From positions 118,730,001 through 118,794,000 of the forward strand of contig JBMRGM010000035.1 in assembly GCA_052327205.1 (NCBI GenBank): 64,000 nucleotides of DNA. The letters are read 5' to 3'. A program made the translations under genes and the position numbers. Shown here piece after piece: positions 1 through 64,000 of the stretch. This DNA is from Somniosus microcephalus. Lineage: Eukaryota. A model generated the notes under the pieces. The model saw only the letters and a program-made list of their open reading frames with translations. It ran no database searches and had not been told where the DNA came from. Position 1 is the first letter of the stretch. Every line of letters starts with the position of its first letter.

Positions 1-2066
1 TGGACCAGCAAAATCAATGTGTACCCATTGCCATGGAGATGAGGGCCACTCCCATGGGTGTGGCGGGGCCTGTGGTGGAGCGTTTTGGACCTTCTGGCAT
101 CCTGTGCATCTCTTGGTCATATCCTCGATTTCTTTATCGATTCCCGGCCACCACACAAACGCCCTGGCTAGGCTCTTCATTTGTATCCCTCCCAGATGAC
201 CCTCATGAAGCTCATTGAGCACTCTATCTCTCAACTTGGGTGGAATTACCACTCGGGATCCACACATCAAGGTCCCCCGGCACACTGACAGCTGTTCTCT
301 CCTTGGCGAGAATGCTGGCAACAGTGAGTCGCCATGTGCTGGCCATCCCTTCACCGTCAAATCATAGACCCGAGAGAGTGTCGGGTCATTTCGGGTTTCC
401 TTCTCTATACTTGAGTTTGTAACAGGTAGACATTCGACTATGGTCGAATGGAATATCTCAACAGGGTTCACTGCAGGTGCTTCCTCCACCGTAGGCAACG
501 GTAGGCGCGACAGCCCATCAGCGTTTCCATGCTGTTTCATACCCTTGTACTCTATGTCGTACTGATGTGCCCCTAGAAAAAGTTACCATCTTTGTAGCCG
601 TTGCGCCGTCATCACCGGAACGCCCTTCTTTGGGTTAAAAATGGAGACCAGAGGCTGATGATCAGTCAGTAGGGTGAATTTCTGCCCGTGCAGATAGTGA
701 TTGAACTTCTTCACCCCCCACACCAGGCTGAGGGCCTCCCTGTCAATCTGGGCGTAGTTACGCTCGGCTGAGGTTAACGAGCGCGACGCAAAGGCTATTG
801 GCCTCTCTGAACCGTCAAGGAATTTGTGTGACGGCACCGCTCCAATGCCGTAGGGAGACGCATCACATGCCAACCGAATCGGTAGTGTTGGGTTATAGTG
901 GGCCAATACTTCTTTTGAAGTGATTAGGCATTTATATTTCTGAAAGGCACGCTTACACTCATCACTCCATTTCCATGTTACTCCAGTTTGCAGCAGGGCA
1001 TTCAGTGGGTGCAGAATTGTAGATAAATTCGGCAAGAACTTATGGTAGTAGTTCACCAACCCGAGGAATGGCCTCAGTTGTGACACGTTTTCCGGTGTTG
1101 GAGCCTTGACTACTGCCTCAATCTTGTCTGGGGACTTATGCAACCCTTCCTCATCAATCATGTGGCCACAATACGAGATTTGTCTCCTGAAGAACTCGCA
1201 TTTGGGGTGGTTGGCTCGTAGCCCATATTCTTGTAATCTAGTGAGCACCAGCTCCAGGTTGGCAAGGTGTTCACTGTCATTTTCGCCCGTAACCAGGATG
1301 TCGTCCAAATAACACTGGGTCCCCGGGATCCCTTGCAGGACTTGTTCCATCGCCCTCTGCCAAATAGCCGGGGCTGATGCTACCCCGAATACCAGTCGGT
1401 TGTACTGGTAAAGACCTTTGTGAGTGTTTATCGTGAGGTAGTTCCTAGATGCTTCTTCCACCTCCATTTGTAGATATGCTTGGGCCAGATCAATCTTCGT
1501 AAAGCGTTTCCCTCCAGATAGTGAGGCGAAAATATCTTCTATCCGTGGCAGTGGATATTGTACTGTGTGCAGGACTGGGTTCACAGTTACCTTGAAGTCC
1601 CCACAGATGCGAACCTTCTTCGGCTCCCCAGGCGTGCTGCTCAATGATTTCTTCATTACAGGAACGATGGGTGTGGCCCACTCGCTCCAGTCCACCTTGG
1701 ACAGCACACCCGAATGCTCCAGACTTTCCAGCTCTGCTTCAACGGCTGGGCGGATCGCGTACGGTACCGGTCTGGCCTTAAAAAATTTTGGGTTTGCGTT
1801 ATCTTCGATTTTTATCGTTGCCGTTACTCCTTTTAGAGTCCCAAGTCCTTGTTGGAACACCTCTTTCGTGTCAGTTAGAATTTTTGACATTCGTCCAGGT
1901 GTGACGTCGTCATCCTTTTTGTCAGTCACAGTTAGCGCCTGAATGGAATGCCAATCCAATTGTATTTTTCGGATCCATTCATGTCCCAATAATGGTGGTC
2001 CTCCATCTTGTAGTATATATAGATACAGTTTCTGTGTTTCCTTGCCGTTGTATTTAACTGGCACCC
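1..2066 (-). pseudogene. pol: Gypsy pol (protease end, RT, RNase H, integrase N-terminus)
   Basis: ORF 583-2064 has RICGDFK, FGVASAP, YLDDIL, LACDASPYGIGA. After a premature TAA at 583-585 the frame continues GNADGLSRLP...LHEGHLG...CTGCQ...WVHIDFAGP to the window edge. Confidence 0.93.
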
Positions 2067-3089
2067 TTATTTTCCTCTGGGGTAGACTTTTTGCCCCGTG
2101 TATGTCTTCAATACAATGGACGTGTCCTTCAAGGGTATGTGTGAGAATAGCCGCTCATAGTCTCGTCGATTCATGACAGTTAGGGCTGATCCTGTGTCCA
2201 ATTCCATCTTTACTTGGGACCCTGCTATCATGAGGGTGACCCAAATGGTTCGGTGATCCTCCTTTGCGATCACGTTGTGTAACTTTAGACAACTTAGTCT
2301 CCTGTTCCCGGAGTCATTATCACTCTCCTGATCATCTGAACTACTGTCTGTCATTTTTTTTACTTTCTTGTACTTTTCCTTAGTAGTTCTTTTAGTGTTG
2401 GTTTTCTTTCCCGACCTGCAGACTCTTGCTATGTGTCCCATTTTCCCACATTGCCTGCATACTTTGTCCTTAAACCAGCAGTCCTTCTGATCATGGGTTG
2501 TTCTGCCGCAGCGAAAGCACTTTTCTGCTCCATATGCCATTTCATTAGCGCTGTATTCTTGTGGTTTCTGTTGTATTTCCGCAGCTCCCCGTGCTGCTGC
2601 TTCATAGGATACTGCCACGCTGAAAGCCTGTTCTAGCGTCAGGTCCTTTTCCGAAATTAGTCGTTTCTGGGTTCCTTCACTCTGGAGCCCGCAGACAAAC
2701 TTATCCCTTAAGGTGTCTGCCAGTCCTGCTTCGAACTGGCAGTGCTTCGATAACTTGCGTAGTTCCGTAAGATAGTCAGCATTGCTCTCATCTTTGTGCT
2801 GGTTTCTTTTATGGAACTTGAATCTTTCTGCTATCAGCAGCGGTGTAGGGTTTAGGTGTTCCTGTAAGATATTAACAATCTCTTCAAAACTTTTCTCCAT
2901 TGGTTTAGCTGGGGTAATTAAATTCCGCAATAGGCCGTACGTTCTCGCGCCCATCAAATTTAATAATATCGACGCCTTCTTTTCATTGGCCACCTCATTT
3001 GCCTTGCAGTACACTTCAATTCTTTCCACATACGTGGTCCAGTCTTCTACCTCGTTGTCGAAAGCAGTGATACTGCCACTCTTCGGCAT
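2067..3089 (-). pseudogene. gag: Gypsy gag plus N-terminal protease
   Basis: MPKSGSITAFD... from ATG at 3089; CFRCGRTTHDQKDC and CRQCGKMGHIARVC knuckles; ELDTGS protease motif; 1-nt frameshift at ~2067 inside protease. Confidence 0.9.
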
Positions 3090-3097
3090 CTTGGGTG

Positions 3098-3220
3098 GTT
3101 TAAAATGGCGCCTCCCACGCTTTTTCTTCTTCCCCAATGGATTAAAATGGCGCCTCCCGCGCTTTTCTTTCTTCCCCAATGGAATAAAATGGCGCCCCCC
3201 GCGCTTTTCCTTCTTCCCCT
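3098..3220. repeat. Three 42-bp tandem units in the Gypsy leader
   Basis: taaaatggcgcctcccrcgcttttyyttcttccccaatgga x3, just upstream of the gag ATG. Confidence 0.85.
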
Positions 3221-3657
3221 TGCTGCTCCTAGCATTCTACAGGGTAATGGCAGCGACCCGCGGCTTCGGCGCGTCTCACTTTTCCTTCCCCTCGTTTTAT
3301 TTTCTCTACGCTGCCCGGTTCTTGAGCACCCTGTGCGCTCCACCCTCTCTCTCTCTCTCTTTTCCTCCCGACGACGCTGCACAGCCCCTTTGCAGAGCCG
3401 CTCGATCGAGCTCGAGCCCGCCGCAGTCCGGAAGGGTCAGCACACTACCTGCTACCAGCACCATTTGCCGGAACACCTCGACTGGGGAGTCAAGCCCAGC
3501 TCGCCACAGCCTCCCCTGCAATTCTCCAAACTCCGATGGATCCCTGGGCGGTTGCCCGCGGTCGACGCCCGTTGCTCTGACTTCGACCTCCAAGAAGCTT
3601 CTTTTCAGGGAAAGATCCCCGTGAGGTGATGCAGTACTGCAGGTGAGTTCGAACCTG

Positions 3658-3667
3658 CTCGTCGCCA
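3658..3667 (-). promoter_or_regulatory. Primer-binding site TGGCGACGAG
   Basis: One base downstream of the LTR end; TGG start typical of tRNA-primed Gypsy elements. Confidence 0.85.
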
Positions 3668-3668
3668 G

Positions 3669-3850
3669 TGTAGTGTCCGAGTATTAATAATACACGGACT
3701 GCAGGAGAACAATAATAACAGGTATTTACTGAACAGAGGGTAAGCTTAAAACTGAAAGTACAGAAGCCTGCTATGGCTTTATATACAGGTGTGGTCACTG
3801 CCGGTACTACAGTATAAAATCAGTTCTCTCTTAAAGGTACATACACAACA
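3669..3850 (-). repeat. 5' LTR (182 bp)
   Basis: TGTTGTG...CACTACA termini, TATATAAA, AGTAAA; near-identical solo copy at 33397-33577. Confidence 0.93.
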
Positions 3851-3855
3851 GTCCC

Positions 3856-4115
3856 TATGCCAATTAGCATGTGGCTTGGGTAATAATCCTGGGATTACCA
3901 CACTTGAGGTCTTGCTTTTTAATTTAGCTCCAAGCTACTGATACATTCTTAGCAGGACCTCCTCCCTGTTCTTTCCTATGCTGTTGGTCATGACATGGAC
4001 CACAACAACTGGTTTTTCACCCTCCCATTCCAGGTTCCTTTCCAGCTGCTTCGAGATATGCCTTACCCTGGCACCAGGTAGGCACCATACCCCACGGGAC
4101 CATCAATCATGACTG
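3856..4115 (-). mobile_element. CR1 ORF1 (esterase) fragment, degenerate
   Basis: Reverse strand reads VWCLPGARV...VVVHVMTNSIG, homologous to ORF1 at 11624-11962. Confidence 0.7.
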
Positions 4116-4119
4116 CAGT

Positions 4120-4279
4120 TATTACTGTACATCTGACCCGTGCTGTACCTGATGTGGGAGTGTTTGATGGGATAGTGTAGTGGAGCTTTACTCTGTATCT
4201 AAACTGTGGTGTATCTGCCTTGGAGCATTTCATGGGACAGTGCAGAGGGAACTTTACTCTGCATCTAACCTGTGCTGCA
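4120..4279 (+). repeat. About 2.5 diverged copies of the 67-bp minisatellite unit
   Basis: cccgtgctgtacctg..gggagtgtttgatggga.agtgtag.ggagctttactctgtatctaa matches array 51425-54025. Confidence 0.85.
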
Positions 4280-5170
4280 CATAAGAATGTAAGAAATAGG
4301 AGTAGGAATAGATCATTCAGCCCTTCGAGCTTGCTCCACCATTCAATAAGATCATGGCTGATCTTCTACCTCAACTCCACCTTTCCACACTATCCCCATA
4401 TCCCTTGGTTCCCCTTAGTATCCAAAAATCTATCGATCTCAGTCTTGAATATACTCAATGACTGAGCATTCACAGGCCTCTGGGGTAGAGAATTCCAAAG
4501 ATTCACCACCCTCTGAGTGAAGGAGTTTCTCCTTATCGCAGTCCTAAATGGTCGACCCCTTATTCTGAGACTGTGACCCCTGGTTCTAGACTCCCCAGCC
4601 AATGGAAACATCCTCCCAACATCTAACCTGTCAAGCCCCTTAAGAATTTTATATATTTCAATGAGATCACCTCTCATTCTTCTAAACTCCAGAGAATATA
4701 AGCCTATTCTCCTCAATCGCTCCTCGTAGGACAATCCCCCTATCACAGGAATCAGTGTGGTGAATCTTTGTTGCACTCCCTCTAAGGCAACTATATCCTT
4801 CCTTAGGTAAGGAGACCAAAAGTATACACAGTACTCCAGGTGTGGTCTCACCAAGGCCCTATGTAATTGCAATAAGACTTCTTTACTAAAGGCCAACGTA
4901 CCATTTGCTTTCCTAATTGGTTGCAGTACCTGCGTGTTAACTTTCTGTGATTCGTGTACAAGGACACCTAGGTCCCTCTGAATATCAACATTTCCCAGTC
5001 TCTCACCTTTTTAAAAAAAAATGCTGCTTTTCAATTTTTCCCACCAAAGTGGATAATTTCACACTTCTCCACATCATATTCCATCTGCCATGTTCTTTCT
5101 CTCTCACTTGACCTGTCAAAATCCCATTGCAGCCTCTTTGCATCCTTCTCACAACTGACTTTCCCTGTAC
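4280..5170 (-). mobile_element. CR1 (HER1-like) LINE 3' fragment
   Basis: ORF 4390-4896 LVRPHLEYC...LYSLEFRRMRGDLIE; CR1 3' tail ending near 4280. Confidence 0.92.
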
Positions 5171-5924
5171 CTGACCTGGGACTATTTTATGGGGCAATGC
5201 AGAGGGTGATGTGTTCAATTTTGAGACACTGATAGGCCTTGCATTGGCAAAAGTCAATAAATATTAACATTTTTGGGGAAAAAAATGACGACAAAGTAAC
5301 TCACTTCCGCAGCATCACCCAGCTTCCCATTGTCGATCTGAAAAATGGAATATGGGTCCAGCTGGAAGAGGATGTGAATGAACCAGCCTGTTATTTATAG
5401 AGTGCGTGGGGGAGGTAGTGGGAAAAAGATGGAGAGAGAGGGTAAGAGACAGAGCTAGAAAGGGACATGGCAATGGAAAGAAAGAGAAATGAAGCGAGAT
5501 AGAAAGGGAGATATAGGGAGAAAGGAAGGGAGATGGAGAAAGGGAAATTGAGAGAAAAAGAGACAGGAAACAGATAGAAATGTACAGATTGAGCTTGTGA
5601 TCAATGTTCTTTGAAAACGGTTATCAAAATAAATGGATGTCACTGACTAGAGAATGCATGTTGGGACAAGTTAAATATTCATTACTGGCTGTTCCTGGGA
5701 AGAAGTACATCAGATTTGCATTATTCAATTTAAAGGTGCAATGTTATCTGACAACAGGAGGAGGAGGAGGGATCTGGTAACCAATTAGACAATTAAATTG
5801 TTGCATAGCAACAGTGCTCCCATGATATCGAGTGCGGGACTGAACCTAGCTTATCCTCTGCTTGGTAGCATAAGAAAAGGAGGAAGAACAAGAAGTGACT
5901 AGTTTGTTTTTATTTTTTCCTTTG

Positions 5925-6310
5925 TCCAGAGACTTGAGCACAAAATCTAGGCCGCCACGCCCAGTGCAGTACTGCGGGAGCTTCTGCTGCCCTGTCGGAG
6001 GGTGCCGTATTTCAGATGAGACGTTAAACTGAGGCATCATTTGCCCTCTCGGGTGGACGTAAAAGATCCCACGGCACTATTTCGAAGGAGAGCAGAGGAG
6101 TTTTCTCCGGTGTCCTGGGGCCAATATTTATCCCTCAACCAACGTCACTAAGAACTGATTATCTGGTCATTATCACGTTGCTATTTGTGGGAGCTTTCTG
6201 TGTGCAGATTGACTGAAGTGACCACACTTCAAAAAGTACTTCACTGGCTGTAAAATACTTTGGGACGTTTTGAGGTTGTGAAAGGTGCGATATAAAGGCT
6301 CTTCCTCTTC
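5925..6310 (+). mobile_element. Deu-domain SINE (SacSINE1-like), 5'-truncated
   Basis: gatgagacgttaaactgagg...aaagatcccacggcactatttcg...ccggtgtcctgg core; L2-like tail gcgatataaa. Confidence 0.8.
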
Positions 6311-6785
6311 TACCAAAAATCAAAGACACAGGGCAATCCCCAATGGGAAATTCCATTGTGGGCTCCTTTGATTCTGGGAGGCGGTGTGGTGGAGTAAGGG
6401 AACGGGAGCTTCACACAAAAGTAGATGATGACAAAGAAGTAGTCAGCAGTTAAAAAAAAAAGCAAAAGAAATTGATGCAAAACCATTGTAGAACTATTTT
6501 TTTTTAAAGTACCCGTTGGAGCCACTTTCTGCCTTTCCTCAAGCCTTGAAATACTGGACTCCAGAGTGACAGGATCAAAGTCCAGTGCAAGTGAAACGCT
6601 AATGCTGGAAAAGGAAACGTCATTACTGCCTCATTTAAATACGCCCGCTATCATCGAGCAGGCACTCCTGACAGCTGGTGGAAGAGACGGCAGTAGGAAT
6701 AACATAAATGTACAAACAAACAGAAAATTTGATGGGCAGTGGTTCCATAAAGCCTGCCCCACACCATGATGGCTGGGGCATCATG

Positions 6786-8053
6786 ACATAGAAACATAGA
6801 AACATAGAAGATAGGAGCAGGAGTAGGCCATTTGGCCCCTCGAGCCTGCTCCGCCATTCAATGCGATCATGGCTAATCATCCAAATTCAGTACCCTGTCC
6901 CTGCTTTCTCCCCATATCCCTTGATCCCTTTAGCCTTAAGAAATATATCCAACTCCTTCTTGAATATATTTAATGAATTGGCCTCTACTGCCTTCTGTGG
7001 TAGAGAATTCCACAGGTTCACCACTCTCTGGGTGAAGAAATTCCACCTCATCTCTGTCCTAAATGGCTTACCCCTTATCCTTAGACTGTGACCCCTGGTT
7101 CTGGACTCCCCGACCATCGGGAACATCCTTCCTGCATCTAGTCTGTCTAATCCTGTTAGAATTTTATAAGTTTCAATGAGATCCCCTCTCATTCTTCTAA
7201 ACTCCAGCGAGTACAAGCCCAATCGTCCCAATCTCTCTTCATACGTTATTCCTACCATCCCAGGTATCAGCCTGGTGAATCTTCGCTGCACTCCTTCCAT
7301 GGCAAGAACATCCTTCCTCAGATAAGGCGACCAAAACTGCACACAATACTCAAGATGTGGTCTCACCAAGGCCCTGTACAACTGCAGCAAGACATCCTTG
7401 TTCCTGTACTCAAACCCTCTCGCTACGAAGGCCAACATACCATTTGCCTTCTTAACCGCCTGCTGCACCTGCATGCTTACCTTCAGCGACTGGTGCACAA
7501 GGACGCCCAGGTTTCGTTGCACTTCCCCTTCTCTCAATCTATTGCCATTCAGATAATAATCGGCCTTCTTGTTTTTGACACCAAAGTGGATAACCTCGCA
7601 TTTATCTACGTTATATTGCATCTGCCATGCTTCTGCCCAATCACCCAACCTATCCAAATCATACTGGAGTTTCTCGGCATCCTCCTCACAGCACACACGT
7701 CCACCCAGCTTTGTGTCGTCTGCAAACTTGGAGATATTACATCTAGTTCCCTCGTCCAGATCATTAATATATATTATGAATAGCTGGGGTCCAAGGACCG
7801 ATCCCTGCGGTACCCCATTAGTCACTGCCTGCCACTCGGAAAAAGAGCCGTTTATTCCAACTCTTTGCTTTCTGTCTGCCAACCAGTTCTCTATCCAAGT
7901 CAATACCTTGCCCCCAATCCCATGTGCCTTAGCTTTACACGCTAATCTCTTATGTGGGACCTTATCAAAAGCCTTTTGAAAGTCCAAATACACCACATCC
8001 ACTGGTTCTCCCTTATCTATTTTACCAGTTACATCCTCAAAAAATTCCAGTAG
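6786..8053 (-). mobile_element. CR1 LINE, 5'-truncated, open RT C-terminal half
   Basis: ORF 6887-8002: [27 protein letters not shown]; (tttctatg)n tail. Confidence 0.95.
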
Positions 8054-8354
8054 ACATTTCTGCCAACCAACCCCTCAGCCATGTACTCTCCTGAGAGAAC
8101 TGCCCAACATCCAGTCTATTCCTACTCTCACACGGTTTAAACTCGTGTCCCCTGGTCCTCCTCAAGCTGTTGAACTGGAATAATCTATCAATAGGGATGC
8201 TATCCAGCCCTTGAATTATTTTGTGGACCTCTATCAGGTCTTTGCTACTCTAAAGTAAACAGACCAAGGTCCTTGAGCCTATTTGAGGCTCTTTCAGCTA
8301 GGAATCATTCTTGTGGCTCTCCTCTGGACCTTTTCCAAAGCCACTATATCACCC

Positions 8355-9300
8355 TCCAGTGTGATCCCACCACCAAACGCATCTTCCCCTCACCTCCCCT
8401 TTCAGCATTCCGTAGGGACCGCTCCCTCCGTGACACCCTAGTCCACTCCTCTACCACCCCCAGCACCCCTTCCCCTTCGCCTGGCACCTTCCCGTGCAAG
8501 CGCAGGAGATACAACACATGCCCTTCTATCTCCCTACTTCCCACTGTCCAGGGCCCCAAACACCCCTTCCAGGTGAAACAGCGATTTACTTGTACTTCTT
8601 GCAATCTAGTATACTGTATTCGCTGCTCACGATGTGGTCTCCTCTACATTGGGGAGACCAAACGCCGTTTGGGTGACCGCTTTGCGGAACACCTCCATTC
8701 AGTCCGTAAGGGTGACCCTGAGCTTCCGGTCGCCTGTCACTTTATTTCTCCACTCCACTCCCACTCTGATCTCTGTCCTCGGCCTCTTGCATTGTTCCAC
8801 GGAAGCTCAGCGTAAGCTCGAGGAACAGCACCTCATCTTTCGATTAGGGACATTACAGACATCTGGACTCAACATAGAGTTCAACAATTTCAGATCATAA
8901 CCCTGGCCCCTATCATATATATATTTTTTATCCACTCTTTTGTTCTGTTCTTCTCTCCCACATGGCAGCTATCTTTCACTCTGCCAGCGCAATTTACACT
9001 TCATCTAGAGCCATCCTTTGTTTCTTAACCTGTCCCATTACCATCTCCTTTTGCCTTGAATATCTCTTAATGTCTCTCAATGTCTCTTAACCTCTCCTGC
9101 CTTCTATCCAATCACAGGCCTTCCCTTTTGTTCTTTCATCCCCTCCCCCATTTCCCAGCCCCTGCACTTGCTTAAAAATCTGTTCCATTTCCTTCTTTTT
9201 TCCAGTTCTGACGAAAGGTCATTGACCTGAAACGTTAACTCTGTTTCTCTCTTCACAGATGCTGCCTGACCTGCTGAGTTTCTCCAGCATTTTCTGTTTT
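8355..9300 (+). mobile_element. Penelope-like element, 5'-truncated (GIY-YIG endonuclease plus 3' UTR)
   Basis: NLVYCIRCSRCGLLYIGETKRRLGDRFAEH...VACHF; frameshifted end GLNIEFNNFR; flanking duplication TATATCACCC at 8345-8354 and 9301-9310. Confidence 0.92.
9204..9240 (+). ncRNA. Minimal type I hammerhead ribozyme
   Basis: AGTT-CTGACGA-A-AGGTC att GACCT-GAAA-CGTT-AACT: conserved core, 5-bp helix II, palindromic helix III, 4-bp helix I. Confidence 0.75.
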
Positions 9301-9983
9301 TATATCACCCACCAGTACTGGGCACAGTACTCCAGATGTGGTCAGAAATGTGTAGAGTCCGCCTGCGACTGGCCCACGTTCCAGTTACCGTCCTTGCCTG
9401 CCCAAGTATGACCTGAAAATCAAGTGGCGTAGAGAGGAAAATGGACCCTTAAATCACTACTGGGGAACAAAAAAAAAAGGATCTCGAATCTGCCGACACT
9501 ATCCTCCCCCTTACTGTCTCCCTGGGCACTCTGCCACAGGCTCAACGTGCGTAAAGCACTTGAATCCAAAATGTCCACTTCCCTTCCCTCTTCAGAGCAT
9601 GACTCTGCGTTGCTCTTGGTTACAGAGCTTTTATGGTCATTTCGAACCATTGATTAGGGTTCAGTGGATCCATCCTCTCAGTGAATTGTGCTATTCCCCA
9701 CCCACCCCCACTTGAATTTTTCTTTCAGTGTAGAATCATTGGCCAATTGTTTTTGGGAAAGCGCACTAGGGTTAGATCAGCAGGGTATTGGCTGTCGTTG
9801 AGGTATAATACAGCAAATTCATTAAAGTTGCCGGGAGGTCTGGTGATAAGATTTTTTTTTAAACAAGCTGTAATATTAAAATCTAACAGGAGAGTGATTC
9901 ACACAGTACAGTTGCCATTGCACACAATGAACTCCTGCCACAGTGAGCTGCCTCACATCATTCTGGAGCTGAGCTGCTCTCTC

Positions 9984-10785
9984 TAGGAACAGGAGGAGGC
10001 CATTCAGCCCCTCGGGCCTGCTCCGCAATTCTATCAGCTCATGGCTGATCTGCACCTTAACTCCATTTACCCACCTTTGCTCCATATCCCTCAATACCCA
10101 CACCCAACAAAACTATTACCAATCTCAGTCTTGAAAACTCTAATTGAGCCCCAGCCTTTTTGGGGGAGAGAGTTCCAGATTTCCACTACCCTTTGTGTGA
10201 AGAAGTGCTTCTTGACATCACCCCTGAACGGCCTAGCTCTAATTTTAAGGCTCTGCCCCCCTTGTCCTGGACTCCCCCACCAGAGGATATAGTTTCTCTC
10301 TATCTACCTTACCAAATCCTTTAATCATCTTAAACACCTCACCCCTCCCTATCTCTAACATCCTCCAGCCCCACAACCCCCCGAGATATCTGCACTCCTC
10401 TAATTCTGGCCTCTTGAGCATCCCTGATTTTAATCGCTCAACCATTGGTGGCCGTGCCTTCAGCTGCCAAGGCCCTAAGCTCTGGAATTCACTGCCTAAA
10501 CCTCTCTGCCTCTCCAACATCCTTTAAGATGCTCCTTAAAACCTACTTCTTTGACCAAGCTTTTGGTCATCTGCCCGAATATCTCCTTGTGTGGCTCGGT
10601 GTTTGGTAACGCTCCTGTGAAGTGCCTTGGGACATTTTACTACATTAAAAGGAGCTATATAACTGCAAGTTGTTGTTGATTAGATCACCCTTCAATCGTC
10701 TAAACTCAAGGGAATACAAGTCTAGTCTATCCAACCTGTCCTCACAATTTACCCCTTTTAGCCCCGGTATCATTCTGGTGAATGG
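9984..10785 (-). mobile_element. CR1 3' fragment interrupted by an L2 3' fragment (+, ~10343-10678)
   Basis: VFKMIKGFGKVDREKLYPLVGESRTRG; L2 part ends gctatataactgcaagttgttgttg. Confidence 0.8.
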
Positions 10786-11109
10786 AGGTACATCATCACT
10801 TTGATATGTTTACGCAGACAACCACAGGTCTGTTATAGGGTAGCCAACCCTCTGGCATTGATCTGGAGTCGGCAGGAATTAAAGATTGCTCGCCAGGGCA
10901 CTGCTGTGAGCAACAGCAGCACGGACCTGAGTGGGAGCGGCGGCAGCAGAGGCAGCGGCTTAAAGGGAGCTGAGCGGCGACTTACAAAAAACAAAAAAAC
11001 AAGGAGTGACGTCACAGGACAGCAGGAGGCAGAGTATAAATCGAACGGAAGGAGCTGATTGGTGAGTAGCTGGTAAGTGTTTCTAGTTAATAGTCTATTA
11101 AGTAAAGGC

Positions 11110-12059
11110 ATGGCAGGGCAGCTCAGTCCCGTGGTATACACATCCTGTGCCATGCAGGGACTCCAGGACGCTTCCCGTGTCCTGGACAACCACATGTGCA
11201 GGAAGTGTCGTCAGCTGGAGGAGCTCGAGCTCCGGGTTTCGGAGTGGGCAGCAGCTGGTGTCACTGCGGTGCATCCGTGAGGCTGAGAGCTTCGTGGATA
11301 GAACGTTTCAGGAGGTGGTCACCCCACAGATAAAGAGTGTGCAGGCAGAGAGGGAATGGGTGACCACCAGACAGAAGAGGAGGACCAGGCAGGTAGTGCA
11401 GGAGTCCCCTGAGTGCATCTCGCTCTCCAGCCAGTATTAGGTTCCGAGTACTGGTGAGGGCGATTGTTCCTCTGGGTAGTATAGCCAGAGCCAAGTCTGC
11501 GGCACCACGGATGGCTCAGCTGTACAGGGGGGAAGGAAGAAGAGTGGGAAAGCAATAGTGGTAGGGGGTTAGATAGTTAGGGGAGCAGACAGGCATTTCT
11601 GTGGCTGCAGGCATGACTCCAAGATGGTATGTTGCCTCCCTGGTGCCAGGGTCAAGGATGTCACCGAGCGGCTGCAAAACATTCTGAGGCAGGAGGGTGA
11701 ACAGCCAGAGGTCGTGGTCCATATCGGTACCAACGACGTAGGTAGAAAGAGGGATGAGGTCCTGCAGGCAGATTTCAGAGAGCTAGGAAAGAGATTAAAA
11801 AGCAGGATCGCAAAGGTAGTAATCTCCGGATTACTCCCGGTGCCATGTGTTAGTGAGTATAGAAATAGGAGGACAGCGCAGATGAATGCGTGGCTGGAGA
11901 GATGGTGCAGGAGGGAGGGCTATAGATTCCTGGGGCATTGGGACCGGTTCTGGGGGAGGTGAGACCTATATAGGCCAGACGAGTTGCACCTCAACAGGGC
12001 CGGAACCAATTATCCTCGCGGGGAGGTTTACTAGTGCTGTTGGGGAGGGTTTAAACTAA
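11110..12059 (+). pseudogene. CR1 ORF1 (zinc finger/leucine zipper plus SGNH esterase)
   Basis: HMCRKCRQLEELELRV; CLPGARV, VVHIGTNDVG and DELHLN motifs; frameshifts and stops. Confidence 0.85.
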
Positions 12060-12496
12060 TTTGGCAGGGGGATGGACACCAAGATGTAACATTAGAAAGG
12101 GGAAACAAAGTGCTCAAAGGATTGGGAGAGGCAGAGAGCATTAAAGTAAGAAATAGTTAGGTATTAGGTGGGGTCAAACTAAGCGAGAATGGTCTAAGAT
12201 GGGTTTGCAGTGTATGTATGTGAATGCATGAAGCGTAGTAAACAAAGTAAGTGAACTGCAGGCACAAGTAGCCACATGGGAATATGATGTGGTAATAATT
12301 GAGACCTGGCTCAAAAAAGGGCAGGATTGGGTATTAAATATTCCTGGTTATAAAATGTTCGGGAAAGATAGGAAATGGTGTGGCAGTATTGGTTAACGAG
12401 AATGTTGCAGTGCTGGAGAGGGAGGATGTCCTGGAGGGGTCAAGGACATAATTTATATAGCTAGAGTTAAGAAATAATAGAGGTGCCATTACACTA

Positions 12497-13020
12497 CAGG
12501 AAACTCTTTGTTATCCGGCACCGACGGGACCGGGATGGTGCTGGTTAATTTAAAATTCCAGATGATGGAGAGGGTTATCTACCGAGGCTATTTTTAACAT
12601 ACAAAAATAAAAAAAATCAGGAAATGTGCAGTATACAGTAATTGGGTACTCACCTACAGAATGTTGTGTTAAATGGATGGTGGAAGATGCTTGATTAAGT
12701 ACGGTACTGCCAGTTGAGGGCAATCCATAACTCTTTAATTACTTAACAGTAAAACAAAACTTATACAGTAAACGACTGTATACAGCGTGGGAGAGTCAGA
12801 CTCCTGTTACAGGGGTATTGAGGTGTTCGGACTTCCGACAGCGCCAAGAAGCCGAGTAGTGGCAGTTTGGAGAACTACCCCCACTGACTAACTTGACCAC
12901 CGCGGGAGACTCGGACTCGGCAACATTTCCGGTTATTGAGGTGTTGTTTTCGAAGTAAGAATTTTGCCGGTTAATAGAGAATTCTGGATATTTAGGTGCC
13001 GTTTAAATGAGAGTTTCCTG
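12497..13020. mobile_element. Tigger/pogo-like MITE (524 bp)
   Basis: TIR CAGGAAACTCT...CGGCACC at both ends, TA TSD (12495-96, 13021-22); removal restores GAITLLGVFYRPP of the CR1 endonuclease. Confidence 0.9.
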
Positions 13021-14812
13021 TACTAGGTGTATTCTATAGGCCACCAAATAGTGGGAAAGACAGGAGGAGCAAATTTGCAGAGTAATTACAGAGAGGTGCA
13101 AGAACTATAGAGTAGTGATAATGGGGGACTTCAACTATCCTAATATAGACTGGGATTGTAATAGTGTTAAGGGCAGGGAAGGGGAAGAATTTCTGAAGTG
13201 TGTTCAGGAGAACTTTCTTGATCAGTATGTTTCCGGCCCGACGAGGGAGGAGGCATTGCTGGATCTGGTTCTGGGGAATGAGGTAGGTCAAGTGGAGCAA
13301 GTGTCAGTAGGTGAACATTTAGGGAACAGTGATCATAGTATCATAAGGTTTAGATTAGCTATGGAAAAGGACAGGGAGCAATCTAGAGTAAAAATGTTTA
13401 ACTGGGGGAAGGCCAATTACAGTGGGTTGAGAACGGATCTGGCATGCAAAACTGTAATGGAACCATGGGCTGCCTTTAAAGAGGAAATAGTTCAGGTACA
13501 GTTGAGGTACATTTCCACTAGGGGAAAAGGCAGGGCAACTAAAGTCAGGGCTCCCTGGATGACGAAAGAGATAGAGAATATGATGAAGCAGAAAAAGAGT
13601 GCATATGACAGATGTCAGGTTGCAAATACATCTGAGAATCAGGCGATATATAGAAAGGTCAGAGGAGGAGTGAAAAAGAAAATAAGAGGGACAAAGAGAG
13701 GGTATGAGAATAGAATGGCAGCCAACATAAAAGGTAATCCAAAAGTCTTCTATAGGCATATAAATAGTAAAAGGGTAGTAAGAGGAGGGGTGGGGCCTAT
13801 TAGGGACCAAAAAGGAGACCTATGCATGGAGGCAGAGGGTATGGCTGAGATACTAAATGAGTACTTTGCATCTGTCTTCACCAAGGAAGAGGATGCCGCC
13901 ATAGACATAGTAATGGAGGAGGTAGTGGAGATACTTGATAGGATAAAAATTGATAAAGTACTTAAAGTAGATAAGTCACCAGGAGCAGATGGGATGCATC
14001 CTAGGATGCTGAGGGAATAGAGGGAGGAAATTGCAGAGTACTGGCCATAATATTCCAATCCTCCTTAGATACAGGGGTGGTTCCAGAGGACTGGAGAATT
14101 GCAAATGTCACACCCTTGTTCAAAAAAGGATGTAAAGATAAACCCAGCAACTGCAGGCCAGTCAGTTTGACCTCGATAGTGGGAAAGCTTTTAGAAACAG
14201 TAATCAGGGACAAAATTAACAGTCACTTGGACAAGTGTGGATTAATTAAGGAAAGCCAGCATGGATTTGTTAAAGGCAAATTGTGTTTAACTAACTTGAT
14301 TGAGTTCTTTGATGAGGTAACAGAGAGGGTTGATGAGGGCAATGCGGTTGATGTGGTGTACATGGATTTCCAAAAGGCGTTTGACAAAGTGCCACATAAT
14401 AGGCTTGCCAGCAAAGTTGAAGCCCATGGAATAAAAGGGACAGTGGCAGCATGGATATGAAATTGGCTAAGTGATGGGAAACAGAGAGTAGTGGTGAACG
14501 GTTGTTTTTCGGACTAGAGGAAGGTATACAGTGGTGTTCCCCAGGGGTCAGTACTTGGACCACTGCTTTTCTTGATATATATTAATGACTTGGACTTGGG
14601 TGTACAGGGCACTACTTCAAAATTTGCAGATGACACAAAACTTGGAAGTATAGTGAACAGTGAGGAGGAGAGTGATAGACTTCAGGAAGACATAGACAGG
14701 TGGTGAAAAGGGCAGACACATGGCAGATTAAATTTAATGCAGAAAAGTGTGAAGTAATACATTTTGGTAGAAAGAATGAGGAGAAGACATATAAACTAAA
14801 TGGTACAATCCT

Positions 14813-16346
14813 CATCCTAGGGTCTTAAAAGTGGCTAGTGAGATAGTTGATGCGTTAGTTTTAATTTTCCAAAATTCCCTAGATTCGGGGAAGGTTCCAT
14901 TAGATTGGAAAATAGCAAATGTAACTCCTTTATTCAAAAAGGGAGGGAGACAGAAAGCAGGAAACTACAGGCCAGTTAGCTTAACATCTGTCATAGGGAA
15001 GATGTTAGAAGCTATTATTAAAGATGTTGTAGCAGGGCATTTAGAAAAGTTCAAAGTAATCAGGCAGAGTCAACATGGTTTTGTGCAAGGGAAATCATGT
15101 TTAACCAATTTACTGGAGTTCTTTGAGGAAGTAACATGTGCTGTGGATAAAGGGGAACTGGTGGATGTACTGTACTTATATTTCCAGAAGGTGCCACATC
15201 AAAGGTTATTGCGGAAAATAAAAGCTCATGGTGTAGGGGGTAACATATTGGCATGGATAGAAGATTGGCTAGCTAACAGGAAACAGAGAGTAGGCATAAA
15301 TGGGTCATTTTCTGATTGGCAAGATGTAACGAGTGGTGTGCCACAGGGATCAGTGCTGGGGCCTCAACTTTTTACAATTTATATAAATGACTTGGATGAA
15401 GGGACCGAAGGTATGGTTGCTAAATTTGCTGATGACACAAAGATAGGTAGGAAAGTAAATTGTGAAGAGGACATAAGGAGGCTACAAAGGGATATAGATA
15501 AGTTAAGTGAGTGGCAAAGATCTGGCAAATGGAGTATAATGTGGGAAATGTGAAATTGTCCATTTTGGCAGGAAGAATAAAAAAGAAGCATATTATCTAA
15601 ATGGTGAGAGATTGCAGAGCTCTGAGATGCAGAGGGATCTGGGTGTCCTAGTGCATGAATCGCAAAAGGTTAGTATGCAGGTACAGCAAGTAATTAGGAA
15701 AGCTAATAGAATGTTATTGTTTATTGCGAGGGGAATTGAATACAAAAGTAGGGAGGTTATGTTTCAGGTATACAGGGCATTGGTGAGACCACATCTGGAG
15801 TACTGTGTACAGTGTTGGTCTCCTTATTTAAGGAAGGATGTAAATGCGTTGGAAGCAGTTCAGAGAAGGTTTACTAGACTAATACCTGGAATGGGCGGGT
15901 TGTCTTATGAGGAAAGGTTGGACAGGCTAGGCTTGTATCCACTGGAGTTTAGAAGAGTAAGAGGTGACTTGATTGAAATATATAAGATCCTGAGGGGTCT
16001 GGACAGGGTGAATGTGGAGAGGATGTTTCCTCTTGTGGGAGAATCTAGAACTAGGGGTCACTGTTTAAAATAAGGGGTCGCCCATTTAAGACAGAGATGA
16101 GAATTTTTTTCACTCAGAGGGTCGTGAGTCTTTGGAACTCTCTTCCTCAGAGGGCGGTGGAAGCAGAGTCTTTGAATATTTTTAAGGCAGAGGTAGATAG
16201 ATTCTTGGTAAGCAAGGGGGTGAAAAGTTATCGGGGGTAGGCGGGAATGTGGAGTAATCAGATCAGCCGTGCTCTTATTGAATGGCGGAGCAGGCTCGAA
16301 GGGCCGAGTGGCCTACTCCTGCTCCTAATTCGTATGTTCGTATGTT
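14813..16346 (+). mobile_element. Second CR1, 5'-truncated, nested in the first CR1
   Basis: ORFs 14831-15553 and 15612-16073 repeat the RT region; (ttcgtatg)n tail; host CR1 resumes at ~16347. Confidence 0.9.
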
Positions 16347-16470
16347 CAAGTGGGTGCACAAACAGAGAGACCTGGGGGTATGAATGCACAAATTGTCGAA
16401 GGTGGCAGGGCAGGTTGCGAAAGCAGTTAAAAAGGCTTACAGGATCCTGGGCTTCATAAATAGAGATATA

Positions 16471-18059
16471 GGCCTAGAAATTCGGTATAGCCGCGTTTGG
16501 GGCACTAGTCCTGGCGATGCGCAAAGTTTAGCGCCAGGCGCAATTTAGCGCCACCTAGCGCGATATTGGGTTGCAGCGCCCCTAAAGATGATTGCGGCGC
16601 TAAATCAAGCGCTGCACGCTACTCTTAAGGCGCTAACCCGGCGGCGCAACCCAATTTCGCGGCGGCGGGGCGCAGCGAGGGTGCCGTCAATAATCACTTT
16701 CCCTGAGACACACTGGCGCCAGCCAGCTCTTAAAGGGGCAGGTCAATTGGCATCACCAGACACACTCACTGCCTTGTAGGCCTTCAAAGCGGTGGGAGCC
16801 TACCTGTGGCGCACCAGCCTAGCAAGACATGGAAAGGGTGAGGCAGAGGGCGGAACGCCTCACTGATGGGGCATTGGATGCTTTGGTTGGCGCAGTGGAA
16901 TCAAGGCCAAGGAAGATGGTCAGAATGTGATTTATGTTTTGGACAGTCTCCCGGGTGTGAGAGGCAGTTATGTGTCAGTGTATTAGTTTTGCTTTCTGTT
17001 GCCATAGCTTTCTCATGTTTGAAGGAACCACATTTTGTGTAAAGAAACACTTTCTTCATTTACAATGGCCATGCCTGCTATTTACATGCATCTTGCCCTT
17101 CACAGGCTTGGGGGTATCAGACCGGTTCCATTCCTGTTCTTGGAATGGCAGCAAGCATTCCGTGAGAGGGGCCTAGAAGCTACTTTTGATCAGCCTCTGA
17201 CGTGCAGCCTGAGAAGAGCCGCTCGCGTAGAAGTTCAGGCCAGCAGGTATCTTCTCAGCCACCGACAGAGATGTCCTGCACTTTATCTGAGGCTGCAGAT
17301 CTGGCTGAAGCAGCTGGCACAGCTCAGTCACCACCTCCTTTCTAAATCGCAGCCTTCTGACACACTGCTCCTCCGGCATGTTCATGTAGGAAAACTGCTG
17401 TCGGAAAACCCTGCCAGCGTAAGGTCTGCTGTGGCAACATCTGTTGGCCCTCCTCCGTCTGGCCATGCCCGCCCCCCTCTCCCAGCGTCTCACTGCCCTT
17501 TCCAGATGATTCAGCAGCAGGACGTTCCCCTCCAATGCAGCCCCCATAATAAGTGCCCACAGGAAGGTCCCCCGTTGTCAAGGCTCACCAACAGCAAGGT
17601 GATGGTCAGAAGGCTGAAGATCGTCTGCCTGCACTGGCTCAGTGGTCAAATGGCTGTCAGTGTGCAGCTCAGCAACTCTTTGTAGCTCTCAAGGAAGTTG
17701 TGCTCCAAAAATGGCTGCTGGTTTTAAACCACACCAGTCCCCTTTAAATAACGCTCCTCCAGCCCGAGAGCGACTTGGTAAGGTTCCAGGTAAGCTGTCA
17801 CTATTAGCGCCAGGCGCTACGGAGGGGGGCGCCACTGAATTTCCGGTCCGGGGCGCCCAAAAGGCGTTGCACACTCAAATGATATCATAATCAGTCTGCG
17901 CCCATGAGCGGGCGCTAAGACTTAGCACCGGCGCTAAATGCATGCTCAATATGGGGCGAGGCGCTAGGCGCCTTGTGCCCGCCCGGAAATTGGCTAGCGC
18001 CCCACTTCTCGGCCTCTTTAGGCGTTAATCGATGGCGCTAACAACCGAATTTCTCCCCC
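16471..18059. mobile_element. PIF/Harbinger transposon, internally deleted
   Basis: TIR GGCCTAGAAATTCGGT / ACCGAATTTCTCCCCC, ATA TSD; Myb/SANT start on + (~16829 MERVRQRAERLTDGALDALV) and transposase start on -. Confidence 0.9.
17197..17547 (-). pseudogene. Harbinger transposase (HARBI1-like) N-terminal fragment
   Basis: RVFRQQFSYMNMPEEQCVRRLRFRKEVVTELCQLL...LSVAEK..GLNFYASGSSQ; DDE core missing. Confidence 0.85.
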
Positions 18060-19129
18060 ATAGAGTACAAAAGTGTGGAAATTATGATGAACCTGTATAA
18101 AACACTGGAGTACTGTGTCCCATTCTGGGCACCACACTTTAGGAAGGATGTGACGGCCTTAGAGAGGCTGCAGAAAAAGTTTACGAGAATGGTTCCAGAA
18201 ATGAGGGACTTCAGTTACGTGGATAGACTGGAGAAGCTAGGGTTGTTTGCCTTGGAGCAGAGAAGGTTGAGAGGAGATTTGATAGAGGTGTTCAAAATCA
18301 TGAAGGGTCTGGGCAGAGTAGATAGAGGGAAACTGTTCCCATTGGCAGAAGGGTCGAGAAACAGAGGTCACAGATTTAAGGTGATTAGTAAAAGAACCAA
18401 AGGTGACATGAAGAAAACCTTTTTTACGCAGCGAGTGGTTAAGATCTGGAATGCAGTGCCTGAAAGGGTGGTGGAAGCAGATTCAATCGTGGCTTTCAAA
18501 AGGGAATTGGATAAGTACCTGAAGGAAAGACATTTGCAGGGCTATGGGAAAAGGGCGGGGGAGTGGGACTTGCTGAGAGTCTGCACGGGCTTGACGGGCC
18601 GAATGACCATTCCAATGCTGTAACCATTCTATGATTCTAAAAATCGTAGGGGCATTAAAACATTTGAAATTTTCTTTGAACACTTACTAGCTATAAAAGT
18701 GTTGGAGACAGTGGACTGTTTCACTGAGAGCCAAGAATCTCTATTGGGATAGAAGATCAATAGTATTGAGATGGAGGATCAGCCATGATCGCATTGAATG
18801 GCGGAGCAGGCTCGAAGGGCCGAATGGCCTACTCCTGCTCCTATTTTTCTATGTTTCTATGTTTCATCTAATCAGGTAATGAAGAGTCTGTTTGTTTCCC
18901 AATTGGCGGTGGGAAGGCGGGCGTCGCGAGGATGGACATGTTGGGCGACCAATGGTGGGAGTGTGGGGGCGGGACGGTTGTGGGCGGGAGGTCATGTGAC
19001 GAAGCCTCTAGGAATGCGTCCAACCAGAGTTGGCAACCCTTGTCCTGGGTTCACTGATCCCGAGATTGTTTGGGCTCGGGGTCTGTTTAGGCACATTAAG
19101 CAAATTGTGTTTACTATTGGTTGTGTTGT

Positions 19130-19512
19130 CAAGGTCAGAAGGCCGCGGGTTCGAGACTTGGGCACGTGATCCAGGCTGACACTCCCGGTGCAGTACTGAG
19201 GGAGCACTGCACTGTCGGAGGTGCCATCTTTCGGATGAGACGCTAAACTGAAGTTCAGCCTGCCTGATCAGGTAGACGCAAATGATCCCAAAACACTGTT
19301 CGAAGAGCAGAGGAATTCTTGGAACATTGATCCCTCAATCTGCACCACCTAAAAAGAGATTAATTGGCCTCATTGCTGTGTGTGGCAGCTTGCTGTGCAC
19401 AAATTTGTTGCGTTTCCCTATGTTACACCAGTGACTGCACTTCACAAGAATTAATTGGCTGTGAAGCACTTTGGGGTAGCCTGAGGATGTGCTGTACAGA
19501 TGCAAGTCCTTT
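19130..19512 (+). mobile_element. Deu-domain SINE, diverged
   Basis: ggctgacactccc.gtgcagtactgagggagcactgcactgtcggaggtgcc.tctttcggatgagacg. Confidence 0.8.
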
Positions 19513-19513
19513 T

Positions 19514-20518
19514 GCCCCAATTTTAGGCCCGCTCCTCACTGGTTTTCCCATTATGTGTCATTTTGACAGGCGCGTTCTGGCCAGCCTGCTAGGTCCTTGC
19601 GCCAGGCAGGCGTTGGGCATTCAGAGCCGGCCTCAACAGGAGCACCAAGCACGAAAGAGTGGCAGGCCCAGAAAAGGCAACAACAAAATCAACAACAAAT
19701 TGCATTTATATAGCACCTTTAATGCAGTAAAACATCCCAAGGCGTTTCACAGGAGCATTAGCAAACAAAATTTGACACCGAGTCACATAAGGAGATATTA
19801 GGACAGGTGATGAAAAGCTTGGTCAAAGAGGTAGGTTTTAAGGAGCGTCTTAAAGGAGGAGAGAGTTGGGCAGGTTTCGGGGGGGAATTCCAGAGCTTAG
19901 GGCCTAGACAGCTGAAGACACGGCCGCCAATGGTGGAGCAATGAAAACCGGGGATACGCAAGAGGCCAGAATTGGAGGAGTGCAGAGAACTCGGGGTGTT
20001 GTAGGCCTGGAGTAATTTATAGAGGTAGGGAGGGACGAGGCCATGGAGGGATTTGAATACAAGGATGATAATTTTAAAATCGAGGTGCTGCTCAACCGGG
20101 AACCAATGTAGGTCAGTGAGCACAAAGGTGATGGGTGAACTTTAATCTTTTTTTAAAAAAAGTTTCCTTGCGAGACAGGAAGCGGAGGAGTGTTCCTTCA
20201 GGCCCCACAAGGAAACCCAGAGCCCCGGGCTTCCCTTCCCCGACCATGATTGACTAACCCCCTCCCTTCCCCCCCACCACCACTTACCTGACTGCAGGGG
20301 ACTGTTCACCCAAGCCCCAGGTCATGGCCTCCTGAAGCGCTCCCCCAGCTCCCACCACTGACGCCGGGTTAGGACGAGATTCGGCCTGATATATTTAAAT
20401 GACCTGGGCCTCACGCTAGTGAGCCTCATGTCGCCCCCACCTGCCCCGCACTTGCCCCCACGCTCGCCCTGCTCTAGCCTTGCACTCTTCCCCCCACACC
20501 TCGAGTTAAAATTGGGGC
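19514..20518. mobile_element. MITE with perfect 12-bp TIR, containing an L2 fragment
   Basis: GCCCCAATTTTA / TAAAATTGGGGC flanked by T runs. Confidence 0.7.
19680..20140 (-). mobile_element. L2 LINE 3' fragment
   Basis: LTDLHWFPVEQHLDFKIIILVFKSLHGLVPPYL; tail gctatataaatgcaa(ttg)n. Confidence 0.88.
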
Positions 20519-20774
20519 TTTTCGTTCTCAGTTCGCAAATCAACACTTGGGATTAGATTCCCGGTGGGCCGACCTGGACCCTGTAAAGCTGCGTTGGGTC
20601 TTGTACAATTATTTTATTCTTATTAAAATCTTCACACTTTTTTTCTCCAGCCACGGGAGTGTTCGGTGTACCTGCAACTTAAGTTACAAAAAGCCTGTGT
20701 CCTGCTGCTCTTTCAATGCAATGACATGTCTTCCCAAGTCATAAGTCTATAGTCAGGGATCTTTATGAATTATT

Positions 20775-21940
20775 GGTCCAGAAATTCGGGTCCCAACGCG
20801 TGAGTACGCACGGGGTACTCACGCGTAGGCCCAACGAAAGTGCCGGTTTTGTGCATGCACTGCGCATGCGCGGGAAACCGGCACGTCCGTTCCCCTGAAA
20901 GGGGTTCAGTGGTGGAATGCGTGCGCGTGAGAGGCAGCGCGTGCGCATCGAACTTACGTTTTTTTTCCAGGTTTCTCCGGGAAGGTAAGTCTCCAGAAGT
21001 TAGACATGTAAAAAGCAGTCGCAAGACCTGCTTTTAAAAAGGTAAGTGGTGAATTAATTAAAATTAAAACATTTTTCCCACAGGTTTATTATTTTTAAAT
21101 ACTTTAAAGAAAGGTAAGTTTATTTTTAGCCCCATTAGAAAATGTAATTAACTTTTTCTAAAATTTAAATTATTGTTTAAAATAGTTATTTCATGTAGAA
21201 ACATAGAAACATAGAAACTAGGAGCAGGAGTAGGCCATTCGGCCCTTCGAGCCTGCTCCGCCATTCAACGAGATCATGGCTGATCATCCAAACCCTAGCA
21301 CCCGGTCCCTACACCGACAGCCATCCCACCCAAGCCCTATCCCCGTAACCCCACATATTTAATCCCCCCTAACACTAAGGGCCAATTTTTTTTATCATGG
21401 CCAATCAACCTAACCCGCACATCTTTGGACTGTGGGAGGAAACCGGAGCACCCGGAGGAAACCCACGCAAACACGGGGAGAATGTGCAAACTCCACACAG
21501 ACAGTCACCCGAGGCCGGATTTGAACCCGGGTCCCTGGCGCTGTGAGGCAACAGTGCTAACCACTATGCCACCGTGCTGCCCCCTATGCCACCGTGCTGC
21601 CCCCTGTATAAATGTAATTTATAGTTTATTTTAAAAATGTGATTTAAAAAAAAAATTATTTGAAGTTTTAGTGATTTTTGGGGCTTATAGTATTTATAGG
21701 TTTGACAAACTTATGAATGAAGCAATCCCTGCTACCATTGGCTCTCCATGGCCCACGTGGTCCCAGGGGACACATCGAACTAACTGCGCCCCTGGGATAC
21801 GCAAGCACTGCGCGCCGGCAGTTGGAGGAGGCCCAGGATTGCAATTCCACGGGGGCCCACAGCTCAACGGCCGGCACGCGAGGTAAGTGCAGGTCGGAGG
21901 CTTGTACCCGCGGGAAGCCTCCGACCTGAATTTCTGGGCC
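20775..21940. mobile_element. Harbinger-type non-autonomous element
   Basis: TIR GGTCCAGAAATTCGGGTC / GACCTGAATTTCTGGGCC, ATT TSD. Confidence 0.85.
21196..21604 (-). mobile_element. HE1-like V-SINE with CR1-derived tail
   Basis: tRNA head (tggcatagtgg A box, ggttcaaatcc B box), V-domain gtgggtttcctccgggtgctccggtttcctccc, tail matching local CR1 ends; first 19 nt duplicated. Confidence 0.88.
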
Positions 21941-22065
21941 ATTACCTTATTTGAGGCTAACGCCAGCTTGTCTAAAACTCTTGGTCGGCTTTTGCTGTCC
22001 TCTAGATTGAACTTTAAACCGAGGCCTCATTTGTCATTTCAGATGGATATTAAAGATCCCACAAG

Positions 22066-22660
22066 AGTGCTTTATGTATGGTTTTATACAAATACAAATT
22101 CTAGTCAAGTTTTCCATAAACGCAAGTTATAGATAAATGTAAGTGACGTAATAAAGACTCACTACGCACTTGGTTGTACATAAAGCAATGCTTTAATCGA
22201 CTTGTAACAAAACATGGAGGTCTAGTTAGTAGTCACTAGCTTCCTGTTTCCAGACTGTCTCTGGCCAAGGTGGGCCCACGCCCGAGTATTTATACTCCTC
22301 GGGCGGCGCCCTCAGCTGGCTGTTCAGTAGTACTTCTTGTAGAAGTTGCGATTTATGACAGTAAGTATTATATTAATAAAGGTTTAAAATAAATGTAAAT
22401 TGTGGGAAATGGAAGTTCTAGATAAATTCCAGTGCACAATCCATACAAATGGAAGTTTTATATCAATGCAAACTCTACCTAAATAACATTCTATGTAAGT
22501 TAATGTTCTATATAAATACAGGTTATGCATCAATGCACATTTTATAAAATGCAAGTTCCAGGTAAGTGCATTTTATATGGATGCAAGTTCTATACAAGTG
22601 CAAACTGTATGTAAATCCATGTTCCAGCAAACCTCAAATTCTAGATATACAAGTTCTTTT
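22066..22660 (+). repeat. Highly decayed ~18-bp tandem array (consensus near tataaatgcaagttcta)
   Basis: Recurrent aaatg.aagtt.ta spacing on both sides of the solo LTR. Confidence 0.55.
22144..22360. mobile_element. Solo LTR (217 bp)
   Basis: TG...CA termini, perfect GTAAG TSD (22139-43, 22361-65). Confidence 0.8.
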
Positions 22661-23190
22661 ATAGAATCATGGAATAGTATGGCACAGAAGGAGGCCATTC
22701 AGCCCATCGAGTCAGCGCCGGCTCTTTCGAAGACCAATCCAGTTAGTCCCACTCCCCTGCTCGTTCCCCATATCCCTGCAATTTTTTTCTCCTTCAAGTA
22801 TTTATCTAATTCCCCTTTGAAGGCTACAATTGAATCTGTCCACCAGCCTATCAGGCAGTGCATTCCAAATCCTAACCACTCGTGTAAAAATTTTTTCCTC
22901 ATGTCGCCTATGGCTCTTTTGCCATTCACCTTATATCTGCTCCCTCTCGTTATCAACCCTACAGCCATTGGAAACAGTTTCTTTCTTTACTCTATCTAAA
23001 CCATTCATGATTTTAAACACCTATCAAATATCCTCTTAGCCTTCTCTGCTCTAAGGAGAACAACCCCAGCTTCTCCAGTCTGTCCACGTGACTGTAATCC
23101 TTCATCCCTGGAACCATTCTGGTAAATCTCTTCTGTACCCTCTCCAAAGCCTTCATGTCTTCCCTAAAGTGTGGTGCCCAGAACTGGACA
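22661..23190 (-). mobile_element. CR1 3' fragment
   Basis: TRGSRYKV...DSIVAFKGELDKYLK; similar to 18075-18638. Confidence 0.85.
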
Positions 23191-23515
23191 GGCTTTTATG
23201 ATTTTGCTAGCAATGGCAATCAAAGGAAACTTCCACTCCCTACCCCCTCCCCCTTGCTGTTCAACCTTGATGTCCTGCACTATAGGCTTTGGCTCTGAAT
23301 GAACAAGGAAAGGGTGAAATTGGACATGGGCAAGATGGGGGTGGCACAGAATAGGCGGAATCCCTTCTGCTGCCGGTTATACCACACACCCGATAGTTGG
23401 TGCTATTGAAGTCTAAATATAGGGCTGGGCATATAATGGGCGACTGGTGCGATACACCCCCGGTTTTGCGCCCCCCCCCCGCCGGTTGTCCAATTTTACG
23501 CACCGCCCACCCCAT

Positions 23516-25677
23516 GGGCTGGATTTTGCCAATGGGGGCGGGCTGGGTGTGTGTCAGGTGGTCGGCAGTTCCCGACCCCGCCTCTGATGTGATTCGTGAC
23601 AATTGGCCGATTTTCCCCTAATTGGGCACTTGATTTCCAGCGTGTGGAAACCCCTGGCCCAATGAGTCTTTTCATACAGAAACTCGCCTCCGATGACGTC
23701 ATCTATGCAGCTGCATTTAAGGCCTGCAAGCAGCCTTCATTCTTTTTCAGCCTTACAACTTTATGACCATTCTTCTGAGGGATTCCTTCTGCAAGTATGT
23801 CCAACACTGGACCAAAGTGTGCACCCAGATTCGATGAGGCCTCCCTCCAAGCTCTGGTGGAGGGAGCAAGAGCAAATAAGGAGGTGCTCTTTCCTTCCTC
23901 AGGGAGGAAAAAAGCCTCCACAACAGACTAAAGCTGTGTGGCTGCAAGTGGCCCAGGAGGTCAATGCTATTTCTATGTGCAGCAGAACCTGGCTGCAGTG
24001 CAGAAAGAGGTTTCATGATCTTCTCTGCACAGGAAAAGTGAGTATTACATTCCCATCACCCTCAATCTGATCCCCATCACCTCTCATCACCAGCACTCTG
24101 CTTTGTCAACCTCCTCCTCCACATCCCACTTCACCCGTACATCCCTGCAGCCTTACCCATTCCCTCTCTCTCTATGTTCACATTCACTTAACTATTCGAC
24201 TATGCAGCCCTATCACTGTGATGCAATGACAACAACTTACAACACACAGGGAGGGCTCTTGGTCTTGGCACCTCACTCCATCTTTGTCTCCTTCTAAGCA
24301 TCTATGCTATGGATTCTCTACACTCACTCCTTCATTCTCACTCAAACTCCACTTGTGTCCCTCATTGCAGGAAAAGAGAGCCCATAATAAGAGGGAAAGG
24401 GCGAGGACAGGAGGAGGGCCACCCTCAATTGCCCAGCTCACCAGTGCAGAGGAGGCGGTCCTGGAGATCGTGGGAGTGGAGGAGGATGCACAAGTGGGGG
24501 ACGGACAGACAGGCGCATCACAGCAAGCTGGTGACAATAGTTTTGCATCTCTCTCATTGACATTGCATGAGTGACTGATAATGATTCTGATGCTCTAACA
24601 GATTGACTTATGATCATCTGCACAATTCAATGTGCATGCAACCTTTATCTCACATATCTAACTCTTTCCTTTACTCCCCCACAGGACCATCGAGAGCCCC
24701 CGTCCCCACTGTCTAGGAGGAACAGCCTGAGCCTGAAGACTCCTCAGAGGAAGCTGCAACCTCTGAGGGCACAGCGTCAGCAAAATTCAGCACACCCAGC
24801 ACCAGCGCAGACACTCACACCTTGGTGGGACCTTCGGGACATAGAGTAGTGCTGTCACCTGGTGTATCACAGATCACAAGTGAGCATCAGCAGATGGTGG
24901 AGACAGGGACAGCAGTGGAGAGTCCTCGTCAAAGGGCGCAGGACTCTGCCAGCTCGGCTCAGCTGCATGTCGACCCTGTGCCTCCGGGTCCATCCAGAAG
25001 GAGAGCGGTGCTGGAACTCCAGGAACAGGTGCAGGAGTCTCTGGCAGGCTTTGTCTCCAGGGTAGCTGCGAGTGTGGAGTGAATGGAGGAGTCCGTCGCG
25101 AACATGAGCAGAGCCTTTGTGGAGGCATTGGTGCATGAACGCATCACCACGGAAAGGATGGCAACCTCCGTGGAAAGGATGGGTTGAGGAAGCGCTCAGT
25201 CAAGGTGGGGAGAGGGGTTTCCCAGGAGGTCACACTGCAGATGGGTGTCAGGCTCTAAACTTCCACAACAATGAGTAGGCCTGCTAAAAGTTCCCCCAGA
25301 CCTGAGACAACAAAGTTCTGCCACCTGCAAATGATCATTGGTGAAAATTCCTTTTTAATGGTGGAGCTGCAGCTGTTAGTAAGCCATTCACTTGTGAGGC
25401 TGCCAGGATTAACTGGCGTGTTCCAGAGGAGATGTGCAGCACGGGGGAAATGTGTTAAAATCAGAAAGGCCTCTCAAAATGGGATTATAGAGGCAATTAA
25501 CTGGTTCTTAAGAGCCTATCCCGCCTCTTGGAGGCGGGATGGAAACGGGGTCTGAAACCATGAAAAATTGCTCGGAGGCGGGATGGCGGCGGGATCAGAT
25601 CCGCCCGCCATTTTCCACACTTTTAACACCTCACACGCCTCCAAACCCGCCTCCTCGGGCCTGGTAAAATCAAGCCC
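23516..25677 (+). mobile_element. Harbinger derivative retaining only the Myb/SANT gene
   Basis: TIR GGGCTGGATTTTGCC / GGTAAAATCAAGCCC, CAT TSD. Confidence 0.85.
23797..25187 (+). pseudogene. Harbinger Myb/SANT-like protein, 3 exons (~23797-24037, 24371-24530, 24685-~25187)
   Basis: APRFDEASLQALV...VWLQVAQEVNA...RTWLQCRKRFHDL then gtgagt; tgcag then EKRAHNKRERARTGGGPP; frameshift in exon 1 and stops in exon 3. Confidence 0.8.
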
Positions 25678-26149
25678 CATGTCTCTGCAATTAGACGGTA
25701 CACGCAGTGACTGGCACTTCAATTAGTGACAGGAGCTTTGTGAGGCTGAGACAGCGACATCTGGAAAAATTACAGTTGATAAATTTCTAATGATGACGCT
25801 CATCAACTTAGAATTAGAGAAAGGCACAGGGGGACAGGACAAATTCCTATTACAGCACCTGATGTTGAGACACGAGTCTTGTCACAAACAATCAGGCAGC
25901 GTGATTTATAACCTGCTCAATTGATGCCAGAGCTGTACCTCAAGGCCCAGGACTAGACGTCTCCACTTAGTTCAGAATCCCAGACCATACTGGTGCTTGC
26001 CCTGAGGTGATGCGGGTTAGGGCACTAACACACTGTGTCAACGTGCGGTAGCTTTGGGGTTGTCTCCTCTGCTCATTCCCCCAGCACCCCCTGAAGTGGC
26101 TTCTTGACCTCTGACCTTCTCTAGTCGTACGTGTATTCTGTATTTTCAG

Positions 26150-26295
26150 GTGTCGGCCGTGGCTCAGTGGGTAGCACTCTCAGCCTCTGAGCTAGAAGGT
26201 TGTGGGTTCAAGTCCCACTCCAGTGACTCGAGCAAATGCTCTAGGCTGACACTCGGCGGTGCCGTCTTTCGGATAAGACATTAAGCCAAGGCCTC
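26150..26295 (+). mobile_element. Deu-SINE head fragment
   Basis: gtggctcagtgggtagcac...gggttcaagtccc tRNA-like boxes. Confidence 0.75.
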
Positions 26296-26430
26296 TTGAA
26301 AACCGACAGAATACTGACATATAGATAGTTGGTAACCTATGGAATACAGAGACAGCTGGAAATCCATAGAATACAGATTATAGGGAATATATCTAATTCT
26401 TAAATGCTAGAGAATCTATAGAATACTTAG

Positions 26431-26654
26431 TGTTAAGTCTGTGTGTTATATTGCGAATTACTACACAGACCACAAGAGTAAACTTTAACAGGACTTTACT
26501 GGTTGAAGGTCAGGGCGGAACTGCCCAATAAATCCTTACACAGCACTTATATACCGGTGTGGTCACCACCAGTATTACAGTATACAGTAGCCAAGATAAA
26601 GTAGTGCAACCCTTAAAATAGTTCTCTTAAAGGTGGAACGTTACATACACTACA
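26431..26654 (-). mobile_element. Solo LTR (224 bp), related to LTR 3669-3850
   Basis: TG..CA, CTTAG TSD (26426-30, 26655-59); shares tatata..ggtgtggtcac and gttctcttaaaggt blocks. Confidence 0.88.
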
Positions 26655-26659
26655 CTTAG

Positions 26660-27335
26660 ATAACGGGGAACCTACAGAATATGGAAATAACAGGTAATCT
26701 ACAGAATGCAGAGATAATAAGGAATCTATAGAATGCAGAGATAATAGGGAATCTATAGAATGCAGAGATAATAGGGAATCTATAGAATGCAGAGATAATA
26801 GGGAATCTATAGAATGCAGAGATAATAAGGAATATATAGAATGCAGAGATAATAGGTAATCTACAGAATGCAGAGATAATAGGGAATCTATAGAATGCAG
26901 AGATAATAGGGAATCTATAGAATGCAGAGATAATAGGGAATCTATAGAATGCAGAGATAATAAGGAATATATAGAATGCAGAGATAATAGGTAATCTACA
27001 GAATGCAGAGATAATAAGGAATCTATAGAATGCAGAGATAATAGGGAATCTATAGAATGCAGAGATAATAAGGAATCTATAGAATGCAGAGATAACAGGG
27101 AATCTATAGAATGCAGAGATAATAAGGAATCTATAGAATGCAGAGATAATAAGGAATCTATAGAATGCAGAGATAATAGGGAATCTATAGAATGCAGAGA
27201 TAATAGGGAATCTATAGAATGCAGAGCTAATAGGGAATCTATAGAATGCGGAGCTAATAGGGAATCTATAGAATGCGGAGGCAGTGGGGAATCCATAGAA
27301 TATTGCAACAGTGGTGTATCTATACAGAGACAGTT
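26660..27335. repeat. 27-bp minisatellite (ctatagaatgcagagataatagggaat), roughly 22-25 copies
   Basis: Direct tandem periodicity; degenerate units extend to ~26335 on the other side of the LTR. Confidence 0.95.
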
Positions 27336-27353
27336 GGAAATTTCTGAAATACA

Positions 27354-27582
27354 AAGAAAGAAAGCCTTACATTTATATCGCACCTTTCACGACCACTGGA
27401 CGCCCCAAAGCGCTTTACAGCCAATGAAGTACTTTTTGAAGTGGAGTCACTGTTGTAATGTGGGAAACGCGACAGCCAATTTGCGCACAGCAAGCTCCCA
27501 CCAACAGCAATGTGATAATGACCAGATCATCTGTTTTTAGTGATGTTGGTTGAGGAATAAATATTGGCCCAGGACAGGGAAG
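27354..27582 (-). mobile_element. Deu-SINE 3' part
   Basis: Reverse complement of the 3' half of the SINE at 50378-50811. Confidence 0.8.
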
Positions 27583-27996
27583 AGTCAGGAATCTGCCCAT
27601 TACAAAATTAATCAAGAATGGGACGGATATACTGTCAGGGATTTGTACAATGTAGGGACACTCTCAGTACCTCAATCAGGAGATGGGAGTGAGGGTACAT
27701 CTATCCATTGCTGAAAGGCATCGAAGCCTTTAGAACTAGGCCCACACTGCTGCCCTCCATTTCCATGAGGGATGTACCCTATAACCCACCATGACTGTGC
27801 TGTCTTGGACTGTCTTACTGATGGAAATAAAGACAACACAAAGGACCCATTGGTCTCATTTCCCCCCCCAGTGTATCTCAGCAGTCAATGAACACACTGG
27901 GAATGGGGAAGCAATGAACTGGACATTGTTCTTTTCCCTCCATGATCTCGATTCCGATGGGATGAAAGTCTCCTTTGTTGGCTGTAAGGTTGTTTC

Positions 27997-28938
27997 ATCT
28001 CTGTAACCTCTTCTAGCCCTACAAGCCTCCGAGATCTCTGCACTCCTCCAATTCTGGCCTCTTGCGCATCCCGGATTTTAATCGTTCCACTATTGGCGGC
28101 CGTGCCATCAGCTGCCTGGACCCTAAGCTCTGCAATTCCCTCCCTAAACCTCCACAAAATCTGTCCTAACATCTCCTTATGTGGCTCGGTGTAAATTTTT
28201 ATTTGATGACGTCCTGTGAAGCGCCTGGGGACGTTTTACTACAACAACAACAACTTGTATTTGTATTGCGCCTTTAACGTAGTAAAACATCCCAAGGCGC
28301 TGCACAGGAGTATTTTAAGACAACAAATTTAACACCGAGCCACATAAGGAGAAATTAGGGCCGGTGACCAAAAGCTTGGTCAAAGAGGTAGGTTTTAAGG
28401 AGCGTCTTAAAGGAGGAGAGAGAGGTAGCGAGTCGGAGAGGATTAGGGAAGGAATTCCAGAGCTTAGGGCCCAGGCAACAGAAGGCACGGCCACCGATGG
28501 TTGAACGATTATAATCAGGGAGGCTCAAGAGGGCAGAATTAGAGGAGCGCAGATATCTCGGGGGGGGGGGGGGGAGCTGAAGGAGATTACAGAGATAGGG
28601 GGGGGGAGGGGCTGAAGGAGATTACAGAGATAGGGAGGGGCGAGGCCATGGAGGGATTTGAAAACAAGGATGAGAATTTTGAAATCGAGGTGCTGCTTAA
28701 CCGGGAGCCAATGTAGGTCAGGGAGCACAGGGGTGATGGGCGAACGGGACTTGGTGCGAGTTAGGACACGGGCAGCCGAGTTTTGGATGACCTCAAGTTT
28801 ACGTAGGGTGGAATGTGGGAGGCCAGGTAACAAAGGCATGGATGAGGGTTTCAGCAGCGGATGAGCTGAGGCAAGGGCGGAGACGAGCGATGTTATGGAG
28901 GTGTGTTAAAGGTGCTATATAAATGCATGTTGTTGTTG
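27997..28938. mobile_element. L2 3' fragment (+) with an antisense L2 fragment (~28243-28903) inserted in its tail
   Basis: ORF 28525-28839 IQNSAARVLTRTKSRSPITPVLPDLHWLPV; + copy tail split as ttttactac / gttaaaggtgctatataaatg. Confidence 0.8.
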
Positions 28939-29146
28939 TACATGAGATTAGCTTGGGGCAGTCTTGGTCCAGTTCCTAGTTGGTATGGGACACAATGCAA
29001 TTCTGCTGCTAATTTAGCTCCGATTAGCAATCTGACTCATGGAGAGGCCCCAAGGATGATGAGAGTGTTTTGTAACGCTAGGTGGAAAGGTTGTCTTAAA
29101 GAATCCATTTTATGTTCAGGACTCCATTTTGTGCTTAATAGACAGT

Positions 29147-29332
29147 GGGATAGAAATTCGTCTGGGGCAGTGGCGCAAAACGGGCAGTATGGGGTTGTCC
29201 GCCTGTTATAGGCAGCGCCTGATATTTAATTCCATTGACTGCAACGGAACTGAACATTGTGCGGCACGTAGAACAGGTGGCCCATGCGATTCCACCCGTT
29301 GTGCACCACCGGCCAAGATGAACCTCTAACCC
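29147..29332. mobile_element. Harbinger-type MITE (186 bp)
   Basis: GGGATAGAAATTCGTCT / AGATGAACCTCTAACCC, AGT TSD. Confidence 0.7.
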
Positions 29333-29699
29333 AGTTTCTCTACAAATCTGTGGAAACAGGCAGTGTTTGTAAAATGTCAACAATAAACTTGGACTGCTAA
29401 GGCCTCTTGGGTGGTTGGTACCGTTGTCATTATAAAGATAGCCGTTTGTCTTTTATGCAGTTCTGACCTTCCATTTGGCGCCTATACGTTTTGCACATGT
29501 TAGGAGACAGGGCAGCTGATGTAACTGTCCAGAGACCCACTGTGGAACTTTTACCTGCTGATACCAGGTAGTCTGTGTAAACCAAGGGTAAAGGTCACGG
29601 AATGCAGGACATGAGGTCATGGCCTTTCAGCTGAAGGGTAAAAGCATGACCATTGTAACGCTAAGGTAGGAACACACAGGGCTGATCACCCAGGCAATT

Positions 29700-31745
29700 G
29701 TCAGCTGTGGCTCAGTGGGTAGCACTCTCGCCTCTGAGTCAAAAGGTCGTTGGTTCAAGTCCCACTCCAGAGAATTGAACATAAAATCCAGTCCGACACT
29801 CCCAGTGCAGTACTGAGAGAGCATGCGCTGTCAGAGGGGCAGTACTGAGGGAGCGCTGCACTGTCAGAGGGGCGGTACTGAGGGAGCGCTACACTGTCAG
29901 AAGGGCAGTAATGAGGGAGCGCTGCACTGTCAGAGGGGCGGTACTGAGGGAGCGCTGCACTGTCAGAGGGGCGGTACTAAGGGAGCGCTGCACTGTCAGA
30001 GGGGCAGTAATGAGGGAGCGCTGCACTGTCAGAGGGGCAGTAATGAGGGAGCGCTGCACTGTCAGAGGGGCAGTAATGAGGGAGCGCTGCACTGTCGGAG
30101 GGGCAGTACTGAGGGAGCACTGCACTGTCGGAGGGGCAGTACTGAGGGAGCGCTGCACTGTCAGAGGGGCGGTACTGAGGGAGCGCTGCACTGTCAGAGG
30201 GGCGGTACTGAGGGAGCGCTGCACTGTCAGAGGGGCAGTAATGAGGGAGCGCTACACTGTCAGAGGGGCAGTAATGAGGGAGCGCTGCACTGTCAGAGGG
30301 GCAGTAATGAGGGAGCGCTGCACTGTCGGAGGGGCAGCATTGAGGGAGCGCTGCACTGTCGGAGGGGCAGTACTGAGGGAGCACTGCACTGTCGGAGGGG
30401 CAGTACTGATGGAGTGCTGCACTGTCGGAGGGGCAGTACTGATGGAGTGTTGCACTGTCGGAGGGGCGGTACGGATGGAGTGCTGCACTGTTGGAGGGTT
30501 GGTACTGAGGGAGTGATGCACTGTCAGAGGGTTGGTACTGAGGGAGTGATGCACTGTCAGAGGGTTGGTACTGAAGGAGTGATGCACTGTCAGAGGGGCA
30601 GTACTGAGGGAGTGCTGCACTGTCAGAGGGGCAGTACTGAGGGAGTGCTGCACTGTCAGAGGGGCAGTACTGAGGGAGTGCTGCACTGTCAGAGGGGCAG
30701 TACTGAGGGAGTGCTGCACTGTCAGAGGGGCAGTACTGAGGGAGTGATGCGCTGTCAGAGGGTTGGTACTGAGGGAGTGCTGCATTGTCAGAGGGGCAGT
30801 ACTGAGGGAGTGATGCACTGTCAGAGGGGAAGTACGGAGGGAGTGATGCATTGTCAGAGGGGCAGTACTGAGGGAGTGCTGCACTGCCAGAGGGTTGGTA
30901 CTGAGGGAGTGCTGCACTGTCAGAGGGTTGGTACTGAGGGAGTGCTGCACTGTCAGAGGGGCAGTACTGACTGAGTGCTGCACTGTCAGAGGGTTGGTAC
31001 TGACGGAGTGCTGCACTGTCAGAGGGGCAGTACTGACGGAGTGCTGCACTGTCAGAGGGTTGGTACTGATGGAGTGATGCACTGTCAGAGGGTTGGTACT
31101 GATGGAGTGCTGCGCTGTCAGAGGTTTGGTACTGAGGGAATGCTGCACTGTCAGAGGGATGGTACTGAGGGAGTGATGCACTGTCAGAGGGATGGTACTG
31201 AGGGAGTGATGCACTGTCAGAGGGTTGGTACTGAGGGAGCGTTCCCTGTCGGAGGGGTAGTACTGAGGGAGTGATGCACTGCCAGAGGGTTGGTACTGAG
31301 GGAGGGTCAGTACGATCGGAGGGTCAGTACTGAGGGAGTGCTGTACTGTCAGAGGGGCAGTACTGAGAGAGTGTTGCACTGTCGGAGGGTCAGTAATGAG
31401 GGAGTGCTGTACTGTCAGAGGGGCAGTACTGAGAGAGTATTGCACTGTCGGAAGGTCAGTACTGAGGGAGTGTTGTACTGTCAGAGGGGCAGTACTGAGA
31501 GAGTGTTGCACTGTCGGAAGGTCAGTACTGAGGGAGTGTTCCCTGTCGGAGGGGCAGTACTGAGAGAGCGCTGCATGATCGGAGGGTCAGTACTGAGGGA
31601 GTGCTGTACTGTCAGAGGGGCAGTACTGAGAGAGTGTTGCACTGTCGGAGGGTCAGTTTCTCGGATTAGACGTTAAGCCGAGGCCCCGTCGGCCCTCTCG
31701 GCTGGATGTGAAGGATCCCACGGCCTCTATTTCGAAGAAGAGCAG
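29700..31745 (+). mobile_element. Deu-SINE with an internally amplified minisatellite
   Basis: tRNA head 29700-29800; SINE body resumes at ~31658 (cggattagacgttaagccgaggcccc). Confidence 0.9.
29806..31657. repeat. 33-bp minisatellite (gcagtactgagggagygctgcactgtcrgaggg), ~56 copies
   Basis: 11-codon periodicity in overlapping ORFs. Confidence 0.95.
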
Positions 31746-32042
31746 TTGACAAAGTAAAACGTCTGCACTGATTCTGCGGTCACCTTTTGAAGGGTTAATG
31801 CCTCTGGCTAAGGTGTTTAATTAATTTCTTTCTGCAGGCAGTGAACAGGGAGCAGGGGGCGCTGTGTGGAAACTACAAAGATAATCTCCTCGCTACACAC
31901 AGCCGCTCCGGCTGTGACACCTGTTACCCCCTGCCGTGCGATGGTGTGCTGTTAATGGGCCCACATGAAATGAATGGGCATTCCCAACCCTATTCCCAAA
32001 ATTCCAGGTTGACATGTCGCCCCAGTTACTGAACACTCTCCT

Positions 32043-32478
32043 AACATAAGAACATAAGAAATAGGAGCCCGAGTAGGCTATTCGGCCCCTCGAGCCTGCT
32101 CCGCCATTCAATAAGATCATGGCTGATCTTTTACCTCATCTCCACTTTCCTGCCCTATCCCCATATCCCTTGATTCCCTTAATATCCAAAAATCCATCGA
32201 TCTCTGTCTTGAATATACTCATCGACTGAGCCTCCACAGCCCTCTGGGGGTAGAGAGTTCCAAAGATTCACCACCCCCTGAGTGAAGAAATTTCTCCTCA
32301 TCTCAGTCCTAAGTGGCCGACCCCTTATTCTGAGACTGTGACCCCTGGTTCTAGACTCCCCAGCCAGGGGAAACATCCTCCCAGCATCTACCCTGTCAAG
32401 CTCTGTAAGAATTTTGTATGTTTCAATGAGATCACCTCTCATTCTTCTAAAATGTAGAGAATATAGGCCCAGTCTGCT
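32043..32478 (-). mobile_element. CR1 3' fragment
   Basis: LGLYSLHFRRMRGDLIETYKIL; (ttcttatg)n tail. Confidence 0.9.
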
Positions 32479-32780
32479 CAGGAGAAAGCAAGTGACAGGG
32501 GACTGAGATTCCCTGAAAAGAAAGGGGGCTGGGGCAGCACCCTCAGTTGCTTCATCCAATAGCCAGCGCAGAACTCAGTTGTACAGGCCAGGGTTGTCCC
32601 AGGTCCCATCCCTGGTCTGCACTGAGTTTGTGAGCACAGCTCGGGTGGTAATTGGGGGTCTACGATGTGCCCTTGGATCAGCCAGGATTCCCGATCCTCA
32701 ACTTTTATCCGATGAGTCCCGTTGGAAAGTGCACCAAGCATGGCTGTTGGGCCAGTGTGAAACTTAGCGGGGGGGGGGGG

Positions 32781-32949
32781 GGGGGAAATTTTAACCTTAC
32801 TGATCAGGTGGGAATCCCATGGGATCAGGTTTTACACCCCGCCTGATATTGACTTCAATAGAGAGTTAAATCGGAGTGGTTTGTAAAACCAGTGTCGTGC
32901 TCGATCCCCGTCAATTTCCCGGCAGGAAGGTTAGGTTAAAATTGCCCCC
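32781..32949. mobile_element. Short MITE (related copy at 35718-35895)
   Basis: GGGG.AATTTTAACCT / AGGTTAAAATTGCCCC termini. Confidence 0.6.
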
Positions 32950-33039
32950 AATTGTTCAACACTGTTGGCTTCACCTGTAGAACCTTGCAGGACAGTCGTT
33001 TGGAATGGTCTCAGTACTGTTCCCTGATTGGTGGATTTA

Positions 33040-34590
33040 CCAGTGCAGTGGCCCCTATTCTACAATAACAATGGTCTGTGCCAGTGCCATGGCCCCTATT
33101 CTACAATAACAATGGTCTGTGCCAGTGCAGTGGCCCCTAATCTACAATAACAATGGTCTGTGCCAGTGCAGTGGCCCCTATTCTACAATAACAGTGGTTT
33201 GTGCCAGTGCCGTGACCCCATTCTACAGTAAGAGTGGTCTGTGCCAGTGCCGTGACCCCATTCTACAGTAAGAGTGGTCTGTGCCAGTGCCGTGACCCCA
33301 TTCTACAGTAAGAGTGGTCTGTGCCAGTGCCGTGACCCCATTCTACAGTAAGAGCGGTCTGTGCCAGTGCCGTGACCCCCATTCTACAGTAACAGTTGTT
33401 GTGTATGTACCTTTAAGAGAGAACTGATTTTATACTGCAGTACCGGCAGTGACCACACCTGTATATAAAGCCATAGCAGGCTTCTGTACGTTCAGTTTAA
33501 GCTTACCCTCTGTTCAGTAAATACCTGTTATTATTGTTCTCCTGCAGTCCGTGTATTATTGATACGCAGACACTACAACAGTGGTTTGTGCCAGTGCAGT
33601 GGCCCCATTCTACAATAACAGTGGATTGTGCCATTGCAGTGGCCTCTATTCTATAATAAGTGTTCTGTGCCAGTGCCGTGGCCTCAATTCTACAATAACA
33701 GTGGATTGTGCCAGTGCAGTGGCCCCTATTCTATAATAACAGTGGTCTGTGCCAGTGCAGTGGCCCCAATTCTACAGTAACAGTGGTTTATGCCAGTGCA
33801 GTGGCCCCTATTCTATAATAACAATGGTTTATGCCAGTGCAGTGGCTCCTATTCTACAATAACACTGGTCTGTGCCAGTGCAGTGGCCTCAATTCTACAG
33901 TAACAGTGGATTGTGCCAGTGCAGTGGCCCCTATTCTATAATAACAGTGGTCTGTGCCAGTGCAGTGGCCCCAATTCTACAGTAACAGTGGTTTATGCCA
34001 GTGCAGTGGCCCCTATTCTATAATAAGTGGTTTATGCCAGTGCAGTGGCCCCTATTCTACAATAACAGTGGTCTGTGCCAGTGCAGTGGCCCCTATTCTA
34101 CAATAACAGTGGTTTATGCCAGTGCAGTGGCCCCTATTCTACAATAACAGTGGTTTATGCCAGTGCAGTGGCCCCTATTCTACAGTAACAGTGGTCTGTG
34201 CCAGTGCCATGGCCTCCATTCTATACTAACAGTGGATTGTGCCAGTGCAGTGGCCCCTATTCTATAATAACAGTGGATTGTGCCAGTGCAGTGGCCCCTA
34301 TTCTATAATAACAGTGGTTTATGCCAGTGCAGTGGCCCCTATTCTACAATAACAGTGGTTTATGCCAGTGCAGTGGCCCCTATTCTACAATAACAGTGGT
34401 TTATGTCAGTGCAGTGGTCCCTATTCTACAGTAACAGTGGTCTGTGCCAGTGCCATGGCCTCCATTCTATAATAACAGTGGTTTATGCCAGTGCAGTGGC
34501 CCCTATTCTACAGTAACAGTGGACTGTGCCAGTGCAGTGGTCCCTATTCTATAATAATTGTGGTTTGTGCCAATGCAGTGGCGCCTATTT
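33040..34590. repeat. 40-41-bp minisatellite (gtgccagtgcagtggcccctattctacaataacagtggtct), ~33 copies
   Basis: Direct tandem periodicity, interrupted by a solo LTR. Confidence 0.95.
33397..33577 (+). mobile_element. Solo LTR of the Gypsy family at 1-3850
   Basis: 6 differences from 3669-3850 by eye; ACAGT TSD (33392-96, 33578-82). Confidence 0.95.
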
Positions 34591-35179
34591 ATGCATGCTG
34601 ATCATAAAAGGTGGCTACAATACGTAGATCCACATGAAGCAAAGCTTAACTTTCTGCATTGAAGTGACTGGGGATGGTATGGCATAGATTTATCAAGAAA
34701 TTCTGGTACCACTGGTTATATATCAGAAATAGTATAAGATTCAATGACAGGCTCCTGACCGGTCGATTAGACAGAATAACACCATGCTGACAGACTATAT
34801 ATTTCAGGCTAAATGACAAAAAGTATTTATTGTAGGGTGTAAATGTATACAAAATTAACTAAATCCATAGAATGAAGGCACGAAGATATTACAAATGCAC
34901 TTCAAACTGTTTTCTGGGACTACATTGACAAAGTGTTTCACAATTCTTAGAATCCCCTTTTAGAGTCCTTATGTACATACCTTCAAAATCTGTAACATTA
35001 GTCCATCTTAGTACCCATGCCACCCCACCCCACCCCAATGCCCAATGTGATGTGAAGCTAAATGTTTGAGAAACACAAGATAATACATGACCAAGTGCTA
35101 GCTGTAATTATACTTGGCCCAGACTTCAGAACAAGACGATCTTTCCCTCGCTAAGCAACTTTCTTTAAAGCAGGCTCAC

Positions 35180-35242
35180 CAGAAACAAAATCCGTGCGGG
35201 GTTTAGAACGGGGAGGGGGACAGCCGATTTGTTATTGCCCAT
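35180..35242 (-). other. Candidate first coding exon MGNNKSAVPLPVLNPARILFL
   Basis: Strong Kozak (AAAATGG), MGxxxS motif, phase-0 GTGAGC donor, unique sequence; no homology confirmation. Confidence 0.25.
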
Positions 35243-35717
35243 TTTGCACTACTGCCCAAGAGGCATTTCCCTCCTGGAATATTTCGATTTGATCATTCGA
35301 AACAGAAGAAATCCCAGTTTCCATCAAACCCAAAACATGGTTTCCCAAATCCACTGTTCCGATGCACAGTGCCCTATTGTGTTCCTCTGAAGACCCTGCA
35401 TGATTTTCATGCCACAATAGCATGGTTTGCATCAAAATCATCCATTCTCTGTGTTAGTCTGTCCCTCGCCATCTTACAGTCAGTCACCCAGTCCCTCCCT
35501 CCCTCTCTATCTTGCTGCCTCGCCTGGTTACCAGCTCTCTTTCTCTTGCTGTCTCACTATCTATTCCTCAGCCTTGCTCTGACTTTATCTCATTATCTCT
35601 TGCTCTCCAGCTCTCTCTATCCACAACAATCTCATTGCCCCCTGTCCAGTCTTTCCATCTCTGCCTTTCTCCCCCTCTCCCTGGCTGTCTTATATTCCCT
35701 GCCCTGCCTCACTCTCT

Positions 35718-35895
35718 GGGAGTAAATTTAACCTACCACGCCGGGCGGGAATACCATGGGATTGAGTGGAATGATGGTTTTACACCCTGCGCAATACTGA
35801 TTTCAGTGGCAAGTAAAATCAGGCGGGGTGTAAATCCAGCGTCACACCCGTTCCCATCAGTATCCTGACGGGTTGGTTCGGTTAAAATTACCTCC
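35718..35895. mobile_element. Short MITE (family of 32781-32949)
   Basis: GGGAGTAAATTTAACC / GGTTAAAATTACCTCC; internal ggttttacaccc..c. Confidence 0.6.
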
Positions 35896-35964
35896 TCCTG
35901 TCTATCTCTTCCCCCTCGCTTTGTCACGGTCCCATCTCTACTCCCTCTGACTTAAACTCACCAT

Positions 35965-38900
35965 CACTGTCCCGTCCCCACTCCCTCAGTCCCACTGTCC
36001 CGTCCCCTCTCCCTCAGTCCCAATGTCCCATCCCCACTCCCTCAGTCCCACTGTCCCGTCCCCACTCCCTCAGTCCCACTGTCCCATCCCCACTCCCTCA
36101 GTCCCACTGTCCCGTCCCCACTCCCTCAGTCCCACTGTCCCGTCCCCACTCCCTCAGTCCCACTGTCCCGTCCCCACTCCCTCAGTCCCAATGTCCCGTC
36201 CCCACTCCCTCAGTCCCACTGTCCCGTCCCCACTCCCTCAGTCCCACTGTCCCGTCCCCACTCCCTCAGTCCCACTGTCCCGTCCCCACTCCCTCAGTCC
36301 CACTGTCCCGTCCCCACTCCCTCAGTCCCACTGTCCCGTCCCCACTCCCTCAGTCCCACTGTCCCGTCCCCACTCCCTCAGTCCCACTGTCCCGTCCCCA
36401 CTCCCTCAGTCCCACTGTCCCGTCCCCACTCCCTCCGTCCCACTGTCCCGTCCCCTCTCGCTCAGTCCCACTGTCCTGTCCCCACTCCCTCAGTCCCACT
36501 GTCCCGTCCCCACTCCCTCAGTCCCACTGTCCCGTCCCCACTCCCTCAGTCCCACTGTCCCGTCCCCACTCCCTCAGTCCCACTGTCCCGTCCCCACTCC
36601 CTCCGTCCCACTGTCCCGTCCCCTCTCGCTCAGTCCCACTGTCCTGTCCCCACTCCCTCAGTCCCACTGTCCCGTCCCCTCTCCCTCAGTCCCACTGTCC
36701 CATCCCCACTCCCTCAGTCCCACTGTCCCGTCCCCACTCCCTCAGTCCCACTGTCCCATTCCCACTCCCTCAGTCCCCCCGTCCCCTCCCCACTCCCTCA
36801 GTCCCACTGTCCCATTCCCACTCCCTCAGTCCCCCCGTCCCCTCCCCACTCCCTCAGTCCCACTGTCCCGTCCCCACTCCCTCAGTCCCACTGTCCCGTC
36901 CCCACTCCCTCAGTCCCACTGTCCCGTCCCCACTCCCTCAGTCCCACTGTCCCGTCCCCACTCCCTCAGTCCCACTGTCCCGTCCCCTCCCTCAGTCCCA
37001 CTGTCCCGTCCCCACTCCCTCAGTCTCACTGTCCCGTCCCCTCCCTCAGTCCCACTGTCCCGTCCCCACTCCCTCAGTCCCACTGTCCCGTCCCCTCTCC
37101 CTCAGTCCCACTGTCCCGTCCCCACTCCCTCAGTCCCACTGTCCCGTCCCCACTCCCTCAGTCCCACTGTCCCGTCCCCACTCCCTCAGTCCCACTGTCC
37201 CGTCCCCTCCCTCAGTCCCACTGTCCCGTCCCCACTCCCTCAGTCCCACTGTCCCGTCCCCTCTCCCTCAGTCCCACTGTCCCGTCCCCTCCCTCAGTCC
37301 CACTGTCCCGTCCCCACTCCCTCAGTCCCACTGTCCCATCCCCACTCCCTCAGTCTCACTGTCCCGTCCCCACTCCCTCAGTCCCACTGTCCCATCCCCT
37401 CCCTCAGTCCCACTGTCCCATCCCCACTCCCTCAGTCCCACTGTCCCGTCCCCACGCCCTCAGTCCCACTGTCCCGTCCCCACTCCCTCAGTCCCGTCCC
37501 CTCTCCCTCAGTCCCACTGTCCCGTCCCCACTCCCTCAGTCCCACCGTCCCGTCCCCACTCCCTCAGTCCCACTGTCCTATTCCCACTCCCTCAGTCCCA
37601 CCGTCCCGTCCCCACTCCTTCAGTCCCACTGTCCCGTCCCCACTCCCTCAGTCCCACCCCCACTCCCTCAGTCCCACTGTCCCGTCCCCTCCCTCAGTCC
37701 CACTGTCCCATCCCCACTCCCTCAGTCTCACTGTCCCGTCCCCTCCCTCAGTCCCACTGTCCCGTCCCCACTCCCTCAGTCCCACTGTCCCGTCCCCACT
37801 CCCTCAGTCCCACTGTCCCGTCCCCACTCCCTCAGTCCCACTGTCCCGTCCCCACTCCCTCAGTCCCACTGTCCCGTCCCCTCCCTCAGTCCCACTGTCC
37901 CGTCCCCACTCCCTCAGTCTCACTGTCCCGTCCCCTCCCTCAGTCCCACTGTCCCGTCCCCACTCCCTCAGTCCCACTGTCCCGTCCCCACTCCCTCAGT
38001 CCCACTGTCCCGTCCCCACTCCCTCAGTCCCACTGTCCCGTCCCCACTCCCTCAGTCCCACTGTCCCGTCCCCTCCCTCAGTCCCACTGTCCCGTCCCCA
38101 CTCCCTCAGTCCCACTGTCCCATCCCCACTCCCTCAGTCTCACTGTCCCGTCCCCTCCCTCAGTCCCACTGTCCCATCCCCACTCCCTCAGTCCCACTGT
38201 CCCGTCCCCACTCCCTCAGTCCCACTGTCCCGTCCCCACTCCCTCAGTCCCATCCCCACTCCCTCAGTCCCACTGTCCCGTCCCCTCCCTCAGTCCCACT
38301 GTCCCATCCCCACTCCCTCAGTCCCACTGTCCCATCCCCTCCCTCAGTTCCACCGTCCAGTCCCCACTCCCTCAGTCCCGTCCCGTCCCCTCCCTCAGTC
38401 CCACTGTCCCGTCCCCACTCCCTCAGTCCCACTGGCCCGTCCCCACTCCCTCAGTCCCACTGTCCCATCCCCACTCCCTCAGTCCCACTGTCCCGTCCCC
38501 TCCCTCAGTCCCACTGTCCCATCCCCACTCCCTCAGTCCCACTGTCCCATCCCCTCCCTCAGTCCCACCGTCCAGTCCCCACTCCCTCAGTCCCGTCCTG
38601 TCCCCACCCCCTCAGTCCCACTGTCCCGTCCCCAATCCCTCAGTCCCACTGTCCCGTCCCCACTCCCTCAGTCCCACTGTCCCGTCCCCACTCCCTCAGT
38701 CCCACTGTCCCGTCCCCACTCCCTCAGTCCCACTGTCCCGTCCCCACTCCCTCAATCCCACTGTCATGTCCTCAGTCCCACTGTGCCATCCCCACTCCCT
38801 CAGTCCCACTGTCCCGTCCCCACTCCCTCAGTCTCACTGTCCCGTCCCCACTCCCCAGTCCCACTGTCCCCACTCCCTCAGTCCCACTGTCCCATCCCCT

Positions 38901-41900
38901 CCCTCAGTCCCACTGTCCCCACTCCCTCAGTCCCACTGTCCCGTCCCCTCCCTCAGTCCCAGTGTCCCATCCCCTCCCTCAGTCCCACTGTCCCGTCCCC
39001 ACTCCCTCAGTCCCACTGTCCCGTTCCCACTCCCTCAGTCCCACTGTCCCCACCCCCTCAGTCCCACTGTCCCGTCCCCACTCCCTAAAATTGTCCTAGT
39101 AAAGGATCCCCTTGGAATGAGTGACCATAACATGGTTGAATTCCATATTCAATTAGAGGGTGAGAAGGTTGGATCTCAAACAAGCGTGCTGAGCTTGAAT
39201 AAAGGAGACTATGAAGGTATGAGATTGGAATTGAGTAGAGTGGATTGGGAAATAGATAAAAGGGTAAGACGATACATGATCAGTGGTGTACATTTAAGGA
39301 GTTATTTTACAACTTCCAAAAAATATATATTCCACTGAGAAGAAAAGGGTGTAAAAGAAAAGACAGCCATCCATAGCTAAGTAAAGAAATTAAGGATAGT
39401 ATTCGACTAAAAACAAGGGCATATAAGGTAGCCAAATCTAGTGGGAGGATAGAGGATTGGGAAAACTTTAAAAGACAGCAAAAAATAACAAAAAGATTGA
39501 TTAAGAAAGGGAAGATAGATTATGAAAGTAAATTAGCAAAAAATATAAAAACAGATAGTAAGAGTTTTTATAGTTATATAAAAAGCAAAAGGGTGGCTAA
39601 AGTAAATGTTGGTCCCTTAGAGGATGAGACCGGGAAATTAATGGTGGGAAATATGGAGATGGCAAAAACACTGAATGAATATTTTATATCAGTCTTTACA
39701 GTAGAAGACACTAAGAATATCCCAACACTGGACAAACAGGGGGCTAAAGGGGGGGAGGAGCTAAAGACGATCAAAATCACTAAGGAAGTGGTACTCAGTA
39801 AAATAATGGGACTCAAGGCGGATAAATCACCTGGACCTGATGGCTTATATCCTAGGGTCTTGAGGAAAGTGGTGGTAGGGATTGTGGATGCATTGGTAAT
39901 AATTTTCCAAAACTCCCTGGACTCGGCAAAGGTCCCGGCAGACTGGAAAACTGCTAATGTAACACCCTTATTTAAAAAGGGCAGTAGACAGAAGGCTGGA
40001 AACTATAGACCGGTTAGCCTAACATCTGTGGTAGGTAAAATTTTGGAGTCCATTATTAAGGAGACAGTAACAGGACATTTGGATAATCATCATTTAATAG
40101 GACAAAGTCAGCGTGGTTTTATGAAGGGGAAGTCATGTTTGACAAATTTGCTGGAGTTCTTTGAGGAAGTAACATATAGGGTGGATAAAGGGGAACCAGT
40201 GGACGTAGTGTATTTAGACTTCCAAAAGGCATTTGACAAGGTGCCACACAAAAGATTATTGCTTAAGATAAAAAATCACGGGATTGGGGGTAATATTCTG
40301 GCATGGATAGAGGATTGGTTATCTAACAGAAGGCAGAGAGTTGGGATAAATGGTTCATTCTCAGACTGGCAATCAGTAACTAGTGGTGTTCCGCAGGGGT
40401 CAGTGCTGGGTCCCCAACACTTTACAATCTATATTAACGATTTGGAGGAGGGGACCGAGTGTAACATATCAAAGTTTGCAGATGATACTAAGATGGGAGG
40501 GAAAGTAGTGAGTGAGGAGGACATAAAAAACCTGCAAGGGGACATAGACAGGCTAAGTAAGTGGGCAGAGATTTGGCAGATGGAACACAATACTGGAAAG
40601 TGTGAGGTTATGCACTTTGGCAGGAAAAATTGTAGAGCAAGTTATTATCTTAATGGCAAGAAACTGGAAAGTACTGAAGTACAAAGGGATCTGGGGGTCC
40701 TGGTGCACGAAACTCAAAAGGTTAGTATGCAGGTGCAGCAAGTGATTAAGAAGGCCAATGGAATGTTGGCTTTCATTGCTAGGGGGATAGAATATAAAAA
40801 TAGGGAGGTATTGCTTCAGTTGTACAAGGTATTGGTGAGACCGCACCTGGAATACTGCGTACAGTTTTGGTGTCCATACTTAAGAAAGGACATACTTGCT
40901 CTCGAGTCAGTACAAAGAAGGTTCACTCGGTTAATCCCGGGGATGAGGGGATGGACATATGAGGAGAGGTTGAGCAGATTGGGACTCTACTCATTGGAGT
41001 TCAGAAGAATGAGAGGCGATCTTATTGAAACATATAAGATTGTGAAGGGGTTGGATCAGGTGGATGCGGGGAGGATGTTCCCGATGATGGGTGAAACTAG
41101 AACTAGGGGGCATAGTCTTAGAATAAGGGGCTGCTCTTTCAAAACTGAGATGAGGAGGAACTACTTCACTCAGAGGGTGGTAGGTCCATGGAATATGCTG
41201 CCCCAAAAAGCTGTAGAAGCTACATCATTACATAAATTTAAAACAGAAATAGACAGTTTCCTAGAAGTAAAGGGAATTAAGGGTTACGGGGAGCGGGCAG
41301 GAATTTGGACATGAGTCTAGGTTCGGATCGGTCATGGCCCTGTGGGTAGCGGAGCAGGCCCAGGGGCCGTGTAGCCTGATCCTGCTCCTATTTCGTGTGT
41401 CTAATTCTGTTAGATTCAGGAGATGGTTCTGTGATAGTGGATTGGCGGTTAGGATCAGATCAGCCATGAACTTATTGAATGGCGGAGCAGGCTCGAGGGG
41501 CTGATTGGCCTACTCCTGCTCCTATTTCTTATGTTCTTATGTCCCCTCCCTCAGTCCCACTGTCCCGTCCCCACTCCCTCAGTCCCACTGTCCCCACTCC
41601 CTCAGTCCCACTGTCCCATCCCCTCCCTCAGTCCCACTGTCCCCACTCCCTCAGTCCCACTGTCCCATCCCCTCCCTCAGTCCCACTGTCCCCACTCCCT
41701 CAGTCCCACTGTCCCATCCCCTCCCTCAGTCCCACTGTCCCCACTCCCTCAGTCCCACTGTCCCATCCCCTCCCTCAGTCCCACTGTCCCCACTCCCTCA
41801 GTCCCACTGTCCCGTCCCCACTCCCTCAGTCCCACTGTCCCCACTCCCTCAGTCCCACTGTCCCCACTCCCTCAGTCCCCCTGTCCCGTCCCCTCCCTCA

Positions 41901-42437
41901 GTCCCACTGTCCTGTCCTCACTCCCTCAGTCCCACTGTCCCCACCCCCTCAGTCCCACTGTCCCATCCTCACTCCCTCAGTCCCACTGTCCCATTCCCAC
42001 TCCCTCAGTCCCACTGTCCCATCCCCTCCCTCAGTCCCACTTTCCCATCCCCACTCCCTCAGTCCCACCCCCACTCCCTCAGTCCCACTGTCCCGTCCCC
42101 ACCCCCTCAGTCCCACTGTCCCCTCTCCCTCAGTCCCACTGTCCCCACTCCCTCAGTCCCACTGTCCCCACTCCCTCAGTCCCACTGTCCCGTCCCCTCT
42201 CCCTCAGTCCCACTGTCCCCACTCCCTCAGTCCCACTGTCCCCTCTCCCTCAGTCCCACTGTCCCCTCTCCCTCAGTCCCACTGTCCCCTCTCCCTCAGT
42301 CCCACTGTCCCCTCTCCCTCAGTCCCACTGTCCCCTCTCCCTCAGTCCCACTGTCCCCTCTCCCTCAGTCCCACTGTCCCCTCTCCCTCAGTCCCACTGT
42401 CCCCACTCCCTCAGTCCCACTGTCCCGTCCCCACACC
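35965..42437. repeat. 28-bp C-rich minisatellite (cactccctcagtcccactgtcccgtccc) with 26- and 23-bp variants, split by a CR1
   Basis: Arms 35965-39086 and ~41542-42437. Confidence 0.95.
39087..41541 (+). mobile_element. CR1 LINE, 5'-truncated, long open RT frame (39497-41314)
   Basis: KSPGPDG, NYRPVSLTS, LDFQKAFDKV, KFADDTK; (ttcttatg)n tail. Confidence 0.95.
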
Positions 42438-42869
42438 CTCTGACTTACTCTCACTGCTCCCGTCTCTCTCTCTCCCCCTGACTTTGGCTCACTCCCCTTG
42501 CTCTCTCTGTCTCGTTCCCCATTGGCTCTCCCTCTCTCACTTGCTGTCTTTTATCCTGCTCACCTCCTTGTAGTTCTATTCATTAAACTCAGTCCATTAA
42601 TGAATAATGAGTTGTGCCTATGGCTCGGCTCCCTTATCCCTGTCTCTTTTAACACATGAATGAATCCAGTGCTTTGATCCAATATCACTGCGTCTGCAAC
42701 AGTTACGGCAACAGCAAATGGGAAGAGGCCGATGAAAGGGTTATGGACTCGGGGAAAAAAAACTTTAATTATCAGCAGTGATCAGAGAACACAAGGGAGG
42801 GAGATGAACCGGCACCATGCTTGGCACTATATTATAAAAGTATATTATATTATATTGTACAACCATATT

Positions 42870-43359
42870 GTACAAAGGATATCGAGGCACAGGAGAAGGT
42901 ACAAAAAAGATTGACAAGGATGATACCAGAACTGAGAGGTTGTACTTATCAGGAATGATTGAACAGGGTGGGGCTCTTTTCTCTTAAGGAACGAGAAGGC
43001 TGAGTGGTGACCTGATGGAGGTCTTTAACATTATGAAGGGGTTCGTTAGGATGTTACCACTTTCGGGGCGGGGGAGTCCAAAACTGAGGGCCATCAATAT
43101 AAGATAGTCACTAATAAATCCAATAAAGAATTGAAGAGAAACTTCTTCACCCAAAGATTGACGAGAATGTACCATATGGAGTAGTTCAATAGCACAGATG
43201 CATTTAAGGGAGAGCCAGATAAGCACACGAGGGGGAAAGGAATAGAAGGTTATGTTGAGGTGAGATGAGGTGGTGTGGGAGGAGGCTCATGTGGAGCATA
43301 AACACCGGCATAGACCAGTTGGGCCAAATGGCTTGTTTCTGTGCTGTAAACTCTATGTA
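42870..43359 (+). mobile_element. Old CR1 3' fragment
   Basis: Degenerate RRLSGDLMEVF region and tail ggcttgtttctgtgctgtaa. Confidence 0.7.
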
Positions 43360-43361
43360 AA

Positions 43362-43735
43362 AAAGAAAGACTTGCATTTATACAGTGCCTTTCATGACCT
43401 CAGGACGTCCCAAAGCGCTTTACAGCCAATGAAGACCAGATCATCTGTTTCAGTGATGTTGGTTGAGGAATAAATATTGGCCAGGAAACCGGGGAGAACT
43501 TCCCTGCTCTTCTTTGAAATAGTGCCGTGGGATCTTCTACATCGACCTGAGAGGGCAGACGGGGCCTCAGTTTAACATCTCATACGAATGATGGCCCCTC
43601 CCACAGCGCAGCGTTCCCTCAGCACTGCACTGGGAGTGTCGGCCTAGATTTTGTGCTCAAGTCTCTGCATGGGGCTTGAACCCACAACCTTGTGCCACGG
43701 AGGTGAGCGTGCTACCCACTGAGCCACGGCCAACT
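43362..43735 (-). mobile_element. Deu-SINE, internally deleted
   Basis: Head gccgtggctcagtgggtagcac on the minus strand; (tttc)n tail. Confidence 0.82.
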
Positions 43736-44009
43736 CAGCCAGCTGCTTACACACGCTCAGTGTTGACCTTGGCTGCTGTCCCCTCAGCACCTGGTTCAAC
43801 TGTGGTGCTTGGCTGTGCTCCAGACATATCTGAGACAAGGGTTTCTCATCCCCGCATCTTCTCCAATTCAACAGCTGTGCTTCCGACTCATTAACATCTA
43901 TGACAGCAGCACTCTTACCTGCAAAACTGCAACTCAGGGCAGCCCTACTACTGCTATCAGTCAAGGTGCCCGGGACTGCTCTCAGAAACATTGTACACTG
44001 TAGCTAGTC

Positions 44010-44830
44010 ACATATATGTACTATACAGCTCGTGTGTGTCACAGTGTCAGCTCCTGTACACGTATAGTACACACTGGGTAAAAAGGAACAATTCACTCCC
44101 AACTGGTACTATACGGCTTGTCTGTGTCCTGGTGTCAGCTCCAGTACATGTACAGTACACATAGGATGAAAGGGAATGATTCACTCCTGTCTAGTACTGT
44201 GTGTCTCGGTGTTAGCTCCTGTACATGTACAGTACACACTGGGTAAAAAGGAACGATTCACTATAGTCTGGTACTGTGTGTCTTGGTGTTAGCTCCTTTT
44301 TTTTTTATTCGTTCATGGGATGTGGGTGTCGCTGGCAAGGCTGACATTTATTGCCCATCCCTAGTTGCCCTTGAGAAGGTGGTGGTGAGCCGCCTTCTTG
44401 AACCGCTGCAGTCCATGTGGTGAAGGTGCTCCCACAGTGCTGTTAGGGAGGGAGTTCCAGGATTTTGACCCAGTGACGATGAGGGATCGGCGATATACTT
44501 CTAAGTCAGGATGGCATGTGACTTGGAGGGGAACTTGGAGGTGGTGGTGTTCCCATGCGCCTGCTGCCCTTGTCCTTCTAGGTGGAAGAGGTCGTGGGTT
44601 TGGGAGGTGCTGTTGAAGAAGCCTTGGCGAGTTGCTGCAGTGCATCTTGTAGATGGTGCACACTGCAGCCACGGTACGCCGGTGGTGGAGGGAGTGAATG
44701 TTTAAGGTGGTAGATGGGGTGCCAATCAAGCATGTACAGTACAGTACACAGCGGGTAAAAGAGAACTATTCACTCCCATCTGGTACTGTGTGTCTTGGTG
44801 TTAGCTCCTGTGCATGTACAGTACACAATG
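44010..44830. repeat. ~76-88-bp diverged tandem repeat (~5 units) interrupted by a LINE
   Basis: gtgt.agctcctgtacatgtacagtacaca..gggtaaaa recurs at ~44044, 44132, 44208, 44286/44731, 44798. Confidence 0.75.
44298..44730 (-). mobile_element. CR1-group (Zenon-like) LINE 3' fragment with A-rich tail
   Basis: HSLHHRRTVAAVCTIYKMHC...WNSLP...LQRFKKAAHHHL; clade assignment tentative. Confidence 0.8.
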
Positions 44831-45089
44831 GGCTGCCTATTTGCCATCAACCATTTGCTGTTACACTTCCCCCCCACCCCCCATCCGCCTGCAAGAGCAA
44901 TTTCCCCCCATGGTGCCTGTTGACCGCATGACATCAGTGTTCGGCATGTGTTCCTCCCGTCACTGATGTCATAGGGTAAGCAATTACACTCCAAGGTCTT
45001 CTCTTGTATTGCTTTGTTATTCTTGACAGAATGATCTCGCGATACAAAGCAGCTAGTTAGTACCACACCAATTTGGACAAAACCTCATT

Positions 45090-46066
45090 ACCCAGAGAGG
45101 TGAGAATGTGGAACTCGCTATCACAGGGAGCGGTTGAGGCGAACAGCATAGATGCATTTAAGGGGAAGCTGGATAAACATACGAGGGAGAATGGAATAGA
45201 AGGATATGCTGATAGGGCAAGCTGAAGTAGGGTGGGAGGAGGCTGGTGTGGGACTTGATGGGCCAATTGGCCTGTTTCTGTGCTGTAAAATTCAATGTAA
45301 ATACAATGTAACAGTGGTGACCAGGATAGCATTGTTAAAAGTTACGCCAGTCTCTGGAATTGAACTTGAAGCTCATGGCCTTCAGACTCCGAGGCGCGAA
45401 GGCTACCCACTGATCCACGGCTGACACCAAATACTCGCTGCATTAGACCATCTAACCTGAGGCAAATCTTGTAAGGGTGAAGACTCAGCTTAGTGTCGAG
45501 GAGTGCCCAACTTTGCTGGTGATTCAGTGGTTGCTGTATCCCAAGTAACTTTGAACTGTCACAAATCCTGTGTACAGCACATTTAGGAGTCATAAATATA
45601 AGATAATCACTAATAAATCCAGTCAGGAATTCTGGAGAAACTTCTCCATCCAGAGTGTGGTGAGAATGTGGAACTTGCCACAAGAAGTATCTGAGGCGAA
45701 TGGTATAGATGCCTTGAAGGAGAAGCTAGATAAACACATAAGGGAGAAGGGAATAGAAGGTTACGTTGATGGGGTGAGATGAAGAAGGGTGGGAGGAGGC
45801 TCATGTGGAGCATAAACATCAGCATAGACCTGTTGGGCCGAATGGCCTGTTTCTGTGTTGTAAATACTATGCAATACTATGTAAATGTTAAAATTATTGA
45901 ATGTTGGACATCTTTGTTATTCAGGTAGTGGTCTACATGAGAAATAGGAGCAGGAGTTGGCCAGACAGCCCCTCGAGCCTGCTCCACCATTCAATAAGAT
46001 CATGACTGATCTTCTACCTCAACTCCACTTTTTTAATCTATCCCCATATCCCTTGATTCCCTTAGA
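45090..46066. mobile_element. Three short CR1 3' tails (45090-45300 +, 45585-45885 +, 45937-46066 -)
   Basis: VRMWNL motifs and conserved CR1 3' UTR. Confidence 0.7.
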
Positions 46067-46634
46067 CTACCTCGGAATGGAGCCTAATGCTATGAGGATC
46101 CTGAGAACAGAGGGTAGAGACATAGAAAAGAAGTATCTTGTTCCCACTGCTGCCAGGGCACTAAAAGAGAGGAAAGAGGGGGTCTTGGGGGAGGTTAAAG
46201 TACCAATGTAGAATGAGTGCCTCGACAGGCTGAGACTTGTCCTGTGAGACGCTCAGTAGAAAGACTCCTCGTTCAACCAAGAGCAGTGACACAATTTGCT
46301 GCTTGGTTTGAGGATTGTCAGCAGGCGGTCTGGGCCAGGCAGGCTGGCTAAGGTTGAAGTAAGCAAGAGCAGATGGGCCCCGCTTCTCGTCTCAGACTCC
46401 CTGCAGCCTCGGAGGTTGATGTTAGCAGCTGTTCAGGAAACGCCATATCTGTCATTGCAAGGAAGGAGAGAGAAGAGCAGGGAACTCAGCGGCCTCCTTT
46501 ATACTTCACCCCACAGGCAGCACAGGAGAGTGATCGCTCTGCAGTACACCGCTTGGTTACAACAAGGAGCTCAGGGCATAGCAGTGCCAACCCGTGCCCA
46601 ATCAGTCTGTCGCTTATCGGGTTTGCAAACCAAC

Positions 46635-47110
46635 CACCTTAAACACCCATCCCCTCTGCCACCGGCGCACCGTGGCTGCCGTGTGTACCATCTATAAGAT
46701 GCACTGCAGCAACTCGCCAAGACTTCCTCAGTAGCACCTCCCAAACCCATGACCTCCACCACCTAGAAGGACAAGGGCAGCAGGCGCATGGGAACACCAC
46801 CACCCCCAAGTCCGCCCCCCTGAGTCACACACCATCCTGACTTGGACATATATCGCCGTTCCTTCATCGTCGCTGGGTCAAAATCCTGGAACTCCCTCCC
46901 GAACAGCACTGTGGGATTACCCCTAACAGCACTGTGGGATTACCCCCTAACAGCACTGTGGGATTACCCCTAACAGCACTATGGGAGTACCTTCACCACA
47001 CGGACTGCAGCGGTTCAAGAAGGCGGCTCATCACCACCTTCTCAAGGGCAATTAGGGATGGAAAATAAATGCCGGCCTTGCCAGTGACGCCCACAGCCCA
47101 AGAATGAATT
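46635..47110 (+). mobile_element. Zenon-like LINE 3' fragment with a 4-copy internal 23-24-bp repeat (~46900-46990)
   Basis: Reverse complement of the 44298-44730 family. Confidence 0.85.
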
Positions 47111-47314
47111 AAGCAAAAGTCCAAATGCAGGTAAGGGCGAGATCGTGACTTGTGCCGCTGCTGAACGTTTATTGAGGCATCAGAGCTCAAACATCATCCC
47201 ACTCAAGGTCTCAGTCCCTATCCTCGTCCTGTGTTGCACTTTGGATTTTGGCAAGAGGTAGCTACTTGAGTTGACCTACAGCCCTGAACTCTCCTCCATT
47301 CCATGCATCTAGGC

Positions 47315-47875
47315 ATAGGAACAGGAGGATGTCATTCAGCCCCTCGAGCCTGTTCCGCCATTCAATTAGATCATGGCTGATCTGTATCTTACCCCCTTTT
47401 ACCCACCTTGGTTCTGTAACCCACAATACCCTTACAAAAACCTATCAATCTCAGTTTTGAAATTTCCAGCTCTCCCACCCTCGACAGCTTTTTTGGGGAG
47501 TGAGTTCCAGATTTCCCTTTGTGTGAAGAAGTGCTTCCTGACGTCACCCTTGAACGGCCTAGCTTTAATTTGAAGGTTATGTCCCCTTGTTCTGGACTCC
47601 CCCCCACCAGAGGAAATAGTTTCTCTCTTTCTACCCTATTAACTCCTTTAATCATCTTAAACACTTCAATCAGATCACCCCTTAATCTTCTATACTCCAG
47701 GGAATACAAGCCCAGTCTGTGCAGCCTGTCCTCATAATTTAACCCTTTTAGCCCCGGTATCATTCTGGTGTATCTGCGCTGCCCCCCCTCCAAGGCCAAT
47801 ATATCCTTCCTGAGGTGCGGGGCCCATAACTAAAGGCAGATGTGGTCTGACCAGACCTTTATACAACTGTAGCAC
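47315..47875 (-). mobile_element. CR1 3' fragment
   Basis: ORF 47389-47799 LGLYSLEYRRLRGDLIEVFKMIKG. Confidence 0.88.
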
Positions 47876-47984
47876 AACCAATTTGTACAACATAATGGCC
47901 CTGCCCTTGGGTATTCTATTCTTACTATCTGAATGTAGCTAGAGTATCTCCAGCAATCAGTTCTCTTCCCTGCTCTGCATTGTC

Positions 47985-48997
47985 ACCCCCACTAGTGCCC
48001 CAGGGATCCATCCTTGGCCTCTCTTCCTCATCTATGAGCTGTCCCTCCAAATTATCATCAATGGACATGGAGTCAGTTTCCACATGTACCCTAGTGTCAC
48101 CCTGCTCTACCTCTCTGCCACCACTCTCAACCCCCCCCACTGCCTCTGTACTCTCAGACTGCCATGTCTGACCTGCAGTCTTCGATGAGTCATAACTTCC
48201 AAAGCCATTGTCTTCAGCTTCAACTTGCTCCTCACTCCTGTCTCAATCTCCAATTCTATTTAATACACAAACACTGTCCCAATCTCCAGTTCTAACTACT
48301 ACAAGCCCACTCTCCCACAATTACATTTCAACAAAGAGAGTTGATGAGGGTAGTGCGGCAGATGTTGTGTATATGGACTTTCAAAAGGCGTGCAATAAAG
48401 TTCGACATAATAGACCGGTTAAAGGGACAGTGGCAGCATGGATATGAAATTGACTAAGAGACAGAAAACAGAGAGCAGTGGAGGGAAGTACACAGTGGAG
48501 TCCCTCAGGGGTCGGTGTTGGGACCACTGCTCTTTTTGAGATATATTAATTGACCAGGACTTCAAAGTCTGTAGATGACACGTAACTCAGAAATGTAGTA
48601 AACAGTGAGAAGGATAGTAACATACTTCAGGAGGACATAGACAGACTAGTGAAATGGGCAGACACATGGCAGATGACATTTAAAGCAGAGAAGAGTGAAG
48701 TGGTACATTTTGGAAGGAAGGATGAGAGGCAATATAAACTAAATGGTACAATTTTAAAAGGGGTGCAGGAACAGACAAATCTTTGAAGGTGGCAGGACCA
48801 AAAAGCCATATGGGATCCTTGGCTTTATAAATAGAGGCATAAAGTACAAAAGCAAGAAGGTTATGCTAAACCTTTATAAATCGCTGGTTAGGCCTCAGCT
48901 GGCGTATTGTGTCCAATTCTGGGCACCGCACTTTAGGAAGAATATCAAGGCCTTGGAGAGGGTGTAGAAGAGATTTACTAGAATGGTACCAGGGATA
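47985..48997 (+). mobile_element. Decayed L2 RT fragment (~47985-48240) followed by a decayed CR1 RT fragment (~48330-48997)
   Basis: VPQGSILG; VDEGSAADVVYMDFQKA. Confidence 0.7.
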
Positions 48998-49206
48998 GTG
49001 GAGTGGAGGAAGGGGGCGGGGGGGGAGTCACATTTCAGCAGAGTAAAGGAGGAACCTGGTGCCCAGGAGACAGGGAATGAGATGAAATTAAACAAGAGAG
49101 AATGGGGAGGGAGGGAGTGAAATTTGTTTTAGGCGGTAGTGTAAACCGAGTAATACCAAATCGGCCTCCCATTTTACGCTCCCAATTGAAGTTCTGAAGA
49201 CAATGT

Positions 49207-49645
49207 GAAAGAAAGAAAGTCTTGCATTTATACAGTGTCTTTCATGACCTCAGGACGTCCCAAAGAACTTTACAGCCAATGAAGTACTTTTGAAATGTAA
49301 TGTAGGTAACACGGCAGCCAATTTGCGCACAGCAAGGTCCCACAAATGGCAATGTGATAATAACCAGATAATCTGTTTTTGTTATGTTGGTTGAGGGATA
49401 AATATTGGCCAGGACACCAGGGAAAATTCCCCTACTCTTCTTCGAAATAGCGCCATGGAGTCTTTTACGTCCACCTGAGAGAGCAGACGGGGCCTCGATT
49501 TAAAGTCTCATCCGAAAGACGGCACCTCTGACAGTGCAGTGCTCCCTCAGTAGTGCACTGGGAGTGTCAAGTCTCTGGAGTGGGACTTGAAACCCACAAC
49601 CTTCTGACTCAGAGGCGAGAGTGCTACCCACTGAGCCACGGCCGG
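49207..49645 (-). mobile_element. Deu-SINE, near full length
   Basis: tRNA head, Deu core and (tttc)n tail. Confidence 0.88.
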
Positions 49646-50377
49646 CACTAAAGAGAGTCGGGTGGGGTGTAAACCTGGCTGCCGACTCGTCGTGGCCCGT
49701 TTTGTCTGAGGCCACCCTCAGTGAGTTAACAATTAAAAAAAACAAAGAAAAGTGGTTTGGTGAGGCAATGGGTTGGTGCTCAAAAAGATAAATACAACAG
49801 CATGAACATTGTGAATCGGAAGCTTTGCTGTGGCCCCTTCTGAGTCAGGTCCTGATCTCAGTGTAATACACTAATTAAGATATTTGCTGTATTTAGCGCT
49901 CCTAATTCCCAGTGTAGTTCAGAATCAGTGGCCTTTCCCCTCCCCACCCTTTTAAACAGCATCAGTTGGTTGCCGTGTAGCTGGGAGTCGCAAGGCATGC
50001 TGGGAGAAGTTCTCTGTTATTAGCCGTCTGACAACCTGTTATTAGCAGTGCGTTTAAAACCCACGGTTTTGATCCGGCCTGTCCTGAGAGGATGACATGT
50101 CGCATTGTTATTCCCAACGATAAACACAGCCTGTCCCCACTTCCTCTCATTTCATTCATTTCTCCTCCCCTCACCCCTCCAGTCACCTCTGACCCCCGCC
50201 CCCCCCCCCCACCCCAGTACAAGGGGCTTCAGCCACGCAGACGTGACGACAATGGAAAAAGGCTGAGGGTGGGTTGAAAAGAAGAAACCACCACCAGGTC
50301 TCTTGTTGGTTTCTGCTGGAAGGAGGGAGGGGAAGGGGAGGGACCACCCCTACTGTGAGCACATGGTCTGTACCAGT

Positions 50378-50811
50378 GTCAGTCGCGGCTCACTGGGTAG
50401 CACTCGTGCCTCGCAGTCAGAAGGTTTTGGGTTCAAGTTCTCACTCCAGAGACTTGAGCACAAAATTCTAGGCTGACACTCCCAGTGCAGTGCTGAGGGA
50501 GCGCTGCACTGTCGGAGGTGCCGTCTTTCGGATGAGACATTAAACAAATCACACCTCTCAGGTAGATGGAAAAGATGCCACGGCACTATTTGGAGAAGGG
50601 GAGTTCGCTCCGGTGTCCTGACCAATATTTATCCCTCAACCAACATCACTAAAACAGATTAATTTCATTGCTGTTTGTGGGAGCTTGCTTTGCGCAAATT
50701 GGCTGTCGCGTTTCCTACATTACAACAGTGATTGCACTTCAAAAGTACTTCATTAGCTGTAAAGCACTTTGAGGTCATGAAAGACGCTGTATAAATGCAA
50801 GTCTTTCTTTC
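50378..50811 (+). mobile_element. Deu-SINE, near full length
   Basis: tRNA head, single copy of the 33-bp segment, tail ataaatgcaagtctttcttt. Confidence 0.88.
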
Positions 50812-51424
50812 TGTCAGTGGAAGGAGCTCATAATGGCCCTGAGGCAATGTGTGCAGGAATATCCCCCTCCTTCCCCAGGTATCTGTTACCCGATGAATTA
50901 TATTATAATTCCGACACTTAATGCACTCAGATCTACTCCTGTCGATTTTAGCTGAGGCATGAACCAGTTTGTCAGTCAGTGCATTGAAAGTTGTATAATT
51001 GCATCGCACAGCATGATTTCCCAGGCTGAGATAGCTACACGGAGACGCAGATGCAGACGAGGACTGAGGGAATGATACAGGTGGACAGATTTGCAGATGC
51101 AGCGATAAACTGGATAGATGAGGAGAGAGGTTAGGTTGACTCACAGATAAAGACAGATGACATTCATCAATATTTGATGGGGAAGGCTCACTTTCAAAGG
51201 TCGCACATGAATGACTTCTATCAATAAATGTCACCCGTGCGTGCAGCCTCCAACGTCCGTGTGTGGCCCTGAACAAACACTCGCTGCTTTGTCAGCATCT
51301 GCGAGACAACGAGGAGTTTGAATCTCCTCTTTTCATTATTTTCAACACAATCTTAACGTTTCCCTGAATTTGACAGTTCTGCTGTGGAGGCAACATTCAT
51401 CTGTCTCCATAAACCCTCTCTAAG

Positions 51425-54025
51425 CCGTACCTGCCCTAGGAGTGTTTGATGGGACAGTGTAGAGGGAGCTTTACTCTCTATCTAACCTGTGCTGTACCTG
51501 CCCTAGGAGTGTTTGATGGGACAGTGTAGAGGGAGCTTTACTCTGTATCTAACCTGTGCTGTACCTGCCCTGGGAGTGTTTGATGGGCCAGTGTAGAGGG
51601 AGCTTTACTCTGTATTTAATCCGTGCTGTACCTGCCCTGGGAGTGTTTGATGGGACAGTGTAGAGGGAGCTTTACTCTGTATCTAACCCGTGCTGTACCT
51701 GCCCTGGGAATGTTTGATGGGACAGTGTAGAGGGAGTTTTACTCTGTATCTAACCCGTGCCGTACCTGCCCTGGGAGTGTTTGTTGGGACAGTGTAGAGG
51801 GAGCTTTACTCTGTATCTAACCCGTGCTGTACCTGCCCTGGGAGTGTTCGATGGGACGGTGTAGAGGGAGCTTTACTCTGTATCTAACCCGTGCTGTACC
51901 TGCCCTGGGAGTGTTTGATGGGACAGTGTAGAGGGAGCTTTACTCTGTATCTAACCCATTCTGTACCTGCCCTGGGAGTGATGGATGGGGCAGTGTAGAG
52001 GGAGCTTTACTCTGTATCTAACCCGTGCTGTACCTGCCCTGGGGGTGTTCGATGGGACGGTGTAGAGGGAGCTTTACTCTGTATCTAACCCGTGCTGTAC
52101 CTGCCCTGGGAGTGTTTGATGGGACAGTGTAGAGGGAGCTTTACTCTGTATCTAACCCATTCTGTACCTGCCCTGGGAGTGATGGATGGGGCAGTGTAGA
52201 GGGAGCTTTACTCTGTATCTAACCCGTGCTGTACCTGCCCTGGGAGTGTTTGATGGGACAGTGTAGAGGGAGCATTACTCTATATCTAATCCGTTCTGTA
52301 CCTGCCCTGGGAGTGTTTGATGGGGCAGTGTAGAGGGAGCTTTACTCTGTATCTAACCTGTGCTGTACCTGCCCTGGGAGTGTTTGATGGGACAGTGTAG
52401 AAGGAGCTTTTCTCTGTATCTAACCTGTGCTGTACCTGCCCTGGGAGTGTTTGATGGGGCAGTGTAGAGTGATATTTACTCTGTATCTAACCCGTGCTGT
52501 ACCTGCCCTGGGAGTGTTTGATGGGACAGTGTAGAGGGAGCTTTACTCTGTATCTAACACGCGCTGTAACTGCCCCAGGAGTTTTTGATGGACAGTGTAG
52601 AGGGAGCTTTACTCTGTATCTAACCCGTGCTGTACCTGCCCTGGGAGTGTTTGATGGGACAGTGTAGAGGGATATTTACTCTGTATCTAACCCGTGCTGT
52701 ACCTGCCCTGGGAGTGTTTGATGGGACAGTGTAGAGGGAGCTTTTCTCTGTATCTAACCCGTGCTGTACCTGCCCTGGGAGTGTTTGATGGACAGTGTAG
52801 AGGGAGCTTTACTCTGTATCTAACCTGTGCTGTACCTGCCCTGGGAGTGTTTGATGGGACAGTGTAGAGGGATATTTACTCTGTATCTAACCCGTGCTGT
52901 ACCTGCCCTGGGAGTGTTTGATGGGACAGTGTAGAGGGATATTTACTCTGTATCTAACCCGTGCTGTACCTGCCCTGGGAGTGTTTGATGGGACAGTGTA
53001 GAGGGAGCTTTTCTCTGTATCTAACCCATGCTGTACCTGCCCTGGGAGTGTTTGATGGGACAGTGTAGAGGCAACTTTACTCTGTATCTAACCCGTGCTG
53101 TACCTGCCCTGGGAGTGTTTGATGGGACAGTGTAGAGGCAACCTTACTCTGTATCTAACCCGTGCTGTACCTGCCCTGGGAGTGTTTGATGGACATTGTA
53201 GAGGGAGCTTTACTCTGTATCTAACCCGTGTTGTACCTGCCCTGGGAGTGTTTGATGGGACAGTGTAGAGGGATATTTACTCTGTATCTAACCCGTGCTG
53301 TACCTGCCCTGGGAGTGTTTGATGGGACAGTGTAGAGGGATATTTACTCTGTATCTAACCCGTGCTGTACCTGCCCTGGGAGTGTTTGATGGGACAGTGT
53401 AGAGGGAACTTTTCTCTGTATCTAACCCGTGCTGTACCTGCCCTGGGAGTGTTTGATGGGACAGTGTAGAGGCAACTTTACTCTGTATCTAACCCATGCT
53501 GTACCTGCCCTGGGAGTGTTTGATGGGACAGTGTAGAGGCAACCTTACTCTGTATCTAACCCGTGCTGTACCTGCCCTGGGAGTGTTTGATGGGACAGTG
53601 TAGAGGGATATTTACTCTGTATCTAGCCCGTGCTGTACCTGCCCTGGGAGTGTTTGATGGGACAGTGTAGAGGGATATTTACTCTGTATCTAACCTGTGC
53701 TGTACCTGCCCTGGGAGTGTTTGATGGACAGTGTAGAGGGAGCTTGACTCTGTATCTAACCCGTGCTGTACCTGCCCTGGGAGTGTTTGATGGACAGTGT
53801 AGAGGGAGCTTTACTCTGTATCTAACCCGTGTTGTACCTGCCCTGGGAGTGTTTGATGGGACAGTGTAGAGGGAGCTTTACTCTGTATCTAACCCGTGCT
53901 GTACCTGCCCTGGGAATGTTTGATAGGACAGTGTAGAGGGAGCTTTACTCTGTATCTAACCTGTGCTGTAACTGCCCTGGGAGTGTTTGATGGACAGTGT
54001 AGAGGGAGCTTTACTCTCTATCTAA
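51425..54025. repeat. 67-bp minisatellite, ~39 copies
   Basis: gtgctgtacctgccctgggagtgtttgatgggacagtgtagagggagctttactctgtatctaaccc. Confidence 0.95.
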
Positions 54026-54444
54026 AGTCATTGTGTTGTCACAGTTAGGAACATAGAAACAAAGTAGGCCATTGAGTCCCTCGAGCATTTTCCACCAACT
54101 GCTGATAATGTTTCTGCAGTTTGCTACAAACTCTCAATTGATAAGTGGAAGTGCACCGTAGCGCTGGAACAATCATAATACCTGAGCTGTAGCAATGGGC
54201 GGGAATGGACAATTCTGCCTGCTGCAGAGATTGATTAATAATGGCAGTGTGCCATAGTCCTTCAACTATTTTTACCCAGTGTTGAGTGGGAGGCATAGGT
54301 TTATTAAACGGGCCAACCGCTGGCTTCAATGGCCAAGCCACAGGTCACTGTAGAGATTCATCTTGCAGCTCAGGAAGGTTCCTCATTTCATCTCCAGTCT
54401 GTGCTCAGCCAAGGCTAATCGAGGTCAGCAACGTGATAAAATGG

Positions 54445-54815
54445 ATTTGATGGGGTAGACACAGAGACACCATGCCCTCTGATGGGGGAAGAGTCCAGGA
54501 CGTGGGGGCATAATCTTAAAATCAGAGCCAGGCCATTCAGGGGTGATATCAGGAAGCACTTCTTCACACAAAGGGTAGTGGGAATCTGGAACTCTCTCTT
54601 TCTCTCCCCCAACAACAATTCCCATTTATATAGCTCCTTTAATGTAGTAAAACATCCTAAGGCATTTCACAGGAGCGATTATCAAAAACAAAATTTGACA
54701 AAAGGCTGTGGATGCTGGTTCAGCTGAAAATTTCAAGACTGAGATCATTACATTTTTATTAGGTAAGGGTACCAACCAAGAGATAGGGAGCAAAGGCGGG
54801 TAAATGGAGTTGCGG
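54445..54815 (+). mobile_element. CR1 3' fragment with a ~90-bp antisense L2 tail inserted (~54611-54700)
   Basis: ESRTWGHNLKIRARPFRGDIRKHFFTQRVVGIWNSL. Confidence 0.75.
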
Positions 54816-55276
54816 TATTCATAGATAATATATAGCTTGCAGCACTCACCGAATAATATGTAGATTATAGGGCCTAGATTACAGAACCGGTGAATGATGT
54901 ATAGACTTTGGGACCAGTGAGTAATGTATAGATTATAGAATCAGTAAAGAGCTAGCGCATAATATTTAGATGGCAGACCCAGTCACGAATCTGCAGATTA
55001 CAGCCCATCAAAATTATGGAGATTATACTCCCAGCGAATAATTTACACATGAGCGAGCCAGTCAATAGTCTGTGCCGAACGGAATTAGCCGAGAACCGAG
55101 TTAAGTGCAGACGAGAGATGCAATGAACAGTTTATGAGACAATTTTTCAGGAAGCCATCGAATACCCAGAGACAGGCTGTCCAGCGTGTTATATAGAGAG
55201 GTAGGTGGAATGTTGAAGGGTTTTAGTACATTAGGAATGTAGAGAGTACGGAGTTGGGAGTAACCGAGTGTCATAA

Positions 55277-55872
55277 GCAACAACAGCAACTTGCATTTAC
55301 AAAGCTCCTTTAACGTAGTAAAACATCCCAAGGTGTTTCACAGGATCGTTTTCAAACAAAATTTGGCACCGAGCCAGATAAGGAGATGCTAGGACAGGTG
55401 GCCAAAAGCTTGGTCAAAGAGTTGGGTTTCAAGGAGCTTCTTAAAGGAGCAGAGCGAGGTAGCGAGGCGGAGAGGTTTAGGGCGGGAGTTTCTGAGCTCA
55501 GGGCCTCGGCAGCTGAAGGCGCGGCCGCCAATGGTGCAGTGAATAAAAATGGGGAAGCGTAAGAGGCCAGAATTGGAGGAACGCAGATATCTCGGAGGAT
55601 TGTGGGGCTGGAGGAGATTACAGAGATAGGGATTTGAAAACAAGGATGAGAATGATTAAAATGGAGGTGGTGCCAGACCAGGAGCCAATGTAGGTCAGCG
55701 AGCACACTGGGTGATGGGTGAACGGGACTTGGTGCAATTTAGATACGGGCAGCAGAGTTTTGGATGAGCTCAACTTCATGGAAGGTGCAAGGGTGAGAGG
55801 CCGGCCAGGAGTGCATTGGAATAGTCGAGACTAGAGGTAACAAAGGCATGGATGAGGGTTACAGCAGCAGAC
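55277..55872 (-). mobile_element. L2 3' fragment
   Basis: TLIHAFVTSSLDYSNALLAGL; LADLHWL. Confidence 0.88.
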
Positions 55873-56195
55873 AGCTGGGCAGTCCCACCCAGACAAGGCG
55901 ATATCCAGCCCTCTCTCTCTCTCTCGCAATCCTTATCTTTCTTGATTTCACCTCTGTGACCATAGTCTTTGCTGCACTGAATTTCCCTCTCCTGCCCCTC
56001 CCATACTGTAAACGCATGGTTCTCCATCTCCCTGCGCCCCCCTCTATTGAAATGAAGACTGATTGCAACCATTTTCTACTCTAACACATTCTTTTCCGGA
56101 ACCTCAGAACTACAGAACTCCTCGCCTCCCTTCCTCTTATAAGCCAATTGGATTTAAAAAACCCTAAATTTGGCACTACTTAACCAGTACTTATA

Positions 56196-56902
56196 GGGGT
56201 AGAAATTGGGTAGCGCTCCCTATGGGGTGCGACCTTCGCCGGGGCACTGATTTTAGCGCCCCTAAAAAGTTAGCGCCCCCGCGGCCGATTTTCCCAGGTA
56301 GCACCTCGAGAGGGAGGAGGGGCGCTACTGGAAGCGCCCCACATCCCTCTTGGGGCACTGCGAGCCAATATCATTGCGCCGCGGTACTGCAGACCTTCCT
56401 CCCCTTATTAAAGGGGAGGGGCCTGGCGCAGTGTGTCCCGGTGCCTGGCTGGGCCACCAGGGATCGGGAGTTCCGACAAACGACCCCAGCACTCAAGAGG
56501 AGTGCTGGGCTCAAGGAGAGCAGCCGGCACCCTGCGGGGGGATTTCACGGGGGCCAGGGACAGCAACAGGGGCAGGTGCTGGCAGGCAGCCAGCAACAAA
56601 AGTGGCCACCCGCCACCTCCCCTTTAACTAGCGCCGCCCCGGCCACAGGTAGACCCCCCCTGACCCTGGCAGACATAGTGTCCGGTGGTAAGTCGGGGGG
56701 GCACCACCCAATATTACAGCTGGGGCGCGAGCGGGGCGCTGCGCATGGCGCTAACGGTTAGCGCCGCCACTAACTTCCTGCTGAGTTTTGGGGGGGGGGG
56801 GGTGGTTAGCGGTGCCGCACCCAGGTGCTAGTTGATTTGTGCCCCTTAGCACCCTTTTTTGGGGCGCCAATGGGAGGCACAAATCAACCGAATTTAGACC
56901 CC
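56196..56902. mobile_element. Harbinger-type non-autonomous element A
   Basis: GGGGTAGAAATTGGGT / ACCGAATTTAGACCCC, ATA on both sides. Confidence 0.82.
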
Positions 56903-56905
56903 ATA

Positions 56906-57875
56906 GGGGGAAAAATTTGGTATCGCCCCGTTTGGGGCGCCATTATTGGCCGTGCGCAAAGTTTAGCGCCTGGCGCTAATTATCACCTCCGACAGCAAAC
57001 TTGGCTTTTATCGCCTCTGAAGGTGATTGGAGCGCTAAATCAGGCGCTTCACATTTGTCTTAAGGCGCAAAGGCCAAGGAGCGAGGCGCTACCTCAGAGC
57101 GCTGGCGAAGCTCATGTGCTGTCAGTCAGCAATGGAACACAGACACACTGGTGCCGGCCAATTCTTAAAGGGGAGTTCTGACGAATGGTCATCGACCTGA
57201 AACGTTAACTCTGTTTCTCACTTCACAGATGCTGCTTGACCTGCTGAGTTTCTCCAGCATTTTCTGTTTTTATCTTATAGGGGAGGGTTGATCTTGCTCT
57301 CCATCCACATCCTGCTCATTGCAGCCTTGAATCTCAGCCTGGAGAGACCTGTACATCAACCAGGGAAAGAGCTCAGAGTGCAGACCCCATAGTCTCTTCT
57401 AAATAGATACAAGGAAGGGCAAATCAAAATGAACCTGCCAAGTGCTGCTCAGTACCCAGAACTCTTTCACACAGCGTTGAATCTCTCCAGAAGTCTCTCT
57501 CTCTCTCTCTCTCTCAGAATGCGTGGTGCAAAAATGTCACCAACAAAAAAAGGCAGGAAGCGGTTGCCTTTAAATAGCGCTCCCCTAGTCCCTTCCTGAC
57601 TGCAAAACACTCCCCTCAACCTGTCGTTGCTAGCAGCTGGCTGTAAGGCAGGGGGCGCCACTCAATATCCGCTCCGGGGCGCTGTGCACTCGACTGACAT
57701 CACGATCTGCCGGCGCAGGAGATCGTGGCGGTGGTGTTTAGCGCCGCCGCAAAATGTCTCGTTAATTTCGCGAGCGGGGCAAACATTGCCGCGCCCGGGC
57801 GCTAGTTGCTTTGCGCCCCATTAGCGCCCTCTTAAGGCGCTAACGGGAGGCACAAACCAACTGAATTTAGCCCCC
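56906..57875. mobile_element. Harbinger-type non-autonomous element B, related to 16471-18059
   Basis: GGGGGAAAAATTTGG / CTGAATTTAGCCCCC, ATA TSD; subterminal gcgcaaagtttagcgcc.ggcgc shared with 16471 element. Confidence 0.82.
57176..57272 (+). mobile_element. 97-bp Penelope 3'-end insertion containing a hammerhead motif (57174-57210)
   Basis: Matches 9206-9302; 13-bp TSD TCTTA(A/T)AGGGGAG at 57163-75 and 57273-85. Confidence 0.85.
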
Positions 57876-57967
57876 ATAGAGTTTTCTCATCTTCTTGTCC
57901 TACTCATTTCAAACTTGGTGGTGTCCTGCTCTATAGGCCTGCACCCAACTTGTACCTTCTCAATAAA

Positions 57968-58432
57968 AAGAAAAGAAAGACTTGCATTTATATAGCATCT
58001 TTCATGACCTCAGGACGTCCCAAAGCTCTTCACAACCAATGAAGTACTTTTGGAGTGTAGTCACTGTCATAATGTTGGGCAACGTGGCAGATAATTTGTG
58101 CATAGCAAGGTCCCACAAACAGCAATGTGAGAATGACCAAATCATCTGTTTTTTTTTTAACTGATGTTGGTTGAGGGATACATATTGGCCAGGACACCTG
58201 GGGTAAATTCCCTACTTTTCTTCAAAATAGTCTCCCGAGATCCTTTACATCCACCTGAAAAGGCAGACAGAGCTCGGTTTAATGTCTCATCCCAAAGACG
58301 GCACCTCTGATAGTGCCCTCAGTAGCACTTGAGTGTCAGCCTAGATTCAGTGCTCAAGTCTCTAGAGGAGTGGGACTTGAACTTCTGGGACCTTCTGACT
58401 TGGGGGCGGGAGTGCTCCCACTGAGCCACGGC
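57968..58432 (-). mobile_element. Deu-SINE, near full length
   Basis: Same family as 49207-49645. Confidence 0.85.
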
Positions 58433-58789
58433 AAAACACTGTTAGATGAGATTAGAATCTAGATCATTGGGGCTGAGTTGCCATTGTTTGGTTCCATACA
58501 GAACAAACAAAACAGAGCAGGGAAACCAGGCTTACTGCACAGCTGAATCAGATCCATGCGCTCGCCATGAATAGTCTGAAGCTGGCTGGCCCATTGTCAA
58601 AGCTCGCGGTTTAGTTTATGGCACACTGACACCTCCCAGCTAAAATGTTTGGTCAAAAACCAAAACATTTAGTGGTCCATCCAGATTTTTGATGGTTAAC
58701 CACAGGAGCTAATGCATACGCCCAGCTTCCAACACTGCGAAAAGGAAAGTGTTTGGGAAAGAGTTCTCTGAAACAACATAGCAATCAAA

Positions 58790-59613
58790 GGGCACAGTGA
58801 CTGAGTACAGAAACACTCCTTCAGTACTCAGAGGGCCCAGTGACCGGGTACAGAAACACTCCTTCAGTACTCAGAGGGCACAGTGACTGGGTACAGAAAC
58901 ACTCCTTCAGTACTCAGAGGACACAGTGACTGGGTATAGAAACATTCCTTCAGTACTCAGAGGGCACAGTGACCGGGTACAGAAACACTCCTTCAGTACT
59001 CAGAGGGCCCAGTGACCGGGTACAGAAACACTCCTTCAGTACTCAGAGGGCCCAGTGACCGGGTACAGAAACACTCCTTCAGTACTCAGAGGGCCCAGTG
59101 ACCGGGTACAGAAACACTCCTTCAGTACTCAGAGGGCACAGTGACTGGGTACAGAAACACTCCTTCAGTACTCAGAGGGCACAGTGAGTGGGTACAGAAA
59201 CACTCCTTCAGTACTCAGAGGGCACAGTGACTGGGTACAGAAACATTCCTTCAGTACTCAGAGGGCACAGTGACCGGGTACAGAAACGCTCCTTCAGTAC
59301 TCAGAGGGCACAGTGACTGGGTACAGAAACACTCCTTCAGTACTCAGAGGGCACAGTGACCGGGTACAGAAACACTCCTTCAGTACTCAGAGGACACAGT
59401 GACTGGGTACAGAAACATTCCTTCAGTACTCAGAGGGCACAGTGACTGGGTACAGAAACATTCCTTCAGTACTCAGAGGGCACAGTGACTGGGTACAGAA
59501 ACATTCCTTCAGTACTCAGAGGGCACAGTGACTGGGTACAGAAACACTCCTTCAGTACTCAGAGGGCACAGTGACCGGGTACAGAAACACTCCTTCAGTA
59601 CTCAGAGGGCACA
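58790..59613. repeat. 43-bp minisatellite (gggcacagtgactgggtacagaaacactccttcagtactcaga), ~19 copies
   Basis: Direct tandem periodicity. Confidence 0.95.
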
Positions 59614-59644
59614 GCAAGCACCCACCAACACCAATGAAATGTGC

Positions 59645-60305
59645 TCTTTGAATAGTCCCATAGGATCTTTTACGTCCATTTGCGAGGGCAGACGGGACCT
59701 CGGTTTAACGTCTCATCCAAAAGACGGCACCTCCACTCTTGTCAGTGCTGCACTGGGAGTGTCAGCCTGGATTATGGGACCAAGTCTCTGGAGTGGGACT
59801 ATGAACCTATGACCTACTGACAGATAAACTTCCAACTGAGCCACAACTGACACAGAAAACGACACCGTCTCATTATTTGCCAGAGCCATAGAATTATGGA
59901 ACACTTCACATTCTACAGCCTTCCATTGCTCCTACAATAGGCAGAGTTTCGCCCCTGCATGGTAACGTGGCTGGTTCAAGCCTCACTCCCGTAAGCTAGG
60001 GCTGACACTCCAGTGCGGCATTCGAGGGAGTGCTGCAATGCCAATGGTGACATCCTTTGGATGAGACAGCCAACTGAGGCTCCGTTTTCCTGTTCCGATG
60101 ATTCGGCGGGGGGGGGGGGGGGGTCGCGGACATTAAAGATCACAAGGCACTGGCTGATGAGGAGCAGAAGCGTTCCCGTCATTCGTTGCAATAGCTATTT
60201 GTGGAATCTTGCTGTGCACAAAATGGTTGCCACATTTGACTGCAGAACAGCAGTCACTGTTCTTTGAAGTAATTAGTTTAGTTTTGGACTGTTTCTGAGA
60301 GGCAT
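59645..60305. mobile_element. Two old Deu-SINE fragments (59645-59852 -, ~59965-60305 +)
   Basis: ggatgagac core and ggctgacactcc motif. Confidence 0.65.
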
Positions 60306-60544
60306 GATGAGATTAATTAGACTTTACAGCACAGAAACATGCCATTTGGCCCAACTGGTCTATACTGGTGTTTATGCTACACATAAACCTCCTCCAAACC
60401 CTTCTTACCTAACCCTATCGGTATGTATTTTGATGCTATCCCAATGCTTTTCTTGACTTCACCTTGGCATGACACGTTGACTTACACCAGCTCCTTCCAC
60501 CCACAGTCCTGTCCTAAACCGTGGGCCTCAATGCATTTTTAAAA

Positions 60545-60870
60545 TTAATTCATGGGATGTGGGCGTTGCTGGCAAGGCCGGCATTTATTGCCCATCCCTA
60601 ATTGCCCTTGATGTAGTGCATGTACTTTGCAGAAGGAACTGTATTCTGCAGCCCCTGTATACTGCAGTACCAGTAGTGACCACCCCTGTATATAAGCCTG
60701 TGTAGTAACTTTTGCATAGTAGTTCCAGTTTGTCTTCACTCAGTAAAGACCTGTTATAACCAACTCCTGCAGTCCGTGTCTCAATTACACACGGACACAA
60801 TACTTGAGAAGATGGATTTGGACCTTCATGAACCTCTGTGGTGAAGGTGCTCCCACAGTGCTGTTAGGGG
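60545..60870 (-). mobile_element. Zenon-like LINE 3' end, with solo LTR, leading into the terminal array
   Basis: ttcatgggatgtggg.gt.gctggcaagg...gcccttga/gaag...ggtgaaggtgctcccacagtgctgttaggg, as at 44332-44448. Confidence 0.85.
60612..60802 (+). mobile_element. Solo LTR (191 bp), related to LTR 3669-3850
   Basis: TGTAGTG start, end mutated CA>TA, CTTGA TSD (60607-11, 60803-07); shares tatactgcagtacc..gtgaccac.cctgtatataa and ctcctgcagtccgtgt. Confidence 0.88.
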
Positions 60871-63800
60871 TAATCCCACAGTGCTGTTAGGGGTAATCCC
60901 ACAGTGCTGTTAGGGGGTAATTCCACAATGCTGTTAGGGGTAATCCCACAGTGCTGTTAGGGGGTAATCCCACAGTGCTGTTAGGGGGTAATCCCACAAT
61001 GCTGTTAGGGGGTAATCCCACAGTGCTGTTAGGGGGTAATCCCACAGTGCTGTTAGGGGGTAATTCCACAATGCTGTTAGGGGTAATCCCACAGTGCTGT
61101 TAGGGGGTAATCCCACAATGCTGTTAGGGGGTAATCCCACAGTGCTGTTAGGGGGTAATCCCACAGTGCTGTTAGGGGGTAATTCCACAGTGCTGTTAGG
61201 GGTAATCCCACAGTGCCATTAGGGGTGATCCCACAGTGCTGTTCGGGGTAATCCCACAGTGCTGTTAGGGGGTAATCCCACAGTACTGTTAGGGGGTAAT
61301 CCCACAGTGCTGTTAGGGGGTAATCCCACAGTGCTGTTAGGGGGTAATCCCACAGTGCTGTTAGGGGGTAATCCCACAGTGCTGTTAGGGGGTAATCCCA
61401 CAGTGCTGTTAGGGGTAATCCCACAGTGCTGATTGGGGTAATCCCACAATGCTGTTAGGGGTAATCCCACAGTGCTGTTAGGGGGTAATCCCACAGTGCT
61501 GTTAGGGGGTAATCCCACAGTGCTGTTAGGGGGTAATCCCACAGTGCTGTTAGGGGGTAATCCCACAGTGCTGTTAGGGGTAATCCCACAGTGCTGTTAG
61601 GGGGTAATCCCACAGTGCTGTTAGGGGGTAATCCCACAGTGCTGTTAGGGGGTAATCCCAGAGTGCTGTTAGGGGGTAATCCCACAGTGCTGTTAGGGTC
61701 AATCCCACGGTGCTGTTAGGGGGTAATCCCACAGTGCTGTTAGGGGGTAATCCCACAGTGCTGTTAGGGGGTAATCCCACAGTGCTGTTAGGGGGTAATC
61801 CCACAGTGCTGTTAGGGGGTAATCCCACAGTGCTGTTAGGGGGTAATCCCACAGTGCTGTTAGGGGTAATCCCACAGTGCTGTTAGGGGGTAATCCCACA
61901 GTGCTGATTGGGGTAATCCCACAATGCTGTTAGGGGTAATCCCACAGTGCTGTTAGGGGGTAATCCCACAGTGCTGTTAGGGGGTAATCCCACAGTGCTG
62001 TTAGGGGGTAATCCCACAGTGCTGTTAGGGGGTAATCCCACAGTGCTGTTAGGGGTAATCCCACAGTGCTGTTAGGGGTAATCCCACAGTGCTGTTAGGG
62101 GTAATCCCACAGTGCTGTTAGGGGTAATCCCACAGTGCTGTTAGGGGTAATCCCACAGTGCTGTTAGGGGGTAATCCCACAGTGCTGTTAGAGGGTAATC
62201 CCACAGTGCTGTTAGAGGGTAATCCCACAGTGCCGTTAGGGGGTAATCCCACAGTGCTGTTAGGGGTAACCCCACAGTGCTGTTAGGGGTAATCCCACAG
62301 TGCTGTTAGGGGTAATCCCACAGTGCTGTTAGAGGGTAATCCCACAGTGCTGTTAGGGGGTAATCCCACAATGCTGTTAGGGGTAATCCCACAGTGCTGT
62401 TAGGGGTAATCCCACAGTGCTGTTAGGGGTAATCCCACAGTGCTGTTCGGGGTAACCCCACAGTGCTGTTAGGGGGTAATCCCACAGTGCTGTTAGGGGG
62501 TAATCCCACAGTGCTGTTCGGGGTAACCCCACAGTGCTGTTAGGGGGTAATCCCACAGTGCTGTTCGGGGTAATCCCACAGTGCTGTTAGGGGGTAATCC
62601 CACAGTGCTGTTAGGGGTAATCCCACAGTGCTGTTAGGGGTAATCCCACAGTGCTGTTAGGGGTAATCCCACAGTGCTGTTAGGGGTAATCCCACAGTGC
62701 TGTTAGGGGGTAATCCCACAGTGCTGTTAGGGGTAATCCCACAGTGCTGTTAGGGGGTAATCCCACAGTGCTGTTAGGGGTAATCCCACAGTGCTGTTAG
62801 GGGGTAATCCCACAGTGCTGTTAGGGGGTAATCCCACAGTGCTGTTAGGGGGTAATCCCACAGTGCTGTTAGGGGTAATCCCACAGTGCTGTTAGGGGGT
62901 AATCCCACAGTGCTGTTAGGGGTAATCCCACAGTGCTGTTAGGGGGTAATCCCACAGTGCTGTTAGGGGGTAATCCCACAGTGCTGTTAGGGGTAATCCC
63001 ACAGTGCTGTTAGAGGTAATCCCACAGTGCTGTTAGGGGGTAATCCCACAGTGCTGTTAGGGGGTAATCCCACAGTGCTGTTAGGGGTAATCCCACAGTG
63101 CTGTTAGGGGGTAATCCCACAGTGCTGTTAGGGGGTAATCCCACAGTGCTGTTACGGGGTAATCCCACAGTGCTGTTAGGGGGTAATCCCACAGTGCTGT
63201 TAGGGGGTAATCCCACAGTGTTGTTAGGGGCTAATCCCACAGTGCTGTTAGGGGGTAATCCCACAGTGCTGTTAGGGGTAATCCCACAGTGCTGTTAGGG
63301 GTAATCCCACAGTGCTGTTAGGGGGTAATCCCACAGTGCTGTTAGGGGGTAATCCCACAGTGCTGTTAGGGGGTAATCCCACAGTGCTGTTAGGGGGTAA
63401 TCCCACAGTGCTGTTAGGGGGTAATCCCACAGTGCTGTTAGGGGTAACCCCACAGTGCTGTTAGGGGGTAATCCCACAGTGCTGTTAGGGGGTAATCCCA
63501 CAGTGCTGTTAGGGGTAATCCCACAGTGCTGTTAGAGGGTAATCCCACAGTGCTGTTAGGGGGTAATCCCACAGTGCTGTTAGGGGGTAATCCCACAGTG
63601 CTGTTAGGGGGTAATCCCACAGTGCTGTTAGGGGGTAATCCCACAGTGCTGTTACGGGGTAATCCCACAGTGCTGTTAGGGGGTAATCCCACAGTGCTGT
63701 TAGGGGGTAATCCCACAGTGCTGTTAGGGGTAATCCCACAGTGCTGTTAGGGGTATTCCCACAGTGCTGTTAGGGGTAATCCCACAGTGCTGTTAGGGGT

Positions 63801-64000
63801 AATCCCACAGTGCTGTTAGGGGTAATCCCACAGTGCTGTTAGGGGTAATCCCACAGTGCTGTTAGGGGTAATCACACAGTGCTGTTAGGGGGTAATCCCA
63901 CACTGCTGTTAGGGGGTAATCCCACAGTGCTGTTAGGGGGTAATCCCACAGTGCTGTTAGGGGGTAATCCCACAGTGCTGTTAGGGGGTAATCCCACAGT
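60852..64000. repeat. 23-24-bp minisatellite (cccacagtgctgttagggg[g]taat), ~130 copies, runs off the window end
   Basis: Highly homogeneous; G4/G5 length variants. Confidence 0.97.

What the first reader, a model, noticed from the sequence alone, without database searches (positions are those of the whole stretch)
60852..64000. A LINE segment seen at three stages of becoming a TTAGGG-bearing minisatellite
Seen: one Zenon-like LINE family has the segment cctaacagcactgtggga once at ~44429-44448, four times at ~46900-46990, and ~130+ times here. Both arrays use the same derived unit (gggaTTacc, with C4/C5 variants) rather than the parental gggag(c/t)acc, and each unit has one TTAGGG. Inference: a LINE subfamily carries a ready-made seed array by retrotransposition (or copies exchange units by conversion), seeding telomere-motif minisatellites at new sites.
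Basis: partly seen in the sequence, partly recalled or inferred. Interest (0 to 1): 0.7.

Follow-up and report, generated by a model that had tools for sequence, protein, structure and literature searches.

The report
Minisatellite homing into neighbouring LINE copies
A 23/24-base repeat that grew out of the tail of a jumping gene now sits at exactly the same spot in at least nine separate old copies of that jumping gene, all within one 9-megabase stretch of one chromosome, which suggests it likely spreads by recombination into matching neighbours rather than by riding along when the jumping gene copies itself.

Summary
In detail: a single seed (44431), four units (46899) and an array that runs past the window (60852-64987, 175 units). 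Genome-wide, 4752 of 4792 exact derived-junction matches were placed, all in C35:114.5-123.9 Mb (15 array pieces, 9187 units, 218 kb); none lies on C1-C34. The arrays sit in register in at least nine separately inserted LINE copies whose flanks are about 81% alike and mix subfamily states, while units differ 0-4% from two shared forms. Single-seed copies with the same base change scatter over 25 contigs; five other duplications of this seed elsewhere have other junctions. Two hosts share a rare 3' flank that matches only one of two MITE target duplications, so exchange likely followed insertion. Best reading: one origin, then cis-limited ectopic recombination into homologous LINE seeds (0.75), not retrotransposition. 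The hosts-as-clade tree is not formally rejected (AU p 0.06). TTAGGG is inherited from the LINE, never tandem, and interstitial. Closest known: Drosophila Rsp-like invading 1.688 clusters. The scan noted a similar SINE-derived family elsewhere in this genome, not this one.

The parts
60852..64000 (-). Minisatellite array W2, 23/24-bp units (C4 and C5 forms); continues beyond the window to 64987, 175 units
60803..60851 (-). Host LINE sequence directly 3' of array W2, starting with the parental GAGCACC ending
60612..60802 (.). About 190-bp unrelated insertion splitting the W2 host's 3' end
   Evidence: W2_dn aligns to other hosts again at offset 240
60537..60611 (-). Rest of the W2 host LINE 3' end (stop codon region, AATAAA, tail)
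46633..47119 (+). Host LINE copy W1, 5'-truncated, about 92% identical to the majority of 41 genome-wide copies
46899..46991 (+). Four-unit array W1: three derived junctions with no difference from the dominant forms; first and last unit carry the only changes; parental GAGTACC ending
44307..44731 (-). Uninvaded LINE copy, 95% identical to the majority sequence, 2.2 kb from W1
44431..44447 (-). Single parental seed; lies in the last codons of the LINE ORF2 (PNSTVG), already contains TTAGGG on the + strand
58785..59614 (+). Unrelated 43-bp minisatellite used as a control; also confined to C35 in the places listed, but without homologous hosts

Best explanation
The 23/24-bp unit likely arose once, by a tandem duplication of a seed in the ORF2 C-terminal end of one LINE copy, and has likely since been copied by ectopic homologous recombination into the matching single seed of other, already inserted LINE copies nearby on the same chromosome. 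Shown: one shared junction; at least nine separately inserted hosts; in-register landing; confinement to C35:114.5-123.9 Mb; mosaic flanks. Inferred: a break at or near a host's seed is repaired from a neighbouring array (synthesis-dependent strand annealing, sometimes co-converting about 100 bp of 3' LINE flank), or an excised circle of units reintegrates at the 17-23 bp seed homology; the new short array (W1 type) then expands by slippage and unequal exchange to tens of kb, and continued exchange keeps the units alike. Physical proximity in the nucleus would explain the regional limit. TTAGGG is a passenger from the LINE.
For: (1) Confinement: 1727 of 1727 forward and 3025 of 3065 reverse exact matches lie in fetched C35 DNA at 114.50-123.92 Mb; listings run in contig order, and the first is C35:114.5 Mb; all 67 matches of a 2-mismatch boundary pattern and all 74 of a four-unit pattern are there too. 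(2) Control for retrotransposition: 108 single-seed copies with the same G-to-T change, the first 100 on 25 contigs. (3) Control for independent origin: the five other duplications of this seed on C1-C34 have four other junctions (17, 20, 21, 21, 26 bp). (4) Hosts are separate insertions: different 5' truncation points, homology between flanks stops at the LINE ends in all pairs but C/D1, mean pairwise identity 0.81 upstream and 0.83 downstream, shared derived changes upstream no higher than among regional single copies (1.24 vs 1.33). (5) Hosts split 3:3 and 4:2 at two sites that are also dimorphic genome-wide (P about 0.002 from one master). (6) Units are 0-4% from two dominant forms in every array; W1's interior has 0 changes against 8% in its flanks (P 0.004). 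(7) Hosts B and F, 2.6 Mb apart, share a 3' state found only three times in the genome; in F it stands in one copy of a 273-bp MITE's 8-bp target duplication and not in the other, so it arrived or left after F was in place. (8) ML tree: 6 changes, 0 of 200 bootstrap trees with one.
Against: The AU test does not reject hosts as one clade (p 0.062) and the label is slightly clustered (11 of 500 shuffles as low; about 290 columns, three half-filled rows). Five of six hosts carry a CCGG state that 17 of 100 genome-wide and 2 of 12 regional copies carry (P 0.0007 and 0.013); downstream shared changes among hosts are higher than among regional singles (2.3 vs 0.9); co-conversion explains this but so would common descent. 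The target-duplication reading rests on one MITE copy with a 6 of 8 match. 40 matches are unplaced. Seven of 15 pieces end at 500-N gaps, so pairing of array ends is inferred. No empty (single-seed) orthologue of an invaded host was seen: contigs break inside the LINE. 17-23 bp is short for homologous invasion, and the seed is no special hairpin (z -0.2 to -1.5).
Confidence: 0.75

Rival explanations
1. An old LINE subfamily carried a short seed array and was retrotransposed; arrays survived or expanded only in this minisatellite-rich region.
For: CCGG enrichment in hosts; AU p 0.062; hosts E and I share a rare 5' state (12 in the genome with a pattern tuned to both); about 23% of the window is long tandem arrays; the junction exists in relatives, so it is old.
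Against: No two-unit derived copy on C1-C34; would have caught one of 6-25 or more such copies at 5-12% divergence; nine insertions in one 0.15% window has P about 1e-22 without regional retention; hosts mix subfamily states; a 23-bp unit shifts the ORF2 frame near its end; the B/F state is in only one target duplication.
Confidence: 0.08
2. Each host duplicated its seed independently in a slippage-prone region, and later exchange between the arrays homogenised the units.
For: The seed duplicates independently elsewhere, once to 99 units; the region is rich in TE-derived arrays.
Against: Elsewhere 5 events in C1-C34 gave 4 junctions and none of them this one; here 9 hosts in 9.4 Mb need a roughly thousandfold higher rate; even the 4-unit W1 and 3-unit G0 have the shared junction and no relic of another. 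It needs interlocus exchange anyway.
Confidence: 0.07
3. Old local DNA duplications moved whole LINE-end-plus-array cassettes around the region.
For: True for one case: array C shares 5.3 kb of flank at 99.9% with the insert inside D and sits behind a 4.3-kb tandem repeat. The 43-bp control family lands in unrelated flanks, so non-homologous local spread happens here.
Against: In all other pairs homology ends at each LINE's own truncation point and natural 3' end, with unrelated DNA beyond.
Confidence: 0.08
4. The multi-locus pattern is a scaffolding artefact: pieces of one or two arrays were scattered by Hi-C.
For: Seven of 15 pieces end at gaps; C may be a false duplicate of D; B0/B and I/H may be single arrays.
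Against: E, F, W1 and W2 have both LINE flanks with no gap next to the array; D2 and G0 have 5' LINE flanks and are gap-free at both ends; W1's unique flanks are matched 100% by independent contigs.
Confidence: 0.02

Closest known systems
Rsp-like satellite invading 1.688 clusters on the Drosophila simulans/mauritiana X (Sproul et al. 2020, PMC7403614; seen: abstract, section 8, first part of Discussion)
   Same: A repeat spreads across a limited stretch of one chromosome (about 14 Mb there, 9.4 Mb here) by landing in an abundant homologous target; interlocus conversion or eccDNA reintegration proposed; unequal exchange expands arrays afterwards.
   Different: There the target is another satellite reached through microhomology; here it is the single parental seed inside dispersed, dead LINE copies, the landing is in exact register, and each host's own mutations record the event. 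eccDNA was sequenced there, not here.
SINE-derived satellites of squamates, sSat3 (Vassetzky et al. 2023, PMC10702118; seen: abstract, passages, Discussion)
   Same: Retroposon-derived tandem units flanked by the parent element; one unit variant shared by many loci and by related species; long loci more uniform.
   Different: SINE, not LINE ORF2; described as likely subtelomeric; in the parts read no route by which one variant reaches many parent copies is tested.
LTR-retrotransposon-borne satellites of Lathyrus sativus (Vondrak et al. 2020, PMC7004042; seen: abstract)
   Same: Short arrays inside a retroelement expand to long ones in a favoured region.
   Different: There the array-bearing elements are dispersed genome-wide by transposition; here no derived-junction copy was found off C35.
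Maize CRM1TR/CRM4TR (Sharma et al. 2013, PMC3648361; seen: abstract)
   Same: Tandem repeats wholly derived from a retrotransposon, grown by gene conversion, dated by later insertions.
   Different: Two loci 1.4 Mb apart show little or no exchange; here arrays up to 9.4 Mb apart share both dominant forms.
Elasmobranch Zenon LINEs (PMC13343379; seen: passages)
   Same: CR1-group-like ORF2 end with an A-rich tail (36 of 46 copies); nearest full proteins are 934-963 aa endonuclease-RT ORFs.
   Different: RT-tree placement and lack of ORF1 not tested; 'tandem' and 'satellite' do not occur in that paper's main text.
Interstitial telomeric sequences
   Same: Interstitial array with thousands of TTAGGG hexamers.
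   Different: Hexamers are single, 17-18 bp apart and inherited from the LINE; no tandem TTAGGG.

Membership tests
TE-derived minisatellite/satellite | Head-to-tail unit homologous to a part of a transposable element | tested here: met
   Unit matches the ORF2 C-terminal seed of a LINE with at least 29,499 copies
TE-derived minisatellite/satellite | Array flanked in register by the parent element | tested here: met
   5' LINE flank in 8 pieces (plus W2 after a ~310-bp deletion), 3' flank in 6
Retrotransposon-borne array (Ogre or SVA type) | Array-bearing copies dispersed genome-wide | tested here: not met
   None on C1-C34; 4752 of 4792 placed in 9.4 Mb of C35
Retrotransposon-borne array (Ogre or SVA type) | Array-bearing copies form one subfamily on flanking sites | tested here: inconclusive
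   6 changes, 0 of 200 bootstraps with one, but AU p 0.062 and CCGG in 5 of 6
Recombination-spread euchromatic satellite (Rsp-like type) | Many clusters limited to part of one chromosome | tested here: met
   15 pieces, at least 9 hosts, C35:114.5-123.9 Mb
Recombination-spread euchromatic satellite (Rsp-like type) | New clusters inserted into pre-existing homologous targets | tested here: inconclusive
   Indirect only: diverged hosts with fresh units, and the B/F target-duplication mosaic; no empty orthologue seen
Recombination-spread euchromatic satellite (Rsp-like type) | Repeat present on eccDNA or loci in Hi-C contact | not testable with these tools
   No circle or contact data available
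Interstitial telomeric sequence | Tandem (TTAGGG)n | tested here: not met
   0 TTAGGGTTAGGG in 218 kb of arrays
Interstitial telomeric sequence | TRF1/TRF2 binding sites (YTAGGGTTR; motif recalled, not found in PMC3936710) | tested here: not met
   15 matches among about 9200 units, 0 in the window's arrays; binding itself not testable
Zenon LINE | Poly-A tail (unique among CR1-group elements per PMC13343379) | tested here: met
   A-rich tail in 36 of 46 copies with a recognisable end, of 50 examined (loose criterion)
Zenon LINE | No ORF1 | not tested
   No full-length copy fetched
Zenon LINE | RT domain groups with Zenon | not testable with these tools
   No labelled Zenon reference; one search gave unnamed EN-RT proteins at 32-47% identity

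The most novel reading that the evidence does not exclude
A minisatellite can 'home' back into its parent retrotransposon family: single 17-23 bp seeds in dead LINE copies act as landing pads, and the array infects them one by one within a chromatin neighbourhood of about 10 Mb, having taken roughly 5-10% of the local copies so far. This would be a protein-free, cis-limited selfish spread that explains how one TE-derived unit comes to occupy many parent copies.
Probability: 0.55. Interest if true: 0.7.

Novelty: new variant of a known kind. Interest (0 to 1): 0.55.

Why it matters
How one TE-derived tandem unit comes to sit in many copies of its parent element is usually put down to transposition or left open. 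Here the hosts are dispersed LINE copies with their own mutations and insertions, so donor, recipient, tract length, range and order of the transfers can be read from sequence. If true, abundant dead retroelements are landing pads that turn one duplication into a 218-kb regional satellite family, and the range of spread measures ectopic recombination reach in a vertebrate germ line. It has no shown function and no telomere role.

Tried and rejected
Telomere role: rejected (no tandem hexamer, hexamer in the parent, interstitial; the assembled ends of C35 show other satellites and no telomere repeat, so the true ends may lie further out). Hairpin as driver: seed and arrays fold no better than shuffles (z -0.2 to -1.5) and the seed is not among the 12 strongest 40-nt windows of the LINE end. 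Hosts older than neighbours: not significant (89.0% vs 90.8%, p 0.34). Array-to-array genealogy from minor variants: only D0/D1 stand out (0.78); the rest is too flat. State of the W1 orthologue in relatives: contigs break inside the LINE; no verdict. E/F flank hit at offset 520-860 (91%) taken as a coincident common repeat, since the 420 bp between do not align. E/I shared 5' state: pattern tuned after the fact, 10 background hits; weak. Pfam found nothing in the 240-aa ORF2 end. The four-unit pattern found no new array; 40 exact matches (46 with the looser pattern) stay unplaced. Tree rows left out: A, W2, L126, L128, L130 (broken or short alignments). Literature searches found no report of a minisatellite invading single seeds of its parent LINE; the library lacks most subscription papers, and no supplements were read (those of PMC10702118 may bear on novelty).

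Full report
Observation. The seed core occurs once at 44431-44447, four times at 46899-46985 and 133 times at 60852-64000. The large array goes on past the window to 64987, 175 units. Units are 23 or 24 bp (C4/C5); 120 of 133 hold TTAGGG, as does the parental seed. The seed lies in the last codons of a LINE ORF2, whose nearest full-length relatives are unnamed endonuclease-RT proteins at 32-47% identity; LINE-derived pieces in shark proteins match at 75-86%, so the genome is taken to be a cartilaginous fish. The family has at least 29,499 copies. An A-rich tail in 36 of 46 copies fits Zenon as described in PMC13343379 (passages); ORF1 and the RT tree were not tested.

Where the unit occurs. 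The window is C35:118.73-118.79 Mb of a 177.2-Mb scaffold in a 6.45-Gb assembly. The derived junction has 4792 exact matches, control 0. I fetched every place that searches pointed to and recounted: 1727 of 1727 forward and 3025 of 3065 reverse matches lie in C35:114.50-123.92 Mb, in 15 array pieces of 3 to about 1970 units, 9187 units and 217.6 kb in all. Listings run in contig order and begins at C35:114.5 Mb, so none is on C1-C34; the 40 unplaced ones lie later on C35 or on later contigs. All 67 hits of a two-mismatch boundary pattern and all 74 of a four-unit pattern are in the same stretch, which is 0.15% of the genome and 53 Mb or more from the assembled ends.

Controls. Single-seed copies with the same G-to-T change number 108, the first 100 on 25 contigs: retrotransposed variants scatter. 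Tandem duplications of this seed with any junction occur at five places on C1-C34, with four other junctions, one grown to 99 units: independent origins look different. A dispersed set of more than 6-25 old two-unit copies would have shown.

Hosts. Eight pieces have the LINE in register on the 5' side, W2 has it after a deletion of about 310 bp, and six have it on the 3' side. Seven of 15 pieces end at gaps; counting B and H as possible lower ends of B0 and I, joining D2-D1-D0 and G0-G1 across insertions, and setting C aside as a 99.9% copy of D's inner part, at least nine hosts remain. They have different 5' truncation points and share no flank beyond the LINE. Pairwise identity is 0.81 upstream (21 pairs) and 0.83 downstream (10 pairs); shared derived changes upstream equal those among regional single copies. 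At two sites dimorphic in the whole family the six 3' flanks split 3:3 and 4:2. The ML tree of 56 rows needs 6 changes, none of 200 bootstrap trees gives one, yet AU p is 0.062 and 11 of 500 shuffles are as low. Units, in contrast, are 0-4% from two forms in every array; W1's interior has no change against 8% in its flanks. Free copies stand 2-4 kb from arrays. An even sample of 20 x 10 kb held 2 seed-spanning copies and no junction; all 774 kb held 12, so about 100-200 copies lie in the region and some 5-10% are invaded (rough inference).

A trace of exchange. Hosts B and F share the derived base in their last unit and a two-base change about 100 bp downstream that occurs three times in the genome and in 0 of 40 single copies. 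In F a 273-bp MITE sits at that spot; its upstream target copy has B's state, its downstream copy does not and matches host H instead. Had the state been in F's LINE at insertion, both copies should carry it. This points to conversion after insertion, with a tract that stops at the MITE; it rests on one element. F's 5' flank shares at most one derived change with any assembled 5' flank. Against my reading, or explained by such co-conversion: a CCGG state in 5 of 6 hosts versus 17 of 100 and 2 of 12, and more shared downstream changes among hosts (2.3 vs 0.9).

Age and reality. Contigs of two runs match W1's unique flank with 0 and 1 differences in 639 bp; organism A has the orthologous flank running into the LINE with 24 differences in about 635 bp; organism B matches the 3' flank with 23 in 185. 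At 100% likeness, contigs across the derived junction appear in all four runs laid: depth 25000 (apparently a ceiling) in X20, 700-1910 in X1, 5500-9667 in X3 and 2650 in X6, against single-copy depths of about 12, not measured, 23 and 15. Depth is no copy number, but the unit is old, shared by three studies and much more amplified in this lineage. Whether W1's orthologue is single-seeded could not be seen.

Telomere motif. 7750 TTAGGG in the arrays, none tandem, 15 matches to the recalled TRF site YTAGGGTTR, none in the window's arrays (the motif is from memory, one search did not find it). The hexamer is a LINE passenger.

Mechanism. Shown: common junction, separate hosts, in-register landing, regional limit, one mosaic flank. 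Inferred (0.75): one duplication, then ectopic repair or circle reintegration at homologous seeds nearby, then expansion and continued exchange. Rivals: dispersed array-bearing subfamily kept only here (0.08), independent births with later homogenisation (0.07), local cassette duplication (0.08; true for C), artefact (0.02). A second family in the window is also C35-limited in the places listed but lands in unrelated flanks, so local spread of minisatellites is general here and the homologous landing is this family's special trait.

Comparison and novelty. It works like Rsp-like spreading into 1.688 clusters over about 14 Mb of the Drosophila X (PMC7403614) and looks like squamate SINE-derived satellites (PMC10702118). 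It fails the dispersal feature of retrotransposon-borne arrays (PMC7004042, abstract) and differs from maize CRM1TR, whose two loci barely exchange (PMC3648361, abstract). Searches found no report of a minisatellite invading single seeds of its parent LINE; supplements were not read. Earlier notes of this scan gave two paper leads and describe a SINE-derived 33-bp family with similar behaviour elsewhere in this genome and a Tx1 element that carries a minisatellite in another genome; none matched this sequence. Verdict: real; new variant of a known kind; interest 0.55.

Noticed in passing
window 58785-59614; G000:C35 118.67, 124.18, 124.45, 124.53 Mb: A second, unrelated 43-bp minisatellite has 767 exact hits, none before C35:118.67 Mb; the five loci examined have unrelated flanks, so this family spreads locally without a homologous host. 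667 hits were not listed.
   Followed up: partly
L159, G000:C4:227572633-227575181: An independent 99-unit, 26-bp array of the same LINE seed in an intact LINE end; only one locus seen.
   Followed up: partly
G000:C35 about 115.315-115.331 Mb (L090, L077): A 4310-bp unit repeated at least 3.7 times at 99.9% identity upstream of array C, matching the insert inside array D; recent amplification or a false duplication.
   Followed up: partly
G000:C35 118.927-118.932 and 116.0625-116.068 Mb: 4.6-kb and 5.5-kb insertions split arrays G and D near their 5' ends; usable to date the arrays.
   Followed up: no
L081:4536-4808: 273-bp MITE-like element with 13-bp inverted ends inside host F's 3' end; its downstream target copy matches host H's rare state, its upstream copy host B's.
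   Followed up: partly
window 1-3236 (-), 6890-8812, 11573-16070 (+), 23666-24067 (+), 39377-41311 (+): Mobile-element ORFs: an LTR-type set (zinc knuckle, protease, RT, RNase H, integrase zinc domain), RT next to a GIY-YIG hit, an esterase-ORF1 LINE, a Myb/SANT piece and a 645-aa RT frame (47 of 122 window frames scanned). No host-gene domain was found in those frames.
   Followed up: no
L087:3283-3546 (-), beside host H: Weak TRIM coiled-coil hit (E 0.00045, below cut-off); exon-like frames beside hosts A and F had no Pfam hit.
   Followed up: no
window 26658-27301, 29807-31657, 33040-34589, 35965-39086, 41547-42426, 51427-54025: Six further minisatellite arrays; with the two above they fill about 23% of the window. 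The 67-bp unit also fills the first 10 kb of C35.
   Followed up: no
L119-L122, G000:C1 67.2-68.6 Mb: Four near-identical T-variant LINE copies within 1.4 Mb, probably a local segmental duplication.
   Followed up: no
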